Positions 1 to 64,000 of a stretch of 64,000 nucleotides of DNA are shown one piece after another. The notes under the pieces are model-generated. The model was not told where the DNA came from and made no database searches. It worked only from the letters and a program-made list of their open reading frames with translations. This DNA is from Candidatus Multivorans sp. GTDB lineage: Bacteria > Acidobacteriota > Thermoanaerobaculia > Multivoradales > Multivoraceae. The DNA lies in assembly GCA_965222875.1 (NCBI GenBank), contig CBDCVC010000002.1, forward strand, positions 802,835 to 866,834, read 5' to 3'. Within the stretch, counting starts at the first letter, position 1, and every line of letters starts with the position of its first letter. A program made the position numbers and the translations under genes.

Positions 1-988
1 CCGCGAGGCGTTTGAACCGCACGTTCGTGGGAACGGCCCACCCCGACGCGTAGATCACGGTCTGCGGCGTGGCGCCCGCGCGATGGGGAATGGGGGCGAT
101 CCCCAGGTCGAGATCGCCTTCGGCGGCGTACGCCCTGAGGCGAGGCAGTTGCCAGTGCCCCGACGCCTGCATGGCCTGGAGGCCCACGAAGAAGCGACCG
201 ACGGTCATCGGGTCGGCATCGCGCTGGTACTGAAACGGCGGCACCACCTCCCACTCCGTCACCAACGACGTGAGGAACTCGAACGCCTCGACGGTCTCCT
301 CCGAATCCAAATATCCCACCGTGCGGCGTCCATCCGGATCCATGATGTCGGCACCGGCCGACCACACCCAGGGTATCCATTCGTACAACTGTCGCGGGAA
401 GTTGATGCCGTAGACGTCGGTGCGTCCGTCGCCGTCGACGTCGCGCGTGAGTCGTCGCGCCACGGCGAGAAACTCCTCCCACGTCCACCCACGTTGGTCC
501 GGCTCCGCGATGGCTCGCTCGGCGAAGAGGCGGCGGTTGTAGTACACCACCATCGGCGTGAATCCCTTGGGAAACGCAAAGAGCCGATCGCCGTTCGCGA
601 ACACGTCGAGCACCTGGGGGAACACCGCATCGGGGTCGTACCCCACCCGTGCCGCATACGGCGCGAGGTCGAGCACCAACCCCCGGTCGACGAACGCGGG
701 AATATCGGACACGTCCAAGAGAAACACATCCGGCGGGGTTCCCGCCGCGATCGACGTGATGAGTTTCTCGCCGTAGTTGGTGACAATCGACTCTACGATG
801 ACCTGCACCCCCGGACGGCTCGCCGCAAACCGATCGGCGATACGCTGCTCCATCTCGATCTCGAGGTCGGCCGCCCAATTCATGACCCGGAGCGTGACGC
901 CGGATTCGTCACTGCCGGCGTGGCACCCCGTGCCCGCAACCACGGCCACGGCCCATGCCAACCGTCGCGCAGCTCCGTACGACTTCAT
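1..988 (-). CDS. ABC transporter extracellular solute-binding lipoprotein, sugar-type; 3' end runs off the window
   Basis: The minus strand translated by hand from ATG at 988 gives MKSYGAARRLAWAVAVVAGTGCHAGSDESGVTLRVMNWAADLEIEMEQRIADRFAASRPGVQVIVESIVTNYGEKLITSIAAGTPPDVFLLDVSDIPAFVDRGLVLDL... It has a lipobox (VAGTGC) and a family-1 SBP-like composition. Its start overlaps the stop of the upstream ATPase gene by 4 nt. It is absent from the supplied ORF track because it has no stop inside the window. Confidence 0.7.
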   Translation of the reverse strand, partial: MKSYGAARRLAWAVAVVAGTGCHAGSDESGVTLRVMNWAADLEIEMEQRIADRFAASRPGVQVIVESIVTNYGEKLITSIAAGTPPDVFLLDVSDIPAFVDRGLVLDLAPYAARVGYDPDAVFPQVLDVFANGDRLFAFPKGFTPMVVYYNRRLFAERAIAEPDQRGWTWEEFLAVARRLTRDVDGDGRTDVYGINFPRQLYEWIPWVWSAGADIMDPDGRRTVGYLDSEETVEAFEFLTSLVTEWEVVPPFQYQRDADPMTVGRFFVGLQAMQASGHWQLPRLRAYAAEGDLDLGIAPIPHRAGATPQTVIYASGWAVPTNVRFKRLA

Positions 989-2073
989 GACCCCTCCTCT
1001 CCCGCCGGCGCGAGTCGCGCACCGTCAGCGCCGGCGAAGAGGTGAAGCCAGCGCCGGTCCAGGCGGACACCGATCGTGTCCCCGGGAACACACGACACAT
1101 CGGGATCGACGCGAGCAACCCAGGGCCCTCCCTGGGGACCGCCGAAGTGCACAAGGACCTCGCTCCCCAGCGGTTCCAACCGGGCCACCGTCGTGCGGAA
1201 GTCCACGTTCTCGCCATCCGTCACGAGCCTCACGGCCTCGGGGCGAACGCCCAGCGTGGCGACGCCGGCATACTCCACCAACGGCAGGTCGAGCTCCAAG
1301 TCAGTTGTGCGAAACCGGCTGGCTGAGTCTTCGGCGGTGACGTCGCCACCGACGGTATTGATCGGAGGCATCCCGATGAATCCCGCCACGAAGAGATTCG
1401 CCGGACGCCGGTAGACGTCGAGGGGCGGCGCGTACTGCTGCAATCGTCCGTCGCGCATCACCGCGATGCGATGCCCCAGGGTCATGGCCTCGACCTGATC
1501 GTGCGTGACGAACACCATCGTCGTGCCGAGCTTTTGGTGGAGGCCGGCGATCTCGGTTCGCATCTCGAGGCGAAGGCGGGCGTCGAGATTGGAGAGGGGC
1601 TCGTCGAACAGAAACACGCGAGGTTCGCGCACGAGCGCCCGCCCCAACGCCACTCGCTGTCGCTGGCCGCCCGACAGCTCGCCCGGTCTCCGGTCGAGTA
1701 GCTCCTCGACGCCCAACACCGACGCCGCCCACTCCACCTTTTCACGCGCCTCCGCCGGCTGCGTCCGCCGCATGCGGAGCCCGAAGGCGAGATTGTCGTG
1801 GACGGTCATGTGGGGATAGAGCGCGTAGTTCTGGAACACCATCGCGACGTCGCGCGCGGCGGGTTCCACCTCGTTGACGACGCGACCGTCGATCCGCACC
1901 TCGCCGGCCGTTGGCTCTTCGAGGCCGGCGATCAACCGCAACGCCGTGGTTTTGCCACACCCCGACGGTCCAAGCAACACCACGAACTCTCCTCGATCGA
2001 CCTTCAGATCGAGGGGGCGGAGCGCGGCAACCGACCCGTATCGTTTCTCCAGACCAACGAGTTCGAGGCTCAT
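985..2073 (-). CDS. ABC transporter ATP-binding protein, MalK/UgpC-type
   Basis: Walker A GPSGCGKTT, Q-loop, signature LSGGQRQRVALGRAL, Walker B LFDEPLSNLDA, H-loop VTHDQ, and a C-terminal MalK-like regulatory domain. The probable start is the internal ATG giving MSLELVGLEKRYG at 2073, rather than the ORF-track start at 2130. Confidence 0.9.
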   Translation of the reverse strand: MSLELVGLEKRYGSVAALRPLDLKVDRGEFVVLLGPSGCGKTTALRLIAGLEEPTAGEVRIDGRVVNEVEPAARDVAMVFQNYALYPHMTVHDNLAFGLRMRRTQPAEAREKVEWAASVLGVEELLDRRPGELSGGQRQRVALGRALVREPRVFLFDEPLSNLDARLRLEMRTEIAGLHQKLGTTMVFVTHDQVEAMTLGHRIAVMRDGRLQQYAPPLDVYRRPANLFVAGFIGMPPINTVGGDVTAEDSASRFRTTDLELDLPLVEYAGVATLGVRPEAVRLVTDGENVDFRTTVARLEPLGSEVLVHFGGPQGGPWVARVDPDVSCVPGDTIGVRLDRRWLHLFAGADGARLAPAGEEGS

Positions 2074-2074
2074 C

Positions 2075-4306
2075 TCACGTATAACCGATCTCGACCGGCG
2101 TCCCGACCTCGGTCTCGTACCGGTCGCCATCGACCGTAGCGGTCACGCGCGAGCCCTTCCGCATCACGGTGACATCGTGACCTCGGACCACCGCGTGCTC
2201 GACCGTTACGTCGTCCAACTCCAACGTCAACGGATCGATTGCGATGCCATCCCGCCCAGGCACGATACCGGCGACGCCGCGGAGCAGGAGGTCGAGCACC
2301 CAACTGTGTTGGTAGTCGTCGATGCCGCGGTAGACCGACGCCTGACCGGTAAACGGATTGTAATGCTCGAAGCAGTTGGGCCGGTGGACGTCGCCATTGT
2401 CGAACATCATCTCCACAAACCGCACCAGCAATCGGCCGGCCACCGGACCAACCGCTCGACGACCGCGGCGCCATTGCCGCAACAAGCCGTCGATGACGTG
2501 GCTGTTGACCATCGGCCACACGCGCCCGTTCCACGGACAGTTGTGCCGCTTTCCCTTCCATAACGGTTGGCCGGCGAAATAGGCGTCATCGAGACTGGAC
2601 GACGGTATGGGATACGGCGATCCGAACTCCTCCGGATTCTCGAGGTGCGCCACCAGCGCGCGCACGTGCTCTTCTCCGACGAGATCGGTGAGCAGCGGAT
2701 AGAAACCCACGGCGGCCTTGGCGCCAGTGCGACGCATCGTACGGGGATCGACGTCGAAGAAGAAGCCGCACTCGTCGTCCCACAGATGCTCGAGGATCGC
2801 CGCGCCGATGCGATCCGCTGCTCCACGCCATTCCGCTGACTCGTCCCCCTTGCAGAGCCGGTCGGCCATCACCGCCAGCGTCTGCTTCAGTTGATACGTG
2901 TAGACGGTGACGTCCACGCCCTTCAGTCGCAAGCCTGATTCCCGACCGTCCATATCGGCACGGTCGTCCACCGCCTGGTATCGCGCCATGTACTCCTGGC
3001 CCGTCTCGTACTGGTTCACGACGTCGTACAGACATGAGGCTTCCCGATCTCGCGTCGTGTCCAACCATCGCGCATAACGCGACAGACCGCCATACGCCGT
3101 CTCCAAGAACTCCTCGTCATCGTGTACCGCATCCACCGCCAGCACAGCATCGCCCCAGTCGGCGTGATAGAAGTCCGTGTCTTCGAGGTGGTTGGTGTAC
3201 AGACGGCCGTGCAACGATCCATCCTGGCGTTGTGCGTCCAGGAAATTCAGCAGGGTGCCGTGGGCCACATCCGGCGTTCGGCTCCACCGCATCTCCCGCA
3301 TGTGACACTGGCCGCTGTACGTAATCGGAACGTGGAAATAGCCGATCCCTTCGGCGATCGCGGGGTGCCGTACGTTGCCCGCGTCGCCGTCCAGTCGGTT
3401 GAGCCGCAAACCGAACACACGGTAATCGTAGTATCGCGTCAGGTGCTGATTGGAACAGGTGAACCGAGGAAACCCGTCAAAGAACTCTACCCACGGTGAC
3501 CGCGGATCTCGATTGCCCTGAGCTGCCACCCGACCTTTCCGCGTCTCCGGCTCCAGCCGCAGCGCGAACGACACCTCACCGGCATCGGCCAGCGGAACGT
3601 CCAGCGCCACGTACACGACATCTCGCGTTTCCACACCGCCGAGGCATACCTCGCCAGCAAGCCCCGGCGGCGATTGCTCGCGCCACTCCTCCCAGAACGG
3701 GGTCAGACGCCACAGCGGATGCATGGCACTCGGCTCCGACCGGCGCGCCGACACGAGTGCCGCGGTTCCGGCGCCCGCCGCGGCGATCGTCGCCTGCACC
3801 TGTAACGGGTGCTCGTGCCGATCGATGAGCGTGCGGCCCCACGTCAGCACGTCGCGCGCGTCGTCGCGGCGCAGGTTTTGCACGGTCTCCCACGGTTGGA
3901 CGGAAAACGCTACGAGGTGCCAGTCGCGGAGTGACGACGGCCACTCCGTAGCACCCGCGGGTTCCCAATGCGACACGAACTCACCCCCCGGCAACGCAAA
4001 CCGACGCTCGATCAACTCGGCTCGCTGCGCGCGCCACTGCACGGTCAACCCATCTGGTCGCCAATCGAGCGGCCCACGCTCCAGGGCCGCCGCCTCTCCC
4101 GTAGGACCGACCAACGCGACGGTGAACAACGGCGCGAAGGGGTGATAGTAGACGAGCGCCTCATCCCAAAACCCCGGATGGCTTAGCCATTGGGGAAACG
4201 GCGGCGCCCACACGATACCGTCCCCGCACGAGAGGTACCACTTATCGCTCCGCGCGAGAGCGTCGAGTCGATCGCCGGTAGTGGGCGCCGTGACGCCCGC
4301 GGTCAT
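2075..4306 (-). CDS. Large alpha/alpha6 (six-hairpin) glycoside hydrolase, GH63/GH133 amylo-alpha-1,6-glucosidase-like
   Basis: 743 aa rich in W/Y/D/E (e.g. FYHADWGDAVLAV, NCPWNGRVWPMVNSHVIDGLL), typical of six-hairpin glycosidases. Its stop abuts the ATPase start, in line with a sugar-uptake operon. The family assignment is by resemblance only. Confidence 0.5.
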   Translation of the reverse strand: MTAGVTAPTTGDRLDALARSDKWYLSCGDGIVWAPPFPQWLSHPGFWDEALVYYHPFAPLFTVALVGPTGEAAALERGPLDWRPDGLTVQWRAQRAELIERRFALPGGEFVSHWEPAGATEWPSSLRDWHLVAFSVQPWETVQNLRRDDARDVLTWGRTLIDRHEHPLQVQATIAAAGAGTAALVSARRSEPSAMHPLWRLTPFWEEWREQSPPGLAGEVCLGGVETRDVVYVALDVPLADAGEVSFALRLEPETRKGRVAAQGNRDPRSPWVEFFDGFPRFTCSNQHLTRYYDYRVFGLRLNRLDGDAGNVRHPAIAEGIGYFHVPITYSGQCHMREMRWSRTPDVAHGTLLNFLDAQRQDGSLHGRLYTNHLEDTDFYHADWGDAVLAVDAVHDDEEFLETAYGGLSRYARWLDTTRDREASCLYDVVNQYETGQEYMARYQAVDDRADMDGRESGLRLKGVDVTVYTYQLKQTLAVMADRLCKGDESAEWRGAADRIGAAILEHLWDDECGFFFDVDPRTMRRTGAKAAVGFYPLLTDLVGEEHVRALVAHLENPEEFGSPYPIPSSSLDDAYFAGQPLWKGKRHNCPWNGRVWPMVNSHVIDGLLRQWRRGRRAVGPVAGRLLVRFVEMMFDNGDVHRPNCFEHYNPFTGQASVYRGIDDYQHSWVLDLLLRGVAGIVPGRDGIAIDPLTLELDDVTVEHAVVRGHDVTVMRKGSRVTATVDGDRYETEVGTPVEIGYT

Positions 4307-4738
4307 CGTTCCACCAGACCGTACCCCTCACGCATGGCCCCGTCGTAGTCCCCAATCAACCGCCACCAATTGGTCAGCGGCCGGCCGCCGTACGACAGTG
4401 TGTGACCGGCGCCCGGAATGTTTTGGGTCCAGTATCGGAACCAGCCCAGGCTCGTGCACCCCCACCGCTCGCAATTCGTCCGCTGCGTGGCGCCCATGCG
4501 GTCGGGACGCCAATCTTCGCAATCGCTCTCGACGAACCGCTGATTCGCCCAGTCGTAGTCTCGCTCGCCGTTCGGCGGAATGTGCGACCACCCACACCGC
4601 GGACTCACGATACGGTGCGAGATGTCACTTCCCACGAATTTGCCCCAGAACAACAGATCGCTCCAGGCATCGTCGGGCGTCGAATCGCGCCCGTCCGCGG
4701 CATTCATCACTGCCTCCAGCTGGTGCATATGGTTTTCG
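4303..4738 (-). pseudogene. C-terminal fragment of a lipoprotein gene disrupted by an ISL3 insertion
   Basis: The ORF 4303..4764 takes its first 9 codons from the IS end and the duplicated target. Once the IS is removed it is in frame with 6087..6676. ATGA overlap with the GH gene start. Confidence 0.6.
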
Positions 4739-6078
4739 GGCGCTTCAGGGTTGTGTGTGGGCATGAAGTGACTCCGGCGCGAGGTCGAGTCCGCCGAGAT
4801 GGAAGTAGATGGCGAGCCGGAAGTGTGCTCGGTTTCGATAGCCGTGCGCTTTTCGCTTGATCTCCTGGATCTTCGCGTTGATGCCTTCGGCGCGGGCGTT
4901 GGAGATGCTGGACACAGCAGCGTTGATGACGCTATCCCAGTGGTTCTTGATCATCTTCGCCACCTGCTTGATCGGTTCCAGGCGGCTGCGGACGGCCCAG
5001 TTGTACCAGCGCTTCCACCGCCGCTCGGCCCAGCCGCGGCGCACGTAGCCCCACGAGGAGCGCGCCATCTCCTTGATCGCCCAGGCGCGGGCCACGCGAA
5101 GATGACTCGCGCGAAGAGCGGCGAAACGCCGCTGCTGCGAACCCGTCATTCCCCCACGCTTCATCAACCACAGGTAGCGGCTCCGCTTCAGACGCGAATC
5201 CCCTGCTTCGAGCAGCTCCCGCTGCTCAGCACGGCGAACCAGGTCCACGGCGTGGTTCAGGTGCGCGACGATGTGGAACCTGTCGTGCACGATGTCCGCA
5301 TCCGTGTACTCCGCCACCGAGGAGATGTAGGCCGGCCACATGTCCATCGCCACCTGCTCGATACCCGCGCAGCTTTGCTCTCCCAACTCCTCGAAGTAGC
5401 CGTCGATGGCCGACCGACCACGACCGTCGGCCACATGGGTCACCACCCCGCGTTCCAGATCGTTGACTACCGTCACGTACTCGTGGCGCTTCCGAAACGA
5501 CGTCTCGTCCACCCCGATCACCCGAGGCGGCTTCAGCTCCCGCCGTGACAGACCCCGTTCCACGGCCCGGCGCTGAATCCCCGCCGCCTGATCCCAACTC
5601 AGGCCCAGACGGCGCGCCACCGCATGCACGCTCGCCTCACGCAGCCACTCGATGGCCTCCGCCTCGAACAGCGCCGTGAACCGCGAACCCGAGTCCGCCC
5701 AAGGCACCTTCAACTGGCGAATGCCGTGCTCGACGCAACGCACCCGAGGCACCTCCGCGTGAACCCGAGTCTGGTGCTGCATCGTGTCCAAGTGACGCCA
5801 ACGGCGATGCCGCCTGTCGTACCCCGGACACGGCAAACCGCACTCCGGACAGCGCGTCTCTCCACGATGCTCGACGTGGATCTCCACCGTGCCGCCAACC
5901 ACCGGACCCCGGCGACGCGGATGGCGCTCCTCCATGCGAAGCACCACCTCCCGCACACGCCACGGCGGCTTGACCCCCAACAGCCTCTCGAACGTCTTGG
6001 CACTCTTCATCCCGCCAGTCTATGGCCGATCGGCAGCCTCTCTCCCAGCTCCATGCCCACACAACAGCCTGAAGACCC
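4739..6078. mobile_element. ISL3-family insertion sequence, about 1340 bp, with an 8-bp target-site duplication
   Basis: Imperfect terminal inverted repeats: left 4739-4765 GGCGCTTCAGGGTTGTGTGTGGGCATG and right 6053-6078 CATGCCCACACAACAGCCTGAAGACCC (the reverse complement aligns with a few mismatches). A direct 8-bp duplication GGTTTTCG lies at 4731-4738 and 6079-6086, the TSD size expected for ISL3. Confidence 0.85.
4745..6010 (-). CDS. ISL3-family transposase (IS204/IS1001/IS1096/IS1165 type)
   Basis: 421 aa with an N-terminal Cys-rich zinc-finger region ([23 protein letters not shown]) and the conserved ISL3 DDE core (VIGVDETSF..., [24 protein letters not shown]). It lies between the IRs. 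Confidence 0.9.
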
Positions 6079-6086
6079 GGTTTTCG

Positions 6087-6676
6087 ATCGCTTCCGACAG
6101 ACCGCGCTGGTAGTTGTAATGGTACACCGTATAGGTACGGCTGGTCACCGGCAGGTCGAGGGTATCGCGATCGCTGTTGCTCACGTCCCCCCAGGGACCG
6201 GCCATGTTGGACTCCCACAGGTCGATGACGCCGCCGTGATAGCCCCAGATCCACACTTCCTTCACGCCCTCGTCCTCAACCCAGCCGGCGATGTCATGAG
6301 CGGCCGCGATCGCGCCATAGTCCGTCATCGGCACGTCGTGCCCGGGTTTGTCAAAGGTGGGCAGGGGTTCGAGCCGTTCCTCCGTGTGGACCACTTGGTA
6401 GCGCAGGCTGGGAGGTGCGGCCGAGTCGACATAGGCGCGATACCGCGATCCGTCCTCGAGCGCCACGACGAGCGCCGCGGTGAGAGAATCCGTCTTCCGG
6501 CGCGTGTCGGCGATGGACTCACCCCAGTCGCCGGTGACCGATCGATCGACCACGTCACCGTCGCTCGTGGGGAGATAGCGAACCACCACCACCGGGATCT
6601 CCCACGGCGGTCCGCTCGGGCGGTCTTGGTCGGGCGCCGCCGTGCAAGCCGCGAAGAGCATGGTGCACCCCACCAC
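6087..6676 (-). pseudogene. N-terminal fragment of the IS-disrupted lipoprotein gene
   Basis: Starts MVGCTMLFAACTAAPDQ... (signal/lipobox-like). The ORF runs through the TSD into the IS and stops at 6020. It is in frame with 4303..4738 after excision of 4739-6086. Confidence 0.6.
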
Positions 6677-7154
6677 CCGGAGGGCATCGTGCGAGCCGGG
6701 GCGGCGGAGTTGCGGACGATCGGCCTGACGTTGTGACGACAGAAGAAGACTCGCGACGGGGACGGGGCTACGTTACCCGGTGCAGAGTGGAGCCCGCAAC
6801 TCGTCTGACATTCCCCTTCATCTATCCAGCTCTCTTAACATGGCGTCCGCTCCCTTTCACCACGGGTGGAGCCAGGGTGTGCCCCTACACCTGAGGTGAA
6901 TCCCTACGAAGGAAGGAAGTAGAGCCTGAACCTCCAATCGGAACAGGAACTGCGCCGCACACGGCACGCGGCCGGCCGTTTACTGCTCTCCTCTAGCAGC
7001 CCGTGGTAGAAGTCCGTGTCGCACCGAGAGCGGTCAGGCGCCCGTCCGGCAAGGCGCGACGAGGGAGCATATCGGGCCATATTCGACCGAGGAGCAACGA
7101 TGGCGGGCGGGATGCATGGCCGCTCGAATGCAGCGCGACTTCTGCCACGGGCTG

Positions 7155-10100
7155 CTAGGTCGCGACCTTGGCTTCCGTATCACCAGCCGCCAGAGCATTC
7201 ATGTACGCCAGGATCAGGTTGTTGCTCCGGTAACCACCGAACTCCGCCTCGTCCTGCCGCCGGACGATCGGAAACGTTCCCATCACATACTCCGCATCCT
7301 CGCTGGACAGTCCGTAGAGCAGGAAGTACAGCGCGTCCAAACGGGCTCGCAGGTGCCGGCGCCCCTCCTCGTCCCAGGCGAACGGCGGTCCGTCGTACCC
7401 GAGGTCCTTGGCGAACGGCTCCATGTCGTGCGCCGTGTAGGTCAGACGGAGGACGTGATCGTGGACGATGTCCAGAGCAGTCTTGTTCCCGAACTGGCGC
7501 TCGTAGTCCCCGGCCGCGATGACCGGCAACTGCTCGACGATGAACCAGTTCAGATGCTGGCCTTGGACCTTCTGCCGGGCAACGAAGTCGAACACGAAGG
7601 AGTTTAGGTTGGCGGCGAGCAGCCACAGTGCCTCGGCGTCCGCCACAGTTGAGTCGGAGCCACTGGGCACAAGCAAGGGCAGCGTGTTACCTACGCCAGA
7701 GCGAGGCACGAGAGCCGCGATCATGGTGCGGACGTTCGTCGGCGCGGTAACGTCCTTGAAGGCGAGTGCCCAATCGAGACTCCCAGGCCAGTCCATGTCA
7801 TCGGCCGACACCCAGAACTGCGGAGCGGGCGACCAACTCGGATTGGCATGCTCCTCCAACGTCGCCTCTCGCGGCTGCGCCGGACGGTTCAGGTTCTCCG
7901 GGTTCAACACCACGCTCGCCGCTCGGTGGTCGAAAGCCTGGACCATCTTGCCTTCATACAGGGGCAGCCAGGCATCCTCACCTCGTTTCCATCTATTCCC
8001 AGCGACCGGATAGCAGCCGTCTGCTTCGAGTTCCGCAGCTGTCCGAAACAGGTGGGAGTCATTCGTCATGTGGAACATCGTCTTGTAGCGAACCGGCCAT
8101 GCGCGACGCTCACCACCGCTCGACCGGTCCACCAGCACCGGATGACGTTCGTAGATGCGCCTAGTGATCTCAGCGTCTCGCCGTGTGCGGAACACCGGCG
8201 CCGTGCCGGTGTTCGGATTGACCCGCGTGAAATCGGCCGGGCTCAGGGGGAAGCACCGTTCCGGGTCGCTCAGATCTCCTGCGCTATCCAGGAAGAACCC
8301 GCACGGAGTCTCCGCGAACGTCCGTTCGGCGCCGCCGAGAATCAGAGCGGAGAACTTGAAGCTCCGGTGGACATCCGGGAAGAACGGCGGCAGACCGGTC
8401 CCGAGCCGACGATTCTCGAAGTCGAACAAGCCCGCCACCCGGCCGCGGGTGGACATCGACTGGAAGAACGGCGCGGCCGTCTTGTCGGCGTAGATACCTG
8501 AAGGCACGAGCAGCCCCATCAGGCCGCCCGGCCTGAGCACGTTCAGCGTCCGCTCGACGAACAGCGAGTACAAGTTGATGTCGCCCCTGCCGAGCAACGG
8601 ATAGTCGCCTGAAGTCCGGAACAGCCTCAGGAGGCTGTCGGCGCGTTGCTTCGCTTCGTCGAACCCGGCGGCCAGCGGTTCGCCCCGGTCGCGGAGCTTC
8701 TTGATGCCCTTCCGCCGCAAAGCCGCGGTGGGAGCGCGGGCAAGCTCCGGGTCGCGGGTCCCGAACCACTCCACTTCCTGCAGTTTGATCCGGTCCCAGG
8801 GAGGATTGCCGATCACCGCATCGAACCCGCCCTCTGGGCTGCGCCGCTGCCAATGTCGCCAGACTCCCGGGAAGGCAACCTCCCAATGCAGGAAGGTCTC
8901 CCGTTCGGCCAGGGCGCGGGCATCGCGCCATAGCTCGACGAATCTCGAGAGGCCGGCGTCGTCCGAACTGGCCGATGTCGAATCGATGGCTCCCGGACCC
9001 TCTGCGAGGAGTGAATACGCCCTGGCCGGATAGGCGCCTATCACTTCGAGCAATCCACGCGTCTCGAACTCGTTGCGCTGCTTCTTCTTCATGCCCGCGG
9101 TCAGCCAGCGCAAGGCGCACAGGAAGTCGAGCACGCGGCGTAACTCGGAGGTCGCCTGGTCGACACCCTCGAAGAGCCTGGCCGACTCTCGCACCTCCGC
9201 CACGTCCGCGTCGGACATCTCCTCGATCAGCTCCATCCCGGCAACCGCGTTCTCGGCGCCCTGGATGGCGCTGGAAGCGATCAGCCCACCAAGGCGGCTG
9301 AGTTCGTCCGTTCCATCGCCGACCCTGAGTCCGACGAGAGAATCGCCGCACCGCAGATGATGATCCAGGAACGACAGCGGCGCACCGACGGTGAAGCTGT
9401 GCAGCCACAGCGACACCTTGGCCAGCTCCACCGTCAGGCGGTTCTTGTCCACGCCGTAGATACAGCGCTTGAGCACCATCCGCCGGATGATCGCCTGATC
9501 CGTGAGTTGCGCCTCGTCGATCACCCATTCCGACTCCGCGGCTCGCAGCAGGATGCCATGACGGATGGCCTCGATGCGCCGGACCAGTGGCGACTCGTAC
9601 GGCTCTTCCAGCCAGACCGGCACCGCCGGCACGTACTCGATGAGTTCCGCCACGAAGTCGGACAGGAAGTCCACGGCAGTGACCAGGAAGTGACCGCTTC
9701 CCATTGCCGGATCGAGCACCTTTAGACCCAGCACGGCCTCCGCCGGGTCAATCAGCGCCAACTCCGCCAAGCGCTCGTCCTTGGTCCTGCGGTCGCTCTT
9801 CAGTTCCTCGGCCTTCGCCTCGAAGGCGCGTAGCCGCTCTTCCGCCAGCGGCTTCAGCGACTGCTCGACGATCAGATCGACCAACTCCTGGGGCGTGTAG
9901 AAGCTGCCACTGTCCTTGCGGGCAAAGCGGTTGGGCCGGACCTTGACCGCGCCACTCGGCTCCCGAAAAGGCTCGCGCTCCAGGAGCCGCTCGTAGAGCG
10001 AACCAAGTTGTTGGACCGACATGTCACGGTAGTTGACGAACCGGGCCCGGCCATCGGCTCCTTCCCCTAGGTGGCTGAGTCCGAAGATGACCGGCGCGGT

Positions 10101-11225
10101 CTCGCTATCGGCCAGGCGAACCTTCGCCAGCAACGGCGCCGCCTCCTCAGCGAACAGGCCACCGTTGTAGGGCGGGAGTCCGATCGACGAATCGCCGCGG
10201 TCGATCTGCCGGAAGAGCTCCAGGAGACGGTTCCAATAGTTGGCCGCCGTGCTCGAGAGCGTGTCCCGCTCAGCCACTCTGCGAGCGATGTCGTCGCGCA
10301 CCCTCCCTCGCAGTCCGTAGTCGTCGTACCTCGAATCGTTCACCGGCAGCAGGCCGCGATCCTCGGCGTAGAGCACGAACAGCAGCCGGTAGAGAAAGAT
10401 CAGCGCAGCGTCCCGGATCTCGTGGAGATCGGCTGACGGCGCCTCTGCGGCCAACGCATTCAAGAGCCGGGGAAACGCATCGTCGAAAACGACCCTGGAC
10501 AGGTCCTCGGCAACCCTCTCCTCGTAGCGTTTCCCCTCCGCGATGGCCGAGTCGATGAAGGTCTCCGTGGCGCCGTCCTGCAGAGCGAAAGCACTGCGGC
10601 CGAACAGGAGAAAGAACGTTCTCAGACCGTCCTCGTCGCCCTGTTCCAACATCGCCCGAAGGTCCGCCTCGAAGTACCCACTCGCGCGGGGGCGAGCGCG
10701 ATGGTCGTAGAGCCGCCAGACACCGCCGTTCGTCAAGATGCCCCAACGGATTCGGCCATCCGAGACACTCTCGGCGGTGGCCAGATACCGGAGAATCTGC
10801 CCGTGTGGCGTACCCACATACAAGCGACCGGCACGGTCCCGGCCATCCAGAGGCAGACCGAACCGCTTGCTCTCCTGGACCAGGAGAGCGTCGGGATAGC
10901 GGTCGCCGGGAACGGCACGTTGGTTGGCGCGGGCCTTTGATTCGGCGTCTTCGAACAGCAGGTGGTCCGGGACGTCCTCGCCCCGCGCAGTCGCCTGCTG
11001 CGGCAGGTAGTGCGACCATCCGAGCAGCTCCAGGATGGGCCGGATCAGATCCGCCTCGGTGACCGCCTCATTCGGATCGCTGGAGCGGCTGAACGCCGCG
11101 AGGAGAGTGGGGACACCCGCCTGGAACTCGGCGAAGGTCTCCGGGTCACGGACCGACTCCCGCCACTCTGCCGTGTCCCGAATACCGTCGGTGAGGAAGT
11201 ACTGGGTGAAGAGTTGGCCAGGCAA
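7155..11225 (-). CDS. Single-polypeptide restriction-modification enzyme, type IIG/IIL (Eco57I/MmeI-like): N-terminal PD-ExK nuclease, gamma-class N6-adenine methyltransferase, and C-terminal target-recognition region
   Basis: 1356 aa. The N-terminal region has PD...E-S-K-like motifs (VPDHLLFEDAESK / YPDALLVQESKRFG). AdoMet motif I is VLDPAMGSGHFLV and catalytic motif IV is VIGNPPWDRIK, followed by INLYSLFVERTLNVLRPGGLMGLLVPSG. The roughly 450-aa C-terminal region is probably the TRD. No Walker-A helicase motifs are present, so it is not type ISP. No BREX or DISARM partner genes lie nearby. Confidence 0.7.
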   Translation of the reverse strand: MPGQLFTQYFLTDGIRDTAEWRESVRDPETFAEFQAGVPTLLAAFSRSSDPNEAVTEADLIRPILELLGWSHYLPQQATARGEDVPDHLLFEDAESKARANQRAVPGDRYPDALLVQESKRFGLPLDGRDRAGRLYVGTPHGQILRYLATAESVSDGRIRWGILTNGGVWRLYDHRARPRASGYFEADLRAMLEQGDEDGLRTFFLLFGRSAFALQDGATETFIDSAIAEGKRYEERVAEDLSRVVFDDAFPRLLNALAAEAPSADLHEIRDAALIFLYRLLFVLYAEDRGLLPVNDSRYDDYGLRGRVRDDIARRVAERDTLSSTAANYWNRLLELFRQIDRGDSSIGLPPYNGGLFAEEAAPLLAKVRLADSETAPVIFGLSHLGEGADGRARFVNYRDMSVQQLGSLYERLLEREPFREPSGAVKVRPNRFARKDSGSFYTPQELVDLIVEQSLKPLAEERLRAFEAKAEELKSDRRTKDERLAELALIDPAEAVLGLKVLDPAMGSGHFLVTAVDFLSDFVAELIEYVPAVPVWLEEPYESPLVRRIEAIRHGILLRAAESEWVIDEAQLTDQAIIRRMVLKRCIYGVDKNRLTVELAKVSLWLHSFTVGAPLSFLDHHLRCGDSLVGLRVGDGTDELSRLGGLIASSAIQGAENAVAGMELIEEMSDADVAEVRESARLFEGVDQATSELRRVLDFLCALRWLTAGMKKKQRNEFETRGLLEVIGAYPARAYSLLAEGPGAIDSTSASSDDAGLSRFVELWRDARALAERETFLHWEVAFPGVWRHWQRRSPEGGFDAVIGNPPWDRIKLQEVEWFGTRDPELARAPTAALRRKGIKKLRDRGEPLAAGFDEAKQRADSLLRLFRTSGDYPLLGRGDINLYSLFVERTLNVLRPGGLMGLLVPSGIYADKTAAPFFQSMSTRGRVAGLFDFENRRLGTGLPPFFPDVHRSFKFSALILGGAERTFAETPCGFFLDSAGDLSDPERCFPLSPADFTRVNPNTGTAPVFRTRRDAEITRRIYERHPVLVDRSSGGERRAWPVRYKTMFHMTNDSHLFRTAAELEADGCYPVAGNRWKRGEDAWLPLYEGKMVQAFDHRAASVVLNPENLNRPAQPREATLEEHANPSWSPAPQFWVSADDMDWPGSLDWALAFKDVTAPTNVRTMIAALVPRSGVGNTLPLLVPSGSDSTVADAEALWLLAANLNSFVFDFVARQKVQGQHLNWFIVEQLPVIAAGDYERQFGNKTALDIVHDHVLRLTYTAHDMEPFAKDLGYDGPPFAWDEEGRRHLRARLDALYFLLYGLSSEDAEYVMGTFPIVRRQDEAEFGGYRSNNLILAYMNALAAGDTEAKVAT

Positions 11226-11584
11226 GGTCGTCTCAATGGAGCATTGAAGGCGGGGGGCGACCGAAACGTCGCCGGGTTGGCGAAAACGAGAGCCTGGAGT
11301 CTAGGGCTTTGCGCGCCAGAAGCAAGCTCGCCGCCGGGTCGGCCAGGACGCCTACCGGTCCAACCCGGACGCCTTCCCCGTCGTGAGTCCGCGGTTCACC
11401 GGTTCCGATTGAGCGGGCCCGAGGAGGGTGCCAACGGGCCATCTGCACCGAGTTAATTTACTTGTGTTTATCGAGCACACGTGCTATATTACTTGGCCTC
11501 GTCGGAGGCCCAAGACGGCCGGTTTCACGGCCTCCGACACGCGCCAACCCGGACCGTCAGGTCCCAGCCTAGGGTGCCAACCAA

Positions 11585-13030
11585 ATGATTGACAAACAAA
11601 CCGGCATGAGCAGCAAGGAGCGCATGGGCGAGGAGATCGCGGCGCTCGCCGCGCGCATTGACGCGGCGACCTATGAGCTGCTCGTCCTGATCCGCAAGTT
11701 CGATGAAAAGGAAGGCTGGAACCGCGGCTTCCTCACTTGCGCCCACTGGCTCACCTGGCGGATCGGTCTGGCGCCCGGCGCGGCCCGTGAGCGGGTGCGA
11801 GTCGCCCGGGCTCTGGGCGACCTGCCCTTGATGAGTGCGGCAATGAGCAGGGGCGAGCTCTCCTACTCCAAGGTGAGGGCGCTCACCCGCATCGCCACGC
11901 CCGACACCGAGCAGTCGCTGGTGGACCTGGGCAAGACCGGAACCGCGGCGCAGGTCGAGCGAGTGGTGAGAAGCTGGCGAAGGATCGACCGCACGGTCGA
12001 GGCCTATGACGATGAGCTGCGCGACGCGTCGAGTCACGTGACGACCCACATCGACGAGAACGGCATGTTCGTGATCCGCGGATGTCTGGCGCCGGAGGCG
12101 GGCGAAGTGCTGATGAAGGCACTCGATGCGGCGGGCGACAGGCTCTATGCCGAGCAGCGGGAAGACAAACCACCGGTCGGCAAGATCCGCGCCGATGCGC
12201 TTGCCCTCGTGGCCGAGAGCGCGCTCAGGGCCGGTCTCGATCCGGGATCGAGCGGTGACCGCTACCTGGTCGTGGTTCATGCGAACGAGGCGGAGCTGAC
12301 GGCGCAGGAGAGCGCGACGGCTGACAGCCGGGCTCACGTTCCCGCGGGAACGTCCGGGGCTCGCGTTCCCACGGAAACGCGAGGGGACCGCGACACGGAT
12401 GCGGGCGAGACGCCGGCGTTGCCAGGAGTTGCCAACGGCGCCTGGCTCGGGACCGCCCATGTCCCCGTTTCCGCGGAAACAGCCCGGAGGATCGCCTGCG
12501 ACGCCGGCAGAGTCTCGATGGCCCACCGGAACGGCCAGATCCTGAGCGTTGGCCGCAAGACCCGCACGATTCCGCCGCCGATCCGCCGGGCCCTGGAGTT
12601 TCGCGACCAGGGTTGCCGCTTCCCCGGCTGCACATCGCAGCATTGCGACGCTCACCACATCGTCCACTGGGCCGACGGCGGCGAAACGAAGCTCTCGAAC
12701 CTCGTGCTTCTCTGCCGCCGGCACCACCGCCTGCTCCACGAAGGCGGCTTCACCGTGAAGATGAACGAGGAACGCGCCGTTCAGTTCCGCGACAAACGTG
12801 GTCGGCCGCTGGAGCGCAGCCCGGCGCCGCCACCAGTTGGCTCGTACCCTGCCCGCGAGCTGATCCGCCAGTTGGAGGACGCCGGCATCCTGATCACCGG
12901 CAAGGAGTCAATGCCGGCCTGGGACGGCACACCGATGGACCTGCCCTACGTGATGGAGTGCCTGTGGCGACCGCCGCCGCATCTCGAAGCAGCGGTTGCC
13001 CGGGAACGAAACACATCGCACGCCGCGTAG
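11585..13030 (+). CDS. DUF222 / HNH endonuclease-signature protein (REP13E12-like family)
   Basis: 481 aa with an N-terminal DUF222-like region and a C-terminal HNH region with Cys/His ligands (GCRFPGCTSQHCDAHHIVHWADGGETKLSNLVLLCRRHHRLLHEGG). Confidence 0.8.
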   Translation: MIDKQTGMSSKERMGEEIAALAARIDAATYELLVLIRKFDEKEGWNRGFLTCAHWLTWRIGLAPGAARERVRVARALGDLPLMSAAMSRGELSYSKVRALTRIATPDTEQSLVDLGKTGTAAQVERVVRSWRRIDRTVEAYDDELRDASSHVTTHIDENGMFVIRGCLAPEAGEVLMKALDAAGDRLYAEQREDKPPVGKIRADALALVAESALRAGLDPGSSGDRYLVVVHANEAELTAQESATADSRAHVPAGTSGARVPTETRGDRDTDAGETPALPGVANGAWLGTAHVPVSAETARRIACDAGRVSMAHRNGQILSVGRKTRTIPPPIRRALEFRDQGCRFPGCTSQHCDAHHIVHWADGGETKLSNLVLLCRRHHRLLHEGGFTVKMNEERAVQFRDKRGRPLERSPAPPPVGSYPARELIRQLEDAGILITGKESMPAWDGTPMDLPYVMECLWRPPPHLEAAVARERNTSHAA

Positions 13031-13047
13031 AGGCCAAGGTCCGGCAT

Positions 13048-13076
13048 GACGGCGAGGTCCGGGACCTCGATTCGCC
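13048..13076 (+). repeat. Direct repeat copy 1 (28/29 nt, GACGGCGAGGTCCGGGACCTCGATTCGCC)
   Basis: Matches 13483-13510 with 2 mismatches. Reads in frame as ...DGEVRDLDSP. Confidence 0.7.
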
Positions 13077-13115
13077 ATCCGACGTGGGCTGAGGCGGTAT
13101 TCTCAACCGGCCTCG

Positions 13116-13541
13116 ATGCCAACCCCAACACCCGAAACCGACGCGATCGTCGCGACGCTGCGGTCCGAACTCCACGCCGAGCCGGACATCATCGCCGCCT
13201 ACCTCTACGGGTCCGTCGCCCGCGGCACTCAGCGCCGCGACAGCGATGTCGATGTAGGCCTCCTGCTCGAATCGGATCCTCCGGACACACTCGAGAGCCG
13301 CCGCCTGGACCTCGCCGCCCACATCGAGGAAAGGACGGGGCGACCAGCACAGATCGTCATCCTCAATCGAGCCCCGTGCGACCTCGCCCACCGGGTTCGC
13401 CGAGACGGCAAACTGCTGATCGACCGCGCCCCACGAAGCCTGGTCGCTGGCAGAACTCGCCGACCGCTTTCTCGTTCTGCGCGACGGCGAGATCCGGGAA
13501 CTCGATTCGCTGCCCGGAACGGGCGCAACCTGGAGGACACC
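13116..13541 (+). CDS. Minimal nucleotidyltransferase (MNT, Pol-beta superfamily; candidate orphan antitoxin-type NTase); the frame has no stop and runs on into the downstream VOC gene
   Basis: The GS-x9-10-DxD signature is LYGSVARGTQRRDSDVDVGLL, and the MNT core is complete by about aa 105. The same frame continues without a stop to 13973 through the VOC start codon. Confidence 0.6.
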
Positions 13542-13545
13542 ATGA
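13420..13545 (+). pseudogene. Relic of the 3' end of an ABC-transporter ATPase gene
   Basis: Frame +2 reads STAPHEAWSLAELADRFLVLRDGEIRELDSLPGTGATWRTP*. ADRxxVLRDGxI is the canonical C-terminal ABC ATPase motif. There is no start codon. The stop TGA overlaps the VOC ATG (ATGA). Confidence 0.5.
13483..13510 (+). repeat. Direct repeat copy 2 (GACGGCGAGATCCGGGAACTCGATTCGC)
   Basis: Pairs with 13048-13076. It lies inside the ABC-ATPase relic frame (DGEIRELDSL). Confidence 0.7.
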
Positions 13546-13973
13546 AGAATCCACCTGAAGGCTGGCCGAGAATCTCGTCCGCCCTCTTCTACGATGACGC
13601 GGCGGCCGCGATCGACTGGCTGACCCGGGCGTTCGGATTCGCGGTGCAGGAGCGGGTCGAGGACGAGCAGGGGAGAATCGTCCATTCGCAGCTCGTCCTG
13701 GACGGCGGTCTCATCATGGTCGGACAGACGGATCTGCAACCCGACCGGGCGTACCAGCAGTCTCCACAGGCGGTCGCCGGCGCGAACACGCAGTCGCTGG
13801 CCGTGTACGTCGACGACGCCGACGCGCACTGCGAGCGGGCGCGGGCGGCCGGCGCCGCGATCACGATCGAGCCCGCGACTCAGGACTACGGCGAGAGCTA
13901 CTGGGTCGACCGGAGCTACGGCGCCCGGGACCTTGAGGGACACTATTGGTGGTTCCTCCAGCGCCTGCGCTGA
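13542..13973 (+). CDS. VOC family protein (glyoxalase/bleomycin-resistance fold)
   Basis: RBS GGAGGACACC precedes the ATG. MKNPPEGWPRISSALFYDDAAAAIDWLTRAFGF...GESYWVDRSYGARDLEGHYWWF is the typical VOC/PhnB-like pattern. Confidence 0.75.
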   Translation: MKNPPEGWPRISSALFYDDAAAAIDWLTRAFGFAVQERVEDEQGRIVHSQLVLDGGLIMVGQTDLQPDRAYQQSPQAVAGANTQSLAVYVDDADAHCERARAAGAAITIEPATQDYGESYWVDRSYGARDLEGHYWWFLQRLR

Positions 13974-13982
13974 CGGCGCCCC

Positions 13983-14693
13983 TCACTCCCCATCCACCCC
14001 CTCGTTCAGGATCTTCAGGTACTCGCTGTAGACGTACGCCCGGTTCCGGCTGAAGCCGGTGATCTCCCGGACGAGGCCTGCGCGTTCCAGGAGTCTCAGC
14101 GCAGCCGAGACGGTCGGGAACGCGAGTCCGGTGCGCTTGCAGGTTTCCGGGATGGAGAGGATTGGACGTTCCTGTAGGGCTTCGTGGACCCGTAGTGCGG
14201 AGCCGGCGCGCCGGCCCTCCGTCGCGAGACGTTGCCGGTCGGCCGTGAATCGCTCGGTGAGGCGACCCACAGTGGCGGCGGCGTTCTCGGCCGTCTCCTG
14301 CACGCCTTGGAGGAAGAACGCCAGCCAAGCCTCCCAATCGCCGGTGTGCCGAACACGGTCGAGCAGCTCGTAGTAGCGCTCTCGATGGCGCTTGAAGTAC
14401 ACGCTGAGGTAGAGCAGCGGTTGGCGCAGTAGGCCCGCCTCGCACAGCAACAGCGTGATCAGCAGACGGCCGACGCGGCCGTTGCCGTCGAGAAACGGGT
14501 GAATCGTCTCGAACTGGACGTGAGCCAGACCAGCACGCATCAACGCCGGCAGGCCGTCGTCCTTCGCGTGCAGAAAGCCCTCGAGTTCGCCCATGCAATC
14601 GGGCACGGCGAGGTGCGGCGGCGGCACGAAGACTGCGTTGCCCGGGCGTACGGGGAACAGCAGACCCTGTTCGGCAGGTTCAGCCTTACAGCG
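13983..14693 (-). pseudogene. Fic/Doc family protein, 5'-truncated (N-terminal about 150 aa missing)
   Basis: Fic motif HPFLDGNGRVGR. The frame is open upstream only to a TGA at 14694-14696; it reads ...GNAVFVPPPHLAVPDCMGELEGFLH..., matching the Fic region just before the motif, but the expected N-terminal helices are absent. The first possible start is GTG at 14627. Confidence 0.7.
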
Positions 14694-14743
14694 TCACCGC
14701 AATGCGACGCGGTACCCTTCTCAACGGACCAGAGGCTGAACCC

Positions 14744-15706
14744 ATGTTCGACACGCGACCCGCCCTGCTCGCGATGGAGTTTCCGCCGCTCCGTCGCCGG
14801 CGCATCGCCACCTTGCAGGTGAACCTCGGCTACCGCTGCAACCTCAGTTGCGTGCACTGTCACGTCAACGCCGGCCCTCACCGGACGGAGATGATGTCCA
14901 CTGCCATCGTGGACGACGTGATCGCGGTAATCGACCGGCTGGACATCGAGACACTCGATCTCACCGGCGGAGCGCCGGAGTTGCATCCCGAGTTCCGCCG
15001 CCTGGCGAAGGAGGCGCGCCGGCGGAGCATCGAGGTGATCGACCGCTGCAACCTGACGGTGCTGTTCGAACCAGGCCAGGAGACGCTGGCCGCTTTCCTG
15101 GCCCGGGAAGAAGTCACGGTGGTGGCCTCCCTGCCCTGCTACCTCGAAGAGAACGTCGAGCAGCAGCGCGGCAAGGGCGTGTACGGGGACAGCATCCGGG
15201 CTCTCAAGCTGCTGAACGACCTCGGTTACGGACAGGACGACGCGCGGCGGCTCCACCTGGTCTTCAATCCCACGGGCGCCGTGCTGCCGCCGCCGCAGGC
15301 AGAACTCGAAGCGGACTACAAGCGCGAACTCCAGGAACGTTTCGGCGTCGTCTTCGACCAACTCTTCGTGCTCACCAACATGCCCATCAACCGCTTCGGC
15401 GCCGTCCTGAGGGCGCAGGGCAAGCTGGACGACTACATGGCGCTGCTGCGGGACAACCACAGCGCCGAGAACCTACCGACCGTCATGTGCCGCGACACGA
15501 TCAGCGCCGACTGGCAGGGCAACCTGTACGACTGCGACTTCAACCAGATGCTGGGGCTTCCGGCCATGGTGGACGGCCGACCCGCGCGCCTCGCCGATCT
15601 CGTCCGGGGCGGACCGCTCGAGAAAGCCTGTATCGCCACGGCCGGGCACTGCTTCGGCTGCACCGCCGGCCAGGGCAGTAGCTGCACCGGCGCTCTGGAC
15701 GGCTGA
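14744..15706 (+). CDS. Radical SAM / Cys-rich domain protein (ArsS / TIGR04167-like)
   Basis: CX3CX2C motif LGYRCNLSCVHCHV and a C-terminal Cys-rich tail CIATAGHCFGCTAGQGSSCTG. The probable start is MFDTRPALLAMEF at 14744; the ORF-track start is 14702. Confidence 0.7.
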   Translation: MFDTRPALLAMEFPPLRRRRIATLQVNLGYRCNLSCVHCHVNAGPHRTEMMSTAIVDDVIAVIDRLDIETLDLTGGAPELHPEFRRLAKEARRRSIEVIDRCNLTVLFEPGQETLAAFLAREEVTVVASLPCYLEENVEQQRGKGVYGDSIRALKLLNDLGYGQDDARRLHLVFNPTGAVLPPPQAELEADYKRELQERFGVVFDQLFVLTNMPINRFGAVLRAQGKLDDYMALLRDNHSAENLPTVMCRDTISADWQGNLYDCDFNQMLGLPAMVDGRPARLADLVRGGPLEKACIATAGHCFGCTAGQGSSCTGALDG

Positions 15707-15711
15707 CTGCC

Positions 15712-15775
15712 GGCCATGTGCAGGAACTTTGAATACTTCTCGTTTACGCCTTAGTTGCGCTATGATGCTCTCTTC
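15712..15775 (+). promoter_or_regulatory. AT-rich spacer upstream of imuA with promoter-like hexamers
   Basis: The local GC drop reads GGAACTTTGAATACTTCTCGTTTACGCCTTAGTTGCGCTATGATGCTC, with a TATGAT -10-like hexamer. No canonical SOS box was recognised. Confidence 0.3.
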
Positions 15776-16694
15776 CCACTTCCCGTTTCTCTCGTTCCGC
15801 TTCGACGCCGTGACTTCCCTGCCCGCAGCTCTCACCGACGCGCAGTGGCCGCGGGCACTCGTGCGCCAGCTCCGGCGCGGGCGGGAGCTGGTGGGCAATG
15901 GTCCCGCAATCGGAATCCAGGAGACGGACGCCGATCTGTTCGCCACGCGGCTTCGCGGTGTCGACCTGTTGCTCGGCGGCGGGATCTGCCGCGGGCAGAC
16001 GGTCGAGTTGGTCGGCCACCGAAGCAGCGGTCGCTTCTCCCTGGTGCTGGAGCTCCTGGCCGGCGCCACCCAGAGCGGTGAATCGGCGGCGCTGGTCGAC
16101 CTGGGAGATCACTTCGATCCACAGGCGGCGGCGCGCGCCGGGGTCGTCCTCGAACGGCTGCTCTGGGCGCGGCCCCAGCGATTGAAGCAAGCGCTGGGCA
16201 GTGCCGAAGTGCTGATCGGCGGCGGCTTCCCCCTGGTCGCGATCGACCTCGGACTGCCTCCGGTGCCCGGCGGCCGCGGCAAGGAGTCCGCGTGGTTGCG
16301 GCTGCGGCGGGCGGCGCTGGATCACCAGGCGGCGCTGCTGATCGCCAGCCCGTACCGCGCCGGCGGTACGGCGCCGCAGAAGATTCTCGAACTGGGTTCC
16401 CGCGCGTCGCCGGTCCGGAATGCGGGCGAGACGCCCGCGTTCCCAGGGGGCGAGACGCCGCCGGTTCGCGCTCTCTGGGCGCAGGCCGCGCCGAGAAGCC
16501 CGCGGTTGCTCGACGGGCTCGCGACCCGCCTGGAACTCGCCAAGTCGCGCGGCGCACGGCCGGGCGCCGCGACCGATGTCGAACTGCGCGTTCGCACCAG
16601 CAGCCTGCGGCGCCCCCTGCCCGGCACGCCGTCCCGACCTGCGAAGAACAGCTCCGCCGGCTCGCCCGCCGAGGTGCTGAGACGTGCCGGCTAA
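15762..16694 (+). CDS. imuA: ImuA-like RecA-fold protein of the imuA-imuB-dnaE2 mutagenesis cassette (start uncertain)
   Basis: The pattern TRLRGVDLLLGGGICRGQTVELVGHRSSGRFSLVLELLAGA...AALVDLGDHFDPQAAARAGVVLERLLWARP...LIGGGFPLVAIDLG is typical of ImuA/SulA-like proteins. It lies immediately upstream of, and overlaps, imuB. The ORF-track start is 15729; GTG at 15806 is an alternative start. Confidence 0.6.
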   Translation: MMLSSHFPFLSFRFDAVTSLPAALTDAQWPRALVRQLRRGRELVGNGPAIGIQETDADLFATRLRGVDLLLGGGICRGQTVELVGHRSSGRFSLVLELLAGATQSGESAALVDLGDHFDPQAAARAGVVLERLLWARPQRLKQALGSAEVLIGGGFPLVAIDLGLPPVPGGRGKESAWLRLRRAALDHQAALLIASPYRAGGTAPQKILELGSRASPVRNAGETPAFPGGETPPVRALWAQAAPRSPRLLDGLATRLELAKSRGARPGAATDVELRVRTSSLRRPLPGTPSRPAKNSSAGSPAEVLRRAG

Positions 16695-16716
16695 ACGCAA
16701 CTCCCGGATCGCCTGC

Positions 16717-18237
16717 ATGCGGGCGGCGTTGTTTCCGCTCGCGGCCTACTTGCGGGGGGCGCCGGAGCTGGCCCGCGAGGCGGTCGTGGTCCACGAAGGC
16801 CCCTCGGCGCGGATCGTCGCCGCCTCCCGGCTGGCGCGACGCGCGGGTGTGCGGCCGGGGCTGACCGTGGCGCAGGCCCGGAACATCGAGTCCGGCCTCG
16901 CCTCTCGCGTCCGCGACCCGGAGCGCGAACACACCGCGCAGGAGGTGCTGCTCGAGATCGCCGGCGCCTTCTCACCCCGGGTCGAGGACGGCGGTGAGGG
17001 CATGGTCTACCTCGACATCGCGGCCGACGACGAGCACAACCTCGGCCAGACGATGATGCGGGACATGGATGCCGCCGGCCTGCCCGGGCGGGTCGGCATC
17101 GCCGGCTGCAAGCTCGCGGCGCGGGCCGCGGCCGCCCTGCCGCGGTCGCCGAACGTCGTGGCGCCACGCGGCGAAGCCCGGTTCCTGGCGCCGTTGCCGC
17201 TCAACTCTCTGCTCGGGAGCGGCGGCAGCGGTCCCGGCAGCGACGCGGCGGACGGCGACGACCAGGAAATCCTCCACACGCTGAAGCTCTGGGGCCTGCG
17301 CACCGTCGGCGATCTGGCCGGCCTGCCGGCGGGCGAGATCCACAGCCGTCTCGGCGAGCACGGCACAGCGCTCCATGCCGCCGCCCGAGGCGTCGATCCG
17401 GCGCCGCTCACTCCCCGTCCGCCGCCGCCCACCTTCCGCGAGTCGCAGACTCTGGAATGGCCAATCGACAACCTGGAACCGTTCCTGTTCGTCGCCCGCG
17501 CCGCGGTCGAACGCCTTGTCACCCGGCTCGAAGCCCGGGGCATGGGCTGCAAGCGGCTCGAACTGTCGCTCAAGCTCGAACCCGAGGGCCTTCACGAGCT
17601 GGCGATCGAACTGCCGGCGCCCACACGCGAGGCCCGGACGTTGCTGTCGCTCGTCCACCTCCACCTGGAGGGAGAGCCGCCCCGGGCACCGATTGTCGGC
17701 ATGCAGCTTTCGGCTCACCCCGATGCCCCGCGCCAGGCCCAACTCAGCCTGCTCGGTCCGGCCGCCCTGTCGCCAGATCGCCTGGCCGCCGTCACCGCCC
17801 GGCTGCTCGCCCTGCTCGGCCCAAACCGGGTCGGCTCGCCGCGCACCAGAAACGGCCATCTGCCGGAACGCTTCCGGCTCGCCGACTACGACCCGCCCCC
17901 GCCGCCCCGCATCCGGCTCGAACCCCGGCCGGGCCGCGGCATGCTGGCGGTGCGCACCTTGCGGCCCCCGGTCGAGGTCGAGGTGCTGACGGCCGAAGGT
18001 TCCACTCTCTGCCCCGCACCGGTGCAGATCAACCCCCTGCCGACCGACGAACGCCACGTCCGCATCGAGGGCGCGGTCCGGACCGCCGCCGGCCCCTGGG
18101 AGATCGAAGAGGGCTGGTGGCGGGAGGCCCCTGCGCTGCGGGACTACTGGGACGTGGAACTGCGGAACGGCGCGGTGTGCCGGATCTACCGTGACCGGAC
18201 GTCGGAGCGCTGGTTCGCGGATGGGGTGTACGACTGA
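16717..18237 (+). CDS. imuB: ImuB, an inactive Y-family polymerase-like protein
   Basis: The N-terminus MRAALFPLAAYLR fits the ImuB pattern. It has a Y-family fold-like composition without the catalytic acidic triad context. It is adjacent to imuA, with dnaE2 downstream. Confidence 0.7.
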   Translation: MRAALFPLAAYLRGAPELAREAVVVHEGPSARIVAASRLARRAGVRPGLTVAQARNIESGLASRVRDPEREHTAQEVLLEIAGAFSPRVEDGGEGMVYLDIAADDEHNLGQTMMRDMDAAGLPGRVGIAGCKLAARAAAALPRSPNVVAPRGEARFLAPLPLNSLLGSGGSGPGSDAADGDDQEILHTLKLWGLRTVGDLAGLPAGEIHSRLGEHGTALHAAARGVDPAPLTPRPPPPTFRESQTLEWPIDNLEPFLFVARAAVERLVTRLEARGMGCKRLELSLKLEPEGLHELAIELPAPTREARTLLSLVHLHLEGEPPRAPIVGMQLSAHPDAPRQAQLSLLGPAALSPDRLAAVTARLLALLGPNRVGSPRTRNGHLPERFRLADYDPPPPPRIRLEPRPGRGMLAVRTLRPPVEVEVLTAEGSTLCPAPVQINPLPTDERHVRIEGAVRTAAGPWEIEEGWWREAPALRDYWDVELRNGAVCRIYRDRTSERWFADGVYD

Positions 18238-18355
18238 GGGGGTCCACATGGACTCGAGACCTACAGATTCCAGATGGCTGCCATCGGCCCACTTATAGAG
18301 TTCTGCCCGGCTTTTATCGATTCTCGCTATAAACGGCCGACAGGAGAAGAACAGC

Positions 18356-18790
18356 ATGAAGAACCAATGGATCTTCCCGACCCTCACCGGGATCAACTTC
18401 GCACTCCTGGCATTGCTCCTGTTGCTGCCCTACCTCACGAAGGCGGACGCCGCCGAAGACACCGTCCTGCGTGGCACGGGGATCGAGATCGTGGACCGTG
18501 ACGGACGCTTGCGGGCGCAGCTCGTCCTGGAGCCCGAAAACCCCGACTACGAGTGGCCGGACGGGCGAATCGGGTATCCCGAAACCGTCATCCTCCGGCT
18601 GATCACCGCTGACGGAAAGCCGCGGGTCAAGATCACGACTTCCGAGGAGGACTCCGGCCTCATGCTCCTCGGGGCGTCCGACACGACCCACACGATTCTC
18701 AAGGCGTTTCGGGACGAGACGTCTCTGTTGTTGCGGAACGACGCCACGGCCCAACGACTGCTGACGCCCGGCGTGTCGGCAGCCCGGTAG
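18356..18790 (+). CDS. Hypothetical exported or membrane-anchored protein
   Basis: RBS AGGAGAAG, and an N-terminal hydrophobic segment FPTLTGINFALLALLLLLPYL. Confidence 0.55.
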   Translation: MKNQWIFPTLTGINFALLALLLLLPYLTKADAAEDTVLRGTGIEIVDRDGRLRAQLVLEPENPDYEWPDGRIGYPETVILRLITADGKPRVKITTSEEDSGLMLLGASDTTHTILKAFRDETSLLLRNDATAQRLLTPGVSAAR

Positions 18791-18806
18791 TCCGAACGCG
18801 CCGGCC

Positions 18807-19196
18807 TCAATCGTCCGGCAGGGCGGGTCCCGGCACCCGCCCGCCGATGACCTGCTCCGTCACCACACGGCCACCGATCAGGTGTTCCTGGATCACTCGT
18901 TCCAGCACCTCGGGCGTGCAACCCCAGTACCAGACGCCCTCCGGGTAGACCACCGCGATCGGGCCGGCGTCGCAGATCCGGAGGCAGTTCGCCTTCGTCC
19001 GCATGACCGTGCCGGACTCCGTCAGGCCGATCTCGACCAAGCGGCGCTTGAGGTAGGACCACGACTCGAGTGACGTCTCCAGCTCGCAGCACTTGGGCGT
19101 CGTCTGGTCGCAGCACAGAAAGATGTGCCGCTGCACGTTCGAGATGCCGATCGACTCGGCCTTGCGCCGGGCGCGGTCGAGCGCTTCGCGGTCCAT
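18807..19196 (-). CDS. Thioredoxin-like [2Fe-2S] ferredoxin
   Basis: HIFLCCD...KCC...[22 protein letters not shown] matches the Cys ligand pattern of thioredoxin-like 2Fe-2S ferredoxins. Confidence 0.75.
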
Positions 19197-19249
19197 GGCG
19201 CCGATGATTCCATGACCGGCGCGGAGCTCCAGCGATAGTCTGCGATGCC

Positions 19250-19624
19250 ATGAAGCTGTTCGAAGCCGCCTACCCGTTCCAGGACGACGTGCTCGCCCTG
19301 CCGGTAGACGATCTTGACGCCACCGCGAAGTGGTACGCGGACGCCTTCGGGCTCCAGGAGGTCGAACGGCGCGAGGAACCGGCGCCGACGGTCATTCTCG
19401 AACGCGACGGCGTCCGGATCGGCTTCGCGATCAACGGCGGCGACGCAAGCATGGACGGCGCCGCGATCCTGGTCACCGACATCAAGCGAGCGCGGACCGA
19501 GCTCAAGAGCAACGGCATCAAGGTCAAGAACTGGCGCATCGACAAGCGGGACGGCAAGAAGTTCCGGGTCTTCTTCGTCGTCGCGCCGGACGGACTCTGC
19601 TACTACTTCCATCAGGAGGTCTGA
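19250..19624 (+). CDS. VOC family protein (glyoxalase-like)
   Basis: 124 aa with VOC-like beta-alpha-beta3 composition ([15 protein letters not shown]...GVRIGFAI...[18 protein letters not shown]). Confidence 0.65.
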
Positions 19625-19683
19625 CGGGGCGACCGTCGGTCACGGTAAGATCGGGCGTCCACGGCTTCAGGGGCACGTACTTC

Positions 19684-20019
19684 ATGCTCACGCTTGACCC
19701 CGACGAACAGACTTGGCTCGACGACTACCGGAAGGCGCTCCGAGAACAGCACCCGGACGCCGTCCGGCGCATGGTCGTCTACGGCTCAAAGGCCCGTGGC
19801 GACGCCCGCGAAGACAGTGATCTGGACATCCTGCTCCTGGTTGCCGACGAGGCCGCGGACCTCCAGCGGCGCCTCAGGCGCATCGGCTACCACCTCGCCG
19901 CGGCCACGCCGATCGCGCCCTCGATCATGGCGTACACGAAAGGAGCGTGGGAGACACAGAAGAACCGCGGCTTCCCATTCCAGCTCGCCGTTGAGCGCGA
20001 CGCCGTCTCGGTTCTGTGA
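19684..20019 (+). CDS. Minimal nucleotidyltransferase (second MNT, orphan)
   Basis: MVVYGSKARGDAREDSDLDILLLV is the GS-x9-DxD MNT signature. The stop TGA abuts the ATG of a 16-codon ORF (MLYLLTKGLTEDDLAC*) at 20020-20070. Confidence 0.7.
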   Translation: MLTLDPDEQTWLDDYRKALREQHPDAVRRMVVYGSKARGDAREDSDLDILLLVADEAADLQRRLRRIGYHLAAATPIAPSIMAYTKGAWETQKNRGFPFQLAVERDAVSVL

Positions 20020-20097
20020 ATGCTCTATCTGCTGACGAAGGGACTGACCGAAGACGATCTTGCGTGCTGAGGAACTCGAGGGACCCGGTTCTGAGGG

Positions 20098-21846
20098 ATG
20101 GCAATCGGCTTGCGAATGACAGTTCACTCCGAAAGACGGGAGGTCGTCGCAGCCGTCATGGTCGGCGTGGCGCTCCTTCTTCATCAGGCCGCCAACGCCC
20201 AGGACTTCGCCGAACTCCTGGAGATCCGGCGCGTCAAGGAGACGCTGGACCTGAGCGAGGTGCCGGAACCGGACCTGACCGGGGTTCCCGCGGTCGACGG
20301 GCAGCGTCTTCAGGAGTACCGGTCGCTCACCGCGAACGCCCTGGAACACGCCGCGGGGCCTCTCGAGGCGCAGTTGGCGGCGAACACCTACGGCGACCTG
20401 TGCGCGCGCTACCTGCACTACGAGCTCCACGACGCGGCGGCCGGCTGCCTGGATCAGATCAGGGAGCTGGCGCCGGCGGACTTCCAGTGGGCCTACTTCC
20501 AGTTGCTGCTGGACATTGCGACCGGCAACTTTGAAGGCGCCCTCTCGAGCGCCGAACAGGCGCTCGCCATGCGGCCGGACGACCCGCCGACCTTGATTCG
20601 CCTGGCCGAACTCCACGTCGCGGCCGGCGACATCGACGCCGCCGAAGCCGCGTACGAAGCGGCGCTTGCGGCCTATCCGGAGAGCGCCACGGCCCGCGTC
20701 GGCCTCGGCTACATCGCAATGGAACGCGGCGATCCGGCGCGCGCGCTCGAGATCTTCCAGGAAGTCGCCGCGTCGCAGCCCGAGGGCAGCGAGGCGAATC
20801 ATCACGTCGGCCTCGCCTACCGCGCATTGGGTGATGGCGACCGGGCCGTCGAGGCGTGGCGCCTGAACCAGGACATTCAGATCCCGATGTACGACCCGCT
20901 GATCGAACGCCTCAGGCCGCTCGAGGAAGATGTGATCCTGCCGCTCGACCGCGCCGTCGCCGCCGCCGCGGAGGGCGACCACCAACGGGCGGTCGGGCTG
21001 TACGAAGAGATCCTCCAAGCGAACGAGGCGGACGACGAAGCGCACTTCCGCCTGGCGGGCTCGCTGCTGGTGCTCGGCGAGGCCGTGCGCGGCGAAGGGC
21101 ATCTACGCCGGGCGATCGCGCTGAACACCGATCACGCCGGAGCGCACTTTGCCCTCGCCATGTTCCTCGCTCAAGCCGGACGCCGCAGCGACGCCGCCCA
21201 ACACCTGGAACGGGCGGCCGATCTCGCGCCCCAGAACCTGCCCTGGCGTCTTCAGCGGGCGCAGATGCGGGCCGCCTCGGGCAACACCGCCGGCGCCATC
21301 GACGAACTCAGGCAGATCGTGGCCCTCGACCCCGGGATGATCGAAGCACGGCGACCGCTCGCCGCCCTGCTCGTCGGCGCGGGCCGGGCCGAAGAAGCCG
21401 CCGCCCAGTTGCAGGCCCTGGTCGCGCTGACGCCGGACGATCTGCAGGCGCGCTTCAACCTCGGGCTGATGCTGTTCCAGACCGGCCGCTACACCGAGGC
21501 GCGCGCGGCTCTGGACGAAGCTCTGGGGCGCTTCCCCAGCGACATCGCCACCCGCCACCTGCTGGCGCGGCTGCTTGCCGTGAGCCCCGACGAGGCGGTG
21601 CGCGACGGCGCACGGGCGGTCGAGCTGGCGCAGTCGGTGGTCGACGAACAACCCGCACTCGACCACCTCGAGACGCTGGCGATGGCCCTGGCCGAGGCCG
21701 GGCGGTTCGACGACGCCGTCGCTTGGCAGCAACGGACGCTCGAACGGGAACGGGCCGAGGCCGGTGGTAACTCGTCCCAACGGCTCGATCGGCTGGCGCT
21801 GTACCAGGCGCGGCAGCCGCTGCGGGCCCCGCGGCGTCAGAACTAG
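20098..21846 (+). CDS. TPR-repeat protein with N-terminal signal peptide
   Basis: Signal-like VAAVMVGVALLLHQAANAQD, followed by many Ala-rich TPR-like repeats. Confidence 0.7.
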   Translation: MAIGLRMTVHSERREVVAAVMVGVALLLHQAANAQDFAELLEIRRVKETLDLSEVPEPDLTGVPAVDGQRLQEYRSLTANALEHAAGPLEAQLAANTYGDLCARYLHYELHDAAAGCLDQIRELAPADFQWAYFQLLLDIATGNFEGALSSAEQALAMRPDDPPTLIRLAELHVAAGDIDAAEAAYEAALAAYPESATARVGLGYIAMERGDPARALEIFQEVAASQPEGSEANHHVGLAYRALGDGDRAVEAWRLNQDIQIPMYDPLIERLRPLEEDVILPLDRAVAAAAEGDHQRAVGLYEEILQANEADDEAHFRLAGSLLVLGEAVRGEGHLRRAIALNTDHAGAHFALAMFLAQAGRRSDAAQHLERAADLAPQNLPWRLQRAQMRAASGNTAGAIDELRQIVALDPGMIEARRPLAALLVGAGRAEEAAAQLQALVALTPDDLQARFNLGLMLFQTGRYTEARAALDEALGRFPSDIATRHLLARLLAVSPDEAVRDGARAVELAQSVVDEQPALDHLETLAMALAEAGRFDDAVAWQQRTLERERAEAGGNSSQRLDRLALYQARQPLRAPRRQN

Positions 21847-21898
21847 CAACACCGGTTCATACCGGCGCTGCGCCGGATGCGGGCAAGATGCCCGTGTT

Positions 21899-21955
21899 CC
21901 ATCCGTGCGCCCGATGGCGGGCGCACGGAGTGGTTCGCGGGTGGCGCGGAATCGC
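21899..21955 (+). repeat. Conserved palindromic hairpin element, copy A
   Basis: CCGTGCGCCCG-ATGG-CGGGCGCACGG (11-bp perfect stem at 21904-21929) followed by GAGTGGTTCGCGGGTGGCGCGGAATCG. About 57 nt recur at 43531-43590 with 5 mismatches. Confidence 0.6.
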
Positions 21956-22060
21956 GCCGCCCGGGTTCCCAGGGCGGATAAGCGCGGCGATCTCCCGGCT
22001 GTCGACGCCTGGGTTCCCAGAGGTCTTGCTATCCATTACCGCCTGATTTACGCTTACCGG

Positions 22061-25000
22061 ATGGCTCCCAAGGTCAAAGTACCGGCCCGCAACATGGGGC
22101 TGTCCGGCTCGATGCGCAAGGGCAGCAACCGCGGCGGCGGTAACGGCAACGGCCTGCTCGACGCCCGGGGCGAGCCGAACCCCGGCTATGCCGCGCCGGG
22201 GGCGGTCAAGGAGCAACTGCGCCGGCGCGACCTCCAGCCCCCGCCGAAGCGCCGTCGACGGCCGCCGTCCTACGCCGAACTCCACGCTGCCTCGTCGTTC
22301 TCCTTCCTGCGCGGCTCGTCGCAGCCCGAGGATCTGGTGGCGCGGGCGGCGGCGCTCGGGCTGCCGGCGGTCGCCCTGCTCGACCGGAACGGCGTCTCCG
22401 GCGCGCCGCGCTTCTACAAGGCGGCGCGGGAGGCGGGGATCCGGGCGCTGGTCGGCGCCGAGGCGGTCATCGACCGGCCGCAGGCGTCGGCGGTTTCGCG
22501 GCAGCGCGAGGAGCGGCCGATGCTGGACGATCAGGAAACCCGCGTCCAGCTTCTGGTGAGGAGCCGACAGGGCTACCGCAACCTCTGCCGCCTGCTGACC
22601 GCCGGGGCGCTCAACCACCCGAAGGGCGAGGCCCGGATCGACTGGACGCTGCTCGAGGAGCACGCGGCCGGGCTCCACTGCCTGGCCGGCGCCGCAGCCG
22701 ACCCGATCGGACGGGCGCTGACGCGGGAAGGGCAGGAAGCGGCCGGTCGCCAGCTCGAACGGCTGCACGCCGTCTTCCCGGGCCGCCTGCATGTGGAGCT
22801 CGCGCGGCACGGCATCCGCGCCGAGGAACATCGCAACCAGGCCCTGGTCCGGCTGGCGCAGAGGCTGGCGGTACCCGTTGTGGCCACCGGCGGCGTGCGC
22901 TACGCCACCGCCGCCGACAAGCCCCTCTACGATCTGATGACCGCGATCCGGCACCACGTAACGGTCGACGACGCCGGCGCGCGCCTCGCCCGCTGCCGGC
23001 AGCGGCGTCTGAAGAGCCCGGAAGAGATGCACCGGCTGTTCGCCGATCTGCCGCAGGCCGTCCACGCCGCGCACGAACTGGCCGCGGAACTCGACTTCAC
23101 CCTCGCCGACCTCGGCTACCGCTTCCCGGACTACCCGCTTCCCGCCGGCGAGACGGCGATCTCCCATCTCCGCGAACTGACCTGGCAGGGGGCGCGGGAG
23201 CGATTCCGGCCGCTCACCGCCCGCGCCGGGGCGCAACTCGAGAAGGAGCTCGCGCTGATCGAGAAGCTCGACCTCGCCGGCTACTTCCTGATCGTCTGGG
23301 ACATCGTCCGCTTCTGCAAGGAGCAGCGGATCTTCGCCCAGGGCCGCGGCTCGGCCGCCAACTCCGCGGTCTGCTATGCGCTCTCGATCACCGCGGTGGA
23401 CCCGGTGAAGATGGACCTCCTGTTCGAGCGCTTCCTGTCCGAAGAACGGGGCGAATGGCCGGACATCGACATCGATCTGCCGTCCGGCGACCAGCGCGAG
23501 AAGGTCATCCAGTACGTCTACCGGCGCTACGGCCGGCACGGCGCGGCGATGACCGCGAACGTGATCACCTACCGCGACCGCATGGCCGCGCGCGAGGCGG
23601 CCAAGGCGCTGGGGTGCTCCAAGTCCCAGGTCGACCGGCTGGCCAAAGGCCTCGGCCACTGGCACTCCGCCCTGAGATACAGCGGCCTCTCCCGCGGCGA
23701 CAGCAAGGAGATGGACGAGGAACTGACGGAGCTCGGGTTCGATCCCCGCGACCGGCGCATCCAGATCTTCGTCCGGTTGTGGCGGCAGCTTCAGAACCAT
23801 CCCCGCCACCTGAGCCAGCACTCGGGCGGCATGGTGCTCTGCGCCGGCCGACTGGACGAGATCGTGCCGCTCGAACCGGCGGCGATGGAGAACCGGGTCA
23901 TCGTCCAGTGGGACAAGGACGACTGCGCCGATCTGGGGCTGATCAAGGTCGACCTGCTCGGCCTCGGCATGCTGAATGCGCTGGAGGAGGCGGTGCCCCT
24001 GATCCACCGGCACGAAGGCAGGGAGATCGACCTGGCTCACCTGCCGCCCGACGACCCGGCGGTCTACGAGATGATCTGCCGCGCCGACACGGTCGGGGTC
24101 TTCCAGATCGAGAGCCGGGCGCAGATGGCGTCCCTGCCGCGCCACCGGCCATACAAGTTCTACGATCTCGTGATCCAGATCGCGATCATCCGCCCCGGCC
24201 CGATCGTCGGCGGGATGGCCCATCCCTTCTTCGAGCGCCGGGTGGGCCGCGAGGAGGTCACCTACCCTCACCCGCTGCTCGAGCCGATCCTGCGCCGCAC
24301 CCTCGGCGTACCGATCTTCCAGGAACAGATCCTCAAGGTCGCCATGGTCGCGGCCGGCTTCAGCGGCGGCGAGGCGGAGGATCTGCGGCGCGCGATGGGC
24401 TTCAAACGCTCCGTCGAGCGAATGCAGGAGATCGAACGCCGCTTACGTTCCGGCATGAACGAACGCGGCATCCAGGGCGTTGCCCAGGAACAGATCGTCA
24501 AGGCGATCACGTCGTTCGCGCTCTATGGTTTCCCGGAGTCGCACTCCGCCAGCTTCGCCCTGATCGCCTACGCCAGCGCCTACCTGAAGCGGCACCATCC
24601 GACCGCCTTCTTCCTGTCACTCCTGAACGCCTGGCCGATGGGCTTCTACCACCCGGCGACCCTGGTCCGCGAAGCGCAGCGCGCGGGCAGCGTGGTGCTG
24701 CCGATCGACGTGAACGAATCGGGGGTCAGGTGCCGTTGGGAAGACAGGCCGGCGGAGAGCGACGGGGTGGCGCGGCGCGGGCGCGCGGGCGATCCGCCGC
24801 GGGGAGCGATCCGCCTCGGGCTGCGCTACGTCAAGGGACTGCGGCACGAGGCGGCCGAACAGATCGAAGCCGAGCAGGCGGGAAAGCCGTTCGGGAGCAT
24901 TGAGGATCTGGCCGAGCGCTGCCGCTTGCGCCGGAAGGAACTCGCGGCGCTGGCGTCCATTGGCGCGTTGCCAGAGCGCGGCCGGCGGGCCGCGCTGTGG

Positions 25001-25492
25001 CAGGCGGCCCAGGTCGAGAAGCCGAAGGGGCCGTTGTTCGCGAGTCTTCCAACCGCCACCCCCTCGCCGCTCGACGAGATGACGCCAATGGAAGAGACCG
25101 CCGCCGACTTCCGCGTCGCCTCGATCACCACCGGACCTCACCCGATGGAGTACTACCGCCGGGCGCTCCACCGCCGCCGCGTCGTGCCCGCCGCCAAGCT
25201 CCCGGACCGGCCCGCCGGCCGCCGCGTGCGCACCGCCGGCTCGGTCATCGTCCGCCAGCGCCCCGGCACCGCCCGCGGGCTGCTGTTCCTGACCCTCGAG
25301 GACGAAACCGGCATGAGCCAGGCGGTCGTCATGCCGGACCAGTTCAAGAAGCACCGCCGCACGATCGTCTCGTCCTCCGGCCTGATCGTCGAAGGCGTGC
25401 TGCAGAAGAAGGACGGCTCGCTATCCGTCAAGGCGGACAAGTTCTGGCCGATCGACCGGCTGGAGAGAGTACCGAGCCACGACTTCCGGTGA
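22061..25492 (+). CDS. dnaE2: Error-prone DNA polymerase III alpha, DnaE2 (ImuC); start uncertain (22061, 22094 or 22112)
   Basis: PHP-domain start YAELHAASSFSFLRGSSQPEDLVARAAALGLPAVALLDRNG and the DnaE2-type polymerase core. The N-terminal extension is Gly/Arg-rich. Confidence 0.85.
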   Translation: MAPKVKVPARNMGLSGSMRKGSNRGGGNGNGLLDARGEPNPGYAAPGAVKEQLRRRDLQPPPKRRRRPPSYAELHAASSFSFLRGSSQPEDLVARAAALGLPAVALLDRNGVSGAPRFYKAAREAGIRALVGAEAVIDRPQASAVSRQREERPMLDDQETRVQLLVRSRQGYRNLCRLLTAGALNHPKGEARIDWTLLEEHAAGLHCLAGAAADPIGRALTREGQEAAGRQLERLHAVFPGRLHVELARHGIRAEEHRNQALVRLAQRLAVPVVATGGVRYATAADKPLYDLMTAIRHHVTVDDAGARLARCRQRRLKSPEEMHRLFADLPQAVHAAHELAAELDFTLADLGYRFPDYPLPAGETAISHLRELTWQGARERFRPLTARAGAQLEKELALIEKLDLAGYFLIVWDIVRFCKEQRIFAQGRGSAANSAVCYALSITAVDPVKMDLLFERFLSEERGEWPDIDIDLPSGDQREKVIQYVYRRYGRHGAAMTANVITYRDRMAAREAAKALGCSKSQVDRLAKGLGHWHSALRYSGLSRGDSKEMDEELTELGFDPRDRRIQIFVRLWRQLQNHPRHLSQHSGGMVLCAGRLDEIVPLEPAAMENRVIVQWDKDDCADLGLIKVDLLGLGMLNALEEAVPLIHRHEGREIDLAHLPPDDPAVYEMICRADTVGVFQIESRAQMASLPRHRPYKFYDLVIQIAIIRPGPIVGGMAHPFFERRVGREEVTYPHPLLEPILRRTLGVPIFQEQILKVAMVAAGFSGGEAEDLRRAMGFKRSVERMQEIERRLRSGMNERGIQGVAQEQIVKAITSFALYGFPESHSASFALIAYASAYLKRHHPTAFFLSLLNAWPMGFYHPATLVREAQRAGSVVLPIDVNESGVRCRWEDRPAESDGVARRGRAGDPPRGAIRLGLRYVKGLRHEAAEQIEAEQAGKPFGSIEDLAERCRLRRKELAALASIGALPERGRRAALWQAAQVEKPKGPLFASLPTATPSPLDEMTPMEETAADFRVASITTGPHPMEYYRRALHRRRVVPAAKLPDRPAGRRVRTAGSVIVRQRPGTARGLLFLTLEDETGMSQAVVMPDQFKKHRRTIVSSSGLIVEGVLQKKDGSLSVKADKFWPIDRLERVPSHDFR

Positions 25493-25505
25493 CAACCACC
25501 CAGTA

Positions 25506-27938
25506 CTACCGGCCCGACCGCACCGGTACGCCCTGCCGGTACTGCTCCAGTCTCCGGTTCAGAAGCTCAAGCAGCCGTTCCCGGTCGGCCGGGGCCGCCT
25601 GCTGCCGTCCCGTGCCGCCGCGGATGGCCTCCAAGGCGGTCTCGATGGTCCGGATCGCGGCATCGAAGTCGCCGGTCTCGGCGTAGGCGGCGGCCAGAGT
25701 CTCGAGCAGAGCCGGCTCGGTGCCGCCGGCGACCGCATTCAGTTCGAGTGCGATGATCAGGGCGAGTTGGCCGTCGCGGCGGCCGGCATCCCGATCGGTC
25801 GCCAGGGTCCAGGCGAGGTCGTTGCCACGCGCGAGCAGACGCTCGTCCTCGACGTAGGCGCGCCGCAGGTGCTCCGTGCCTTCCAGAGCGCCCTCCGGTC
25901 CGCTACGCAGAAGAGTCAGCCCGAGTTCGTGGCGGCCGGCGGCGTGATTGGGGTCATGCTCCAGGAGCGATCGGTAACGCTTCACCGCTTCGTCCAGACG
26001 GCCCGTACCGGCAGCCACCTGAGCGGCGCCGTAGAGGGCGTCGACGTCGCGAGGCGCCACGTCGAGAATCGCCCGGTAGTGCGCCGCGGCGGCCTCCGGG
26101 TAGCCGCTGCGGACCGCCGCGACGGCCAGGATCCCGTGCGCCTCGACGTGCCGCGGATCGCGGTCGACGACCGCGGCGAACTGCTCCATCGCCGCAGCCA
26201 GCCGGTCCAGCTTGCCGAGCAACTGGCCGTAGAGGTATCTGAGATCCACATCGTCGGGGCTCTGCTCCACGGCGCGACCGAGTTCATCTGCCGCGGCCTC
26301 GGTTTGCCCCTCGCTGTCCAGGAGTTCGGCCAGCCGCACCCGGGCGGCGACATCGCCGGGATCCGCCGCCAGCGCCGACTCCACTTCGGCACGTACCTGG
26401 TCCACGTCGCCGGCGTCGACCAGGGCGTTCTGGTAGGCCATCCGCGCACCTGGATCGTCCGGTTCGAGGTCCAGGGCGGCGCGGGCGTGACGCGCGGCGG
26501 CCTGGTTGTCGCCGCGCCGGCTCTCGATCACCGCCAACCGCTGGAGTGACTTGAACAGCCGGTCCCGCGCACCGCGCTGCTCGAACGAGGCTCTCCCACC
26601 GCCGTCCGCCCGGCTGCCGTCCAGCCGCGCCTGCTCCACCTCCACCGACCGTTGCAGGAAGTCCACGGACTCGGTGGGGAAACGGTCCTCGAACCAGCGC
26701 GCGTAGCTGGCCAGCGACACCTCGTCCGGCGGCTCGGTGAACCAACGGCCGGCGACCGGCGCCGAGGCCGCCCGCAGCGCGGAGCGCGGAGCGTCGAGTA
26801 GTTCGAGGTCGGCCAGAAGATCGCCGGCGGTCACACCGCCACGGTAGAGAACGGCGACCCGGCCCTCGCCGTCGATCAGCATGGAGAACGGCAGCGACAG
26901 CGGGAAGCGGCGGTCGAACAGCGAGCGCTTGACGATCTCGACCTTGTCGAGGGTCTCCTCGGTCGCCATCCCGTTGCGGAACGGAAAGCCGATCCCGTCC
27001 ATGAACTCTCGGGCCGACTCCTCAGTCGTGGTCGGCACGTCGCCCATGCCATCGGTCGACAGCGCCGCGATCTCGAGCCCGGCTGCGCGTAGCGCATCCT
27101 CTGCGGCCGTCAGGTCGCGCAGCTCTGACCGGCAGGGAGCGCACCAGCTCGCCCAGATGTTGAGCAGTACGGGGCGACCCCGGCCGATCGCGACCGACGC
27201 CGGTTCCGAGGCGCCGAAGGGACGGAGCGTTAGCTGCGGCGAAGGCGGCCGCGGCGCCAGCACGACGCGGGCGCCCGTGATCGGCGCGGGCGGCTGCTGC
27301 TCACCGGGTTCGAGCGCTGTCTGCCGCCTTCGCGCGGGCGCCGGCGCCGCCCGGCCGCTGCCCTGGACGATCCGGTAGCGGCCGCCGGCCGCAATGCCGC
27401 TGAACGTCTCCCGGCCGGCGCCGGGCCAGTGGACCGTCACCACGCTCGCCGGTTGGCCGTCGCCGAGGCCGAAGTGCAGCCAGCGGCTGGACTGGGAGAG
27501 GAAGCCCTCGCCGGCGCGCACCGAGCGCCGCAAGACGCCGTCCGTCGTCCCAAGCTCGACCCGGGCGCCCACCGCGTCGCGGTTCGTGCCGGCGCCGTCG
27601 CCTTCGAGGTGCAGCGCGACAAAGCGGTCGTCCGCGGCCAACTCGTTGCGCATCAGCCGCAGCCGGGGCGCGGTCCGGTTGCTGATCGCCACATCCAGGT
27701 CGCCGTCGCCCTCCAGGTCGAGGAAGGCGACGCCGCGGCCGTCGTCCGGAAAGTCCAGACCGCTCACCGCCGAGGCGTTGGCAAAGGCGCCGCCCGCCCG
27801 GCCGGGGTTCAGGAAAACGCAGTTCCGTTCGTTGCCGCTGAAGGACAGCCCCTCGTCGAGCCGCTCGTGGAGCGCGCGCAGGGATTCGAGATAGGGCTCG
27901 AGCGAGCGGTCATCGGGAGTTCTGGGCGCACGCGGCAC
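25506..27938 (-). CDS. C-terminal part of a CRTAC1-like protein: ASPIC/UnbV, thioredoxin-like (TlpA) and TPR. It is separated from its upstream part by one in-frame TGA.
   Basis: ASPIC/UnbV motifs NRDAVGARVEL...SGEGFLSQSSRWLHFGLGDG...VTVHWPGAG, thioredoxin-like WASWCAPCRSE, and C-terminal TPR repeats. It is in the same frame as 27960..29784. Confidence 0.7.
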   Translation of the reverse strand: MPRAPRTPDDRSLEPYLESLRALHERLDEGLSFSGNERNCVFLNPGRAGGAFANASAVSGLDFPDDGRGVAFLDLEGDGDLDVAISNRTAPRLRLMRNELAADDRFVALHLEGDGAGTNRDAVGARVELGTTDGVLRRSVRAGEGFLSQSSRWLHFGLGDGQPASVVTVHWPGAGRETFSGIAAGGRYRIVQGSGRAAPAPARRRQTALEPGEQQPPAPITGARVVLAPRPPSPQLTLRPFGASEPASVAIGRGRPVLLNIWASWCAPCRSELRDLTAAEDALRAAGLEIAALSTDGMGDVPTTTEESAREFMDGIGFPFRNGMATEETLDKVEIVKRSLFDRRFPLSLPFSMLIDGEGRVAVLYRGGVTAGDLLADLELLDAPRSALRAASAPVAGRWFTEPPDEVSLASYARWFEDRFPTESVDFLQRSVEVEQARLDGSRADGGGRASFEQRGARDRLFKSLQRLAVIESRRGDNQAAARHARAALDLEPDDPGARMAYQNALVDAGDVDQVRAEVESALAADPGDVAARVRLAELLDSEGQTEAAADELGRAVEQSPDDVDLRYLYGQLLGKLDRLAAAMEQFAAVVDRDPRHVEAHGILAVAAVRSGYPEAAAAHYRAILDVAPRDVDALYGAAQVAAGTGRLDEAVKRYRSLLEHDPNHAAGRHELGLTLLRSGPEGALEGTEHLRRAYVEDERLLARGNDLAWTLATDRDAGRRDGQLALIIALELNAVAGGTEPALLETLAAAYAETGDFDAAIRTIETALEAIRGGTGRQQAAPADRERLLELLNRRLEQYRQGVPVRSGR

Positions 27939-27959
27939 GACCTGCCGCCAAAAGAAGCT

Positions 27960-29784
27960 TCACAGGTCGTCCGGGAGGGTCTGGGTCAGGTTGCCGTTGG
28001 CTACCACCAGGTCCTCCCAGCCATCGTTGTTGATGTCCGCGAACACCGACGACCAGGACCACCGGCCCATCGCTACGTCGGCCTGGACGCTCCGGTCGAC
28101 GAAGCCGCCGCCTGTGCCCGCGAACAGCGAATTGCCGCGCGCCATCCGCTGGACCTCCGCCAGCGGACCGGCGCGCTGCCGGTCGCGCTCGAACTTCCGC
28201 TGGTAGGTGATCCGGTTGCCCGCGGCCGAGAACATGTTGCCGACGTAGACGTCCATGCGGCCGTCGCGGTTGTAGTCGGCCCAGCTCACCGACATCCCGG
28301 ACGAGATGTCCTCGACTCCGGCATCCGCCGCCACGTCGACGAACGTGCCGCCGTCGTTGCGGTACAGGTTGTTGCGGCCGTAGTCGTTCGCCACGTAGAG
28401 GTCGGCGTCGCCGTCGCCGTCGTAGTCCTCCCACGACGCCGCCAGGCTGAAGCGGCGGTTGTTGCGGTCGAGCCCCGCCGAGGCCGTCGCGTCGACGAAC
28501 CGGAAACCGCCGTCGTTGCGGAGCAGCACGTTGCGGCCGCCGTTGTTCGCGTCGTGGTACGGCACCGGGCTCGCCACCCCGCGCTCGTCGTAGGCGCGGC
28601 GGTAGGCGCAGACGTAGAGGTCGAGGTCGCCGTCGCCGTCGTAGTCGGCCGCCGACAGCGAGTTGCTGTCGGGGATGTCGCCGGCGATGTAGCGGACGCG
28701 GGCGAAGCCGCCGTCGCCGTCGTTCTCGAGCACCAGCACCGCCGGCCGGCTGGAGAGCGCCAGGTCCGGGTCGCCGTCGTTGTCGAGATCGACGAACAGC
28801 CCGGCGAGGGCGCGCTCCAGGTAGTCGACCGCCGCCGCTGCCGAGCGGTCGTCGAACGTGCCGTTCGGGTTCTGTAGGTAGAGACGGTTCGGCAGTCCGC
28901 CCTGCTCGGGCAGGAAGATGTCCTCCAGACCGTCGCCGTTGACGTCGGCGACGGACACGCCCTGCCATCCCGTCTTGTTGTAGCCCGCCGCCTTGGTGAT
29001 CCGGTTGAGCCAGGCGTCCGGCGGCTGCAGCAGTTGCTCCCGGTAGCTCGGGTTGTGACCGACGGCGGCTTCGGTGACGTCAACGAACAGGGGCCCTCCG
29101 GCCGCGGAGGTCTCCTCGTAGTCGCTCACCTCGACCGTGCGCAGGAGCGGCTGGCCGGCGCCGTCCGGCGGCACCGTCCAGGTCGTCGTCCAGACCGCGT
29201 TCAACTGGCGACTGCCGCCTGCTCCCGGTGCCGACGCCTCGAAGTAGGAGCGGGTACTGAAGCTCGCCGCGTCGCCCTCGATCGTGAAGAGCTTGAAGTC
29301 GGCCCGCGGCGATCCGCTGCCGGTCAAGCGCCCGCCCAACACCAGCAGCGCGTCCACGAAACCCTCGACGCCCCTATAGGCGAAGCGCCCGGGCTGGCCA
29401 ACACTCACAGCGAAAGTCGCACCGGTGTAGCGCTCGCTCAATTCATCGGGGACGAAGCCCCGGGTCTCGAACGTCTCGTCAACCGCCTCATCCAACGCAT
29501 CCAGCGACACCGCGGCCACGCCGCCTACGAGCCAGCCCGCGATGCGCTTGAGCTGCGCCTCGGCCTGTTCGCTGAGCGCTTCGCTGTCCCAGCCATCGGC
29601 ACGGGGATCAACGGCAGCGGCGAAGTTCTCCGGCCCGAAGGCGGGAGATGTCTCAACAGCCGCGGCCGCCGCGCGGCGATCCTGTGCCACCGCCGTCGGT
29701 GAGGCGCCCAGCAGGACTATCGCCGAGAACGTAGCCGCAGCAGGCAGAACAGACGGTGGCTTCAACAAGTTCTTGAGTGCCATT
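27960..29784 (-). CDS. N-terminal part of the same CRTAC1-like protein: signal peptide plus FG-GAP/VCBS repeats
   Basis: The probable start MALKNLLKPPSVLPAAATFSAIVLLGASPTAVAQD is at 29784. Repeated DxDGDGDxDL FG-GAP motifs follow. It ends at TGA 27960-27962. Confidence 0.7.
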
Positions 29785-29989
29785 CGGCACGCGGATGGTG
29801 AGTTCCGCGAAAGCGGCGTCTTCAAGCCGGGCGAACGAAACGCCCTCGGCAGGAGGCGGCGATCCCGCGACGGGGCACACAGCGCGTTGGACTCTATCGG
29901 CAGCGCGCCGAATCCAGAGCCGCCGGCAAGCCCGCAACTTGCTATCATTTCGCCTGCAACACGCCCTTGGGCCGAAGGGAGAGTACGAA

Positions 29990-30226
29990 ATGGGGAACTT
30001 GACTGTCCGCAACCTCGACGATCGCGTTGTCGATCAACTAAAGGAGAAAGCACGGGAGAACCACCGCTCCCTGGAGGCCGAGGTTCGCCACCGTCTCACC
30101 GAGAGCGTCTCGAACCGGCTCCGCATGGCAACGTTCCGCGAGCGCACGAGGCGTCTTGCAGAGGCGACAGCCGGCACACCTCAAACGGACAGCACGATCC
30201 TGATACGCGAAGATCGAGACCGTTGA
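29990..30226 (+). CDS. RHH/FitA-like antitoxin (VapB-type)
   Basis: RBS GGGAGAG precedes the ATG. MGNLTVRNLDDRVVDQLKEKARENHRSLEAEVRHRL is the ribbon-helix-helix plasmid-stability antitoxin pattern. Its stop overlaps the next start (TTGA). Confidence 0.7.
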   Translation: MGNLTVRNLDDRVVDQLKEKARENHRSLEAEVRHRLTESVSNRLRMATFRERTRRLAEATAGTPQTDSTILIREDRDR

Positions 30227-31059
30227 GGGTCACGGTCGATGCGAGCGGCGTCATCAAGTGGTACGTGGCCGAGCCACGGCGGGCTGAAGCGCGCCTTCTG
30301 CTTGAAGACGGCATCGACTGCCACGCGCCCGACTTCGTCCTGATCGAATGCGCCAACGTTCTCTGGAAGAAGAGTCGCCGGAAAGAGATCGCAGACCCGG
30401 CTACTCTTCTCGAAGAGATCCAACGGTCGAAAGTCGTCAAGCTTCACCCTTCGGCCAGCCTGCTACTCGATGCGACGAAGACGGCGGAGGCGATAGATCA
30501 CCCCGTCTACGACTGTCTCTACATCACCTGCGCTCAGCACACCGGCTCCACGCTGGTCACCGACGATCGACGGCTGACGAGCGTCGTCAAGGAGAGACTG
30601 CCGTCACTCCCGGTACTGAACCTCCAGGACCCGGAGGCGGCCCAGACGATCGCAGCAGCAGCTATCCGGCTAGTCATAGACCCGGGAAGGCTCGATGAGC
30701 TACTCGGCGCCGTTCGTCGGCTCGACGCGACCAGCAAGAACATCTTCGAGAGCTGGCTCCGTGAAACAGGCGGATCCAGGGACGCCGAGCCTGAAGAACG
30801 CGCGCTACTTGAGGATTCGATCCCCGTCCAGGAACTGCTCCGTCTCATCGGTGGGTTGAGCGACGACGAGCGAGTCGACCTACTGGCTCTCGGCTGGCTC
30901 GGCATGAGCAGCTCGGAAACGGAATCCTGGGATCGCCTGCTCATCCGCGCGAGTGAATCGGCCGGGGGGTTCGACGCTCGGCAGATTGCGAATCTCTGCC
31001 ACTACTGGGCCAAGGGTCGGGACCGCCTCGCCAAGCTCCGCACGCACCCTCCCGCGTAA
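30223..31059 (+). CDS. PIN-domain (VapC-like) protein with a roughly 125-aa C-terminal extension of unknown function
   Basis: VTVDASGVIKWYVAEP...DFVLIECANVLWKK...VYDCLYITCAQHTGSTLVTDD is a PIN acidic-residue pattern. The extra C-terminal region RLVIDPGRLDELLGAV...CHYWAKGRDRLAKL follows in the same frame. Confidence 0.6.
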   Translation: MRVTVDASGVIKWYVAEPRRAEARLLLEDGIDCHAPDFVLIECANVLWKKSRRKEIADPATLLEEIQRSKVVKLHPSASLLLDATKTAEAIDHPVYDCLYITCAQHTGSTLVTDDRRLTSVVKERLPSLPVLNLQDPEAAQTIAAAAIRLVIDPGRLDELLGAVRRLDATSKNIFESWLRETGGSRDAEPEERALLEDSIPVQELLRLIGGLSDDERVDLLALGWLGMSSSETESWDRLLIRASESAGGFDARQIANLCHYWAKGRDRLAKLRTHPPA

Positions 31060-31112
31060 CGACGCCTCCTGGCGCCGGCCTACCAACCCATCCCCTCTTC
31101 TATGATCGACCC

Positions 31113-33329
31113 GTGAGCCCCGGTTCCAGGATCCCCTTCGGCCTGGGGCAAACCAAGCCGCACCACTTCCTGGAGATGGCCAAGGTGGCCTGGCGGAACC
31201 GGGACGAGGGCGGCTACGCGTGGCGCATCCTGCGCGACGGGGTCTGCGACGGCTGCGCGCTGGGCACTTCGGGTTTGCGTGACTGGACACTGGACGGCGT
31301 CCACCTGTGCATGGTGCGTCTCGATCTGCTGCGGCTGAACACGATGCCGGCCCTCGACCCGGCCGTCCTCGCCGATGCCGACGCTCTCTCCGCCCGCGAC
31401 TCCACGGCGCTGCGCGGTCTGGGACGCCTCGCTCACCCGATGCTGCGACGGGCCGGAGAGCCAGGGTTCCGGCGGATCGGCTGGCCCGAGGCGACCGACA
31501 TCACGGCGTCCAGGCTCGCGGACGTCCGGCAGCGCGACCCCACGCGGGCGGCCTTCTTCCTGACCTCGCGCGGCATTCCCAACGAGACCTACTACGTGGC
31601 GCAGAAGGCCGCCCGCTTCTTCGGCACGCCCCACGTAGACACCGCTGCCCGCCTCTGCCACGCCGCCTCCACGGTGGCGTTGCATCGCGCGCTGGGATTC
31701 GGCGCCGCGACCAACTCCTACCGCGACTGGCTCGACGCGGACCTGATCGTGTTCTTCGGCTCGAACGTGCCGAACAACCAGCCGGTGACGATCAAGTATC
31801 TCCACTTCGCCCGCCGCCGGGGCGCCGAGATCGCGGTCGTCAACCCGTATCGCGAACCCGGCCTCAAGCGCTACTGGGTGCCGTCGGTCCCTTCGAGCGC
31901 CCTGTTCGGCACCGACCTCGCCCAGCACTGGTTCGCGGTCGACACCGGCGGCGACCTCGCCTTCCTGAACGGCACGATGAAGGCCCTGCTCGATCTGCCC
32001 GGAGGCGTCGCGCGCGACTTCGTCGATCGCTCCACCGAGGGCTTCGCCGAGGTCGAGGCGGCGCTGAGAGGAACCGGCTGGTCCGAGCTCGAGAGCTCGA
32101 GCGGCGCCTCGCGTGCCGAGATGGAGCGATTCGCCGGGCTTCTCTGCTCCAAGCCGAAGACCGTCCTGGTCTGGTCGATGGGGCTGACCCAGCACCGCCA
32201 CGGTGTCGACACCGTGCTCGCGATCTGCAACCTCGGCCTGATGCGCGGCCTCCCGGGCCGCCCCGCCGCGGGCCTGGTTCCGATCCGCGGCCATTCCGGC
32301 GTCCAGGGCGGGTCCGAGGTCGGCTGCGCACCGGTGACCGAAGCGCAGACGCTCGATCGTTGGGCCGGGGTCTGGGGTTTCGAGCCCCCGCGCGGCCCCG
32401 GACTGGCCGCGACCGGCCAGATCGAGGCGGCGGCGGCCGGAGACATCGACGCGTTCTGGATACTCGGCGGCAACTTCCTGGAAACGACGCCGGACCGGGA
32501 GCGAGTAGAGAGCGCGCTGCACCGGCCGAAGCTCCGGATCCACCAGGACATCGTGCTCAACAGCGCGATGCTGGTCGAACCAAGCGACACGGTGCTGCTG
32601 CTGCCGGCTACGACCCGCTACGAGATCCCCGGAGGCGTGACCGAGACGACGACAGAGAGGCGGATCGTCTACTCGCCGCCGATCGACTACGGGGGCGCCG
32701 GGGCGCGGCGGCTCGGCGAATGCCGCCCGGAGTGGGAAGTGCTGTGCGAGATCGTCTCCAGGGTCCGGCCCGAGCCGCGAGGCGTCCTCGACTTCGCCGA
32801 CACGGCCGCGATCCGCGACGAGATCGCACGCGCCGAACCGCGCTACGCCGGCATCGAGCACCTGAAGCAGAAGGGCGACGAGGTCCAGTGGGGCGGTCCG
32901 CGCCTGTTCAAGGATGGACGCTTCGCGACCCCCTCGGGCCGAGCCGGCTTCCATGCCGTCGAACCGCCCGCGGAGCGCGGCCTCGAGGATGGCGAGCTCT
33001 TCCTCTCGACCCGCCGCGGCCGCCAGTTCAACTCGATGGTCCATCACGGGCGCGATGCCCTGACCGGTCTGGAACGCTCCGACCTGCTGATGAACGCCGA
33101 GGACGGTCGTATCCGGGAGATCGCGGACGGCGACCGCGTGGTCGTCTCGTCTCCCGTTTCGCAGGTCGAACTGGTGGCGCGCTTCCAACCGATCAAGGCG
33201 GGCAACGTCGAAGCGCACTGGCCGGAGTGCATGGAGCTGCTGCCCTGGTCACTGGATCCCGACTCCGGCGAGCCCGAATACGGCGTTCGGGTCAAGGTCG
33301 AACAGGTGGGCGCGAGCCGTGACGGCTAG
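31113..33329 (+). CDS. Molybdopterin oxidoreductase alpha subunit, FdhF/YdeP family (formate dehydrogenase-like)
   Basis: The N-terminal Fe-S Cys motif is VCDGCALG. MopB-domain composition; C-terminal molybdopterin dinucleotide-binding-like region. Confidence 0.75.
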   Translation: MSPGSRIPFGLGQTKPHHFLEMAKVAWRNRDEGGYAWRILRDGVCDGCALGTSGLRDWTLDGVHLCMVRLDLLRLNTMPALDPAVLADADALSARDSTALRGLGRLAHPMLRRAGEPGFRRIGWPEATDITASRLADVRQRDPTRAAFFLTSRGIPNETYYVAQKAARFFGTPHVDTAARLCHAASTVALHRALGFGAATNSYRDWLDADLIVFFGSNVPNNQPVTIKYLHFARRRGAEIAVVNPYREPGLKRYWVPSVPSSALFGTDLAQHWFAVDTGGDLAFLNGTMKALLDLPGGVARDFVDRSTEGFAEVEAALRGTGWSELESSSGASRAEMERFAGLLCSKPKTVLVWSMGLTQHRHGVDTVLAICNLGLMRGLPGRPAAGLVPIRGHSGVQGGSEVGCAPVTEAQTLDRWAGVWGFEPPRGPGLAATGQIEAAAAGDIDAFWILGGNFLETTPDRERVESALHRPKLRIHQDIVLNSAMLVEPSDTVLLLPATTRYEIPGGVTETTTERRIVYSPPIDYGGAGARRLGECRPEWEVLCEIVSRVRPEPRGVLDFADTAAIRDEIARAEPRYAGIEHLKQKGDEVQWGGPRLFKDGRFATPSGRAGFHAVEPPAERGLEDGELFLSTRRGRQFNSMVHHGRDALTGLERSDLLMNAEDGRIREIADGDRVVVSSPVSQVELVARFQPIKAGNVEAHWPECMELLPWSLDPDSGEPEYGVRVKVEQVGASRDG

Positions 33330-34242
33330 GCCGCCTGAGACCACTGAGCGCCCCGCAGCCCGCGCGGCGCTGGTCGAGCGGGACGCCGGCGAGGTGCGGA
33401 GCGACCGGGTGGCGATCGAAGAGCCGCTGGAGATCCGCGTCGACGGCGAGGCCCTCGTGGTCACCATGCGCAGTCCGGGCGACGACGCGGAACTGACCCT
33501 GGGATACCTCTATGCCGAGGGCTGGATCGAAGAACTCGCCGATGTCGACGCGGTCACCGCCGGCAGCGCGGCGCCCACCGGCGGGCAGCATGACACTCAC
33601 GCGGCCGCCGACTCGACCAGCGTCTCGGGCTCGATCGTCGATGTCCGGCTATCCGGCAAGGGGCGTAGACGCTCCCGCCTGCGGGCCGACGCGAGCGAGC
33701 GCGAGCGCGCTTTCCGCGTCACCAGCGCCTGCGGCGTCTGCGGCAAGCCCTCGCTCGAAGACCTGTGGGTCCGCCTGCCGGCGATCCGGCCGCTGGCCCT
33801 CGAACCGGACCGCGAACGACGACTGGTGCAGGGCCTGCCCGCGGCGATGCAGGAACGCCAGGCGCTGTTCAGCGACACGGGAGGCGTTCATGCGGCCGCC
33901 CTGTTCGACGTCGACGGCAGCCGCGCCGAGCTGCTGTGGCTCTTCGAGGACATCGGCCGTCACAACGCGGTCGACAAAGTCGTCGGGCGGGCGCTTCGAT
34001 CGGGACGACTGCCCCTGGAATCCACCATGCTGGCTGTGAGCGGCCGCCTCGGCTTCGAGATCGTCCAGAAGGCGGCGGTCGCCGGCGTACCCCTGATTGC
34101 CGCCGTTGGAGCGCCGTCCAGCCTGGCGCTGGACATTGCCCACCTGGCTGGTATCCGCATCTACGCCTTCGTTGCCGGCGACCGCAGCAACCTTTATCCC
34201 GCGGCGCCGGTCGAGGCGCGCCAGGTAACCGGCGCCGATTGA
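33319..34242 (+). CDS. fdhD: Formate dehydrogenase accessory sulfurtransferase FdhD
   Basis: SACGVCGK and GRHNAVDK motifs. It overlaps the 3' end of the oxidoreductase gene. Confidence 0.85.
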   Translation: MTARPPETTERPAARAALVERDAGEVRSDRVAIEEPLEIRVDGEALVVTMRSPGDDAELTLGYLYAEGWIEELADVDAVTAGSAAPTGGQHDTHAAADSTSVSGSIVDVRLSGKGRRRSRLRADASERERAFRVTSACGVCGKPSLEDLWVRLPAIRPLALEPDRERRLVQGLPAAMQERQALFSDTGGVHAAALFDVDGSRAELLWLFEDIGRHNAVDKVVGRALRSGRLPLESTMLAVSGRLGFEIVQKAAVAGVPLIAAVGAPSSLALDIAHLAGIRIYAFVAGDRSNLYPAAPVEARQVTGAD

Positions 34243-34303
34243 CGGTTCCGACTCGCGGGCATAGGTTGACCCGCAGGAGGCTTCTCTACAGGGAGAGACA
34301 ACG

Positions 34304-34320
34304 ATGACGAGGACCTTGAA

Positions 34321-34324
<4 letters not shown>
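34304..34324 (+). other. 6-codon upstream mini-ORF (MTRTLK*) with a perfect SD, its stop overlapping the GTG start of gdh
   Basis: GGGAGAG lies 7 nt upstream of ATG 34304. The TGA at 34322-34324 overlaps GTG 34321 (GTGA). Confidence 0.3.
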
Positions 34325-35778
<1,454 letters not shown>

Positions 35779-35800
35779 TCCGCCACGGCGCCGACGCCTC

Positions 35801-36750
35801 TTGATCTCCGTACTCCTCATCGTGCTCGGCATCGCCGTGCTCTGGGCCGGCGGCGAGATCCTCGTGCGCTCGGTGACCGGTCTGGCGGCGTTGCTGGGAG
35901 TAAGCCCGACGGTGATCGGTCTGACCGTTGTCGCCTTCGGCACCTCGGCGCCGGAACTGGTGGTGGCAATCAGCGCCGCGCTGCGCGACTCCCCCGGCCT
36001 GGTCTATGGCAACGTGGTCGGATCGAACATCGCCAACGTCGGTCTGATCCTGGGGCTATCGGCGCTGGCAGCACCGCTCCGCGGCAACGACCAGGCTAGC
36101 GAGCGCCAGGCCATCCGCCTCGTCCGCCGCGAGTTGCCCTTCATGCTCGCCACCGCGCTGCTCGTGCTGGCCTTTGTCGCTCTTGGCCAGCTCGGGCGAA
36201 TCGAAGGCGGCATCCTCCTCGCGCTGATGGCCTACTTCCTCGTCGTCCTGGTGCGCACCGGCGACGTCGAAGCGCCAAGCCCGCACGGCGGGAGTGGACT
36301 CAAGTCCATCCTGGGCACGCTAGTGGGACTGACGTTGCTCATCGTAGGCGCCGGCGAGCTCCTGGTTCCGGCAGCAGAGGATCTCGCCCGTGCAGTCGGC
36401 GTCAGCGAACGCGTGATCGGCCTCACCGTCGTAGCCTTCGGAACCAGCGTGCCGGAGCTGGCTGCCTGCCTGGTAGCGGCATACCGCCGTCACCACGGCA
36501 TCGTGCTGGGAAACATCATCGGCTCGAACGTGTTCAACATCCTGCTCGTCCTGCCGGCCGCGGTGCTCATCCGTCCCTTTGCCACGACCTTCTCCGCCGA
36601 GGGACTGGACGCCGTCGTGATGCTCGTCTTCAGCTCGCTCCTGTTCCTCGCCATCTACATGCTGAGGCACGGGCGCAGCATCGGACGAACCTGGGGCATC
36701 CTGCTGCTCGCGGTCTACGGCCCCTACGTAGCCTGGCTCTTCACCGAACG

Positions 36751-36754
<4 letters not shown>
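35801..36754 (+). CDS. CaCA-family cation (Ca2+/Na+):H+ antiporter
   Basis: Two alpha-repeats with GTSAPEL / GTSVPEL motifs, and 10 or more hydrophobic helices. Confidence 0.8.
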
Positions 36755-39678
<2,924 letters not shown>

Positions 39679-39899
39679 TAGCGAGGAAGCCGTCCGGCGG
39701 CAGGTGTAGCAGCTGCCGCGGCTCTGCGGACACGCCGCCATCCGCCTGTTTCTCGCCGTGGTCGAAGTCGATGTAGTGACCTTCACCTGACGGCTTGATG
39801 ATGAACGCGTAGCGGTAAGAGGAGCCTTCGGTGCCGGGATCGTCTCAGTCCCACCGGATCTCCAGTCTCTGGGTCTTGGTCAGCGGCGGACGTCCAGTG

Positions 39900-39940
39900 G
39901 TGCGTCAGTTTGAGATCGGGTAGTGCGTCAGTTTGAGATC
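39900..39940 (+). repeat. Tandem direct repeat, 18-bp unit GTGCGTCAGTTTGAGATC x2 (period 23)
   Basis: Copies at 39900-39917 and 39923-39940. It lies inside a roughly 400-bp spacer between the convergent gcvP and metallopeptidase genes. Confidence 0.6.
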
Positions 39941-40075
39941 TTCGGCGCGGCTAGTCATCTCTGCCCCGTCCCGCGACCCACGCTTGCGTTGGACCTGGAC
40001 CAACCACCTTTCCGGCGCCCGTGAGTCCTCCGGAAGACCGAACACGCGATCTCATGGTAGGTCCCGGCTGGTGCT

Positions 40076-43000
40076 TTAGGGGCGGCAACTATCAGTGAAC
40101 GCACCACTGTCCGTAATGGCCGGTGCCGGTGGACCGGGCTCCTTCGTGTATGTCCAAATCGTGTCCGTGTCCGTGTCGGTGACCGTGATGTCGAGCCCCA
40201 GGTCCGTGGCGGCAGCCGAGTACACCCAGTGGTTGCCGTTCACGGCACAACCGTCGAGCACTTTGATCAGCATCTCCCAGTTGTTCGGATCGAAGAAGTA
40301 GAAGAGGCCGGAGTTGTTCGTCCCGCCGGGCACCATGCTCGCTGCACCCTCTTGACCATCCGCCGTGGACCAGTCCACCTTCACCTCGAAGCGGCCATCG
40401 ACGAGGCACAGGGACGAACCCGCTTCCCCGCAACCCGAATGGGAGGCGGCAGGGTGGGTCAGCGACTCCGACGCGATCGGGGCGACTGACGAGGAGCAGG
40501 CCTGTGGGAATGCCGTGGCGTCCGTGATGGCGGGAGCCGGTTGTCCGGGCTCGTTTCGGTACTCTCTGAAGCCGCCAGTGCTGGTGTTCGTGACCCGGAT
40601 CGAGTAGCCGAGGTCCGTGGTCGAGGCTCCGTACACCCAGTGGTTGCCGTTGACTGTGCAGCCGTCCAACACCTTGACAAGGATCTCCCAGTTGTCCTCG
40701 TCGAAGAACCGGAACAGCCCGGAGTCCTCCGTGGCCTTGGGCACCACCACAGCCGGACCGCTTCTGGCGTCGCTGGTCCACCACTTCGCCTCCACCTTGT
40801 AGAGACCGTCGTGGAGACAGAGAGTCAGGTCGCTCGCCTCGCACGGTCGGCCGGGGGTCGGATCCGGATCTGGGTCCGGGTCGGGTTCAGGGTCCGTCGT
40901 GGAGATGTTGGCGGAGAACTGCGACCGTCCACCCGTGATGTGGCTCCAGTAATCCGCTACCTGGTCGCGGAATCGAGCTTGCAGAGCCAGCCCGTCGCGG
41001 TCAGGCGATGTGCCCGGTTCCAGCAGATAGACGAAGCCCGCGTTGAAGTCCTTTTTGGCGTTCGCCGCCGAGGGTTTCCGCATGCCGTGGACATCCAGGA
41101 CCTGCTGGATCGACACATTCTCACGCACACCTGTGTACCGCATGCCGGACTGCCTCCGCCCATTCCTGAGGATGAAGAAATCGGGCACTTCGCCTACGTC
41201 GGCGAGCCCCATCAGGTACAGGTCGAGCCAGGAGAAGCCGCCGTTCCACACGCCGTTCAGCTCCGTGAATGTGCCGTCATCGTTGCTGCGCCAATCTCGC
41301 CCTCCCATCAAGGATCTCGGACCGGCCTGGTCCGGGTGCCAGGGGAAGGCCGCGGGTGCATGAAGCCATGCCTGCCAGTGGCACAGGCAACCGTCCCCGA
41401 CCAGCGGTGACGACCGACCATTGCGGTTCCGGGAGACATAGGCGAGCCACAAGTGCGAGAACTCGTGCGCGAACAACCACAGCCCGTAGTCGTAGCGGCT
41501 GTCTTCCCTGACGCCACTCCGGTACACGCGGTCTGAGTAGATCCAGACGGGGGAGACCCACCTGCCCTTGAGTCGCTTTGCACCGCAGGGGGGACCGTCA
41601 ATGGTGCCGCCACGCCCCACGCCCGTCACGGGATCGTTCCCGAAGAACGGCCTGAACGGTGTCGTGGCTTCTTGCTTGTCGGTGCGAAACTGGCTGTGGA
41701 AGACCAACAGATCGAACTCGTCGCCCAAGGAGTTGGCCACGTGACATGCAATGCTGTCGAGATTCCCCACCGTCGCGTAGTTGAACACTTCGTACTGGTA
41801 CTGGGCGGACAGGTTGCTGGTCTCCGACAGGTTCGTGTTGGGGCCGGTCGCACTCGGCAGTCGGAAGAACGCCACTTCGGACGATTCCCCCTCGACGAAG
41901 CTCCCGCCGGCAAAATCAGACGAATTGGCGAACACCGCTACGGGCACTCCCTCAAGGCCAGTGATGTTCGCGAGCAACGCGATGCGGCTGGGGTCTGTCG
42001 TCTCTACGACTCCCGCAACGCCCGCGCCGGATGCCAGCGTCAGCCCCGCATCCGTCACGTAGAGCCGCCAGTCGAAGTCCGAGTCCTCCGAGCCGGTCCA
42101 CCAGGGCTGCTCCACGTCGAAGAACAGGCGGTACACGTACAGGTGCCCCGATGGCGGCACCGGGATCGGCTCTCTCATCGCGAACTCGACGATCACGCCA
42201 CCCGTACCCGACTCCTGCAGTGTCACCTTCAGCAAGTCGAGGTAGCCCGGCAGGCCGGTGTTCCGGCCGTGGCCTATCTCCGTGATGAGGGCTCCCCGCG
42301 TCTTCCTCTCGGGTCCCAGCAGCCCGACAATGCCGTCGCGGAAGGAGATGCTGTTGTCGTAGTTGAGGCGGACACTTCCATCCGCCGCCAGGACGGCCTG
42401 GAAGCGGGTCGGCGTCTGTGGAGCCACACCATGCACGTAGTAAACCGGCTCGGTAGTGGTCCAGGTGACGACCACCCGGTCGACCTGGTGGGCGACGTGC
42501 TGCTTTGCTCCGTGTTGGTCGTAGAACCCACCGAGCAGCGGCTTGAAAAGAGCACTGATGGCCGTCTCATCCACCAGCTTGTGGTTGAGCTGCTGTATCG
42601 TCTCAAATCGGAGCCCGGTGTTCACGTAGTCGTACTGCAGCGGCTTACCGAACGTGATGATGCCCCGGCGACTGACGAACAACGAAGTCCACGTTCTGCC
42701 GGCGAACTCGAAATCGAAGCCCTGGAACGACACCTCCTCACCGGAGCGGACTCGCTCGCCGATGTTCCGCTCCCAGGCAACCGACTGGACCGACCGGAAG
42801 TAGCCGCCTTGCCCATCCGGTGTGAACACCACGGTGCGCCCGCTCAAGTCGAAGAGGTTGGCATCAGTGATGTCGCTCGGCGCGAGTTTCAGGATGATCT
42901 GGTTGTCCGTTGTGGTCCGTACGGTTCTCGACGCCGAATCCACCCGGACGGGGCCATCGTTCACCAGATCGCCCAGGTTGAGGAAGTCGACGGCACCCGG

Positions 43001-43186
43001 TTCAGTGAGATCGACGGGTGGGAGTCGCATGAGCGTGTCCCGGATCTCCTCCGATGCCGACTCGGCGGTACCCGGGACGTTGCCCACCACCGTGAGCACA
43101 GACGCCAGCACCAGCCCGACGCGCAACCGTCTCACGGAGCTCCGCCTCGAATCGTCAAGCGTAGATGATAGCCATGACGCGATCAC
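40076..43186 (-). CDS. Large secreted multidomain protein with a HExxH zinc-metallopeptidase motif and two tandem C-terminal Cys-bounded domains
   Basis: HExxH is [12 protein letters not shown] (PD)n linker reads [11 protein letters not shown]. Two roughly 115-aa repeats each begin C-x-L-C-L-xDGxF-V-xW and contain [21 protein letters not shown]...ITD..AF...C. Confidence 0.6.
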
Positions 43187-43530
43187 GGCCCCAGAGGCCT
43201 TCCCGGACGCCTGTCGGAGACAACTCGGTCGGTGACGATCGCCCCCAGCGTCAGACGCCGCAGGCGTGCTGCCGAAGAAGGCGTACCTGTCGGCCGCCGA
43301 TCGGGACCTCGCCGAAATGGAAGCCGTCCGACGCGAACGACAAATCAGAAACCTGCAGCGTCAGGCCCGGCGCCTGAATCTGGCTCTCGTGCCCACCGAA
43401 CATGCCGCCTGAATCGCGCAACCTGCGCAGCCAACGAGGAACCGCTACACGTTTGTTCCATGGAAGCCGGCGCGGCAGGAACTGGGTGCGCCGGTCCTCT
43501 GGCCGCCAGTCGGCGCGAAGCGGCGGCTGC

Positions 43531-43590
43531 CATCCGTGCGCCCGCTGACGGGCGCACGGACTGGTTCACGGGTCGCGCGGATCGGCCCAC
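43531..43590 (+). repeat. Conserved palindromic hairpin element, copy B
   Basis: CCGTGCGCCCG-CTGA-CGGGCGCACGG (stem 43535-43560), then GACTGGTTCACGGGTCGCGCGGATCGG. It lies 11 bp outside the left IR of the IS1182-family element. Confidence 0.6.
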
Positions 43591-43611
43591 CCCGGTGCCG
43601 GACCTTCTGCC

Positions 43612-45254
43612 GCGCTAGCAGTCTGTCGGACTTCTGCGCGTTGATCTGGGGGTCTGGTGGTTTGTCGGTTAGTTTCGGTGTTCAAGGGAGGTCGACAGGT
43701 ATGCCGAAGTTCATCGAGGCTCACCGCAACCAGCCGTTCCTGCTTCCTCCGGACCTTCGGGACTGGATGCCGGAAGACGATCTGGCTCATTTCGTGGTGG
43801 AGGCGGTGGAACGTGTGCCGATGGAGTCGTTCGTGGTGAACGAGCGGGGTACGGGTTCGGCTCAGTACCCGCCTCGTCTGATGCTGGCTCTTCTGGTGTA
43901 CTGCTACGCGAACGGCGTATTCGGTTCACGCCGAGTCGAGCGTGCGACGTATCGGGATGTCGGGGTGCGTTACCTGGCGGCGAATCTGCATCCGGACCAC
44001 GACACGATCTGCACGTTTCGTCGCAACAACGTGGATGCGATTGCTTCGGCGTTCGAGCAGGTGCTGTTGATGGCGCGGGAGTTGAAGCTGTTGCGGGTGG
44101 GGATGGTGAGCGTGGACGGCACGAAGGTGGACGCGAACGCGAGCAAGCGGAACAGTCTGCGTTACGACCGTGCGATGGAGTTGCGGGCGCAGTTGCAGGA
44201 GGAGATCGCGGGTCTGTTGGAGGAGGCGGAGCGTGCGGACGGCAAGGGCGTTGCCGACCAGGAGGGCTTGCCGGACGAGTTGAAGCGTCGCCGGCGGTTG
44301 AAGGAGAAGCTGGACGAGGCATGCGAGACGACGCTGGAGCGGCGTGCGCTGAGGCGTGCGGAGCGTGAGCGTGTCGAGTACGAGCGCAGGTTGGCGGAGC
44401 GAGAGGAGCGGCCGCCCAATCGTCGTAGCCGCAAGCCGAAGCCTCCGCGCGAGGAGCCGGAGGCGAAGAAGCAGATCAACCTGACGGACAAGGACAGCGG
44501 CCTGATGAAGAAGAGTCGGCGCAGCGAGTACCGCCAGGCGTACAACGCTCAGGCGGTGGTGGACGCCGAGGGGAGTCAGTTGGTGCTGGGCGCCCGCGTC
44601 AGCGGCTGCGCGAACGACAAGCACGAACTGGTCGCGGACGTGGACTCGATGCCGGAGTCGGTGGGAACGGTCGAGCGAGCGCTGGCGGACAACAGTTTCG
44701 CGACTGGCTGCGAGGTGAAGACGCTCGAGGACCGGGGCATCGACGTCCTGGTGTCGACCCGGAAGGAGGACCGTCGCCACCAGCACGACTTCCGGCCCGA
44801 GACTGAGGCGAAGCCCCGGAAAGAGCCGAAATCCGAATGGGTGCGGAAGATGCAGGAGAAGCTGGCCCAGGACGACAACCGCAAGAAGTACAGTCTGCGC
44901 AAGCAGACGGTGGAACCGGTATTCGGGATCGTCAAACACGTCCTGGGATTCCGCCAGTTTCACCTGCGCGAGCTGACGAAGGTGGACGGCGAGTGGAAGC
45001 TCGTCATGCTGGCCTACAACTGCAAGCGCCTGCACAACCTGCTCGCCGCCTGAGCGCCCGTGGGCGCCTCGTCTTCCCTGCGAAAACCGCCTCAACGGCC
45101 GTCGGGCGCGAGCACACGCTCTGCCATCGGCCCCACGAACACGAAATAGCCGATCCGAACGCGACACGATCGCTCACGGCACCACGCCCGAACCGCCTCT
45201 CAGGCTTCGTCGCCCGCCTCCCCGCCGTCCCAAGTCCGACAGACTGCTAGCGCG
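43612..45254. mobile_element. IS1182-family insertion sequence, about 1.64 kb
   Basis: Perfect 23-bp terminal inverted repeats CGCGCTAGCAGTCTGTCGGACTT at 43612-43634, with the reverse complement at 45232-45254. It carries a single transposase gene. No clear TSD was found. Confidence 0.8.
43701..45053 (+). CDS. IS1182-family (IS5-like) transposase
   Basis: RBS GGGAGG. MPKFIEAHRNQPFLLPPDLRDWMPEDDLAHFV is the characteristic IS1182 N-terminus. A central charged coiled region; the DDE-bearing region with C-terminal ...KLVMLAYNCKRLHNLLAA. Confidence 0.9.
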   Translation: MPKFIEAHRNQPFLLPPDLRDWMPEDDLAHFVVEAVERVPMESFVVNERGTGSAQYPPRLMLALLVYCYANGVFGSRRVERATYRDVGVRYLAANLHPDHDTICTFRRNNVDAIASAFEQVLLMARELKLLRVGMVSVDGTKVDANASKRNSLRYDRAMELRAQLQEEIAGLLEEAERADGKGVADQEGLPDELKRRRRLKEKLDEACETTLERRALRRAERERVEYERRLAEREERPPNRRSRKPKPPREEPEAKKQINLTDKDSGLMKKSRRSEYRQAYNAQAVVDAEGSQLVLGARVSGCANDKHELVADVDSMPESVGTVERALADNSFATGCEVKTLEDRGIDVLVSTRKEDRRHQHDFRPETEAKPRKEPKSEWVRKMQEKLAQDDNRKKYSLRKQTVEPVFGIVKHVLGFRQFHLRELTKVDGEWKLVMLAYNCKRLHNLLAA

Positions 45255-45262
45255 CCAACTAG

Positions 45263-46828
45263 CTAGTCAGTCAGTCCGTACTCAATCGCGTCGGACAGGG
45301 CTTCCCAGCTCGCTTCGATGATGTTCGTCCCCGCCCCGACCGTGGTCCACCGCTCGCCGCCGGCGACGAAGTCCACGAGCACCCGGGTGATCGCGGCCGT
45401 CCCCTGAGCACTGTCCAGGATGCGGACCTTGTAGTCGGCCAGGCGCATCTCGGCCAGTTGCGGGTAGTGCGGTTCCAGCGCCTTCCGCAGAGCGTGGGCC
45501 AGGGCGTTGACCGGGCCGTTGCCCTCGGAGGCAGTATGGGCGATCGTGCCGCCCGGCACCTCGACCTTGACCGTCGCCTCGGCGACCAGGCCGCGGCCGT
45601 CGCGATGTTCCACCACGGTCAGAAAGTCGATCAACCGGAACGGCGGCTCGTATCCGGGTTCCGCGCGGCGCAGCATGAGCTCGACGGAGGCTTGGGCCGC
45701 CTCGAAGCTGTAGCCGCGGTTCTCGAGTTCCTTGACCTTGTGCAGCACCTCGCGTGCATACGGTGTGTCGGCGCCGACGCCGGTGCTCTCGGCCAGGTGG
45801 ACGATGTTGCCGCGCCCCGAGAGTTCGGAGACCACGGTACGCATCTCGTTGCCGACCACCTCCGGCTCGACGTGCTGGTAGCTGGTCGGCTCCTTGAGCA
45901 TTGCCGCCACGTGGATGCCGCCCTTGTGGGCGAAGGCGCTCCGCCCCACGTAGGGCAGGTGGTCGTCATGGGCGATGTTGACGACCTCGGCGACGTAGCG
46001 CGACAGCGCGGTCAGCTCACGCAGGCTCTCGTCCGAAACGCAGGAGAATCCCATCTTGCACTGCAGGTCCGGCACGATGGTGACCAGGTTCGCGTTCGCC
46101 ACCCGCTCGCCGTAGCCGTTGATCGTGCCCTGCACCATGACCGCGCCGGCCCGCACCGCCGCCAGCGAATTGGCGACGCCGCAGCCGCCGTCGTCGTGGG
46201 TGTGGATGCCGATCCGAACATCCGGGCCGAGTTCGGCCCGCGCGGCGTCGACACCCGCCTCGATCTGCCACGGCAGGGCGCCGCCGTTCGTGTCGCAGAG
46301 CACGATGTAGTCGGCGCCCGCCGCAGCCGCCGCGCGGAGCGTGCCGAGAGCGCACTCCGAGTTCCCGGCCAGGCCGTCGAAGAAGTGCTCGGCGTCGTAG
46401 ATCACGTCGCGGCCGAGGTCCTTGAGGTAGCCGACGGTGTCGCCGATCATCGCCTCGTTCTCTTCGGCGTTCGTCTCGAGGACCTTCTCGATGTGCAGAT
46501 CCCAGCTCTTGCCGACCAGCGTGACGGTCGGCGTCTCCGCAGCGACCAGCGCCTGGACGTTGCCGTCGTGGGCGCACGCGCTGTGCTTGCGCCGCGTGCT
46601 GCCGAAGGCGCAGATTCTCGCCTGCTCCAGTTCGACCCCGCGAATGGCCTCGAAGAAGTCGGCGTCCTTCGGGTTCGAGCCGGGCCAGCCGCACTCGATG
46701 TAGGGGATGCCGAAGGCGTCGAGGCGCCGGGCGATCGCCACCTTGTCGGCCAGGGACAGCGAGATGTTCTCGCGCTGCGTGCCGTCGCGCAACGTCGTGT
46801 CGTAGAGCTCGATCCGGGAAGTCGTCAC
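45263..46828 (-). CDS. cimA: (R)-citramalate synthase, LeuA-family
   Basis: MTTSRIELYDTTLRDGTQRE and the HxH metal site (IHTHDDGG); about 520 aa with the LeuA-dimer C-terminal domain. GTG start at 46828 with SD GAGGATGG. Confidence 0.75.
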   Translation of the reverse strand: MTTSRIELYDTTLRDGTQRENISLSLADKVAIARRLDAFGIPYIECGWPGSNPKDADFFEAIRGVELEQARICAFGSTRRKHSACAHDGNVQALVAAETPTVTLVGKSWDLHIEKVLETNAEENEAMIGDTVGYLKDLGRDVIYDAEHFFDGLAGNSECALGTLRAAAAAGADYIVLCDTNGGALPWQIEAGVDAARAELGPDVRIGIHTHDDGGCGVANSLAAVRAGAVMVQGTINGYGERVANANLVTIVPDLQCKMGFSCVSDESLRELTALSRYVAEVVNIAHDDHLPYVGRSAFAHKGGIHVAAMLKEPTSYQHVEPEVVGNEMRTVVSELSGRGNIVHLAESTGVGADTPYAREVLHKVKELENRGYSFEAAQASVELMLRRAEPGYEPPFRLIDFLTVVEHRDGRGLVAEATVKVEVPGGTIAHTASEGNGPVNALAHALRKALEPHYPQLAEMRLADYKVRILDSAQGTAAITRVLVDFVAGGERWTTVGAGTNIIEASWEALSDAIEYGLTD

Positions 46829-46858
46829 GGCGCCATCCTCACATGCGCCATCCTCACA
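46829..46858 (-). repeat. 15-bp tandem duplication (TGTGAGGATGGCGCA/C x2) that forms the entire SNF2-cimA spacer
   Basis: The minus strand reads ...CCCATGA TGTGAGGATGGCGCA TGTGAGGATGGCGCC GTG. Each unit carries an SD-like GAGGATGG and an ATG-TGA start-stop. Confidence 0.55.
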
Positions 46859-49800
46859 TCATGGGGAAGCATCTTCCAGCCCCGGTCCCTGCAGCAGCTC
46901 GATCAGTTCCTCGCGCGAGAAGATCTTGTTCAGACGCGGATCGTCCTCCTGCACCACGCTCTCCATCAGGCGGCGCTTGCGGTCGATGATCGCCGCGATC
47001 CGTTCTTCCAGCGTCTCCTCGGTGAGCAGCTTGAACACGTGTACGACCCGCTTCTGGCCGATGCGGTAGAGGCGGTCGGTCGCCTGGTCCTCCCGGGCGG
47101 CATTCCACCAGCGGTCGTAGTGGATCACGACCGAACCGCCAACCAGGTCGATGCCCGTGCCGCCGGCCTTCAGGCTGCCCAGGAACACCCGGCACTCCTC
47201 GTCGTTGTTGAACCGGTCGACGACCTTGCCGCGTTCGCGGGTCGAACCCGTCAGGGTGACGTAGTCGATGCCCAGCTTCGTCAGATGGCGCTCCAGGATC
47301 GCGATCATGCCCAGGTACTGGGTGAAGACGACCACCTTCTGACCGCTGTCGAAGCTCTCCTCCAGGAGCTCCTTGCATAGGTCCCACTTCCCCGACTCGT
47401 AGTTCTCGTAGCGATCCAGATCGCCGACCGCCAAGGCGGGATGATCGCAGATCTGCTTCAGCATGTTCAGCAGGGCGAAGATGTGAATGTAGGGCAACGA
47501 GCCCCGTTCGCTCCGCAGCGTCTTCATCAGCGCCGCGCCCTTGGTCTCGATCGTCTGCCGGTACATGCCGAACTGCTCCTCGCTCAGGCGGCAGGTGCGG
47601 ACATCCTCGATCTTCTCCGGCAGTTCGTCCAGAACCGCAGTCTTGACCCGCCGCAGAACGAAGGGTGCGGTCAGACGCCGCAGGTTGACCGCGTACCACG
47701 AATCGGCATCCAGTTCGTTCGGTCCCATGAAATCGACGTAACTGTCGTCACCCCCCAGATAGCCGGGCAGCACGAGATCGAACAGTCCCTTCAGTTCGGT
47801 CAACGAGTTCTCGATCGGCGTACCGGTCAGCCCGAGCTTCATGCGCGCCTCGAGCGCCACCGCGGCGCGGTAGCCCTGCGTGCTGCGGTTCTTGATCTGC
47901 TGAACTTCGTCGAACACGATCAAGCCCCACAGTCGCTCGCCGAATCGCTCGACATCGTTGCGCATCACACCGTACGAGGTGAGCACCACGTCGCCCTGGG
48001 CCAGCGATTCCTCCAGATTGCGGTGCGGTCCGTGGTAGTAGACCGGCCGCAAACCCGGAGCGTACTCCCGCAGCTTGTTCCGCCAGTGGCTGATCACGGT
48101 GCGGGGGCAGACGACCAGAATCGGCAGGCCCACAGCCAACTGTTCGCGCAGAATGACCATCAGGGCCATCGCCTGGTGGGTCTTCCCCAACCCCATGTCG
48201 TCGCACAGCAAGCCGGCCAGACCGTTCTCGTACAGAAACTTCAGCCACTCGACGCCCAGCTTCTGGTAGGGCCTCAGGATGCTCGTCAACCCCTCCGGCT
48301 CGACCAGCGGATCGGCGGGCCTCAGGGCCAGGAATCGACGAAGAAAATCCGTCCGGCTTCCCTCGCCCTCAACCCGGATCGGCGCCGCGCTCGAGGCCTG
48401 AAGCCGCAGCAGTTCAGCCGACGAAAGGCGCACGCGGCCCGCGCCGCCGTTGCCCCCGGCGCCGGTCCGCCCGGCACGCTCCCGACGACCGGGCAGCGAG
48501 CCCAGATTCCGCAACGCCGGCGCGTTCAGATCGATCCAGCCGGAGGCCGTCTCGAGATAGGGCTGGCCCGCCCGTTTCGCTTCGAGCAGCTCGTTCAGCC
48601 CCACGTCGCCGCTGCCGAAGCCGTAGCGGATCGAAAGCAGGTCGTCCTCTTCGTCCTCGCCCTCGGGCGCGATCTCGATGTAGTCGAACTCGGTCAGAAT
48701 TCCGAGGCTGGCCAGGGGATTCTCGGCCAGGGTCGGCGCAGGTTCCAGGGTCGGCGGCGCCGAGCGAAACGTGCCGATGGCCGCGGTCTCGAGATCCAGA
48801 AACCTGGGTTCGCGCCAGCTTCCTTCGCCTCGTGCCGACCGCCGCACGAGAATCCCCAGCTCCTCGAGGAACACAAGGTCGCCGTACTGGAAGCGATCAC
48901 GCCCGGGTTCGTCGAGAATCTCCTCGCCCTCCGCGGCGAGGCTCAGGACATCGACCTTCCGCTTCTCTTCGATCCTCGTGTCCGGCCCGACGTAGAAGAG
49001 GTCGGCGGCCGGCAGCGGTGCAACCGAGACCTGCCCCGTCTCCGCCAGCAGCGCGAGCGCGTCGGCCACCCGCCTGCGCGGCACCGCAATGTGAAAGCGA
49101 CCCGAGGCATCGGAATCGACCAGAACCTTCAGAAACAGGCTGCCGCTACGGAGGTCGATCGCGGGCTCGAGCCGGATCCGGGCCTTCACAAGCTCCGCCA
49201 TGCCCGGCGCGCCACCGGGGATATCGCCAACCTCCCGTAGCGCGTGGTAGGCGACGCGGCACCAGAGACTCCGCTCGAAGAACTGCCGGTTCGTCTGCAT
49301 CCCGGCCTTGTTCAGGTGCTGCTCCTCGGGTGTACGCATGAAGGTCGAGAGACGCTCGAGGAGACCCGAACGATCGGCCACCGAGGTGCCGGACGAGAGC
49401 TTCCCGATCCGCTCGAGGAAGCGAACCACCGATGGAGACTGCTCCAGGTAGCGGAGCACTTCCACCCCACCCGGCGAAAACAGACGGATCGGCCCGCCCG
49501 GCCGCTCCTGCAGAACGCTGCAATCCGAAGCGGAAGGAAGATTGTCCGCAAAGAGCGTCTGAGCGAGCCGGAACCAGCCGCTGCGTGTGAACAGGTCGAC
49601 CCAACTGCCGCCGAGAGCACGATGGAACTCCCGGATCTGGCCTTCGAGCTGCTTCAGATGGCGGCAGCCGCTCCGCCGCCCGGCCGAACAACTGCAGAAC
49701 GTGAGTGGCCGCTTCGACCCCGCCACGTTGGCGAGATGCACCGCCGAACCCGGTTCCGGATCGTGCGGATCGGGCAGCAGTCCGATGCCGGTTCGGTGGA

Positions 49801-49882
49801 ATTCGAGGCGGGGAAAGAGCTTCACGACAGAGTCGCCCAAGGACTTGGAGACACTGGGCTTCGGGGCAAGGCGGAAACACAC
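46859..49882 (-). CDS. SNF2-family helicase with N-terminal SWIM zinc finger
   Basis: SWIM is FCSCSAGRRSGCRHL. SNF2 motifs LLCDDMGLGKTHQAMAL, DEVQQIKN (DExx), and the helicase-C region with GGTGIDLVGGSVVIHYDRWWN. Confidence 0.8.
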   Translation of the reverse strand: MCFRLAPKPSVSKSLGDSVVKLFPRLEFHRTGIGLLPDPHDPEPGSAVHLANVAGSKRPLTFCSCSAGRRSGCRHLKQLEGQIREFHRALGGSWVDLFTRSGWFRLAQTLFADNLPSASDCSVLQERPGGPIRLFSPGGVEVLRYLEQSPSVVRFLERIGKLSSGTSVADRSGLLERLSTFMRTPEEQHLNKAGMQTNRQFFERSLWCRVAYHALREVGDIPGGAPGMAELVKARIRLEPAIDLRSGSLFLKVLVDSDASGRFHIAVPRRRVADALALLAETGQVSVAPLPAADLFYVGPDTRIEEKRKVDVLSLAAEGEEILDEPGRDRFQYGDLVFLEELGILVRRSARGEGSWREPRFLDLETAAIGTFRSAPPTLEPAPTLAENPLASLGILTEFDYIEIAPEGEDEEDDLLSIRYGFGSGDVGLNELLEAKRAGQPYLETASGWIDLNAPALRNLGSLPGRRERAGRTGAGGNGGAGRVRLSSAELLRLQASSAAPIRVEGEGSRTDFLRRFLALRPADPLVEPEGLTSILRPYQKLGVEWLKFLYENGLAGLLCDDMGLGKTHQAMALMVILREQLAVGLPILVVCPRTVISHWRNKLREYAPGLRPVYYHGPHRNLEESLAQGDVVLTSYGVMRNDVERFGERLWGLIVFDEVQQIKNRSTQGYRAAVALEARMKLGLTGTPIENSLTELKGLFDLVLPGYLGGDDSYVDFMGPNELDADSWYAVNLRRLTAPFVLRRVKTAVLDELPEKIEDVRTCRLSEEQFGMYRQTIETKGAALMKTLRSERGSLPYIHIFALLNMLKQICDHPALAVGDLDRYENYESGKWDLCKELLEESFDSGQKVVVFTQYLGMIAILERHLTKLGIDYVTLTGSTRERGKVVDRFNNDEECRVFLGSLKAGGTGIDLVGGSVVIHYDRWWNAAREDQATDRLYRIGQKRVVHVFKLLTEETLEERIAAIIDRKRRLMESVVQEDDPRLNKIFSREELIELLQGPGLEDASP

Positions 49883-50033
49883 GCAGAAGCGAGACCGGAG
49901 CGGCCCATCGGGCCGATCCGCTACGCTGAGCGCGTAAACGCTCGATCCTATCGCCGATTCGGTGGCCTGTGGGGCTCAAACCACTCGACGATCTGCCCGT
50001 CTTCGACGGAGGGCACGGCGCTCCAGGGGGACG

Positions 50034-52823
50034 CTAGAAGTCCAACGTCAGGCGCAGCGTCAGCCGCCGCGGCAGCAGGAAGTTCAGAGGTACGAGATTG
50101 CCGTTCCGGTAGCCGGCCCTCTGCCACTGGTCCCAGCCATCGTCGTTGAGTACGTTCTGGACCTGCAGGTCGACCCCCAACGCGCGGCCGTTCCCGAGCG
50201 AGAACGAGCGCCCGAGGCCGAGGTCCAGGAAGGTGTTGCCGGGCAGCCGGACGCCGTCCTCGTGCGGGTGCAGAGCGATCTCGGTCAACCCCTGGTTCAA
50301 GCGCACGCGCGTATGGACCGTATACGGCCGGCCGTCCTGGACCCTGAGCACTCCGACCGCCCTCAGATTCCAGGGCAGCTCGACATGCCCCTGGGCCAGG
50401 AACATCAGCTTCCGATCCGCCTGGTAGAGCCCGTCCCCGTTCAGATGATGATTCGGATCGGTGCCCTCCTGGTTGCTGAAGAAGGGCTGACCCTGGATCT
50501 GGTTCAGAGGGCGCGTGTTTCGTCCCGTCGACTTCGAGTAGCCGAGAGAAGTGTTCAGCCCCCAGCGCCCGACCTGGCGTTTCCTGAGGGTCAGGAAGAA
50601 ACCCTCGTAGTCCTGGTAGTACTTCGCATCGGGCGGCGCGTTCGCCCCGGGACCCGGGCTGTTGCCCTTCCGGCGCGTCGGCTCCTCGATGATGCTGAAC
50701 AGAGTCATGGTCTCGCCCGTTTCCGGGTTGACGAAGGGCACATTCTCGTAGACGCCGTCATCCAGGATGTGCCAGCCGATCAGGTTCGTGCCTTCCTTGA
50801 TGACCACCTCGGCACCGATTGTGAGGGTGTCGCTGAGCTGCTGCTCGTAGCCCACGGCGTACTGGTCGAACTCGGGGGGCTTCATGTTCGGGTCCGGCGG
50901 ATCGAGGTTCTCGTCCGTGACCGTTCGGAAGTAGGTGAAGGGGCCGTACCGATTGGCGCTGAAGCCGAACTTCGCCTCCGGCCGGTTGGGATGGGGCCCG
51001 TTCCACATTGCCGTGTTGTTGCTCTCGAAGTACTTGCCGTAGGACACCCGCAGTACGCCCTGCTTCGAGCCCTCGCCGACCTGGTAGGCCAGCCCGACGC
51101 GCGGAGAGATGGTCTCCCAGTCCACGACGTCCCTGTAGGCGGGATGCACGTTCCCGGTCTTGACGCCCTGGTTCTCGCCGCCGAAGTGCTGCAAGAGCTC
51201 AGGGAAGGGCGGGATGTCGCCGTTGTCCTGGTCGTAGCGGACGCCCAGGTTCAGAGTCAGCCTGTCGCCCACGCTCCACGAGTCGTCCGCGAAGATCCCC
51301 AGCCCGGTCGCGTCGCTGCCGTAGTAGTGGGGTCGGCGAGCGTAGATGAAGTAGTACGGCGCACCGTAGAAGTTGTACAGGTAGTAGTACTTGCCGCTGG
51401 CGCCGGGATAGATCGCGGCGGTCTGGATCGAAGCGTCGGTGAACTGGACGCCGAATTTGAACTCGTGGCTGCCGCCGAGGTCGTCCGCGAAGTGCGTCAA
51501 CTTCGCGCTCGCCCTGGTCATTTCCGGCGGGTAGTCGTACGGATATTTCACCCCGCCGACCGTGGTCGGCACCGGTGCCGTGTAGTCGATGACCGGCGCG
51601 GCGATGCTTCCGGTCACCGAGGCGACGCGGTCGTAGTTCTCAAACGCGCCGACGCTGACCTCGAAGAAGGTCCTGTCCGTGACCACGGACTGCCAGCCCA
51701 GCTTCCATCCCGGCTTGATTCCGAACTCGTGCGATGTCGCGTCCTCGTCCGTGAAGGGATCCGCGGTCTGCTGCCAGTCGTAGTCCTCGTACTGGCCGCT
51801 GAACGTCAGGGTATTCGACTCAGTGAGCGACCAGTCGAGCTTGAGGTTGTAGCGCTCCCACTTGTCCGGCCGGATCAACTCGCGTACCTGACCGGGCTCC
51901 CCCAACGCGTCCTCCTTGTACTCCAGCGACACGTAGTACCACAACTTGTCCCGCTCGAAGGGGCCGCCGAGCGCCAGGGTGTAGTTCTGGAAGCTGTCTC
52001 GATAGAAACCGGTCTCCTCGCCACCCAGCCCTGCCGCCTTGGGACCCTCGGCGGTCGTGCCCGCGTACTGACCGAAGTAGTTCAGACGACCGCTCAGGTC
52101 GTTGGTCCCGGACTTCGTGACCACATTGATGGCCGCGCCCGACATGCCTCCGTACTCGGCCGGCGCGCCCACTCCCAGCACCTGAATCTCGGCGATCGTG
52201 TCGGGGTTGATCCACCACCACACGTTGCTGTTCTCGTGAAGAGAGGCATTGAGACCGTCGACGTTCCAGGAGTTCGCGGCCATGCCGCCGCCGTAGGCCG
52301 AGTAGCGGTACTCCGCGTAGGTTTGGTCGCGGCCCATGTTGCTCATGCCCTTGGCGAATCCCGCGTAGTCCTGGAAGTTGCGGTTCGTGGGCAGGGGGTC
52401 GATGAACTCCTCCGGCAGGTTCGTGCTGATGACATTGCTCGTCACGTCGACGATCGGCCTCTCCGAGGTCACCGTGATCGTCTCTTCGGCCGCGACGAGG
52501 CGGAGCACCAGATTCACCGTACTGGTCGCCGAGATCGAGATGCGCACGTCCTCGACCGTTTCGTCCGCGAACCCTTCGAGCGTTCCCGTTACGGTGACAG
52601 TGCCCGGCGGCAGCGCCGTCACCAGGTACTCCCCGGTGGCCCCGGTGGTCGTCGCGCGCTCACCACGCACGATGTCCCCTGTCACCTCCACCAGGACTCC
52701 CGGCAGCGCGTCGCCGTTCGCGTCGCGAACCTCTCCGCGCACCGTTCCGACGTTCTGGGCCAGGGCCGGCGTCGCCGCCAGCAAGAGAAACGAGACTGCA
52801 ACCAGGAATCGAACCTTGGACAT
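50034..52823 (-). CDS. TonB-dependent receptor with N-terminal carboxypeptidase-regulatory-like domain
   Basis: The start is taken at MSKVRFLVAVSFLLLAATPALAQN (SD GGAGGG), not at the longer ORF-track start. N-terminal CarbopepD_reg-like segment VRGEVRDANGDALPGVLVEV. The C-terminal residue is F. Confidence 0.75.
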   Translation of the reverse strand: MSKVRFLVAVSFLLLAATPALAQNVGTVRGEVRDANGDALPGVLVEVTGDIVRGERATTTGATGEYLVTALPPGTVTVTGTLEGFADETVEDVRISISATSTVNLVLRLVAAEETITVTSERPIVDVTSNVISTNLPEEFIDPLPTNRNFQDYAGFAKGMSNMGRDQTYAEYRYSAYGGGMAANSWNVDGLNASLHENSNVWWWINPDTIAEIQVLGVGAPAEYGGMSGAAINVVTKSGTNDLSGRLNYFGQYAGTTAEGPKAAGLGGEETGFYRDSFQNYTLALGGPFERDKLWYYVSLEYKEDALGEPGQVRELIRPDKWERYNLKLDWSLTESNTLTFSGQYEDYDWQQTADPFTDEDATSHEFGIKPGWKLGWQSVVTDRTFFEVSVGAFENYDRVASVTGSIAAPVIDYTAPVPTTVGGVKYPYDYPPEMTRASAKLTHFADDLGGSHEFKFGVQFTDASIQTAAIYPGASGKYYYLYNFYGAPYYFIYARRPHYYGSDATGLGIFADDSWSVGDRLTLNLGVRYDQDNGDIPPFPELLQHFGGENQGVKTGNVHPAYRDVVDWETISPRVGLAYQVGEGSKQGVLRVSYGKYFESNNTAMWNGPHPNRPEAKFGFSANRYGPFTYFRTVTDENLDPPDPNMKPPEFDQYAVGYEQQLSDTLTIGAEVVIKEGTNLIGWHILDDGVYENVPFVNPETGETMTLFSIIEEPTRRKGNSPGPGANAPPDAKYYQDYEGFFLTLRKRQVGRWGLNTSLGYSKSTGRNTRPLNQIQGQPFFSNQEGTDPNHHLNGDGLYQADRKLMFLAQGHVELPWNLRAVGVLRVQDGRPYTVHTRVRLNQGLTEIALHPHEDGVRLPGNTFLDLGLGRSFSLGNGRALGVDLQVQNVLNDDGWDQWQRAGYRNGNLVPLNFLLPRRLTLRLTLDF

Positions 52824-53009
52824 ACCAACCCTCCGATGTTGTCTAGAGCATTGCAAACTATATACTCTCTGAGCGCGAAGGACCGAGAGAAAATGGGATT
52901 TTGTTAGAAAAGCTTTGCGCGTAGCGCCCGACGAACCACAACCATCGAGAAACCGGCTCCCCTTGACAAGGAGACTGGCCGACGATTCCGAAAGAGGGAG
53001 ATTCCTGGA

Positions 53010-54389
53010 ATGAGCGAGACGAGCAGACCCAGGACAAGCAATCGCCGCGACTGCATCAAGACCATGGCGGCCGCCGGCGGCGCCGCGGCTCTGGCGAGCT
53101 GCACACCAGGCACAGAAGGTGCACTGGGAGCCTCTGACGATCAGGGATCGGCAGACGTGGAAGCGCGACACTTCCCGGAGGGGTACCCGCCCTATCCGTC
53201 GGCCGAGGCCACCGAGACCGCCTTCGCGGAGCACGTGTCCCCGGGGAACGTGGGGGTCATGAGAGCGTTCGGCACCGAGCTTCACTTCGGCCAGCGCGAG
53301 GGCGCGCGCGTCCAGGACGCCTTCACCGGGAAGTGGTACTGGGATTGCCACCGCAACGGCACGCTCTACAACCTCGGCCACCGCAACCCGGACATCATCG
53401 CGGCGGTCAAGGAGGCACTGCACCAGCTCGAGATCGGCAACCTGCTGCTGGTTTCCGGTTACAAGGCGAAGGCGGCCGAAAAGCTGATTGTCAGCACCGA
53501 TGGCGCACTGACCGGGGTCACCTACACGGCCAGCGGCGCCGAGTCCACCGAGGTCGCGATCCGCGCCACTCGAGGCATGACCCGGCGTACGAAGCTCGTT
53601 TCGATCGAGGCTTCCTACCATGGCCACACCTGCTTCGCGATGGCCGCCGGCGACAGCGCCGACAACCACGAGCGCTATCTGCTCGACTTCGACGATTTCG
53701 TCTTCGTGCCGTACAACGATGTCGACGCCATGGCAGCGGCAGTCGATGACGCGACCGCGGCCGTAATGATCGAGTCCTCACCGGCGCAGGCGGGTTTCCC
53801 GGTGCCCGACCCCGGCTACTTCCAGGCCGTCATGGACATCTGCCGGAAGCACGGCGCCAAGCTGATTGTCGACGAGGTGCAAACGGGCCTCGGCGCGACC
53901 GGAAAGTTCTGGTTCTGGCAACACCACGGGATCGTCCCGGACATCATGACGACGGCGAAGGGTCTCGGCGGCGGCATCCTCGCCAACGCGGCCGTACTGC
54001 TCGCCCCCGAGGTCAAGGAGTGGTTCTTCGACACGGCGATACCCCACTCCTCGACTTTCGGCGGCAACGAACTGGGCTGCGTGGCGACCGCCAAGGTCTG
54101 CGATCTGACCATGGCGCCAGCCTTCCTGGAACATGTGAACGCGCTCTCCGAGCAGTTCGCCGAGGGTCTGCGCGGCGGTCCCTACCAAGTAAACCAGCAC
54201 GGACTGTGCATGGGCATCCTCTCCCAGGAAATGGGCAAGATGGAGATGACGGCTAGGCTGTTCGAGGCCGGAATCTTCACCGTGCCCGCCTGGTACACGG
54301 ACGGCGGAGTGGAGTTCCGGCCCATCCTGACGCTCACCGAGAACGAGGCGGACGAGATCATCGGCATCTTCCGGGATACCGTCGGATAA
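53010..54389 (+). CDS. Class-III (ornithine/acetylornithine/GABA-type) PLP aminotransferase with a Tat signal and lipobox
   Basis: Twin-arginine motif SNRRDCIKT, then a hydrophobic stretch and LASC. The mature part has the AT-III fold-type I pattern (SGAESTEVAIR, DEVQTGLGATG, the TTAKGLGGG lysine region). Confidence 0.75.
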   Translation: MSETSRPRTSNRRDCIKTMAAAGGAAALASCTPGTEGALGASDDQGSADVEARHFPEGYPPYPSAEATETAFAEHVSPGNVGVMRAFGTELHFGQREGARVQDAFTGKWYWDCHRNGTLYNLGHRNPDIIAAVKEALHQLEIGNLLLVSGYKAKAAEKLIVSTDGALTGVTYTASGAESTEVAIRATRGMTRRTKLVSIEASYHGHTCFAMAAGDSADNHERYLLDFDDFVFVPYNDVDAMAAAVDDATAAVMIESSPAQAGFPVPDPGYFQAVMDICRKHGAKLIVDEVQTGLGATGKFWFWQHHGIVPDIMTTAKGLGGGILANAAVLLAPEVKEWFFDTAIPHSSTFGGNELGCVATAKVCDLTMAPAFLEHVNALSEQFAEGLRGGPYQVNQHGLCMGILSQEMGKMEMTARLFEAGIFTVPAWYTDGGVEFRPILTLTENEADEIIGIFRDTVG

Positions 54390-54423
54390 GCGCCGCCTCG
54401 ACGGCGCCAGGCCCGCGGCCCAC

Positions 54424-54687
54424 TTGACAGCCGCTCCATTCCTCCCCTACGCTCCCCGGCACGCTTTGCCGCACGGCAGCAAACCCATACCCAGCAGGAC
54501 ACTCGAACCAGCCATGACGCGCTTGGCACCAGGATGGCCTCGACGAAGTGCGCGGACGCCTCTTCGCGGCGCCCGGCCCGTCGTCGTCGCCCGCGTCCTG
54601 TCGCGGCCGATCGTGGACTTCGCCGGTGCAGCCGGCCTCCTGCTACTGGTTCTGATTCTGGTTCTTGCCGTCCAGGGGGCTAACTAG
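54424..54687 (+). CDS. Small hypothetical protein with a C-terminal transmembrane segment (low confidence)
   Basis: The C-terminus is FAGAAGLLLLVLILVLAVQGAN. It is followed directly by an intrinsic terminator. Confidence 0.3.
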   Translation: MTAAPFLPYAPRHALPHGSKPIPSRTLEPAMTRLAPGWPRRSARTPLRGARPVVVARVLSRPIVDFAGAAGLLLLVLILVLAVQGAN

Positions 54688-54716
54688 GCGCACCAACCGG
54701 AACCTGACCGACCTAG

Positions 54717-54747
54717 AGCCCCCAGCACCGCCTGGGGGCTTTTTTGG
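54717..54747 (+). terminator. Rho-independent terminator
   Basis: AGCCCCCAG-CACCGC-CTGGGGGCT followed by TTTTTT. Confidence 0.75.
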
Positions 54748-54787
54748 TTCGGCGCCCCGGAATCCACCATGAAACACCAAACGGCTA

Positions 54788-54834
54788 TTGAACCACCCGT
54801 AGGACTTGTTGAACCACCCACATGACTATTGAAC
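54788..54834 (+). promoter_or_regulatory. Three phased direct repeats TTGAACCACCC / TTGAACCACCC / TTGAAC (spacing 21 and 20 bp) covering the ilvE start
   Basis: Copies at 54788-54798, 54809-54819 and 54829-54834. There is no SD in front of the ilvE ATG at 54822. Confidence 0.45.
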
Positions 54835-55778
54835 GATCTGAGTGGATCTGGCTCGAGGGCCAGTGGACGCCCTGGGCCGAGGCGAACGTCCACATCACGA
54901 CCCACGGCCTCCACTACGGCTCGTCGGTCTTCGAGGGCATCCGCGCCTACGACACCGGCGAAACGACCAGTATCTTCCGGCTCGGCGCCCACATCCGGCG
55001 CCTGTTCGACAGTTGCCGGATCATGCGCATGGATCCGGGCTACGTCCAGGACCAGATCGAGGAGTTGTGCATCGAGGCGGTGGCCCGCAACCGCCTGGAG
55101 TCCTGCTACATCCGGCCGCTGATCTACCGCGGCGCCGAGAGCCTGGGACTCAACCCCACGGACTGCGAGGTGAAGCTCGCGATCTTCGCGGTCCGCTGGG
55201 GGCGCTACCTCGGCGAGGAGGCGATCGAACAGGGCGTCGACGCCGCGGTCTCCTCCTGGCGGCGCTTCAACTCCAACACCGGCGCCCCCCTGGGAAAGAT
55301 CAGCGGGCAGTACGTGACGAACCAGTTCGTCTCAGTGGAGGCGCGCCAGAACGGCTACGCCGAGGGCATCATGCTCGACGAGCGCGGCCTGGTCTGCGAG
55401 GGCCCCGGCGAGAACCTGTTCCTGATCAAGGACGGCGTGATCTACACACCGCCGAGCCACAACTCGATTCTGAACGGCATCACCCGCGATTCGGTGATCA
55501 CGATTGCCCAGGATCTGAAGTTCGACGTACGCTTCGAGCCGATCAGCCGCGAGGAACTGTACCTGGCCGACGAACTGTTCATGACCGGCACCGCGGCTGA
55601 AGTCAGCCCGGTGCGCTCCGTGGACCAGATTCCGATCGGTAACGGCAGCCGCGGCCCGATCACGCACCGCCTGCAGGAGGAGTTCTTCGGCCTGGTGGAA
55701 GGCCGGCTCCCCGACCGCCACAACTGGCTCACTCCGGTATCCCGATTGGCTGCGGCGGCACAGCCGGCGGCGGGCTGA
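54822..55778 (+). CDS. ilvE: Branched-chain amino acid aminotransferase (class IV)
   Basis: LHYGSSVFEGIRAY and the ExGxxNlF motif (CEGPGENLFLI); 318 aa. Confidence 0.9.
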   Translation: MTIERSEWIWLEGQWTPWAEANVHITTHGLHYGSSVFEGIRAYDTGETTSIFRLGAHIRRLFDSCRIMRMDPGYVQDQIEELCIEAVARNRLESCYIRPLIYRGAESLGLNPTDCEVKLAIFAVRWGRYLGEEAIEQGVDAAVSSWRRFNSNTGAPLGKISGQYVTNQFVSVEARQNGYAEGIMLDERGLVCEGPGENLFLIKDGVIYTPPSHNSILNGITRDSVITIAQDLKFDVRFEPISREELYLADELFMTGTAAEVSPVRSVDQIPIGNGSRGPITHRLQEEFFGLVEGRLPDRHNWLTPVSRLAAAAQPAAG

Positions 55779-55792
55779 GCGAGGAGGTCAAG

Positions 55793-57703
55793 ATGGCCGA
55801 AGAAACGACCGCAACGGACAGCGAACACACCGAGACGGGCATGGGCACGGACGCAGTCGTCCTGACCGGCGCCGAGATCGTCTGCGAGTGCCTGCTCCGC
55901 GAGGGGATCGACATCGTCTTCGGCTATCCGGGCGGGGCCATCCTGCCCACGTACGACGCGCTGACCAGGTACCCGCAGCTCCACCACGTTCTGGTCCGTC
56001 ACGAGCAGGGCGCGTCCCACATGGCGGACGGCTACGCGCGCGCCACCGGCAAGGTCGGCGTAGCGATGGCGACCAGCGGCCCCGGCGCCACCAACCTGGT
56101 CACCGGCATTGCCACCGCGTTGATGGATTCCTCCCCGATCGTCTGCATCACCGGCCAGGTACCGACCGGCGCCATTGGAACGGACGCGTTCCAGGAAACG
56201 GACGTCACCGGCATCACGATTCCGATCACGAAGCACAACTACCTGGTCACGAGCGTCGACGAACTGGCCGACGTGATGCGCGAGGCGTTCCACATCGCCC
56301 GCACCGGCCGTCCCGGCCCGGTCCTGGTCGACATCCCGAAGGACGTGCAGACTCAGACGACCGAGTTCGTCTACTCCGAGGAACCCATCACCCTGCCCGG
56401 TTACCGGCCGCCGCTCAAGGGCCGTGCCGACCAGATCGACCGAGCCCTGAAGCTCATCCGCGAGTCGAAGCGGCCGCTGATCCTGGCCGGACACGGGATC
56501 TCCATGGCGGGCGCCAACCGCGAACTCGCCGAACTCTGCGAGCGCGCGCAAATCCCGGTCGCCCTGACCCTGCTCGGCAAGGGCGCCATCTCGGAACACC
56601 ATCCGCTGTGCCTGGGGATGATGGGCATGCACGGCGGCGCGGAGGTCAACCACGCGATCCAGGAGGCCGACCTGCTGATCGCCCTCGGCATGCGGTTCGA
56701 CGACCGGGTGACCGGCAACCTGGCGACCTACGCCCAGAAGTCGCGCAAGATCCACGTCGACATCGATCCCTCGGAGATCAACAAGAACGTCAGAGTCGAC
56801 GTAGGCGTCGTCGGCGACCTCGGCGAGGTGTTGCGGCAACTGCTGGAACGGGCCGAGCGCCCCTGGGACGAGGCCTGGCTCGACCGGATCGCCGAGTGGC
56901 GGGCGGACTCCGAGCAGCGGGAAATCGTGAGGCCGGCGAGCGAACCCCAGCACCCCGCGGTCCCCGATGGCAAGCTGCTCGGCGCCCAGGTCATCCGGGA
57001 TCTGTTCGAGTTCACTGATGGCAACGCCGTGACCGTCACCGATGTCGGCCAGCACCAGATGCTGGAGGCGCAGTACTACCAGCACGAGCGGCCGCACAGC
57101 CTGATCACCAGCGGCGGCCTGGGCACGATGGGCTTCGGGCTGCCGGCGGCGATCGGCGCCAAGATGGCCCTCCCCGACCAGGAAGTCTGGGCGATCATCG
57201 GCGACGGCGGTTTCCAGATGACGATGATGGAACTCGCCACCGCCGTCCAGGAACAGGCGAACGTTCACATCGCCATCATCAACAACGGCTTTCTCGGCAT
57301 GGTCCGCCAGTGGCAGGAGTTCTTCTACGACGAGCGGTACAGCCAGACACCCATGGTCAACCCCGACTTCTGCAAGCTGGCGGCCGCCTATGACATCCCC
57401 GCGATCCGGGTCACTGAACGCGGCAAGATCGAGGAAGCGGTCAGCGCATCGCGGGCACACACAGGCGGTCCCACCCTGATCGAGTTTGTCGTCGAGAAGG
57501 AAGAGATCGTCTACCCCATGGTGCCGACCGGCGCCGACCTCGACGACATGATCCGCCGCCCGACGCCGGAGGAGTTCCAGCGCAAGCGCCGCGAGCAAGC
57601 GGCGGTATTCGAGACGCCCGAGCGCGAGACGCCCGGGCCAGAGGCGCCTGAGCCCGAGGCGCCGGCAGCCGCGGCGGCCATTGGAACACGGTTCGGAGCC
57701 TGA
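55793..57703 (+). CDS. ilvB: Acetolactate synthase large subunit
   Basis: SD GAGGAGG; ThDP motif GDGGFQM...N, and the FAD-binding region. Confidence 0.9.
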   Translation: MAEETTATDSEHTETGMGTDAVVLTGAEIVCECLLREGIDIVFGYPGGAILPTYDALTRYPQLHHVLVRHEQGASHMADGYARATGKVGVAMATSGPGATNLVTGIATALMDSSPIVCITGQVPTGAIGTDAFQETDVTGITIPITKHNYLVTSVDELADVMREAFHIARTGRPGPVLVDIPKDVQTQTTEFVYSEEPITLPGYRPPLKGRADQIDRALKLIRESKRPLILAGHGISMAGANRELAELCERAQIPVALTLLGKGAISEHHPLCLGMMGMHGGAEVNHAIQEADLLIALGMRFDDRVTGNLATYAQKSRKIHVDIDPSEINKNVRVDVGVVGDLGEVLRQLLERAERPWDEAWLDRIAEWRADSEQREIVRPASEPQHPAVPDGKLLGAQVIRDLFEFTDGNAVTVTDVGQHQMLEAQYYQHERPHSLITSGGLGTMGFGLPAAIGAKMALPDQEVWAIIGDGGFQMTMMELATAVQEQANVHIAIINNGFLGMVRQWQEFFYDERYSQTPMVNPDFCKLAAAYDIPAIRVTERGKIEEAVSASRAHTGGPTLIEFVVEKEEIVYPMVPTGADLDDMIRRPTPEEFQRKRREQAAVFETPERETPGPEAPEPEAPAAAAAIGTRFGA

Positions 57704-57732
57704 GGGCGCGCGGGTTCTGAGGGCACTGCGAT

Positions 57733-58278
57733 ATGGCAAAACACATCCTGGCCGCTCTGGTCGAGAACCGTCCGGGCGTCCTGGCCCGTGTGGCGAACCT
57801 CTTCCGGCGGCGCAGCTTCAACATCGACAGCCTGTCCGTCGGACGCACCCAGCGTGACCACGTCTCGCGGATGACGATCGTCATGGAGTCGGACGCCGGG
57901 GAGGCGGACCGCCTGGTGAAGAACCTCTACAAGCTGGTCGACGTCGTCCACGTCGATCACCTCCACGGCCAGCCCGCCGTCGCCCGTGACATGGCCCTGG
58001 TCAAAGTCAAGGCCGACTCCTCGAACCGGCGGGAGGTCATCCAGATCTGCGACATCTTCCGCGCCCGGATCATCGACGTCGGCGCGGAATCCCTGGTCGT
58101 CGAGATCACTGGCGAAGAGGAGAAGATCGAGCACTTCACCGAACTCGTCCGTCCGTTCGGCATTGTCGAGATGGTTCGCACCGGCGTCATCGCCATGGGC
58201 CGCGGCAGCCACACGCTGAAGGACGCGGGCTTCAAGCCGAACCGCGGCGGATCCAGGGCCAGGCGAAGCGTGCTCTAG
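57733..58278 (+). CDS. ilvN: Acetolactate synthase small (regulatory) subunit
   Basis: ACT-domain start [34 protein letters not shown]. Confidence 0.9.
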
Positions 58279-58343
58279 AACCGCGCCAGGAACCACACTA
58301 CCGACGCTTCCGCTCAGATCACACAGACGAGGAACCTATCCAG

Positions 58344-59345
58344 ATGGCAAAGCTCTACTACGACGACGACGCGGATCTCTCCCGGCTCGAGGGCCGCACC
58401 GTCGCGGTCATCGGCTACGGCAGCCAGGGCCACGCCCATGCCCTGAACCTGCGCGACAGCGGGGTCGAAGTCGTTGTCGGCCTCCGGGAGGGGAGCAGGA
58501 GCCAGACGAAGGCCGAGGCCGACCGTCTCGAGGTGCTGAGCAACGCGGAAGCCGTGGCCCGGAGTCGGATGATCATGATCCTGGCCCCCGACACCGTCCA
58601 GGCGGAGCTGTACGAACAGGACGTCGCGCCGAACCTCGAACCCGGCGACACCCTGATGTTCGCGCACGGTTTCAACGTCCGCTACGGCGAAATCGAGGCG
58701 CCTCAGAACGTCGACGTGTCCCTGGTGGCGCCGAAGGCGCCCGGACACCGGGTGCGCGAGGTGTTCACCGAGGGCGCCGGTACGCCCGGTCTCGTTGCCG
58801 TGGCGAACGACGCCACAGGAAGCGCTCTGGCGGACGCCCTGGCCTACGCCAAGGGGATCGGCTGCACGCGCGCCGGCGTCATCGAAACCACCTTCGCCGA
58901 AGAGACCGAAACCGACCTCTTCGGCGAGCAGATCGTGCTCTGCGGCGGCGCCTCGGCCCTGGTGCGCGCCGGCTTCGAGAAGCTGGTGGCGGCCGGCTAC
59001 CAGCCCGAGGTCGCCTACTTCGAGTGCCTGCACGAACTGAAGCTGATCGTCGACCTGATGTACGAAGGCGGACTCGGCTACATGTGGTACAGCGTCTCCG
59101 ACACCGCCGAGCACGGCGGCTACCACGCCGGCGACCAACTGATCACGAAGGACGTGCGCGCGGTGATGGACAAGGTGCTGAGCGACATCCAGGACGGCAC
59201 CTACGCGCGCGACTGGATCGCGGAGAACCGGAACGGCCGTCCCCGCTTCGATCCCCGCCGGGAGACGGAGAGAACGCATCCGATCGAGGAGGTCGGCCGG
59301 GAACTGCGTCGAATGATGCCGTTCCTGGACGCGAAGGAGGTGTAG
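58344..59345 (+). CDS. ilvC: Ketol-acid reductoisomerase
   Basis: [17 protein letters not shown] Rossmann motif and the KARI C-terminal domain. Confidence 0.9.
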
Positions 59346-59347
59346 CG

Positions 59348-60972
<1,625 letters not shown>

Positions 60973-60976
<4 letters not shown>

Positions 60977-62394
60977 CCCCAAATCAGACTTTGTTCGAGA
61001 AGATCTGGCGGCGCCACCTGGTCACCGCCGAGGCCGAAGGCCTGCCGGCGACCCTCTTCGTCGACCTGCACCTGGTTCACGAAGTGACCTCGCCCCAGGC
61101 GTTCACCGATCTGGCCGAGCGGGGTCTGAGCGTGCGGCGACCCGATCTCACCCTGGCGACGATGGACCACTCGACGCCCACCGACCCGACGATCGACGGC
61201 GCGAGGCTGCGTGTACTGGACCCGGAGGGGTTCGCACAGCTCGACCAACTGCAGGCGAACTGCGAACGTCACGGCATTCCGCTGTACGCCATGGGCGACG
61301 AGCGGCGCGGCATCGTGCACGTGATCGGACCAGAGCTCGGCGCCACCCAGCCAGGGATGACGGTCGTCTGCGGCGACAGCCACACCAGCACCCACGGCGC
61401 GGTCGGCGCGCTTGCCTTCGGCATCGGAACCAGCGAAGTCGGCCACGTCCTGGCCACGCAGTGTCTGTTGCAGCATCGCCCGAAGACCTACGAGGTCCGC
61501 GTCGACGGCCGCCTGCGGGAAGGCGTGGTCGCCAAGGACATCATTCTGGCCGTGATCGCCAAGCTCGGGATCGGCGGCGGCACGGGTCACATCTTCGAGT
61601 ACACGGGAACGGCGATCCGCGCGCTCGACATGGAAGGCCGCATGACGGTCTGCAACATGTCGATCGAGGGCGGCGCCCGCGCCGGTCTGATCGCGCCCGA
61701 CGACGTGACCTTCGACTACCTCCAGGGCCGGCCGATGGCGCCGTCGGGCGACGCCTGGGAGGCGGCGCTCGAGGACTGGCGGTCCCTGCCCACCGACGAG
61801 GGGGCGGTCTACGACCGGACGACGGCCCTTGACGGCTCGTTGCTCGAACCGATGGTCACCTACGGCACCAACCCCGGCATGGCGATCCCGATCTCCGGCG
61901 CGATTCCTGAAGATGCAGCGGTCCAACCCGCGAAGCGGGCCTCCTTCCGCAAGGCGCTCGACTACATGGCGCTCGAACCGGGCCAGCAGCTTCAGGGCAA
62001 GCCGATCGACGTCGTCTTCGTCGGCAGTTGCACGAACTCACGCTACAGCGATCTTGCGGCCGCCGCGAGCGTCCTGCGCGGGCGAAAGGTGGCCGAGGGC
62101 CTGCGGGTGCTGGTCGTGCCCGGATCGGACGCGGTCAAGCGGCAGGCGGAGAGAGACGGTCTCGCCCAGGTGTTCGTCGACGCCGGGGCCGAATGGCGCG
62201 AGGCGGGATGCTCCATGTGCCTGGCGATGAACGGCGATCAACTGGCGCCGGGCCAGTACGCGGTCAGCACGTCCAACCGCAACTTCGAGGGCCGGCAGGG
62301 CGCCGGCGGACGCACCTTCCTGGCCAGTCCCCTCACCGCCGCGGCATCGGCGATCACCGGCAGAGTCACCGACGCGCGCGAGGTCCTGTCATGA
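60973..62394 (+). CDS. leuC: 3-isopropylmalate dehydratase large subunit
   Basis: Aconitase-family Cys ligands ([15 protein letters not shown]). Confidence 0.9.
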
Positions 62395-63014
62395 GCATCC
62401 GCTTCGACCGCTTCACCGGCACGATGGCGCCGCTGCCTACCCAGAACATCGACACCGACCAGATCATCCCGGCGTCCTACCTCAAGGTCACTGACCGCTC
62501 GGGTCTGGCCTCCGGCCTCTTCTGCCGCTGGCGCTATCGCGACGGCACCCCGGAGGGCTACCGAAACGAGGGCTTCGTGCTCAACCAGCCCCAGCATCAG
62601 GACGCGCGGATCCTGCTCGCCGGCGACAACTTCGGCTGCGGCAGCTCCCGCGAGCACGCGCCATGGGCGCTGGTCGGCTATGGCTTCCGCGCCGTGATCA
62701 GCACCTCCTTCGCCGACATCTTCTGCAGCAACGCGCTGAAGAACGGCCTCCTGGTCGTGCCGGTGAGCGAGGACGTCTCCGCCGCGCTGTTCGACGCCGT
62801 GGCAAACGACCCGGCAACCGAAGTCACGATCGACCTGGAAGCGCAGACAATCAGCCTGCCCGGCGGCGGCGAAGCGACGTTCGACGTCGACCCGTTCGCC
62901 CGCCGCTGCCTGCTCGACGGCACGGACCAGCTCGGCTACCTGCTTCAGCAGGCGCCTGCGATCCAGGCGTTCGAGGCCGGCCATCCCGCCCGGCTCGACA
63001 CGCGGTCGGCCTGA
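62391..63014 (+). CDS. leuD: 3-isopropylmalate dehydratase small subunit
   Basis: [27 protein letters not shown]; ATGA overlap with leuC. Confidence 0.9.
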
Positions 63015-63113
63015 GCGGGCCACCCGCGTCCCAGCCCTGAATTCCGTCTGAGTCCCATAGAGGCCGGAGCAAGACCCGGCGCGCGGCGGACTACAGAAAG
63101 GAGTTCAGAGTCA

Positions 63114-63611
63114 ATGCAGGAGATCGCAGTAGAATCCAGCACGGTATCGGCGCAGCGGAAGCTGCTCTTGGAGGCTGGCTTCGATGACGATCAGGCTCGG
63201 GCGGTAATCGACGTGACCGGCACAGGCAGCGAACAGCTCGCGCTCCGGACGGACTTGGCCGAGTTGAGGCGGGACGTCACCGTATTGAAGCAGGACGTCG
63301 CTGTACTCAAGCAGCAGACGGCGTCGCTCAACGAGCGGTTCGACAGCTTCCGGGACGAGGTCGCAGCCCGCATTGAGGCGTCCGAAGGGCGCGTCAAGAG
63401 CGAGATCGCAAGCGTCCGGAGCGAAATCGCCACGCTCTGCACCGAAATCCGGGGTCACGTCGAAGCGCTTCGGCTCGAGGCCAAAGCAACCGCAAAGGGA
63501 CAGGACGATCGGACGAAGCTGATCGTGTGGCTGCTGGGAGCGGGGCTGACGCTCTACACAGGCACGGTGGTTTCGTTGATGTTCCTCCTGTTCCGGGGCG
63601 TCGTGGCCTGA
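63114..63611 (+). CDS. Hypothetical coiled-coil protein with a C-terminal transmembrane helix (DUF1640-like)
   Basis: SD AAAGGAG; heptad-rich LRTDLAELRRDVTVLKQDVAVLKQQ..., with C-terminal KLIVWLLGAGLTLYTGTVVSLMFLLF. Confidence 0.55.
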   Translation: MQEIAVESSTVSAQRKLLLEAGFDDDQARAVIDVTGTGSEQLALRTDLAELRRDVTVLKQDVAVLKQQTASLNERFDSFRDEVAARIEASEGRVKSEIASVRSEIATLCTEIRGHVEALRLEAKATAKGQDDRTKLIVWLLGAGLTLYTGTVVSLMFLLFRGVVA

Positions 63612-63646
63612 GCCCCAGCCGGAAGAGCGCCAGCTACAATCGGCAA

Positions 63647-63808
63647 ATGGCCGAAGCGTTCGTCAAACTGATCAGCCTGCGCGGAGTTACCGACCCGGTG
63701 CATCGCCGGCTGACGATCGTCGTCTGGCTTCTGGCAGCATTCCTCACGGTCTCCGCAGCCACGACAACCCTGGTGATGATTCTCCTTTTCCGCCACATCC
63801 CGGGCTGA
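63647..63808 (+). CDS. Possible small membrane protein resembling the C-terminal tail of the preceding gene (low confidence)
   Basis: MAEAFVKLISLRGVTDPVHRRLTIVVWLLAAFLTVSAATTTLVMILLF parallels the ...KLIVWLLGAGLTLYTGTVVSLMFLLF tail of the 63114 gene. Confidence 0.25.
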   Translation: MAEAFVKLISLRGVTDPVHRRLTIVVWLLAAFLTVSAATTTLVMILLFRHIPG

Positions 63809-63872
63809 TTCGAGATCTCCCAGTCCCGCAAGCAGCGCCGCCGAAAGGGTTCGGCAACAGAGTGCCCATCTC

Positions 63873-64000
63873 ATGCAAGCGAACATCGTCCTCCTGCCCG
63901 GCGACGGGATCGGCCCCGAGGTCACCGCCGAGGCGGCCCGCGTTCTGAAGGTCGTCGCCGACCTCGGCGAACACAGCTTCCAGCTCGACGCCCACCCCAT
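63873..64000 (+). CDS. leuB: 3-isopropylmalate dehydrogenase (5' part; continues beyond the window)
   Basis: MQANIVLLPGDGIGPEVTAEAARVLKVV is the canonical LeuB N-terminus. Confidence 0.85.
   Translation, partial: MQANIVLLPGDGIGPEVTAEAARVLKVVADLGEHSFQLDAHP

Follow-up and report, generated by a model that had tools for sequence, protein, structure and literature searches.

A conserved in-frame UGA in a CRTAC1/ASPIC-thioredoxin fusion gene is a probable selenocysteine codon

Introduction

Does a TGA in the middle of a long open reading frame end a gene, mark a broken one, or encode an amino acid? This question is raised by a locus on the minus strand of a 64-kb stretch of DNA (hereafter the window) from a Holophagales-like acidobacterium. 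A first-pass annotation, made from the sequence alone, described a protein of roughly 1,500 residues interrupted by a single TGA and gave three possible causes for the interruption: a nonsense mutation of very recent date, an error in sequencing or assembly, or programmed readthrough/recoding. It placed the TGA in an interdomain linker, took this position to argue against selenocysteine (Sec), and pointed to the residue found there in orthologues and to the RNA fold 3' of the TGA as informative.

Results

Two open reading frames share one frame across a TGA

Translation of the minus strand confirmed that an FG-GAP ORF and an ASPIC/UnbV-thioredoxin-TPR ORF lie in the same frame and are split by one TGA. 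The upstream ORF has 607 codons, and its ORF listing and translation end in VANGNLTQTLPDDL followed by the TGA at 27962-27960. The first-pass annotation had located this codon and the SFFWRQV gap after it correctly; its start at 29784 did not hold, as the ATG is at 29783 and the frame from 29784 contains seven stops. After the TGA come seven sense codons (SFFWRQV) and then a GTG at 27938, the start of the listed ORF 25506-27938; the frame stays the same throughout, and past the TGA it runs for 817 further codons. The computed read-through product is therefore 607 + 1 + 817 = 1,425 residues, shorter than first proposed. The coordinates of all features are given in Table 1.

Pfam searches bore out the domain content that had been read from the sequence. 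The N terminus, MALKNLLKPPSVLPAAATFSAIVLLGASPTAVA, resembles a signal peptide when judged by eye, without a predictor. Next come about 230 N-terminal residues that match no family, and after them the FG-GAP repeats (FG-GAP_3, 1.8e-38; FG-GAP, 2.5e-24, in the upstream part). The FG-GAP_3 (131 bits) and UnbV_ASPIC (54.9 bits) scores both exceed their cutoffs, which places the protein in the CRTAC1/ASPIC-UnbV group. An AhpC-TSA match (35.6 bits; cutoff, 26) together with the WASWCAPC sequence identifies a thioredoxin fold of the W-C-x-x-C type, and this domain matched TlpA (8e-08), ResA, and DsbE by sequence in the PDB. Whole-protein NCBIfam equivalogs scored far under their cutoffs (TlpA, 44.9 versus 230), so this resemblance is at the domain level only. 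Relatives carry the same domain architecture as the 3' part.

Table 1. Features of the locus in window coordinates
Feature	Position	Strand	Basis or comment
5' part of the proposed single CDS	27963..29783	-	607 codons; signal peptide, N-terminal region, FG-GAP repeats
Predicted signal peptide	29783-29685	-	Residues 1-33, MALKNLL...SPTAVA; judged by eye
UGA in frame, putative selenocysteine codon (residue 608 of 1,425)	27960..27962	-	Conservation; Cys in sister clade
11-nt spacer AGCUUCUUUUG between UGA and hairpin	27949..27959	-	Spans the S-F-F codons plus bases 1 and 2 of the W codon
bSECIS-like hairpin	27932..27948	-	Fold, pairing, covariance model
Hairpin 5' arm, GCGGCA	27948-27943	-	
Hairpin loop, GGUCG	27942-27938	-	
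Hairpin 3' arm, UGCCGC	27937-27932	-	
3' part of the CDS	25509..27959	-	817 codons; Pfam
Helix SFFWRQVV...	Directly after UGA	-	Start of the 3' part
One more FG-GAP_3 repeat	27836-27687	-	Pfam; residues 42-91 counted from the first residue after UGA
UnbV_ASPIC	27575-27375	-	Pfam; residues 129-195 counted from the first residue after UGA
AhpC/TSA thioredoxin-like domain	27182-26844	-	Pfam; residues 260-372 after UGA
CAPC redox motif of the thioredoxin-like domain	27132..27143	-	U+273 to U+276; proposed partner of selenocysteine
TPR array	26549-25536	-	Pfam; about residues 471-808 after UGA
True stop codon TAG of the full-length CDS	25506..25508	-	

The TGA and the codons that follow it are conserved across three phyla

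The break recurs at the same place in homologous proteins. Among the best protein homologues, 112 of 120, from three phyla, end at an identical "...DL," and 148 of the 149 representatives of the downstream part at 50% identity (P0121 to P0269) begin just after the stop position. At the DNA level, the stop was TGA in all 16 genome loci, again from three phyla. An unbiased metagenome census anchored on the motif D-L-NNN-S-F-[FY]-W-R-Q-V gave the same result, with TGA in 40/40 stop-containing loci and no TAA or TAG. Taken together, the 16 genomes and the 40 contigs have TGA at this position in 56/56 independent DNA loci, with SF[F/Y]WRQVV next in frame. The TGA form is also carried by the complete genome OZ250177.1, whose orthologue is 90% identical to the window protein. 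As background, 16 of the 28 confident ORFs in the window end in TGA, including the adjacent DnaE2-like gene. Because the stop position recurs in 112/120 homologues and is TGA in 56/56 loci, this feature lies far beyond chance. The stop is found at the identical position in Acidobacteriota, Planctomycetota, and Verrucomicrobiota, at 32 to 90% identity, which excludes a recent mutation or an assembly error as its origin.

The sequence after the TGA is conserved as protein. Codons +1 to +8 retain S-F-[FY]-W-R-Q-V-V while varying synonymously (AGC/AGT, TTC/TTT, CGG/CGA/CGC), and read-through paralogues hold the SF[F/Y]WRQV peptide contiguously. A GTG is present at codon +8 in 13/16 genome loci and 35/40 metagenome loci; in three loci (L005, L011, and L012), the first in-frame start comes only at codon +23 to +31. 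Conservation of the UGA, and translation-type conservation across it, are thus shown computationally.

A SECIS-like hairpin follows the UGA in TGA forms

Folding of the RNA 3' of the UGA revealed a hairpin with the arrangement UGA-N11-GCGGCA-GGUCG-UGCCGC in the window, and with the consensus GCGRCA-GGUCG-UGYCGC (6 bp, 11-nt spacer after the UGA) in the family. The GTG at 27938-27936, which gene callers use as the start of a "second gene," sits inside it. Published criteria for bacterial SECIS (bSECIS) elements specify a loop of 3 to 9 nt with a G among its first two nucleotides, a stem of 4 to 16 bp, a UGA-to-loop distance of 16 to 37 nt, and a minimum free energy of at most -7.5 kcal/mol (PMC13188914). 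The window hairpin lies within these limits (6-bp stem, loop GGUCG, 17 nt from UGA to loop, -11.6 kcal/mol). Of the 16 TGA sequences derived from genomes (15 loci plus the window itself), 15 pass, and L016 is borderline at -7.3 kcal/mol. These criteria are permissive, and 4/5 non-TGA paralogues also pass them; the discriminating test is therefore the stem in fixed register. All six pairs were present in 38/40 TGA forms versus 1/80 sense-codon paralogues encoding the same peptide (Mann-Whitney P = 4e-18).

Codon choice in the TGA forms keeps the stem. Val+7 is encoded by GTC and Ser+9 by TCG in 37/40 sequences each, and codon +10 starts with C whatever the amino acid; Ser+11 varies freely. Across 56 sequences, 95.5% of stem cells are paired, one pair occurs as five types (AU, GU, GC, CG, and UG), and the covariation score was reached by none of 500 shuffles. 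In the window, a covariance model hit no site but this one (54.2 bits; the runner-up scored 12 bits). The folding energy of the window hairpin alone was not better than that of shuffled sequences in this 67% GC DNA (z = +0.67). Collectively, these computational data show that the hairpin is under RNA-level selection in TGA forms.

The UGA position aligns with cysteine in a sister clade and co-occurs with an intact CxxC

Alignment at the UGA position revealed Cys in 116 of 121 sequences of a CRTAC1 sister clade (L036-type). This clade is more distant and lacks the thioredoxin domain; the nearest non-TGA relatives carry Asn, Ser, Ala, or Gly, not Cys (Gly in L013 and L015). The restriction of Cys to a distant clade, rather than the closest relatives, is unusual for selenoproteins.

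The CxxC of the thioredoxin-like domain is intact in 34/35 TGA forms versus 0/69 sense-codon forms. It is likewise intact in all 13 genome loci that reach far enough downstream to show the site and in 148/149 of the 50%-identity representatives, and the CAPC cysteines are the only invariant cysteines in 39/39 near-full-length TGA forms. The coupling is not absolute: a read-through representative (P0144) has Ser at the UGA position and keeps its CDPC intact, and the TGA form L142 shows CPVS. The alignments thus show computationally a candidate Sec/Cys pair and co-occurrence of the putative Sec with the CxxC.

In a confident model of a read-through paralogue, whose best match was 9etn_A (E = 4e-26; TM, 0.64/0.69), the equivalent residue is the first of an α-helix; by sequence, the alignment with 9etn stops short of the junction residue. 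A helix N terminus is the usual setting of redox-active Cys or Sec. The TGA does not fall in an interdomain linker as had been supposed, since Pfam places a further propeller repeat after it. The argument from position against Sec accordingly fails: the residue sits within the propeller module at a helix N terminus and is Cys in the sister clade. It is also countered by a SECIS-like hairpin selected only in TGA forms and by the intact CxxC that accompanies the TGA.

Discussion

We consider it highly probable, on the strength of these sequence comparisons, that the locus is one selenoprotein gene, likely encoding an extracytoplasmic redox enzyme with a Sec/CxxC relay. The region from 29783 to 25506 would then encode a single exported selenoprotein of 1,425 residues, in which the UGA would be read as Sec by SelB and tRNA-Sec under the direction of the SECIS hairpin lying in the coding region, 11 nt downstream. 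The Sec would stand at the start of a helix (U-SFFWRQVV) within the CRTAC1-type FG-GAP β-propeller/ASPIC module, where it may act as the redox-active catalytic residue. The CxxC of the thioredoxin domain, a fused TlpA/ResA-like unit, might resolve the oxidized form of this residue, a selenenylsulfide or selenenic acid, and the TPR array may serve to bind a substrate or partner. Under a shortage of selenium or Sec-tRNA, ribosomes would stop at the UGA and leave only the 607-residue propeller fragment. Sec insertion itself, the redox relay, export, and a substrate are things that we infer only from such comparisons. A broader proposal, to which we give slightly less than an even chance, is that these proteins constitute a new selenoenzyme class: extracytoplasmic, about 1,400 residues long, with Sec at a helix N-cap in an integrin/CRTAC1-type β-propeller rather than a thioredoxin fold, and with a TlpA-like CxxC domain and TPR array as an obligate fused partner.

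Every public gene call (NCBI, ENA, and JGI all split family members) instead presents two genes, which could be translationally coupled, stopping at the UGA and restarting at the GTG eight codons downstream, and whose polypeptides may assemble noncovalently. The first-pass annotation held that orthologues occurring naturally as two genes would undo its reading. They are split in annotation, and the frequent GTG at codon +8 offers a possible restart codon; however, the seven codons before it are conserved as amino acids, vary synonymously, and match contiguous paralogues, and the GTG is accounted for by the hairpin, as part of its 3' arm. Moreover, L005, L011, and L012 offer no early start, a split would cut the β-propeller so that a single blade ended up in the second product, TGA would not stand in every locus across genomes of 40 to 71% GC if the codon were a plain stop, and the Cys in the sister clade would be left unexplained. 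We therefore regard two separate genes as quite improbable. The recoding that the first-pass annotation had listed among its options is supported, but evidence for translation across the UGA is equally compatible with programmed read-through without selenium, in which a suppressor or a near-cognate tRNA (one for Trp, Cys, or Arg) would insert a standard amino acid and the hairpin would act as a stimulator. Compatible with this, too, are the lack of Cys in the closest sense-codon relatives and the negative result of searches for selA, selB, selD, and tRNA-Sec across the whole 64-kb window and another 1.9 Mb of fetched loci. Yet we know of no such UGA read-through conserved across phyla in bacteria, and a standard residue would need no more than a sense codon, which is what thousands of paralogues use. 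In spacing, size, and loop, the hairpin is that of a SelB-binding SECIS, and GCAGGUC is common to it and the fdhF element; the strict link to an intact CxxC, together with the sister-clade Cys, points to a chalcogen residue; and the full Sec machinery is present in planctomycetes that have genes of this type. Selenium-free read-through thus seems improbable to us as well.

Two further accounts are refuted and have next to no chance of being right. A pseudogene, a recent nonsense mutation, or a sequencing or assembly error could not be excluded from a single window, and TGA is one base away from TGG, TGT, TGC, GGA, CGA, and AGA. The comparative data rule against it: 56 independent assemblies share this TGA at one and the same position, many samples yield gene calls that are identical or nearly so (P0002 and P0003 are public 607-residue calls identical to the upstream part), and the downstream 817 codons are intact, with a GC3 of 0.87 and full domain content. 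A genome-wide alternative code with UGA as a sense codon has nothing in its favor beyond the in-frame UGA itself; it is contradicted by the TGA-terminated ORFs of the window, and the carriers belong to standard-code phyla.

A selenoprotein gene of this kind has a precedent. Kim et al. (PLoS One, 2016) tabled split ASPIC/FG-GAP gene pairs from two planctomycetes as candidate selenoprotein genes, both hosts having selA, selB, selC, and selD, with bSECISearch positive in 3/4 (PMC4807772, Table S9 and S2 Text). Compared by description, these candidates belong to the same domain family as the window protein and are likewise broken by an in-frame UGA into two neighboring annotated genes; their closest uninterrupted match is an acidobacterial protein with Gly, as for L013 and L015 here. 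That study covers Planctomycetes only, whereas the window is acidobacterial, and its four supplementary-table rows come without analysis, a family-wide survey, a SECIS consensus, the Cys clade, or the CxxC link.

Among known elements, the verified SECIS of Escherichia coli fdhF shares with the window an 11-nt spacer, a 17-nt stem-loop in the coding region, GGUC in the loop, and the identical 7-mer GCAGGUC. The window loop has 5 nt (GGUCG) versus 4 nt in fdhF, and its stem is a perfect 6 bp lacking the bulged U of the fdhF upper stem, which is a SelB contact. The likeness concerns the apical hairpin, with no extended lower helix established for the window, and the fdhF host protein is unrelated. 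Extracytoplasmic TlpA/ResA-type thioredoxin folds associated with Sec share their fold type with the thioredoxin-like domain here, which matched NF041054 weakly and below threshold (32 bits; cutoff, 300). Those families have Sec inside the thioredoxin-fold redox motif, whereas the window protein has an ordinary WCAPC there and its proposed Sec about 273 residues upstream, in the β-propeller module. Murine CRTAC1 (9etn) has the same FG-GAP β-propeller followed by a UnbV_ASPIC β-sandwich, but it is not a selenoprotein and lacks thioredoxin and TPR domains. To our knowledge, no biochemical function has been assigned to the CRTAC1/ASPIC fold, even in mammals, and CRTAC1 therefore gives no mechanistic guidance.

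The UGA is very probably a selenocysteine codon, and the family, large and widespread, is routinely misannotated as two genes and missing from current selenoprotein catalogues; a 2026 catalogue of 119 prokaryotic selenoprotein families lacks the split ASPIC/FG-GAP family. Searches for Sec/Cys pairs would tend to miss it because the nearest homologues carry Asn, Ser, Ala, or Gly. For annotation, hundreds of entries named "VCBS repeat-containing protein" (~600 residues) and "TPR/peroxiredoxin" (~600 to 800 residues) would be halves of one selenoprotein. The family comprises over 148 clusters at 50% identity and is abundant among the Planctomycetota, Verrucomicrobiota, and Acidobacteriota of marine and soil habitats, and its absence from the catalogue suggests that the selenoproteome sizes of these phyla are underestimated; it could be among the commoner uncatalogued environmental uses of selenium.

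If the broader proposal of a new selenoenzyme class is true, the residues of the nearest relatives, together with their dead thioredoxin site, would mean that both parts of a redox active site were gained (or lost) together, as one unit. A Sec that lies outside the thioredoxin fold and is inherited in tight association with a fused CxxC domain would be a testable redox-relay design. Such a design would open a route to a biochemical function for the enigmatic CRTAC1/ASPIC fold and give the first functional handle on it.

An in-frame TGA is conserved across a large protein family

The gene under study is interrupted by a single TGA at the codon for residue 608 of 1,425. The upstream open reading frame (ORF) terminates in ...VANGNLTQTLPDDL immediately before the TGA, and the same frame then continues through S-F-F-W-R-Q-V to the GTG that begins the second ORF. 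A Pfam search assigned FG-GAP/FG-GAP_3 repeats to the upstream part and, 3′ of the TGA, one further FG-GAP_3 repeat, UnbV_ASPIC, an AhpC/TSA thioredoxin-like domain with WASWCAPC, and a TPR array; an NCBIfam profile search returned no specific family for either half. The first-pass annotation had described both ORFs as lying in one frame with only the TGA and SFFWRQV between them, and sequence and domains bear this out, although its start coordinate was wrong by 1 nt and its estimate of about 1,500 residues exceeds the read-through length of 1,425. The standard genetic code is in use, since TGA serves as an ordinary stop in 16 of 28 confident ORFs in the window. When the window was scanned for further in-frame TGA junctions, a single other long one emerged, which we rejected as a second recoding site; here the TGA terminates a 1,007-residue SNF2-family helicase, and a LeuA/HMGL-like gene begins in that frame at 46828, the two being ordinary adjacent genes. 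Two HMGL-like/LeuA-dimer paralogues of the 2-isopropylmalate or homocitrate synthase type are present in the window.

Positions of the features discussed in the text
Feature	Position	Strand	Remark
Start codon (ATG) of the TGA gene	29783	-	
In-frame TGA	27962-27960	-	residue 608
bSECIS-like hairpin GCGGCA-GGUCG-UGCCGC	27948-27932	-	starts exactly 11 nt past the UGA
GTG start of second ORF	27938	-	
TAG stop of second ORF	25508-25506	-	
Other long in-frame TGA junction	46859-46861	-	rejected
HMGL-like/LeuA-dimer paralogue	45266-46828	-	
HMGL-like/LeuA-dimer paralogue	59024-60973	+	
FdhF/YdeP-type oxidoreductase, then FdhD-NarQ gene	31113-34242	+	oxidoreductase of 738 residues
VapBC-type pair	about 29990-30700	+	
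Possible mutagenesis cassette	16684-25492	+	
Y-family polymerase-like gene	16684-18234	+	IMS domain
TPR protein	20098-21843	+	

A recent nonsense mutation and a sequencing or assembly error had both been suggested for the TGA, and its distribution excludes both. In a protein search across the junction, 112 of the 120 matches listed were proteins of about 600 residues that all end at the identical ...DL, with identities as low as ~65%; they come from Holophagales and other Acidobacteriota, Thermoanaerobaculia, Planctomycetes, Phycisphaerae, and Akkermansiaceae. An orthologue with 90% identity lies on the complete chromosome OZ250177.1 (Ca. Multivorans), and a contig of >2 Mb has the gene in identical form. 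With the 420 residues 3′ of the TGA as query, an exhaustive search gave 1,645 representatives at E ≤ 1e-30. We examined the best 150 of these, one per 50%-identity cluster; among the 149 newly fetched, 148 start just past the TGA position, and only P0144 spans the junction. Thus, the split form is the norm of a very large family.

Such common split calls would also be expected if the orthologues were naturally two genes, but the codons past the TGA are conserved as protein. The codon is TGA, with SF[F/Y]WRQVV in frame after it, in 15 genome loci and in the window; at codons +1 to +8, the amino acids are kept and synonymous variation is present. The first in-frame start codon comes as late as +23 to +31 in three loci, and the same peptide is contiguous in uninterrupted paralogues. 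A motif-anchored census of metagenome contigs with the pattern D-L-NNN-S-F-[FY]-W-R-Q-V retrieved 120 loci, in which the slot codon was TGA in 40 and neither TAA nor TAG in any; the sense codons encoded Asn (57), Gly (7), Ser (6), Ala (4), and others.

A SECIS-like hairpin distinguishes TGA forms from sense forms

The sequence past the UGA is predicted to form a hairpin that fits the published bacterial SECIS (bSECIS) criteria (PMC13188914). In the length of its spacer (11 nt), its overall size (17 nt), and its GCAGGUC core, it is the same as the Escherichia coli fdhF SECIS, whose sequence we verified against 5,419 E. coli genomes. Taken alone, the window hairpin is weak evidence, since GC-matched shuffles fold equally well (z = +0.67) and the permissive bSECIS criteria also accept 4 of 5 non-TGA paralogues, with the one in locus L015 at -21.4 kcal/mol. 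The motif-matched census settles the question: all 6 bp of the fixed-register stem pair in 38/40 TGA forms versus 1/80 sense forms encoding the same peptide (p = 4e-18). The Val+7 codon is GTC in 37/40 TGA forms, versus GTG in 55/80 controls, and in TGA forms Val+8 is GTG (35/40), Ser+9 is TCG (37/40), and codon +10 begins with C, be it Gln, Arg, His, or Pro; the Ser+11 codon varies freely. The stem is therefore maintained through codon choice at +7 to +10.

Across 56 aligned sequences, 95.5% of stem cells pair, and one pair shows AU, GU, GC, CG, and UG. The covariation score for these 56 was reached by no shuffle; with 16 sequences only, the signal was weak, being reached by 31 of 500 shuffles. 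When these sequences were used to build a covariance model, its only match in the window was this site, which was itself in the training set. Fairly strong hairpins also occur in two non-TGA paralogues, L014:4147 (Ala at the slot; -11.8 kcal/mol) and L015:7285 (Gly; -21.4 kcal/mol), in which the 5′ arm derives from the same W-R-Q codons as in TGA forms and the 3′ arm is different. They may be what is left of a SECIS once selenocysteine (Sec) had been replaced, or may have arisen by chance.

The site lies within the propeller module and is coupled to a distal CxxC

A structure model was made for the read-through paralogue P0060 in place of the window's own protein (pLDDT 88.5, pTM 0.91); its best solved structural match is murine CRTAC1 (9etn_A), and the sequence alignment to 9etn ends short of the junction. 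In the model, the TGA-equivalent residue opens helix 363-373 (SSFFWRQVVGN), beyond which lie another blade and then the ASPIC β-sandwich. This places the site at a helix N-cap within the propeller module and not, as had been proposed, in an inter-domain linker.

The nearest sense-codon relatives, Terriglobia-type proteins with an identical four-part architecture, carry Ser, Asn, Ala, or Gly at the TGA position and never Cys. In a CRTAC1-type clade that is more distantly related (Planctomycetes, Verrucomicrobia, and Myxococcales), 116/121 proteins align a Cys with precisely this column (DY-C-TxFWRHDIY), which would make it the Cys partner in a Sec/Cys pair. Many of these Cys forms (e.g., P0392, P0396, and P0398) read DY-C-T-R-F-W-C-HDIY, a CxxxxC with the second Cys at +5. 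The two Cys of this motif might form a local pair for redox chemistry or metal binding that replaces the distant CxxC.

That CxxC, in the thioredoxin-like domain, lies ~250 to 278 residues past the UGA in all 13 TGA loci that reach far enough downstream. In the census, 34/35 TGA forms have an intact thioredoxin-like site versus 0/69 sense forms, which retain the second Cys alone or neither. No cysteines other than the CxxC pair are invariant among 39 near-full-length TGA forms. There are two exceptions: L142:450, a TGA form with CPVS at this site, and P0144, a full-length read-through protein (1,418 aa) with Ser at the slot yet an intact CDPC.

Genomic context

Rfam and ARAGORN searches gave no matches in the window. 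Neither the first 15 loci nor the full set of 202 sequences (1.9 Mb) yielded a tRNA-Sec with ARAGORN, a result uninformative on the Sec trait. A conserved neighbor (a CcdA/DsbD-like reductant supplier or sel genes) was sought over 56 loci, and nothing was common to more than 4.

The window also encodes a molybdopterin oxidoreductase of the FdhF/YdeP type, ~1.3 kb upstream of the start codon of the TGA gene. This gene has no interruption and encodes Cys (ARLCHAAS) at the site that is Sec in formate dehydrogenase selenoproteins, making it a Cys-type relative of a classic selenoprotein. Directly upstream of the TGA gene, and divergent from it, is a VapBC-type pair: a small RHH antitoxin-like gene (FitA-like/Arc) next to a PIN-domain gene. 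Both the ORF list and the called genes of L201 show this pair. A further cluster contains a Y-family polymerase-like gene, a TPR protein, and a 1,242-residue ORF that, judged by eye, resembles an error-prone DnaE2-type polymerase alpha subunit; the cluster may be an imuB-dnaE2 mutagenesis cassette.

A candidate selenoprotein family and its possible function

No FG-GAP, VCBS, or ASPIC entry appears in a 2026 catalogue that covers 119 families of prokaryotic selenoproteins or in the texts of deep-Sep, BSepDB, GOS, and a 2022 review, and we found no selenoprotein linked to FG-GAP, ASPIC, CRTAC1, UnbV, or VCBS in literature main texts. The prior art is one supplementary table, in which Kim et al. 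(2016, PMC4807772) list genes of this kind as candidates; the window gene thus adds a member to a candidate family noticed before and never characterized or catalogued. Their candidate genomes carry full Sec machinery, and the closest uninterrupted match, from an acidobacterium, has Gly at this residue; these observations agree with ours. They also report three copies in planctomycete P1, and in two of our metagenome contigs (L188 and L119) a second paralogue adjoins the TGA-containing gene, which suggests that genomes commonly carry several copies of the family.

Collectively, the comparative evidence makes it very probable that the UGA encodes selenocysteine. A redox relay between this residue and the CxxC is a more tentative reading, slightly less likely than not. 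In such a relay, Sec-608 would be the redox-active residue, and Cys881/Cys884 of the fused domain, which resembles TlpA/ResA structures in the PDB, would recycle it. The signal-peptide-like N-terminus suggests that the protein would work outside the cytoplasm, where the TPR array may serve as a binding module.

Follow-up and report, generated by a model that had tools for sequence, protein, structure and literature searches.

PLP-dependent transamination is usually regarded as a cytoplasmic process. In fluorescent Pseudomonas, the PLP enzymes PvdN and PtaA have been described as Tat-exported, folded and with their cofactor, and as active in the periplasm in pyoverdine tailoring; how PLP is regenerated in that compartment is an open question for both (PMC6206403). 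These two were the only described periplasmic PLP transaminases retrieved in a literature search, which yielded nothing relevant on class-III aminotransferases with twin-arginine signals, on receptor-aminotransferase clusters or on Ca. Multivorans. Tat-dependent lipoproteins have been described in Streptomyces and haloarchaea. To our knowledge, none of them is an aminotransferase and none originates from Acidobacteriota.

Here, a class-III aminotransferase precursor gene was analysed in a 64,000-nucleotide stretch of DNA from Candidatus Multivorans sp. (Acidobacteriota), referred to as the window. The features of the locus are collected in Table 1. Taken together, the sequence evidence points to what is probably a Tat-exported, lipid-anchored omega-amine transaminase, which would act on an amine imported by the neighbouring receptor.

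Table 1. Features of the aminotransferase locus, with positions counted in the window
Feature	Position	Strand	Description or basis
TonB-dependent receptor, Oar-like, divergent	50034..52823	-	929 aa; Sec signal, CarboxypepD_reg domain, beta-barrel
Intergenic spacer common to the aminotransferase and divergent receptor genes	52824..53009		186 bp, 51.6% GC
Promoter-like site TTGTCT-16-TATACT	52839..52866	+	match to consensus only
Class-III (fold-type I) PLP aminotransferase precursor gene	53010..54389 (including stop)	+	459 aa; ORF
Signal peptide through lipobox Cys (residues 1-31)	53010..53102	+	n-region 1-17, h-region 18-30, Cys31
Twin-arginine motif S10-N-R12-R13-D-C-I-K17 (residues 10-17)	53037..53060	+	
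Lipobox L28-A-S-C31	53091..53102	+	PROSITE-style lipobox pattern match
Disordered, mildly acidic tether (residues 32-58, 27 aa)	53103..53183	+	pLDDT, orthologue variability
Catalytic domain (residues 59-459)	53184..54386	+	invariant columns in alignment A1
Terminator-like hairpin and T-run, between the aminotransferase gene and ilvE	54715..54742	+	pattern match only

The locus and its receptor

The preliminary description placed the start of the gene at 52824, which is the first base of the spacer; the gene itself begins at 53010. Its divergent TonB-dependent receptor was borne out, as was the spacer shared by the two genes, which measures 186 bp (185 bp in the preliminary description). GC content of the spacer is 51.6%, versus 67% for the window. 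The spacer sequence is conserved in part among genomes sharing the gene arrangement of the window, and the promoter-like block was kept in most of these (L012-L015 and L027) and diverged in L019 and L026. A shared regulatory site in the spacer was considered and set aside, the evidence consisting of the consensus promoter match and clade-level conservation, with no regulator assignable. Neither the spacer nor the 3′ gap gave an Rfam match to an RNA element at E ≤ 1. The hairpin preceding ilvE suggests that the aminotransferase gene may be monocistronic, the count of terminator-like hairpins found being not above that in shuffled sequence. An operon with the downstream ilvE-ilvBNC-leuA genes is unlikely, given the 432-bp gap and this hairpin; the ilv genes belong to ordinary biosynthesis.

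A receptor of the same orthogroup was located within 3.1 kb of the aminotransferase gene in 11 of the 15 assessable Ca. Multivorans genomes, in two arrangements. In seven genomes plus the window, the receptor orthologue adjoins the aminotransferase gene; four more genomes, in which the surrounding genes differ, carry a copy of 67-68% identity 3 kb upstream. Within the 412 kb examined, this receptor had no homologues other than these adjacent and 3-kb-upstream copies. Conservation of the receptor-aminotransferase pair, raised earlier as a point to check, thus held in these 11 genomes and at no fewer than 10 loci in Gammaproteobacteria, where the gene for a Plug-type receptor stops 17-110 bp short of the aminotransferase gene, and did not extend to four of the 15 (L016, L017, L018 and L025), which carry no receptor at the aminotransferase locus.

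The gammaproteobacterial cluster, which is without a described function, resembles the window in its aminotransferase (58-67% identical, with the KWYWDCHR motif) and in the adjoining receptor gene, and its members P0004-P0006 and P0009 share a Tat signal plus lipobox with the window protein. The receptors themselves are of unrelated types, being Plug-type and co-directional in the gammaproteobacterial cluster and Oar-like and divergent in the window. The cluster comprises genes for a TPP enzyme, a second class-III aminotransferase, Dabb, a membrane protein, an AraC regulator, the receptor and the aminotransferase, and further holds a ureohydrolase and/or GMC oxidoreductase. The window contains neither the ureohydrolase nor the remaining genes of the cluster: following tblastn of all cluster proteins against it, only ilvB (matching the TPP enzyme) and the aminotransferase were recovered, and a ureohydrolase, GMC oxidoreductase, PQQ protein and haem/copper-like protein were sought there and not found. 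A taurine pathway (Xsc/Tpa) was rejected for the cluster because its TPP enzyme scored 184-190 bits, far under the Xsc cut-offs of 620-676.

In five lineages, a signal-bearing (Sec) ureohydrolase of the guanidinobutyrase/guanidinopropionase/agmatinase kind lies directly 3′ of the aminotransferase gene. The locus of one Tat-bearing member reads receptor, aminotransferase and Cupin_7, and that of its signal-less Streptomyces relative reads aminotransferase, Cupin_7 and MFS transporter; at these Cupin_7 loci, the uptake partners match the predicted locations of the exported and the cytoplasmic relative. Unlike the window protein, many close homologues in the receptor-linked gammaproteobacterial cluster have no signal (e.g., L028, with a receptor-aminotransferase gap of 66 bp). 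Export is thus a variable trait of the family rather than a requirement of the pathway, which could, judging from these gene sets, run with a cytoplasmic enzyme. The coupling of periplasmic transamination to uptake, as originally proposed, gains from the recurrence of the receptor pairing in two phyla and loses from these signal-less homologues.

Alternatively, the exported, lipid-anchored enzyme may tailor or recycle a compound that the cell itself makes for its envelope or for secretion, with the neighbouring receptor irrelevant. We regard this as unlikely, although the four related genomes mentioned above keep the aminotransferase without a receptor at the locus, Tat-bearing P0074, P0078 and P0009 have no receptor within 10 kb, and the described periplasmic PLP transaminases, PtaA and PvdN, act in biosynthetic tailoring (PMC6206403). 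Receptor adjacency recurs in two Ca. Multivorans arrangements and at least 10 gammaproteobacterial loci, which argues against an irrelevant receptor. The genes that surround the aminotransferase in relatives are of a catabolic kind, encoding a ureohydrolase, a GMC oxidoreductase, an acyl-CoA dehydrogenase and an AraC regulator similar to QhpR, which regulates amine dehydrogenase, and no NRPS/PKS-type or other such biosynthetic genes were seen near the aminotransferase gene in the window.

Signal peptide, tether and start codon

The twin-arginine motif SNRRDCIK reported in the preliminary description is present and close to the consensus S/T-R-R-x-F-L-K, within an n-region (residues 1-17) of net charge +3. 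The accompanying hydrophobic h-region (T18-S30, TMAAAGGAAALAS) was also recognised, though it is weakly hydrophobic and of Ala/Gly type. Its Kyte-Doolittle mean hydropathy over 13 residues is 1.23, versus 2.55 for the Sec signal of the neighbouring receptor and 2.5-3.0 for Sec signals in the same loci. Tat signals typically show low h-region hydropathy. The LASC lipobox follows directly and was retrieved by pattern match ([LVI][ASTVI][GAS]C at the h-region end, with the Cys within residues 15-35); LA[SG]C is invariant across 16 related genomes. Cys31 is predicted to be the first mature residue and to be lipidated. The residue at +2 is Thr in the window and Thr or Ala overall, never Asp, and by the E. 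coli +2 rule the protein would reside in the outer membrane.

Profile searches gave 17.6 bits for NCBIfam TIGR01409 TAT_signal_seq (cut-off 16.7) and 16.9 bits (E = 0.006) for Pfam PF10518 TAT_signal, the latter under its gathering score of 22.7. We infer that the aminotransferase would be transported by Tat and lipidated, with the Tat and lipoprotein-processing machinery assumed to be present in the host; tatA, tatC, lgt and lspA were not seen in the roughly 0.9 Mb of sequence examined, nor was any TatA-like ORF. When 412 kb of related DNA was scanned in six frames for coding-like ORFs with a Tat-like pattern, only aminotransferase orthologues and one antisense artefact were returned, and no other Tat substrates were found in the examined Ca. 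Multivorans DNA, used as an internal control. The acidic linker proposed to follow the lipobox was retained in mildly acidic form (six acidic residues and one basic) and shortened from about 40 to 27 residues.

Among 16 species-representative Ca. Multivorans genomes, the signal is near-identical and the linker variable. Pooled pN/pS was lowest in the mature part (0.088), intermediate in the signal (residues 9-31; 0.148) and highest in the linker (0.343), and codons 20-31 of the window and L001 differ by eight synonymous and no non-synonymous changes. The signal is under purifying selection (pN/pS about 0.15). Across the family, twin-arginine signals were detected in 20 of 120 representatives (44-91% identical), and the signal-bearing members occupy many basal branches of an NJ tree. 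Their signals end in a lipobox in some and in an AxA-type sequence in others, and the RR pair is aligned in all 19 of the 19 Tat-bearing rows of alignment A1. Since the c-region varies while RR is constant, it is the twin arginines that are conserved.

It is improbable that the protein is instead exported unfolded by Sec as a lipoprotein with incidental twin arginines, acquiring PLP outside the cytoplasm. A lipobox by itself suffices for Sec/SPII, and the Pfam TAT_signal score is under threshold; however, RR is the one element kept across 20 divergent family clusters in which the c-region alternates between lipobox and AxA, the h-region is much less hydrophobic than the Sec signals of the same loci, and the TIGR01409 cut-off is passed. 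Moreover, dimeric enzymes that contain a cofactor are classical Tat cargo (PMC6206403).

Translation could also start at the GTG of codon 50, giving a 410-aa cytoplasmic enzyme and leaving the signal as an untranslated leader or minor isoform. For untranslated sequence, a pN/pS of 0.148 with pS of up to 0.6 over codons 9-31 is unexpected. Codon 50 is ATG in 10 orthologues, is preceded by AGGGA 9 nt upstream and lies near the position where signal-less homologues begin, and one NCBI annotation uses it (orthologue P0125, starting at Met50, with a 406-aa product without signal); in six orthologues, however, it encodes Ile, Leu or Lys. A better Shine-Dalgarno-like sequence, GAGGGAG, is located in the spacer 9 nt 5′ of the ATG at 53010. 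We judge this start quite improbable, and as the origin of the main product it was rejected, given the selection on codons 9-31 and the lack of a conserved start at codon 50. The better downstream start envisaged in the preliminary description is thus disfavoured, and the upstream start is considered real because the signal is conserved and under purifying selection. In public annotation, the family goes by no more specific names than 'aminotransferase class III-fold' and 'aspartate aminotransferase family protein', and the signal is sometimes trimmed.

Catalytic domain and enzyme class

Pfam PF00202 Aminotran_3 matched residues 95-457 with 223.5 bits (gathering 30.5) and E = 5e-66, over profile positions 15-402 of 403. 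An AlphaFold model was obtained with pLDDT 83 and pTM 0.82, confident from about residue 57 and below pLDDT 50 for residues 1-54. With this near full-length match and confident model, the complete AT-III fold described earlier was upheld. The family-conserved fold begins at YPPYPSA (residue 59), and the family motif KWYWDCHR is located at residues 108-115. Leading matches, both in structure and in sequence, were ArgD, YgjG and PigE, with a Foldseek probability of 1.00 and a target-normalised TM-score of up to 0.91 with ArgD.

Alignment A1 shows no variation at E255, D288 (in DEVQTG), K317 and R437, and HMMER aligned these residues with their counterparts in M. tuberculosis ArgD (7nn1) and E. 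coli YgjG (4uox). K317 is the catalytic (Schiff-base) Lys, encoded at 53958-53960. In class-III aminotransferases, the Asp of DEVQTG contacts the pyridine N; R437 aligns with the Arg to which, in this class, the alpha-carboxylate of the keto/amino acid co-substrate binds. At the level of sequence, the catalytic core is intact.

No model in the NCBIfam scan of the aminotransferase reached its cut-off. The acetylornithine models TIGR00707 and NF002874 scored 223.9 (cut-off 410) and 218.9 (cut-off 457), and the putrescine models NF008570 and TIGR03372 scored 185.4 (cut-off 612) and 155.8 (cut-off 659). Orthology to ArgD or to a putrescine aminotransferase was rejected, every NCBIfam cut-off being missed. 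The 'xHGxT' motif reads YHGHT (His206), the position being S or H across the family. In acetylornithine, ornithine and GABA aminotransferases, the Arg of FHGRT binds the substrate by its distal carboxylate; this Arg is not present in the window enzyme, which has His206 instead.

There is a slim chance that the exported class-III-fold protein is a racemase, epimerase or lyase, which would require no periplasmic amino acceptor, and the acceptor problem would vanish. The class-III fold includes racemases and lyases, an amino acid amide racemase was retrieved at rank 49 of the structural matches, the PbfA lyase is among the NCBIfam models, and no NCBIfam equivalog cut-off was reached; yet every one of the best matches, whether by sequence or by structure, is a transaminase, and R437, aligned with the Arg for the co-substrate alpha-carboxylate, is invariant.

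Proposed role and comparison with known systems

In the mechanism that we consider probable, the class-III aminotransferase would fold and bind PLP in the cytoplasm and would cross the inner membrane in folded form via the Tat pathway. Following cleavage of the signal at the lipobox, lipidated Cys31 would tether the enzyme to a membrane through a flexible linker of about 27 residues. In the periplasm, it would act as an omega-amine (terminal-amine) transaminase of the ArgD/putrescine-aminotransferase type. As to substrate class, reaction direction and amino acceptor identity, we infer that a primary amine entering via the TonB-dependent outer-membrane transporter would be converted to the matching aldehyde or ketone, with the amino group handed to an alpha-keto acid; the likely substrate would be a diamine, polyamine, omega-amino acid or de-guanidinated compound. 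Of the substrates suggested in the preliminary description, a polyamine or guanidino-amine fits best, given the ureohydrolase neighbours and the ArgD and putrescine aminotransferase matches, and nothing in the analysis points to an amino-sugar or siderophore.

That the Oar-like transporter moves or presents the lipoprotein at the surface, as in Oar-PopC or SusC-SusD, rather than importing a substrate, is extremely unlikely: the window receptor has Oar-type architecture and M. xanthus needs Oar to secrete protein across its outer membrane, as described with PopC (PMC6434023), but the partner receptors in Gammaproteobacteria are of the ordinary Plug type, several of the aminotransferases paired with them are cytoplasmic, and Oar-like transporters are not known to carry lipoprotein cargo.

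A ping-pong transaminase in the periplasm would need a source of keto-acid acceptor there, which counts against the proposed mechanism; PtaA faces the same difficulty (PMC6206403).

More broadly, and tentatively, the widespread and previously undescribed KWYWDCHR subfamily may ancestrally be a Tat-exported holoenzyme, lipid-anchored in several lineages, which together with a TonB-dependent transporter and often a secreted ureohydrolase for guanidino compounds would constitute a periplasmic nitrogen-stripping module. If so, this module would take urea or amino groups off imported amines before these cross the inner membrane, and periplasmic PLP chemistry would extend beyond siderophore tailoring to nutrient catabolism in Acidobacteriota and marine Gammaproteobacteria. 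With a conserved Tat-plus-lipobox signal kept by selection on a class-III enzyme, periplasmic amine deamination would prove to be more general in bacteria, a case made stronger by the recurrence of the transporter linkage in two phyla. It sharpens the questions of the keto-acid source for periplasmic transaminases and of cofactor recycling without cytoplasmic salvage. In addition, the protein is a candidate natural Tat-lipoprotein cargo in diderm Acidobacteriota, where protein sorting is barely studied, and the signal-bearing and signal-less relatives in one cluster provide a natural experiment on the relocation of a pathway step.

Compared with known systems, the likeness to PvdN and PtaA is functional (Tat export plus PLP) and not familial, the familial side being judged on PvdN chains: no PvdN chain was among the PDB sequence matches to the aminotransferase at E ≤ 1e-30, and PvdN is presumably a class-V-like enzyme. 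PvdN and PtaA are soluble and biosynthetic, whereas the window enzyme is predicted to be lipid-anchored and would be linked to a receptor and to catabolism. By sequence and structure, the best match is ArgD (M. tuberculosis, 7nn1; TIGR00707), with E = 1e-46 and 31% identity. ArgD shares the PLP-binding Lys, the Asp and the C-terminal Arg with the window enzyme; it has the FHGRT Arg in place of His206 and is without the KWYWDCHR loop. Unlike ArgD, the window enzyme has a signal peptide, and its gene lies outside an arginine-biosynthesis context. YgjG/PatA (4uox) and the transaminase domain of PigE (4ppm), both cytoplasmic and acting on terminal amines, have the same fold as the model, including the extra N-terminal helices, with query-normalised TM-scores of 0.80-0.81 over 417-438 columns and 25-27% identity; the residue after HG in 'xHGxT' is Lys in YgjG and His in the window enzyme. 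With the Tat lipoproteins of Streptomyces and haloarchaea, finally, the window protein shares the combination of a twin-arginine n-region and a lipobox c-region.

Gene, spacer and signal peptide

The preliminary description started the aminotransferase gene at position 52824. The gene is present, and this position marks the beginning of the 186-bp spacer towards the receptor gene (51.6% GC vs 67% for the window), the true start being 53010, with GAGGGAG 9 nt 5′ of the ATG. A SNF2-type helicase gene lies upstream of the receptor gene. On the 3′ side, the gap carrying a terminator-like hairpin and an 87-aa ORF of doubtful reality is followed by ilvE-ilvB-ilvN-ilvC-leuA; it gave no Rfam match and could represent a 3′ UTR or an ilv leader. 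Elsewhere in the window, a 1036-aa ORF is adjoined by a DDE transposase gene, with a restriction-modification methylase gene farther from it.

Features of the window and of loci around aminotransferase relatives in other genomes (L-numbers)
Locus	Feature	Coordinates	Strand	Remark
Window	Eco57I-type restriction-modification methylase	7155-11225	-	1356 aa
Window	ORF, coding-like composition	40076-43186	-	1036 aa; without Pfam match at E <= 1e-5
Window	DDE transposase	43536-45053	+	
Window	TonB-dependent receptor	50034-52823	-	929 aa; divergent from aminotransferase gene
Window	Aminotransferase ORF	53010-54389	+	459 residues
Window	Codon 50	53157-53159		
Window	Aminotransferase-ilvE gap	54390-54821		432 bp
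Window	ORF of doubtful reality	54424-54687		87 aa
Window	Terminator-like hairpin	54715-54742		
L001	Receptor homologue	4321-6994		two frames, residues 19-283 and 285-912
L001	Protein with Sec-type signal	11473-12804		443 aa; downstream of aminotransferase
L002	Ureohydrolase, PPIase-like protein, metal transporter	11384-14473		
L037	Family member, Parvularcula MAG	462-1751		
L042	Family member, Ningiella sp. W23	8924-11134		

The N-terminus consists, in order, of MSETSRPRTSNRRDCIKTMAAAGGAAALASC, TPGTEGALGASDDQGSADVEARHFPEG and YPPYPSA... S10-N-R-R-D-C-I-K17 agrees with the Tat consensus, mean hydropathy is 1.23 over the 13 residues of the h-region (vs 2.55 in the Sec signal of the window receptor), and L28-A-S-C31 agrees with the lipobox pattern, with the Cys inside the allowed range. 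Using NCBIfam TAT_signal_seq, the score was above the cut-off (17.6 vs 16.7 bits), and using Pfam TAT_signal it was below (16.9 vs 22.7 bits, E = 0.006). Comparative data provide the strongest evidence that the signal is real. By a scan of species-representative genomes, the window was placed in Candidatus Multivorans (Acidobacteriota, Thermoanaerobaculia). Across 16 related genomes, S[SN]RRDCI[KR]T[MI]AAAGGAAALA[SG]C[TA]P is near-invariant and the linker after it varies freely; codons 20-31 differ from those of an 87%-identical orthologue (L001) by eight synonymous and no non-synonymous changes. Pooled over the 16 orthologues, residues 9-31 had a pN/pS of 0.148, compared with 0.343 in the linker and 0.088 in the mature enzyme, which indicates that the signal region is translated under constraint. 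When 412 kb of related DNA were scanned in six frames for the Tat-like pattern, only aminotransferase orthologues and one antisense artefact were returned. The twin-arginine motif, h-region and lipobox proposed earlier were thus borne out by consensus fit, conservation and pN/pS, the linker being present at roughly 27 rather than about 40 residues; conservation and selection give good support to the predicted Tat export and lipid anchoring.

Translation from codon 50 may yield a minor cytoplasmic isoform by internal initiation. This codon, GTG in the window and ATG in 10 of the 16 orthologues, is located just ahead of the folded domain with AGGGA 9 nt 5′, and the NCBI annotation of one orthologue (P0125, 406 aa) begins there. 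In the other six, however, it encodes Ile, Leu or Lys, and a start at codon 50 cannot account for the constraint on residues 9-31; a better downstream start, raised in the preliminary description as a case against the signal, is disfavoured on both counts.

Enzyme domain and spread of the Tat signal

Pfam Aminotran_3 matched residues 95-457 (223.5 bits). No NCBIfam model reached its cut-off, those for acetylornithine and putrescine aminotransferases being nearest, and the protein is a class-III aminotransferase outside every curated subfamily. Among solved structures, those closest in sequence are ArgD of M. tuberculosis (7nn1) and the E. coli putrescine aminotransferase YgjG (4uox). An AlphaFold model built with 29 homologues as input (pLDDT 83, pTM 0.82) was confident from about residue 57; residues 1-54 had pLDDT <50, their sole short helix spanning the RR pair and h-region. 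Top Foldseek matches were ArgD, YgjG and PigE (query-normalised TM-score 0.78-0.81). Catalytic Lys317, Asp288 (DEVQTG), Glu255 and Arg437 are kept in the family, KWYWDCHR is an invariant family-specific loop, and the Arg of the ArgD FHGRT motif is His in the window protein. Profile, structure, catalytic residues and loop together identify the protein as an intact, uncharacterised branch of the ArgD/ornithine/putrescine aminotransferase subgroup. Public records name the protein 'aminotransferase class III-fold PLP-dependent enzyme' or 'aspartate aminotransferase family protein' and leave the signal unmentioned. The 90%-identity cluster of P0001 also lists P0127, a beta-lactamase-like protein of 365 aa that has no relation to the aminotransferase; its placement there is probably a clustering artefact.

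Twin-arginine signals occur in 20 of the best 120 family representatives, eight of them also having a lipobox, at identities to the window protein as low as 44%. The RR pair is aligned in all Tat-bearing members, with a c-region that ends in a lipobox in some and in an AxA-type site in others, which argues that Tat targeting specifically, rather than just a signal of some kind, is the conserved element. In a neighbour-joining tree, many of the basal branches in the KWYWDC clade lead to Tat-bearing members and signal-less groups are nested among these, a topology compatible with an ancient signal that was lost repeatedly. Some signal-less members retain RR-containing, Ala-rich N-terminal remnants. 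The N-termini of P0025, P0027, P0031, P0029 and P0030, without a scored signal (e.g., MKSRRRTETIVAAAAIS), resemble decayed twin-arginine signals, as would be expected if this gammaproteobacterial clade had lost export. In more distant members the motif has R-K variants: SRKAFLK in Ningiella sp. W23, where the frame is open upstream into alpha/beta-hydrolase-like sequence, and TRKDFL followed by lipobox LSAC in the Parvularcula MAG.

Receptor pairing and gene clusters

With a Sec signal, a CarboxypepD_reg domain and a beta-barrel, the window receptor belongs to the Oar-like type, and its gene is a presence/absence polymorphism among Ca. Multivorans genomes. The order helicase, receptor, divergent aminotransferase and ilvE is found in the window and seven genomes (arrangement A). 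Four genomes (L016, L017, L018, L025) lack the receptor at this locus (arrangement B), the helicase gene directly abutting the aminotransferase gene with a spacer unrelated to that of the window. In four genomes and one metagenome contig (arrangement C), the neighbourhood differs and a receptor of 67-68% identity is encoded 3 kb upstream of the aminotransferase, beyond genes for a PQQ-repeat protein, glutaredoxin and BolA. No further receptor homologue was found in the 412 kb examined. The association thus survives rearrangement, yet is not obligatory. In the 87%-identical orthologue locus (L001), the two-frame receptor homologue reflects a frameshift, which either marks a pseudogene or stems from an error in the long-read contig, which has 3x coverage. 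The 443-aa protein there, adjoining a ROK-family gene, carries a CxxCH haem motif, weak Pfam haem-binding/cytochrome c matches (E ~0.007, below gathering) and His-rich motifs (HHVVG, HSH) reminiscent of copper type-II monooxygenases.

Gammaproteobacterial family members (58-67% identical to the window protein) lie in a conserved cluster encoding a TPP enzyme, a second class-III aminotransferase, a Dabb protein, a membrane protein and an AraC regulator (best match QhpR, regulator of an amine dehydrogenase), followed by a Plug-type TonB-dependent receptor, the family aminotransferase, and a ureohydrolase and/or GMC oxidoreductase. None of the other cluster genes was found in the window. In at least 10 loci, among them those of two more distant Tat-bearing members, the receptor gene ends 17-110 bp ahead of the aminotransferase gene. 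The ureohydrolase, closest to guanidinopropionase, guanidinobutyrase and agmatinase-type enzymes, had a Sec-type signal in all cases checked. The aminotransferase itself varies, with Tat signal and lipobox in P0005 and P0006, and no signal at L028, where the spacer is too short to hide one. On another branch, a Tat-bearing member has the order receptor, aminotransferase, Cupin_7, and its signal-less Streptomyces relative aminotransferase, Cupin_7, MFS transporter, so that the uptake partner fits the predicted enzyme compartment. At L002, a signal-bearing ureohydrolase, with 'probable agmatinase 2' (7esr, a nickel-dependent guanidine hydrolase) among its best PDB matches, precedes a PPIase-like protein and a metal transporter of the HupE/UreJ type, a hint of a module that would deliver metal to a periplasmic enzyme.

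Predicted role and known periplasmic PLP enzymes

In the proposed mechanism, the aminotransferase would fold and load PLP in the cytoplasm, be exported folded via Tat, be lipidated at Cys31 and, held on a tether of ~27 residues, transaminate a terminal amine supplied by the outer-membrane transporter. In E. coli, the +2 residue determines lipoprotein destination, a rule not established for Acidobacteriota; here it is Thr or Ala, never Asp, which by analogy would place the enzyme on the inner face of the outer membrane, near the transporter. Judging by the closest characterised enzymes, the replacement of the distal-carboxylate Arg and the ureohydrolase that accompanies relatives, we infer a diamine or polyamine, an omega-amino acid or a de-guanidination product as candidate substrate. 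The earlier idea of periplasmic transamination coupled to outer-membrane uptake finds support in gene linkage at the family level, the coupling being facultative in the Ca. Multivorans lineage. A low-probability alternative is that the transporter acts on the aminotransferase lipoprotein itself and not on its substrate, given that Oar of M. xanthus, namesake of the window receptor type, is required for protein secretion (PMC6434023).

A literature search for class-III aminotransferases with twin-arginine signals found nothing, and one for periplasmic Tat-exported PLP transaminases found only PvdN and PtaA, of Pseudomonas pyoverdine tailoring. Like PtaA (PMC6206403), the window protein, known from sequence, is predicted to be exported via Tat as a PLP holoenzyme; it appears, however, to fall outside that family, no PvdN chain being among its PDB sequence matches at E <= 1e-30. 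Periplasmic Tat-exported PLP transaminases are already known, and the window aminotransferase would be a class-III variant.
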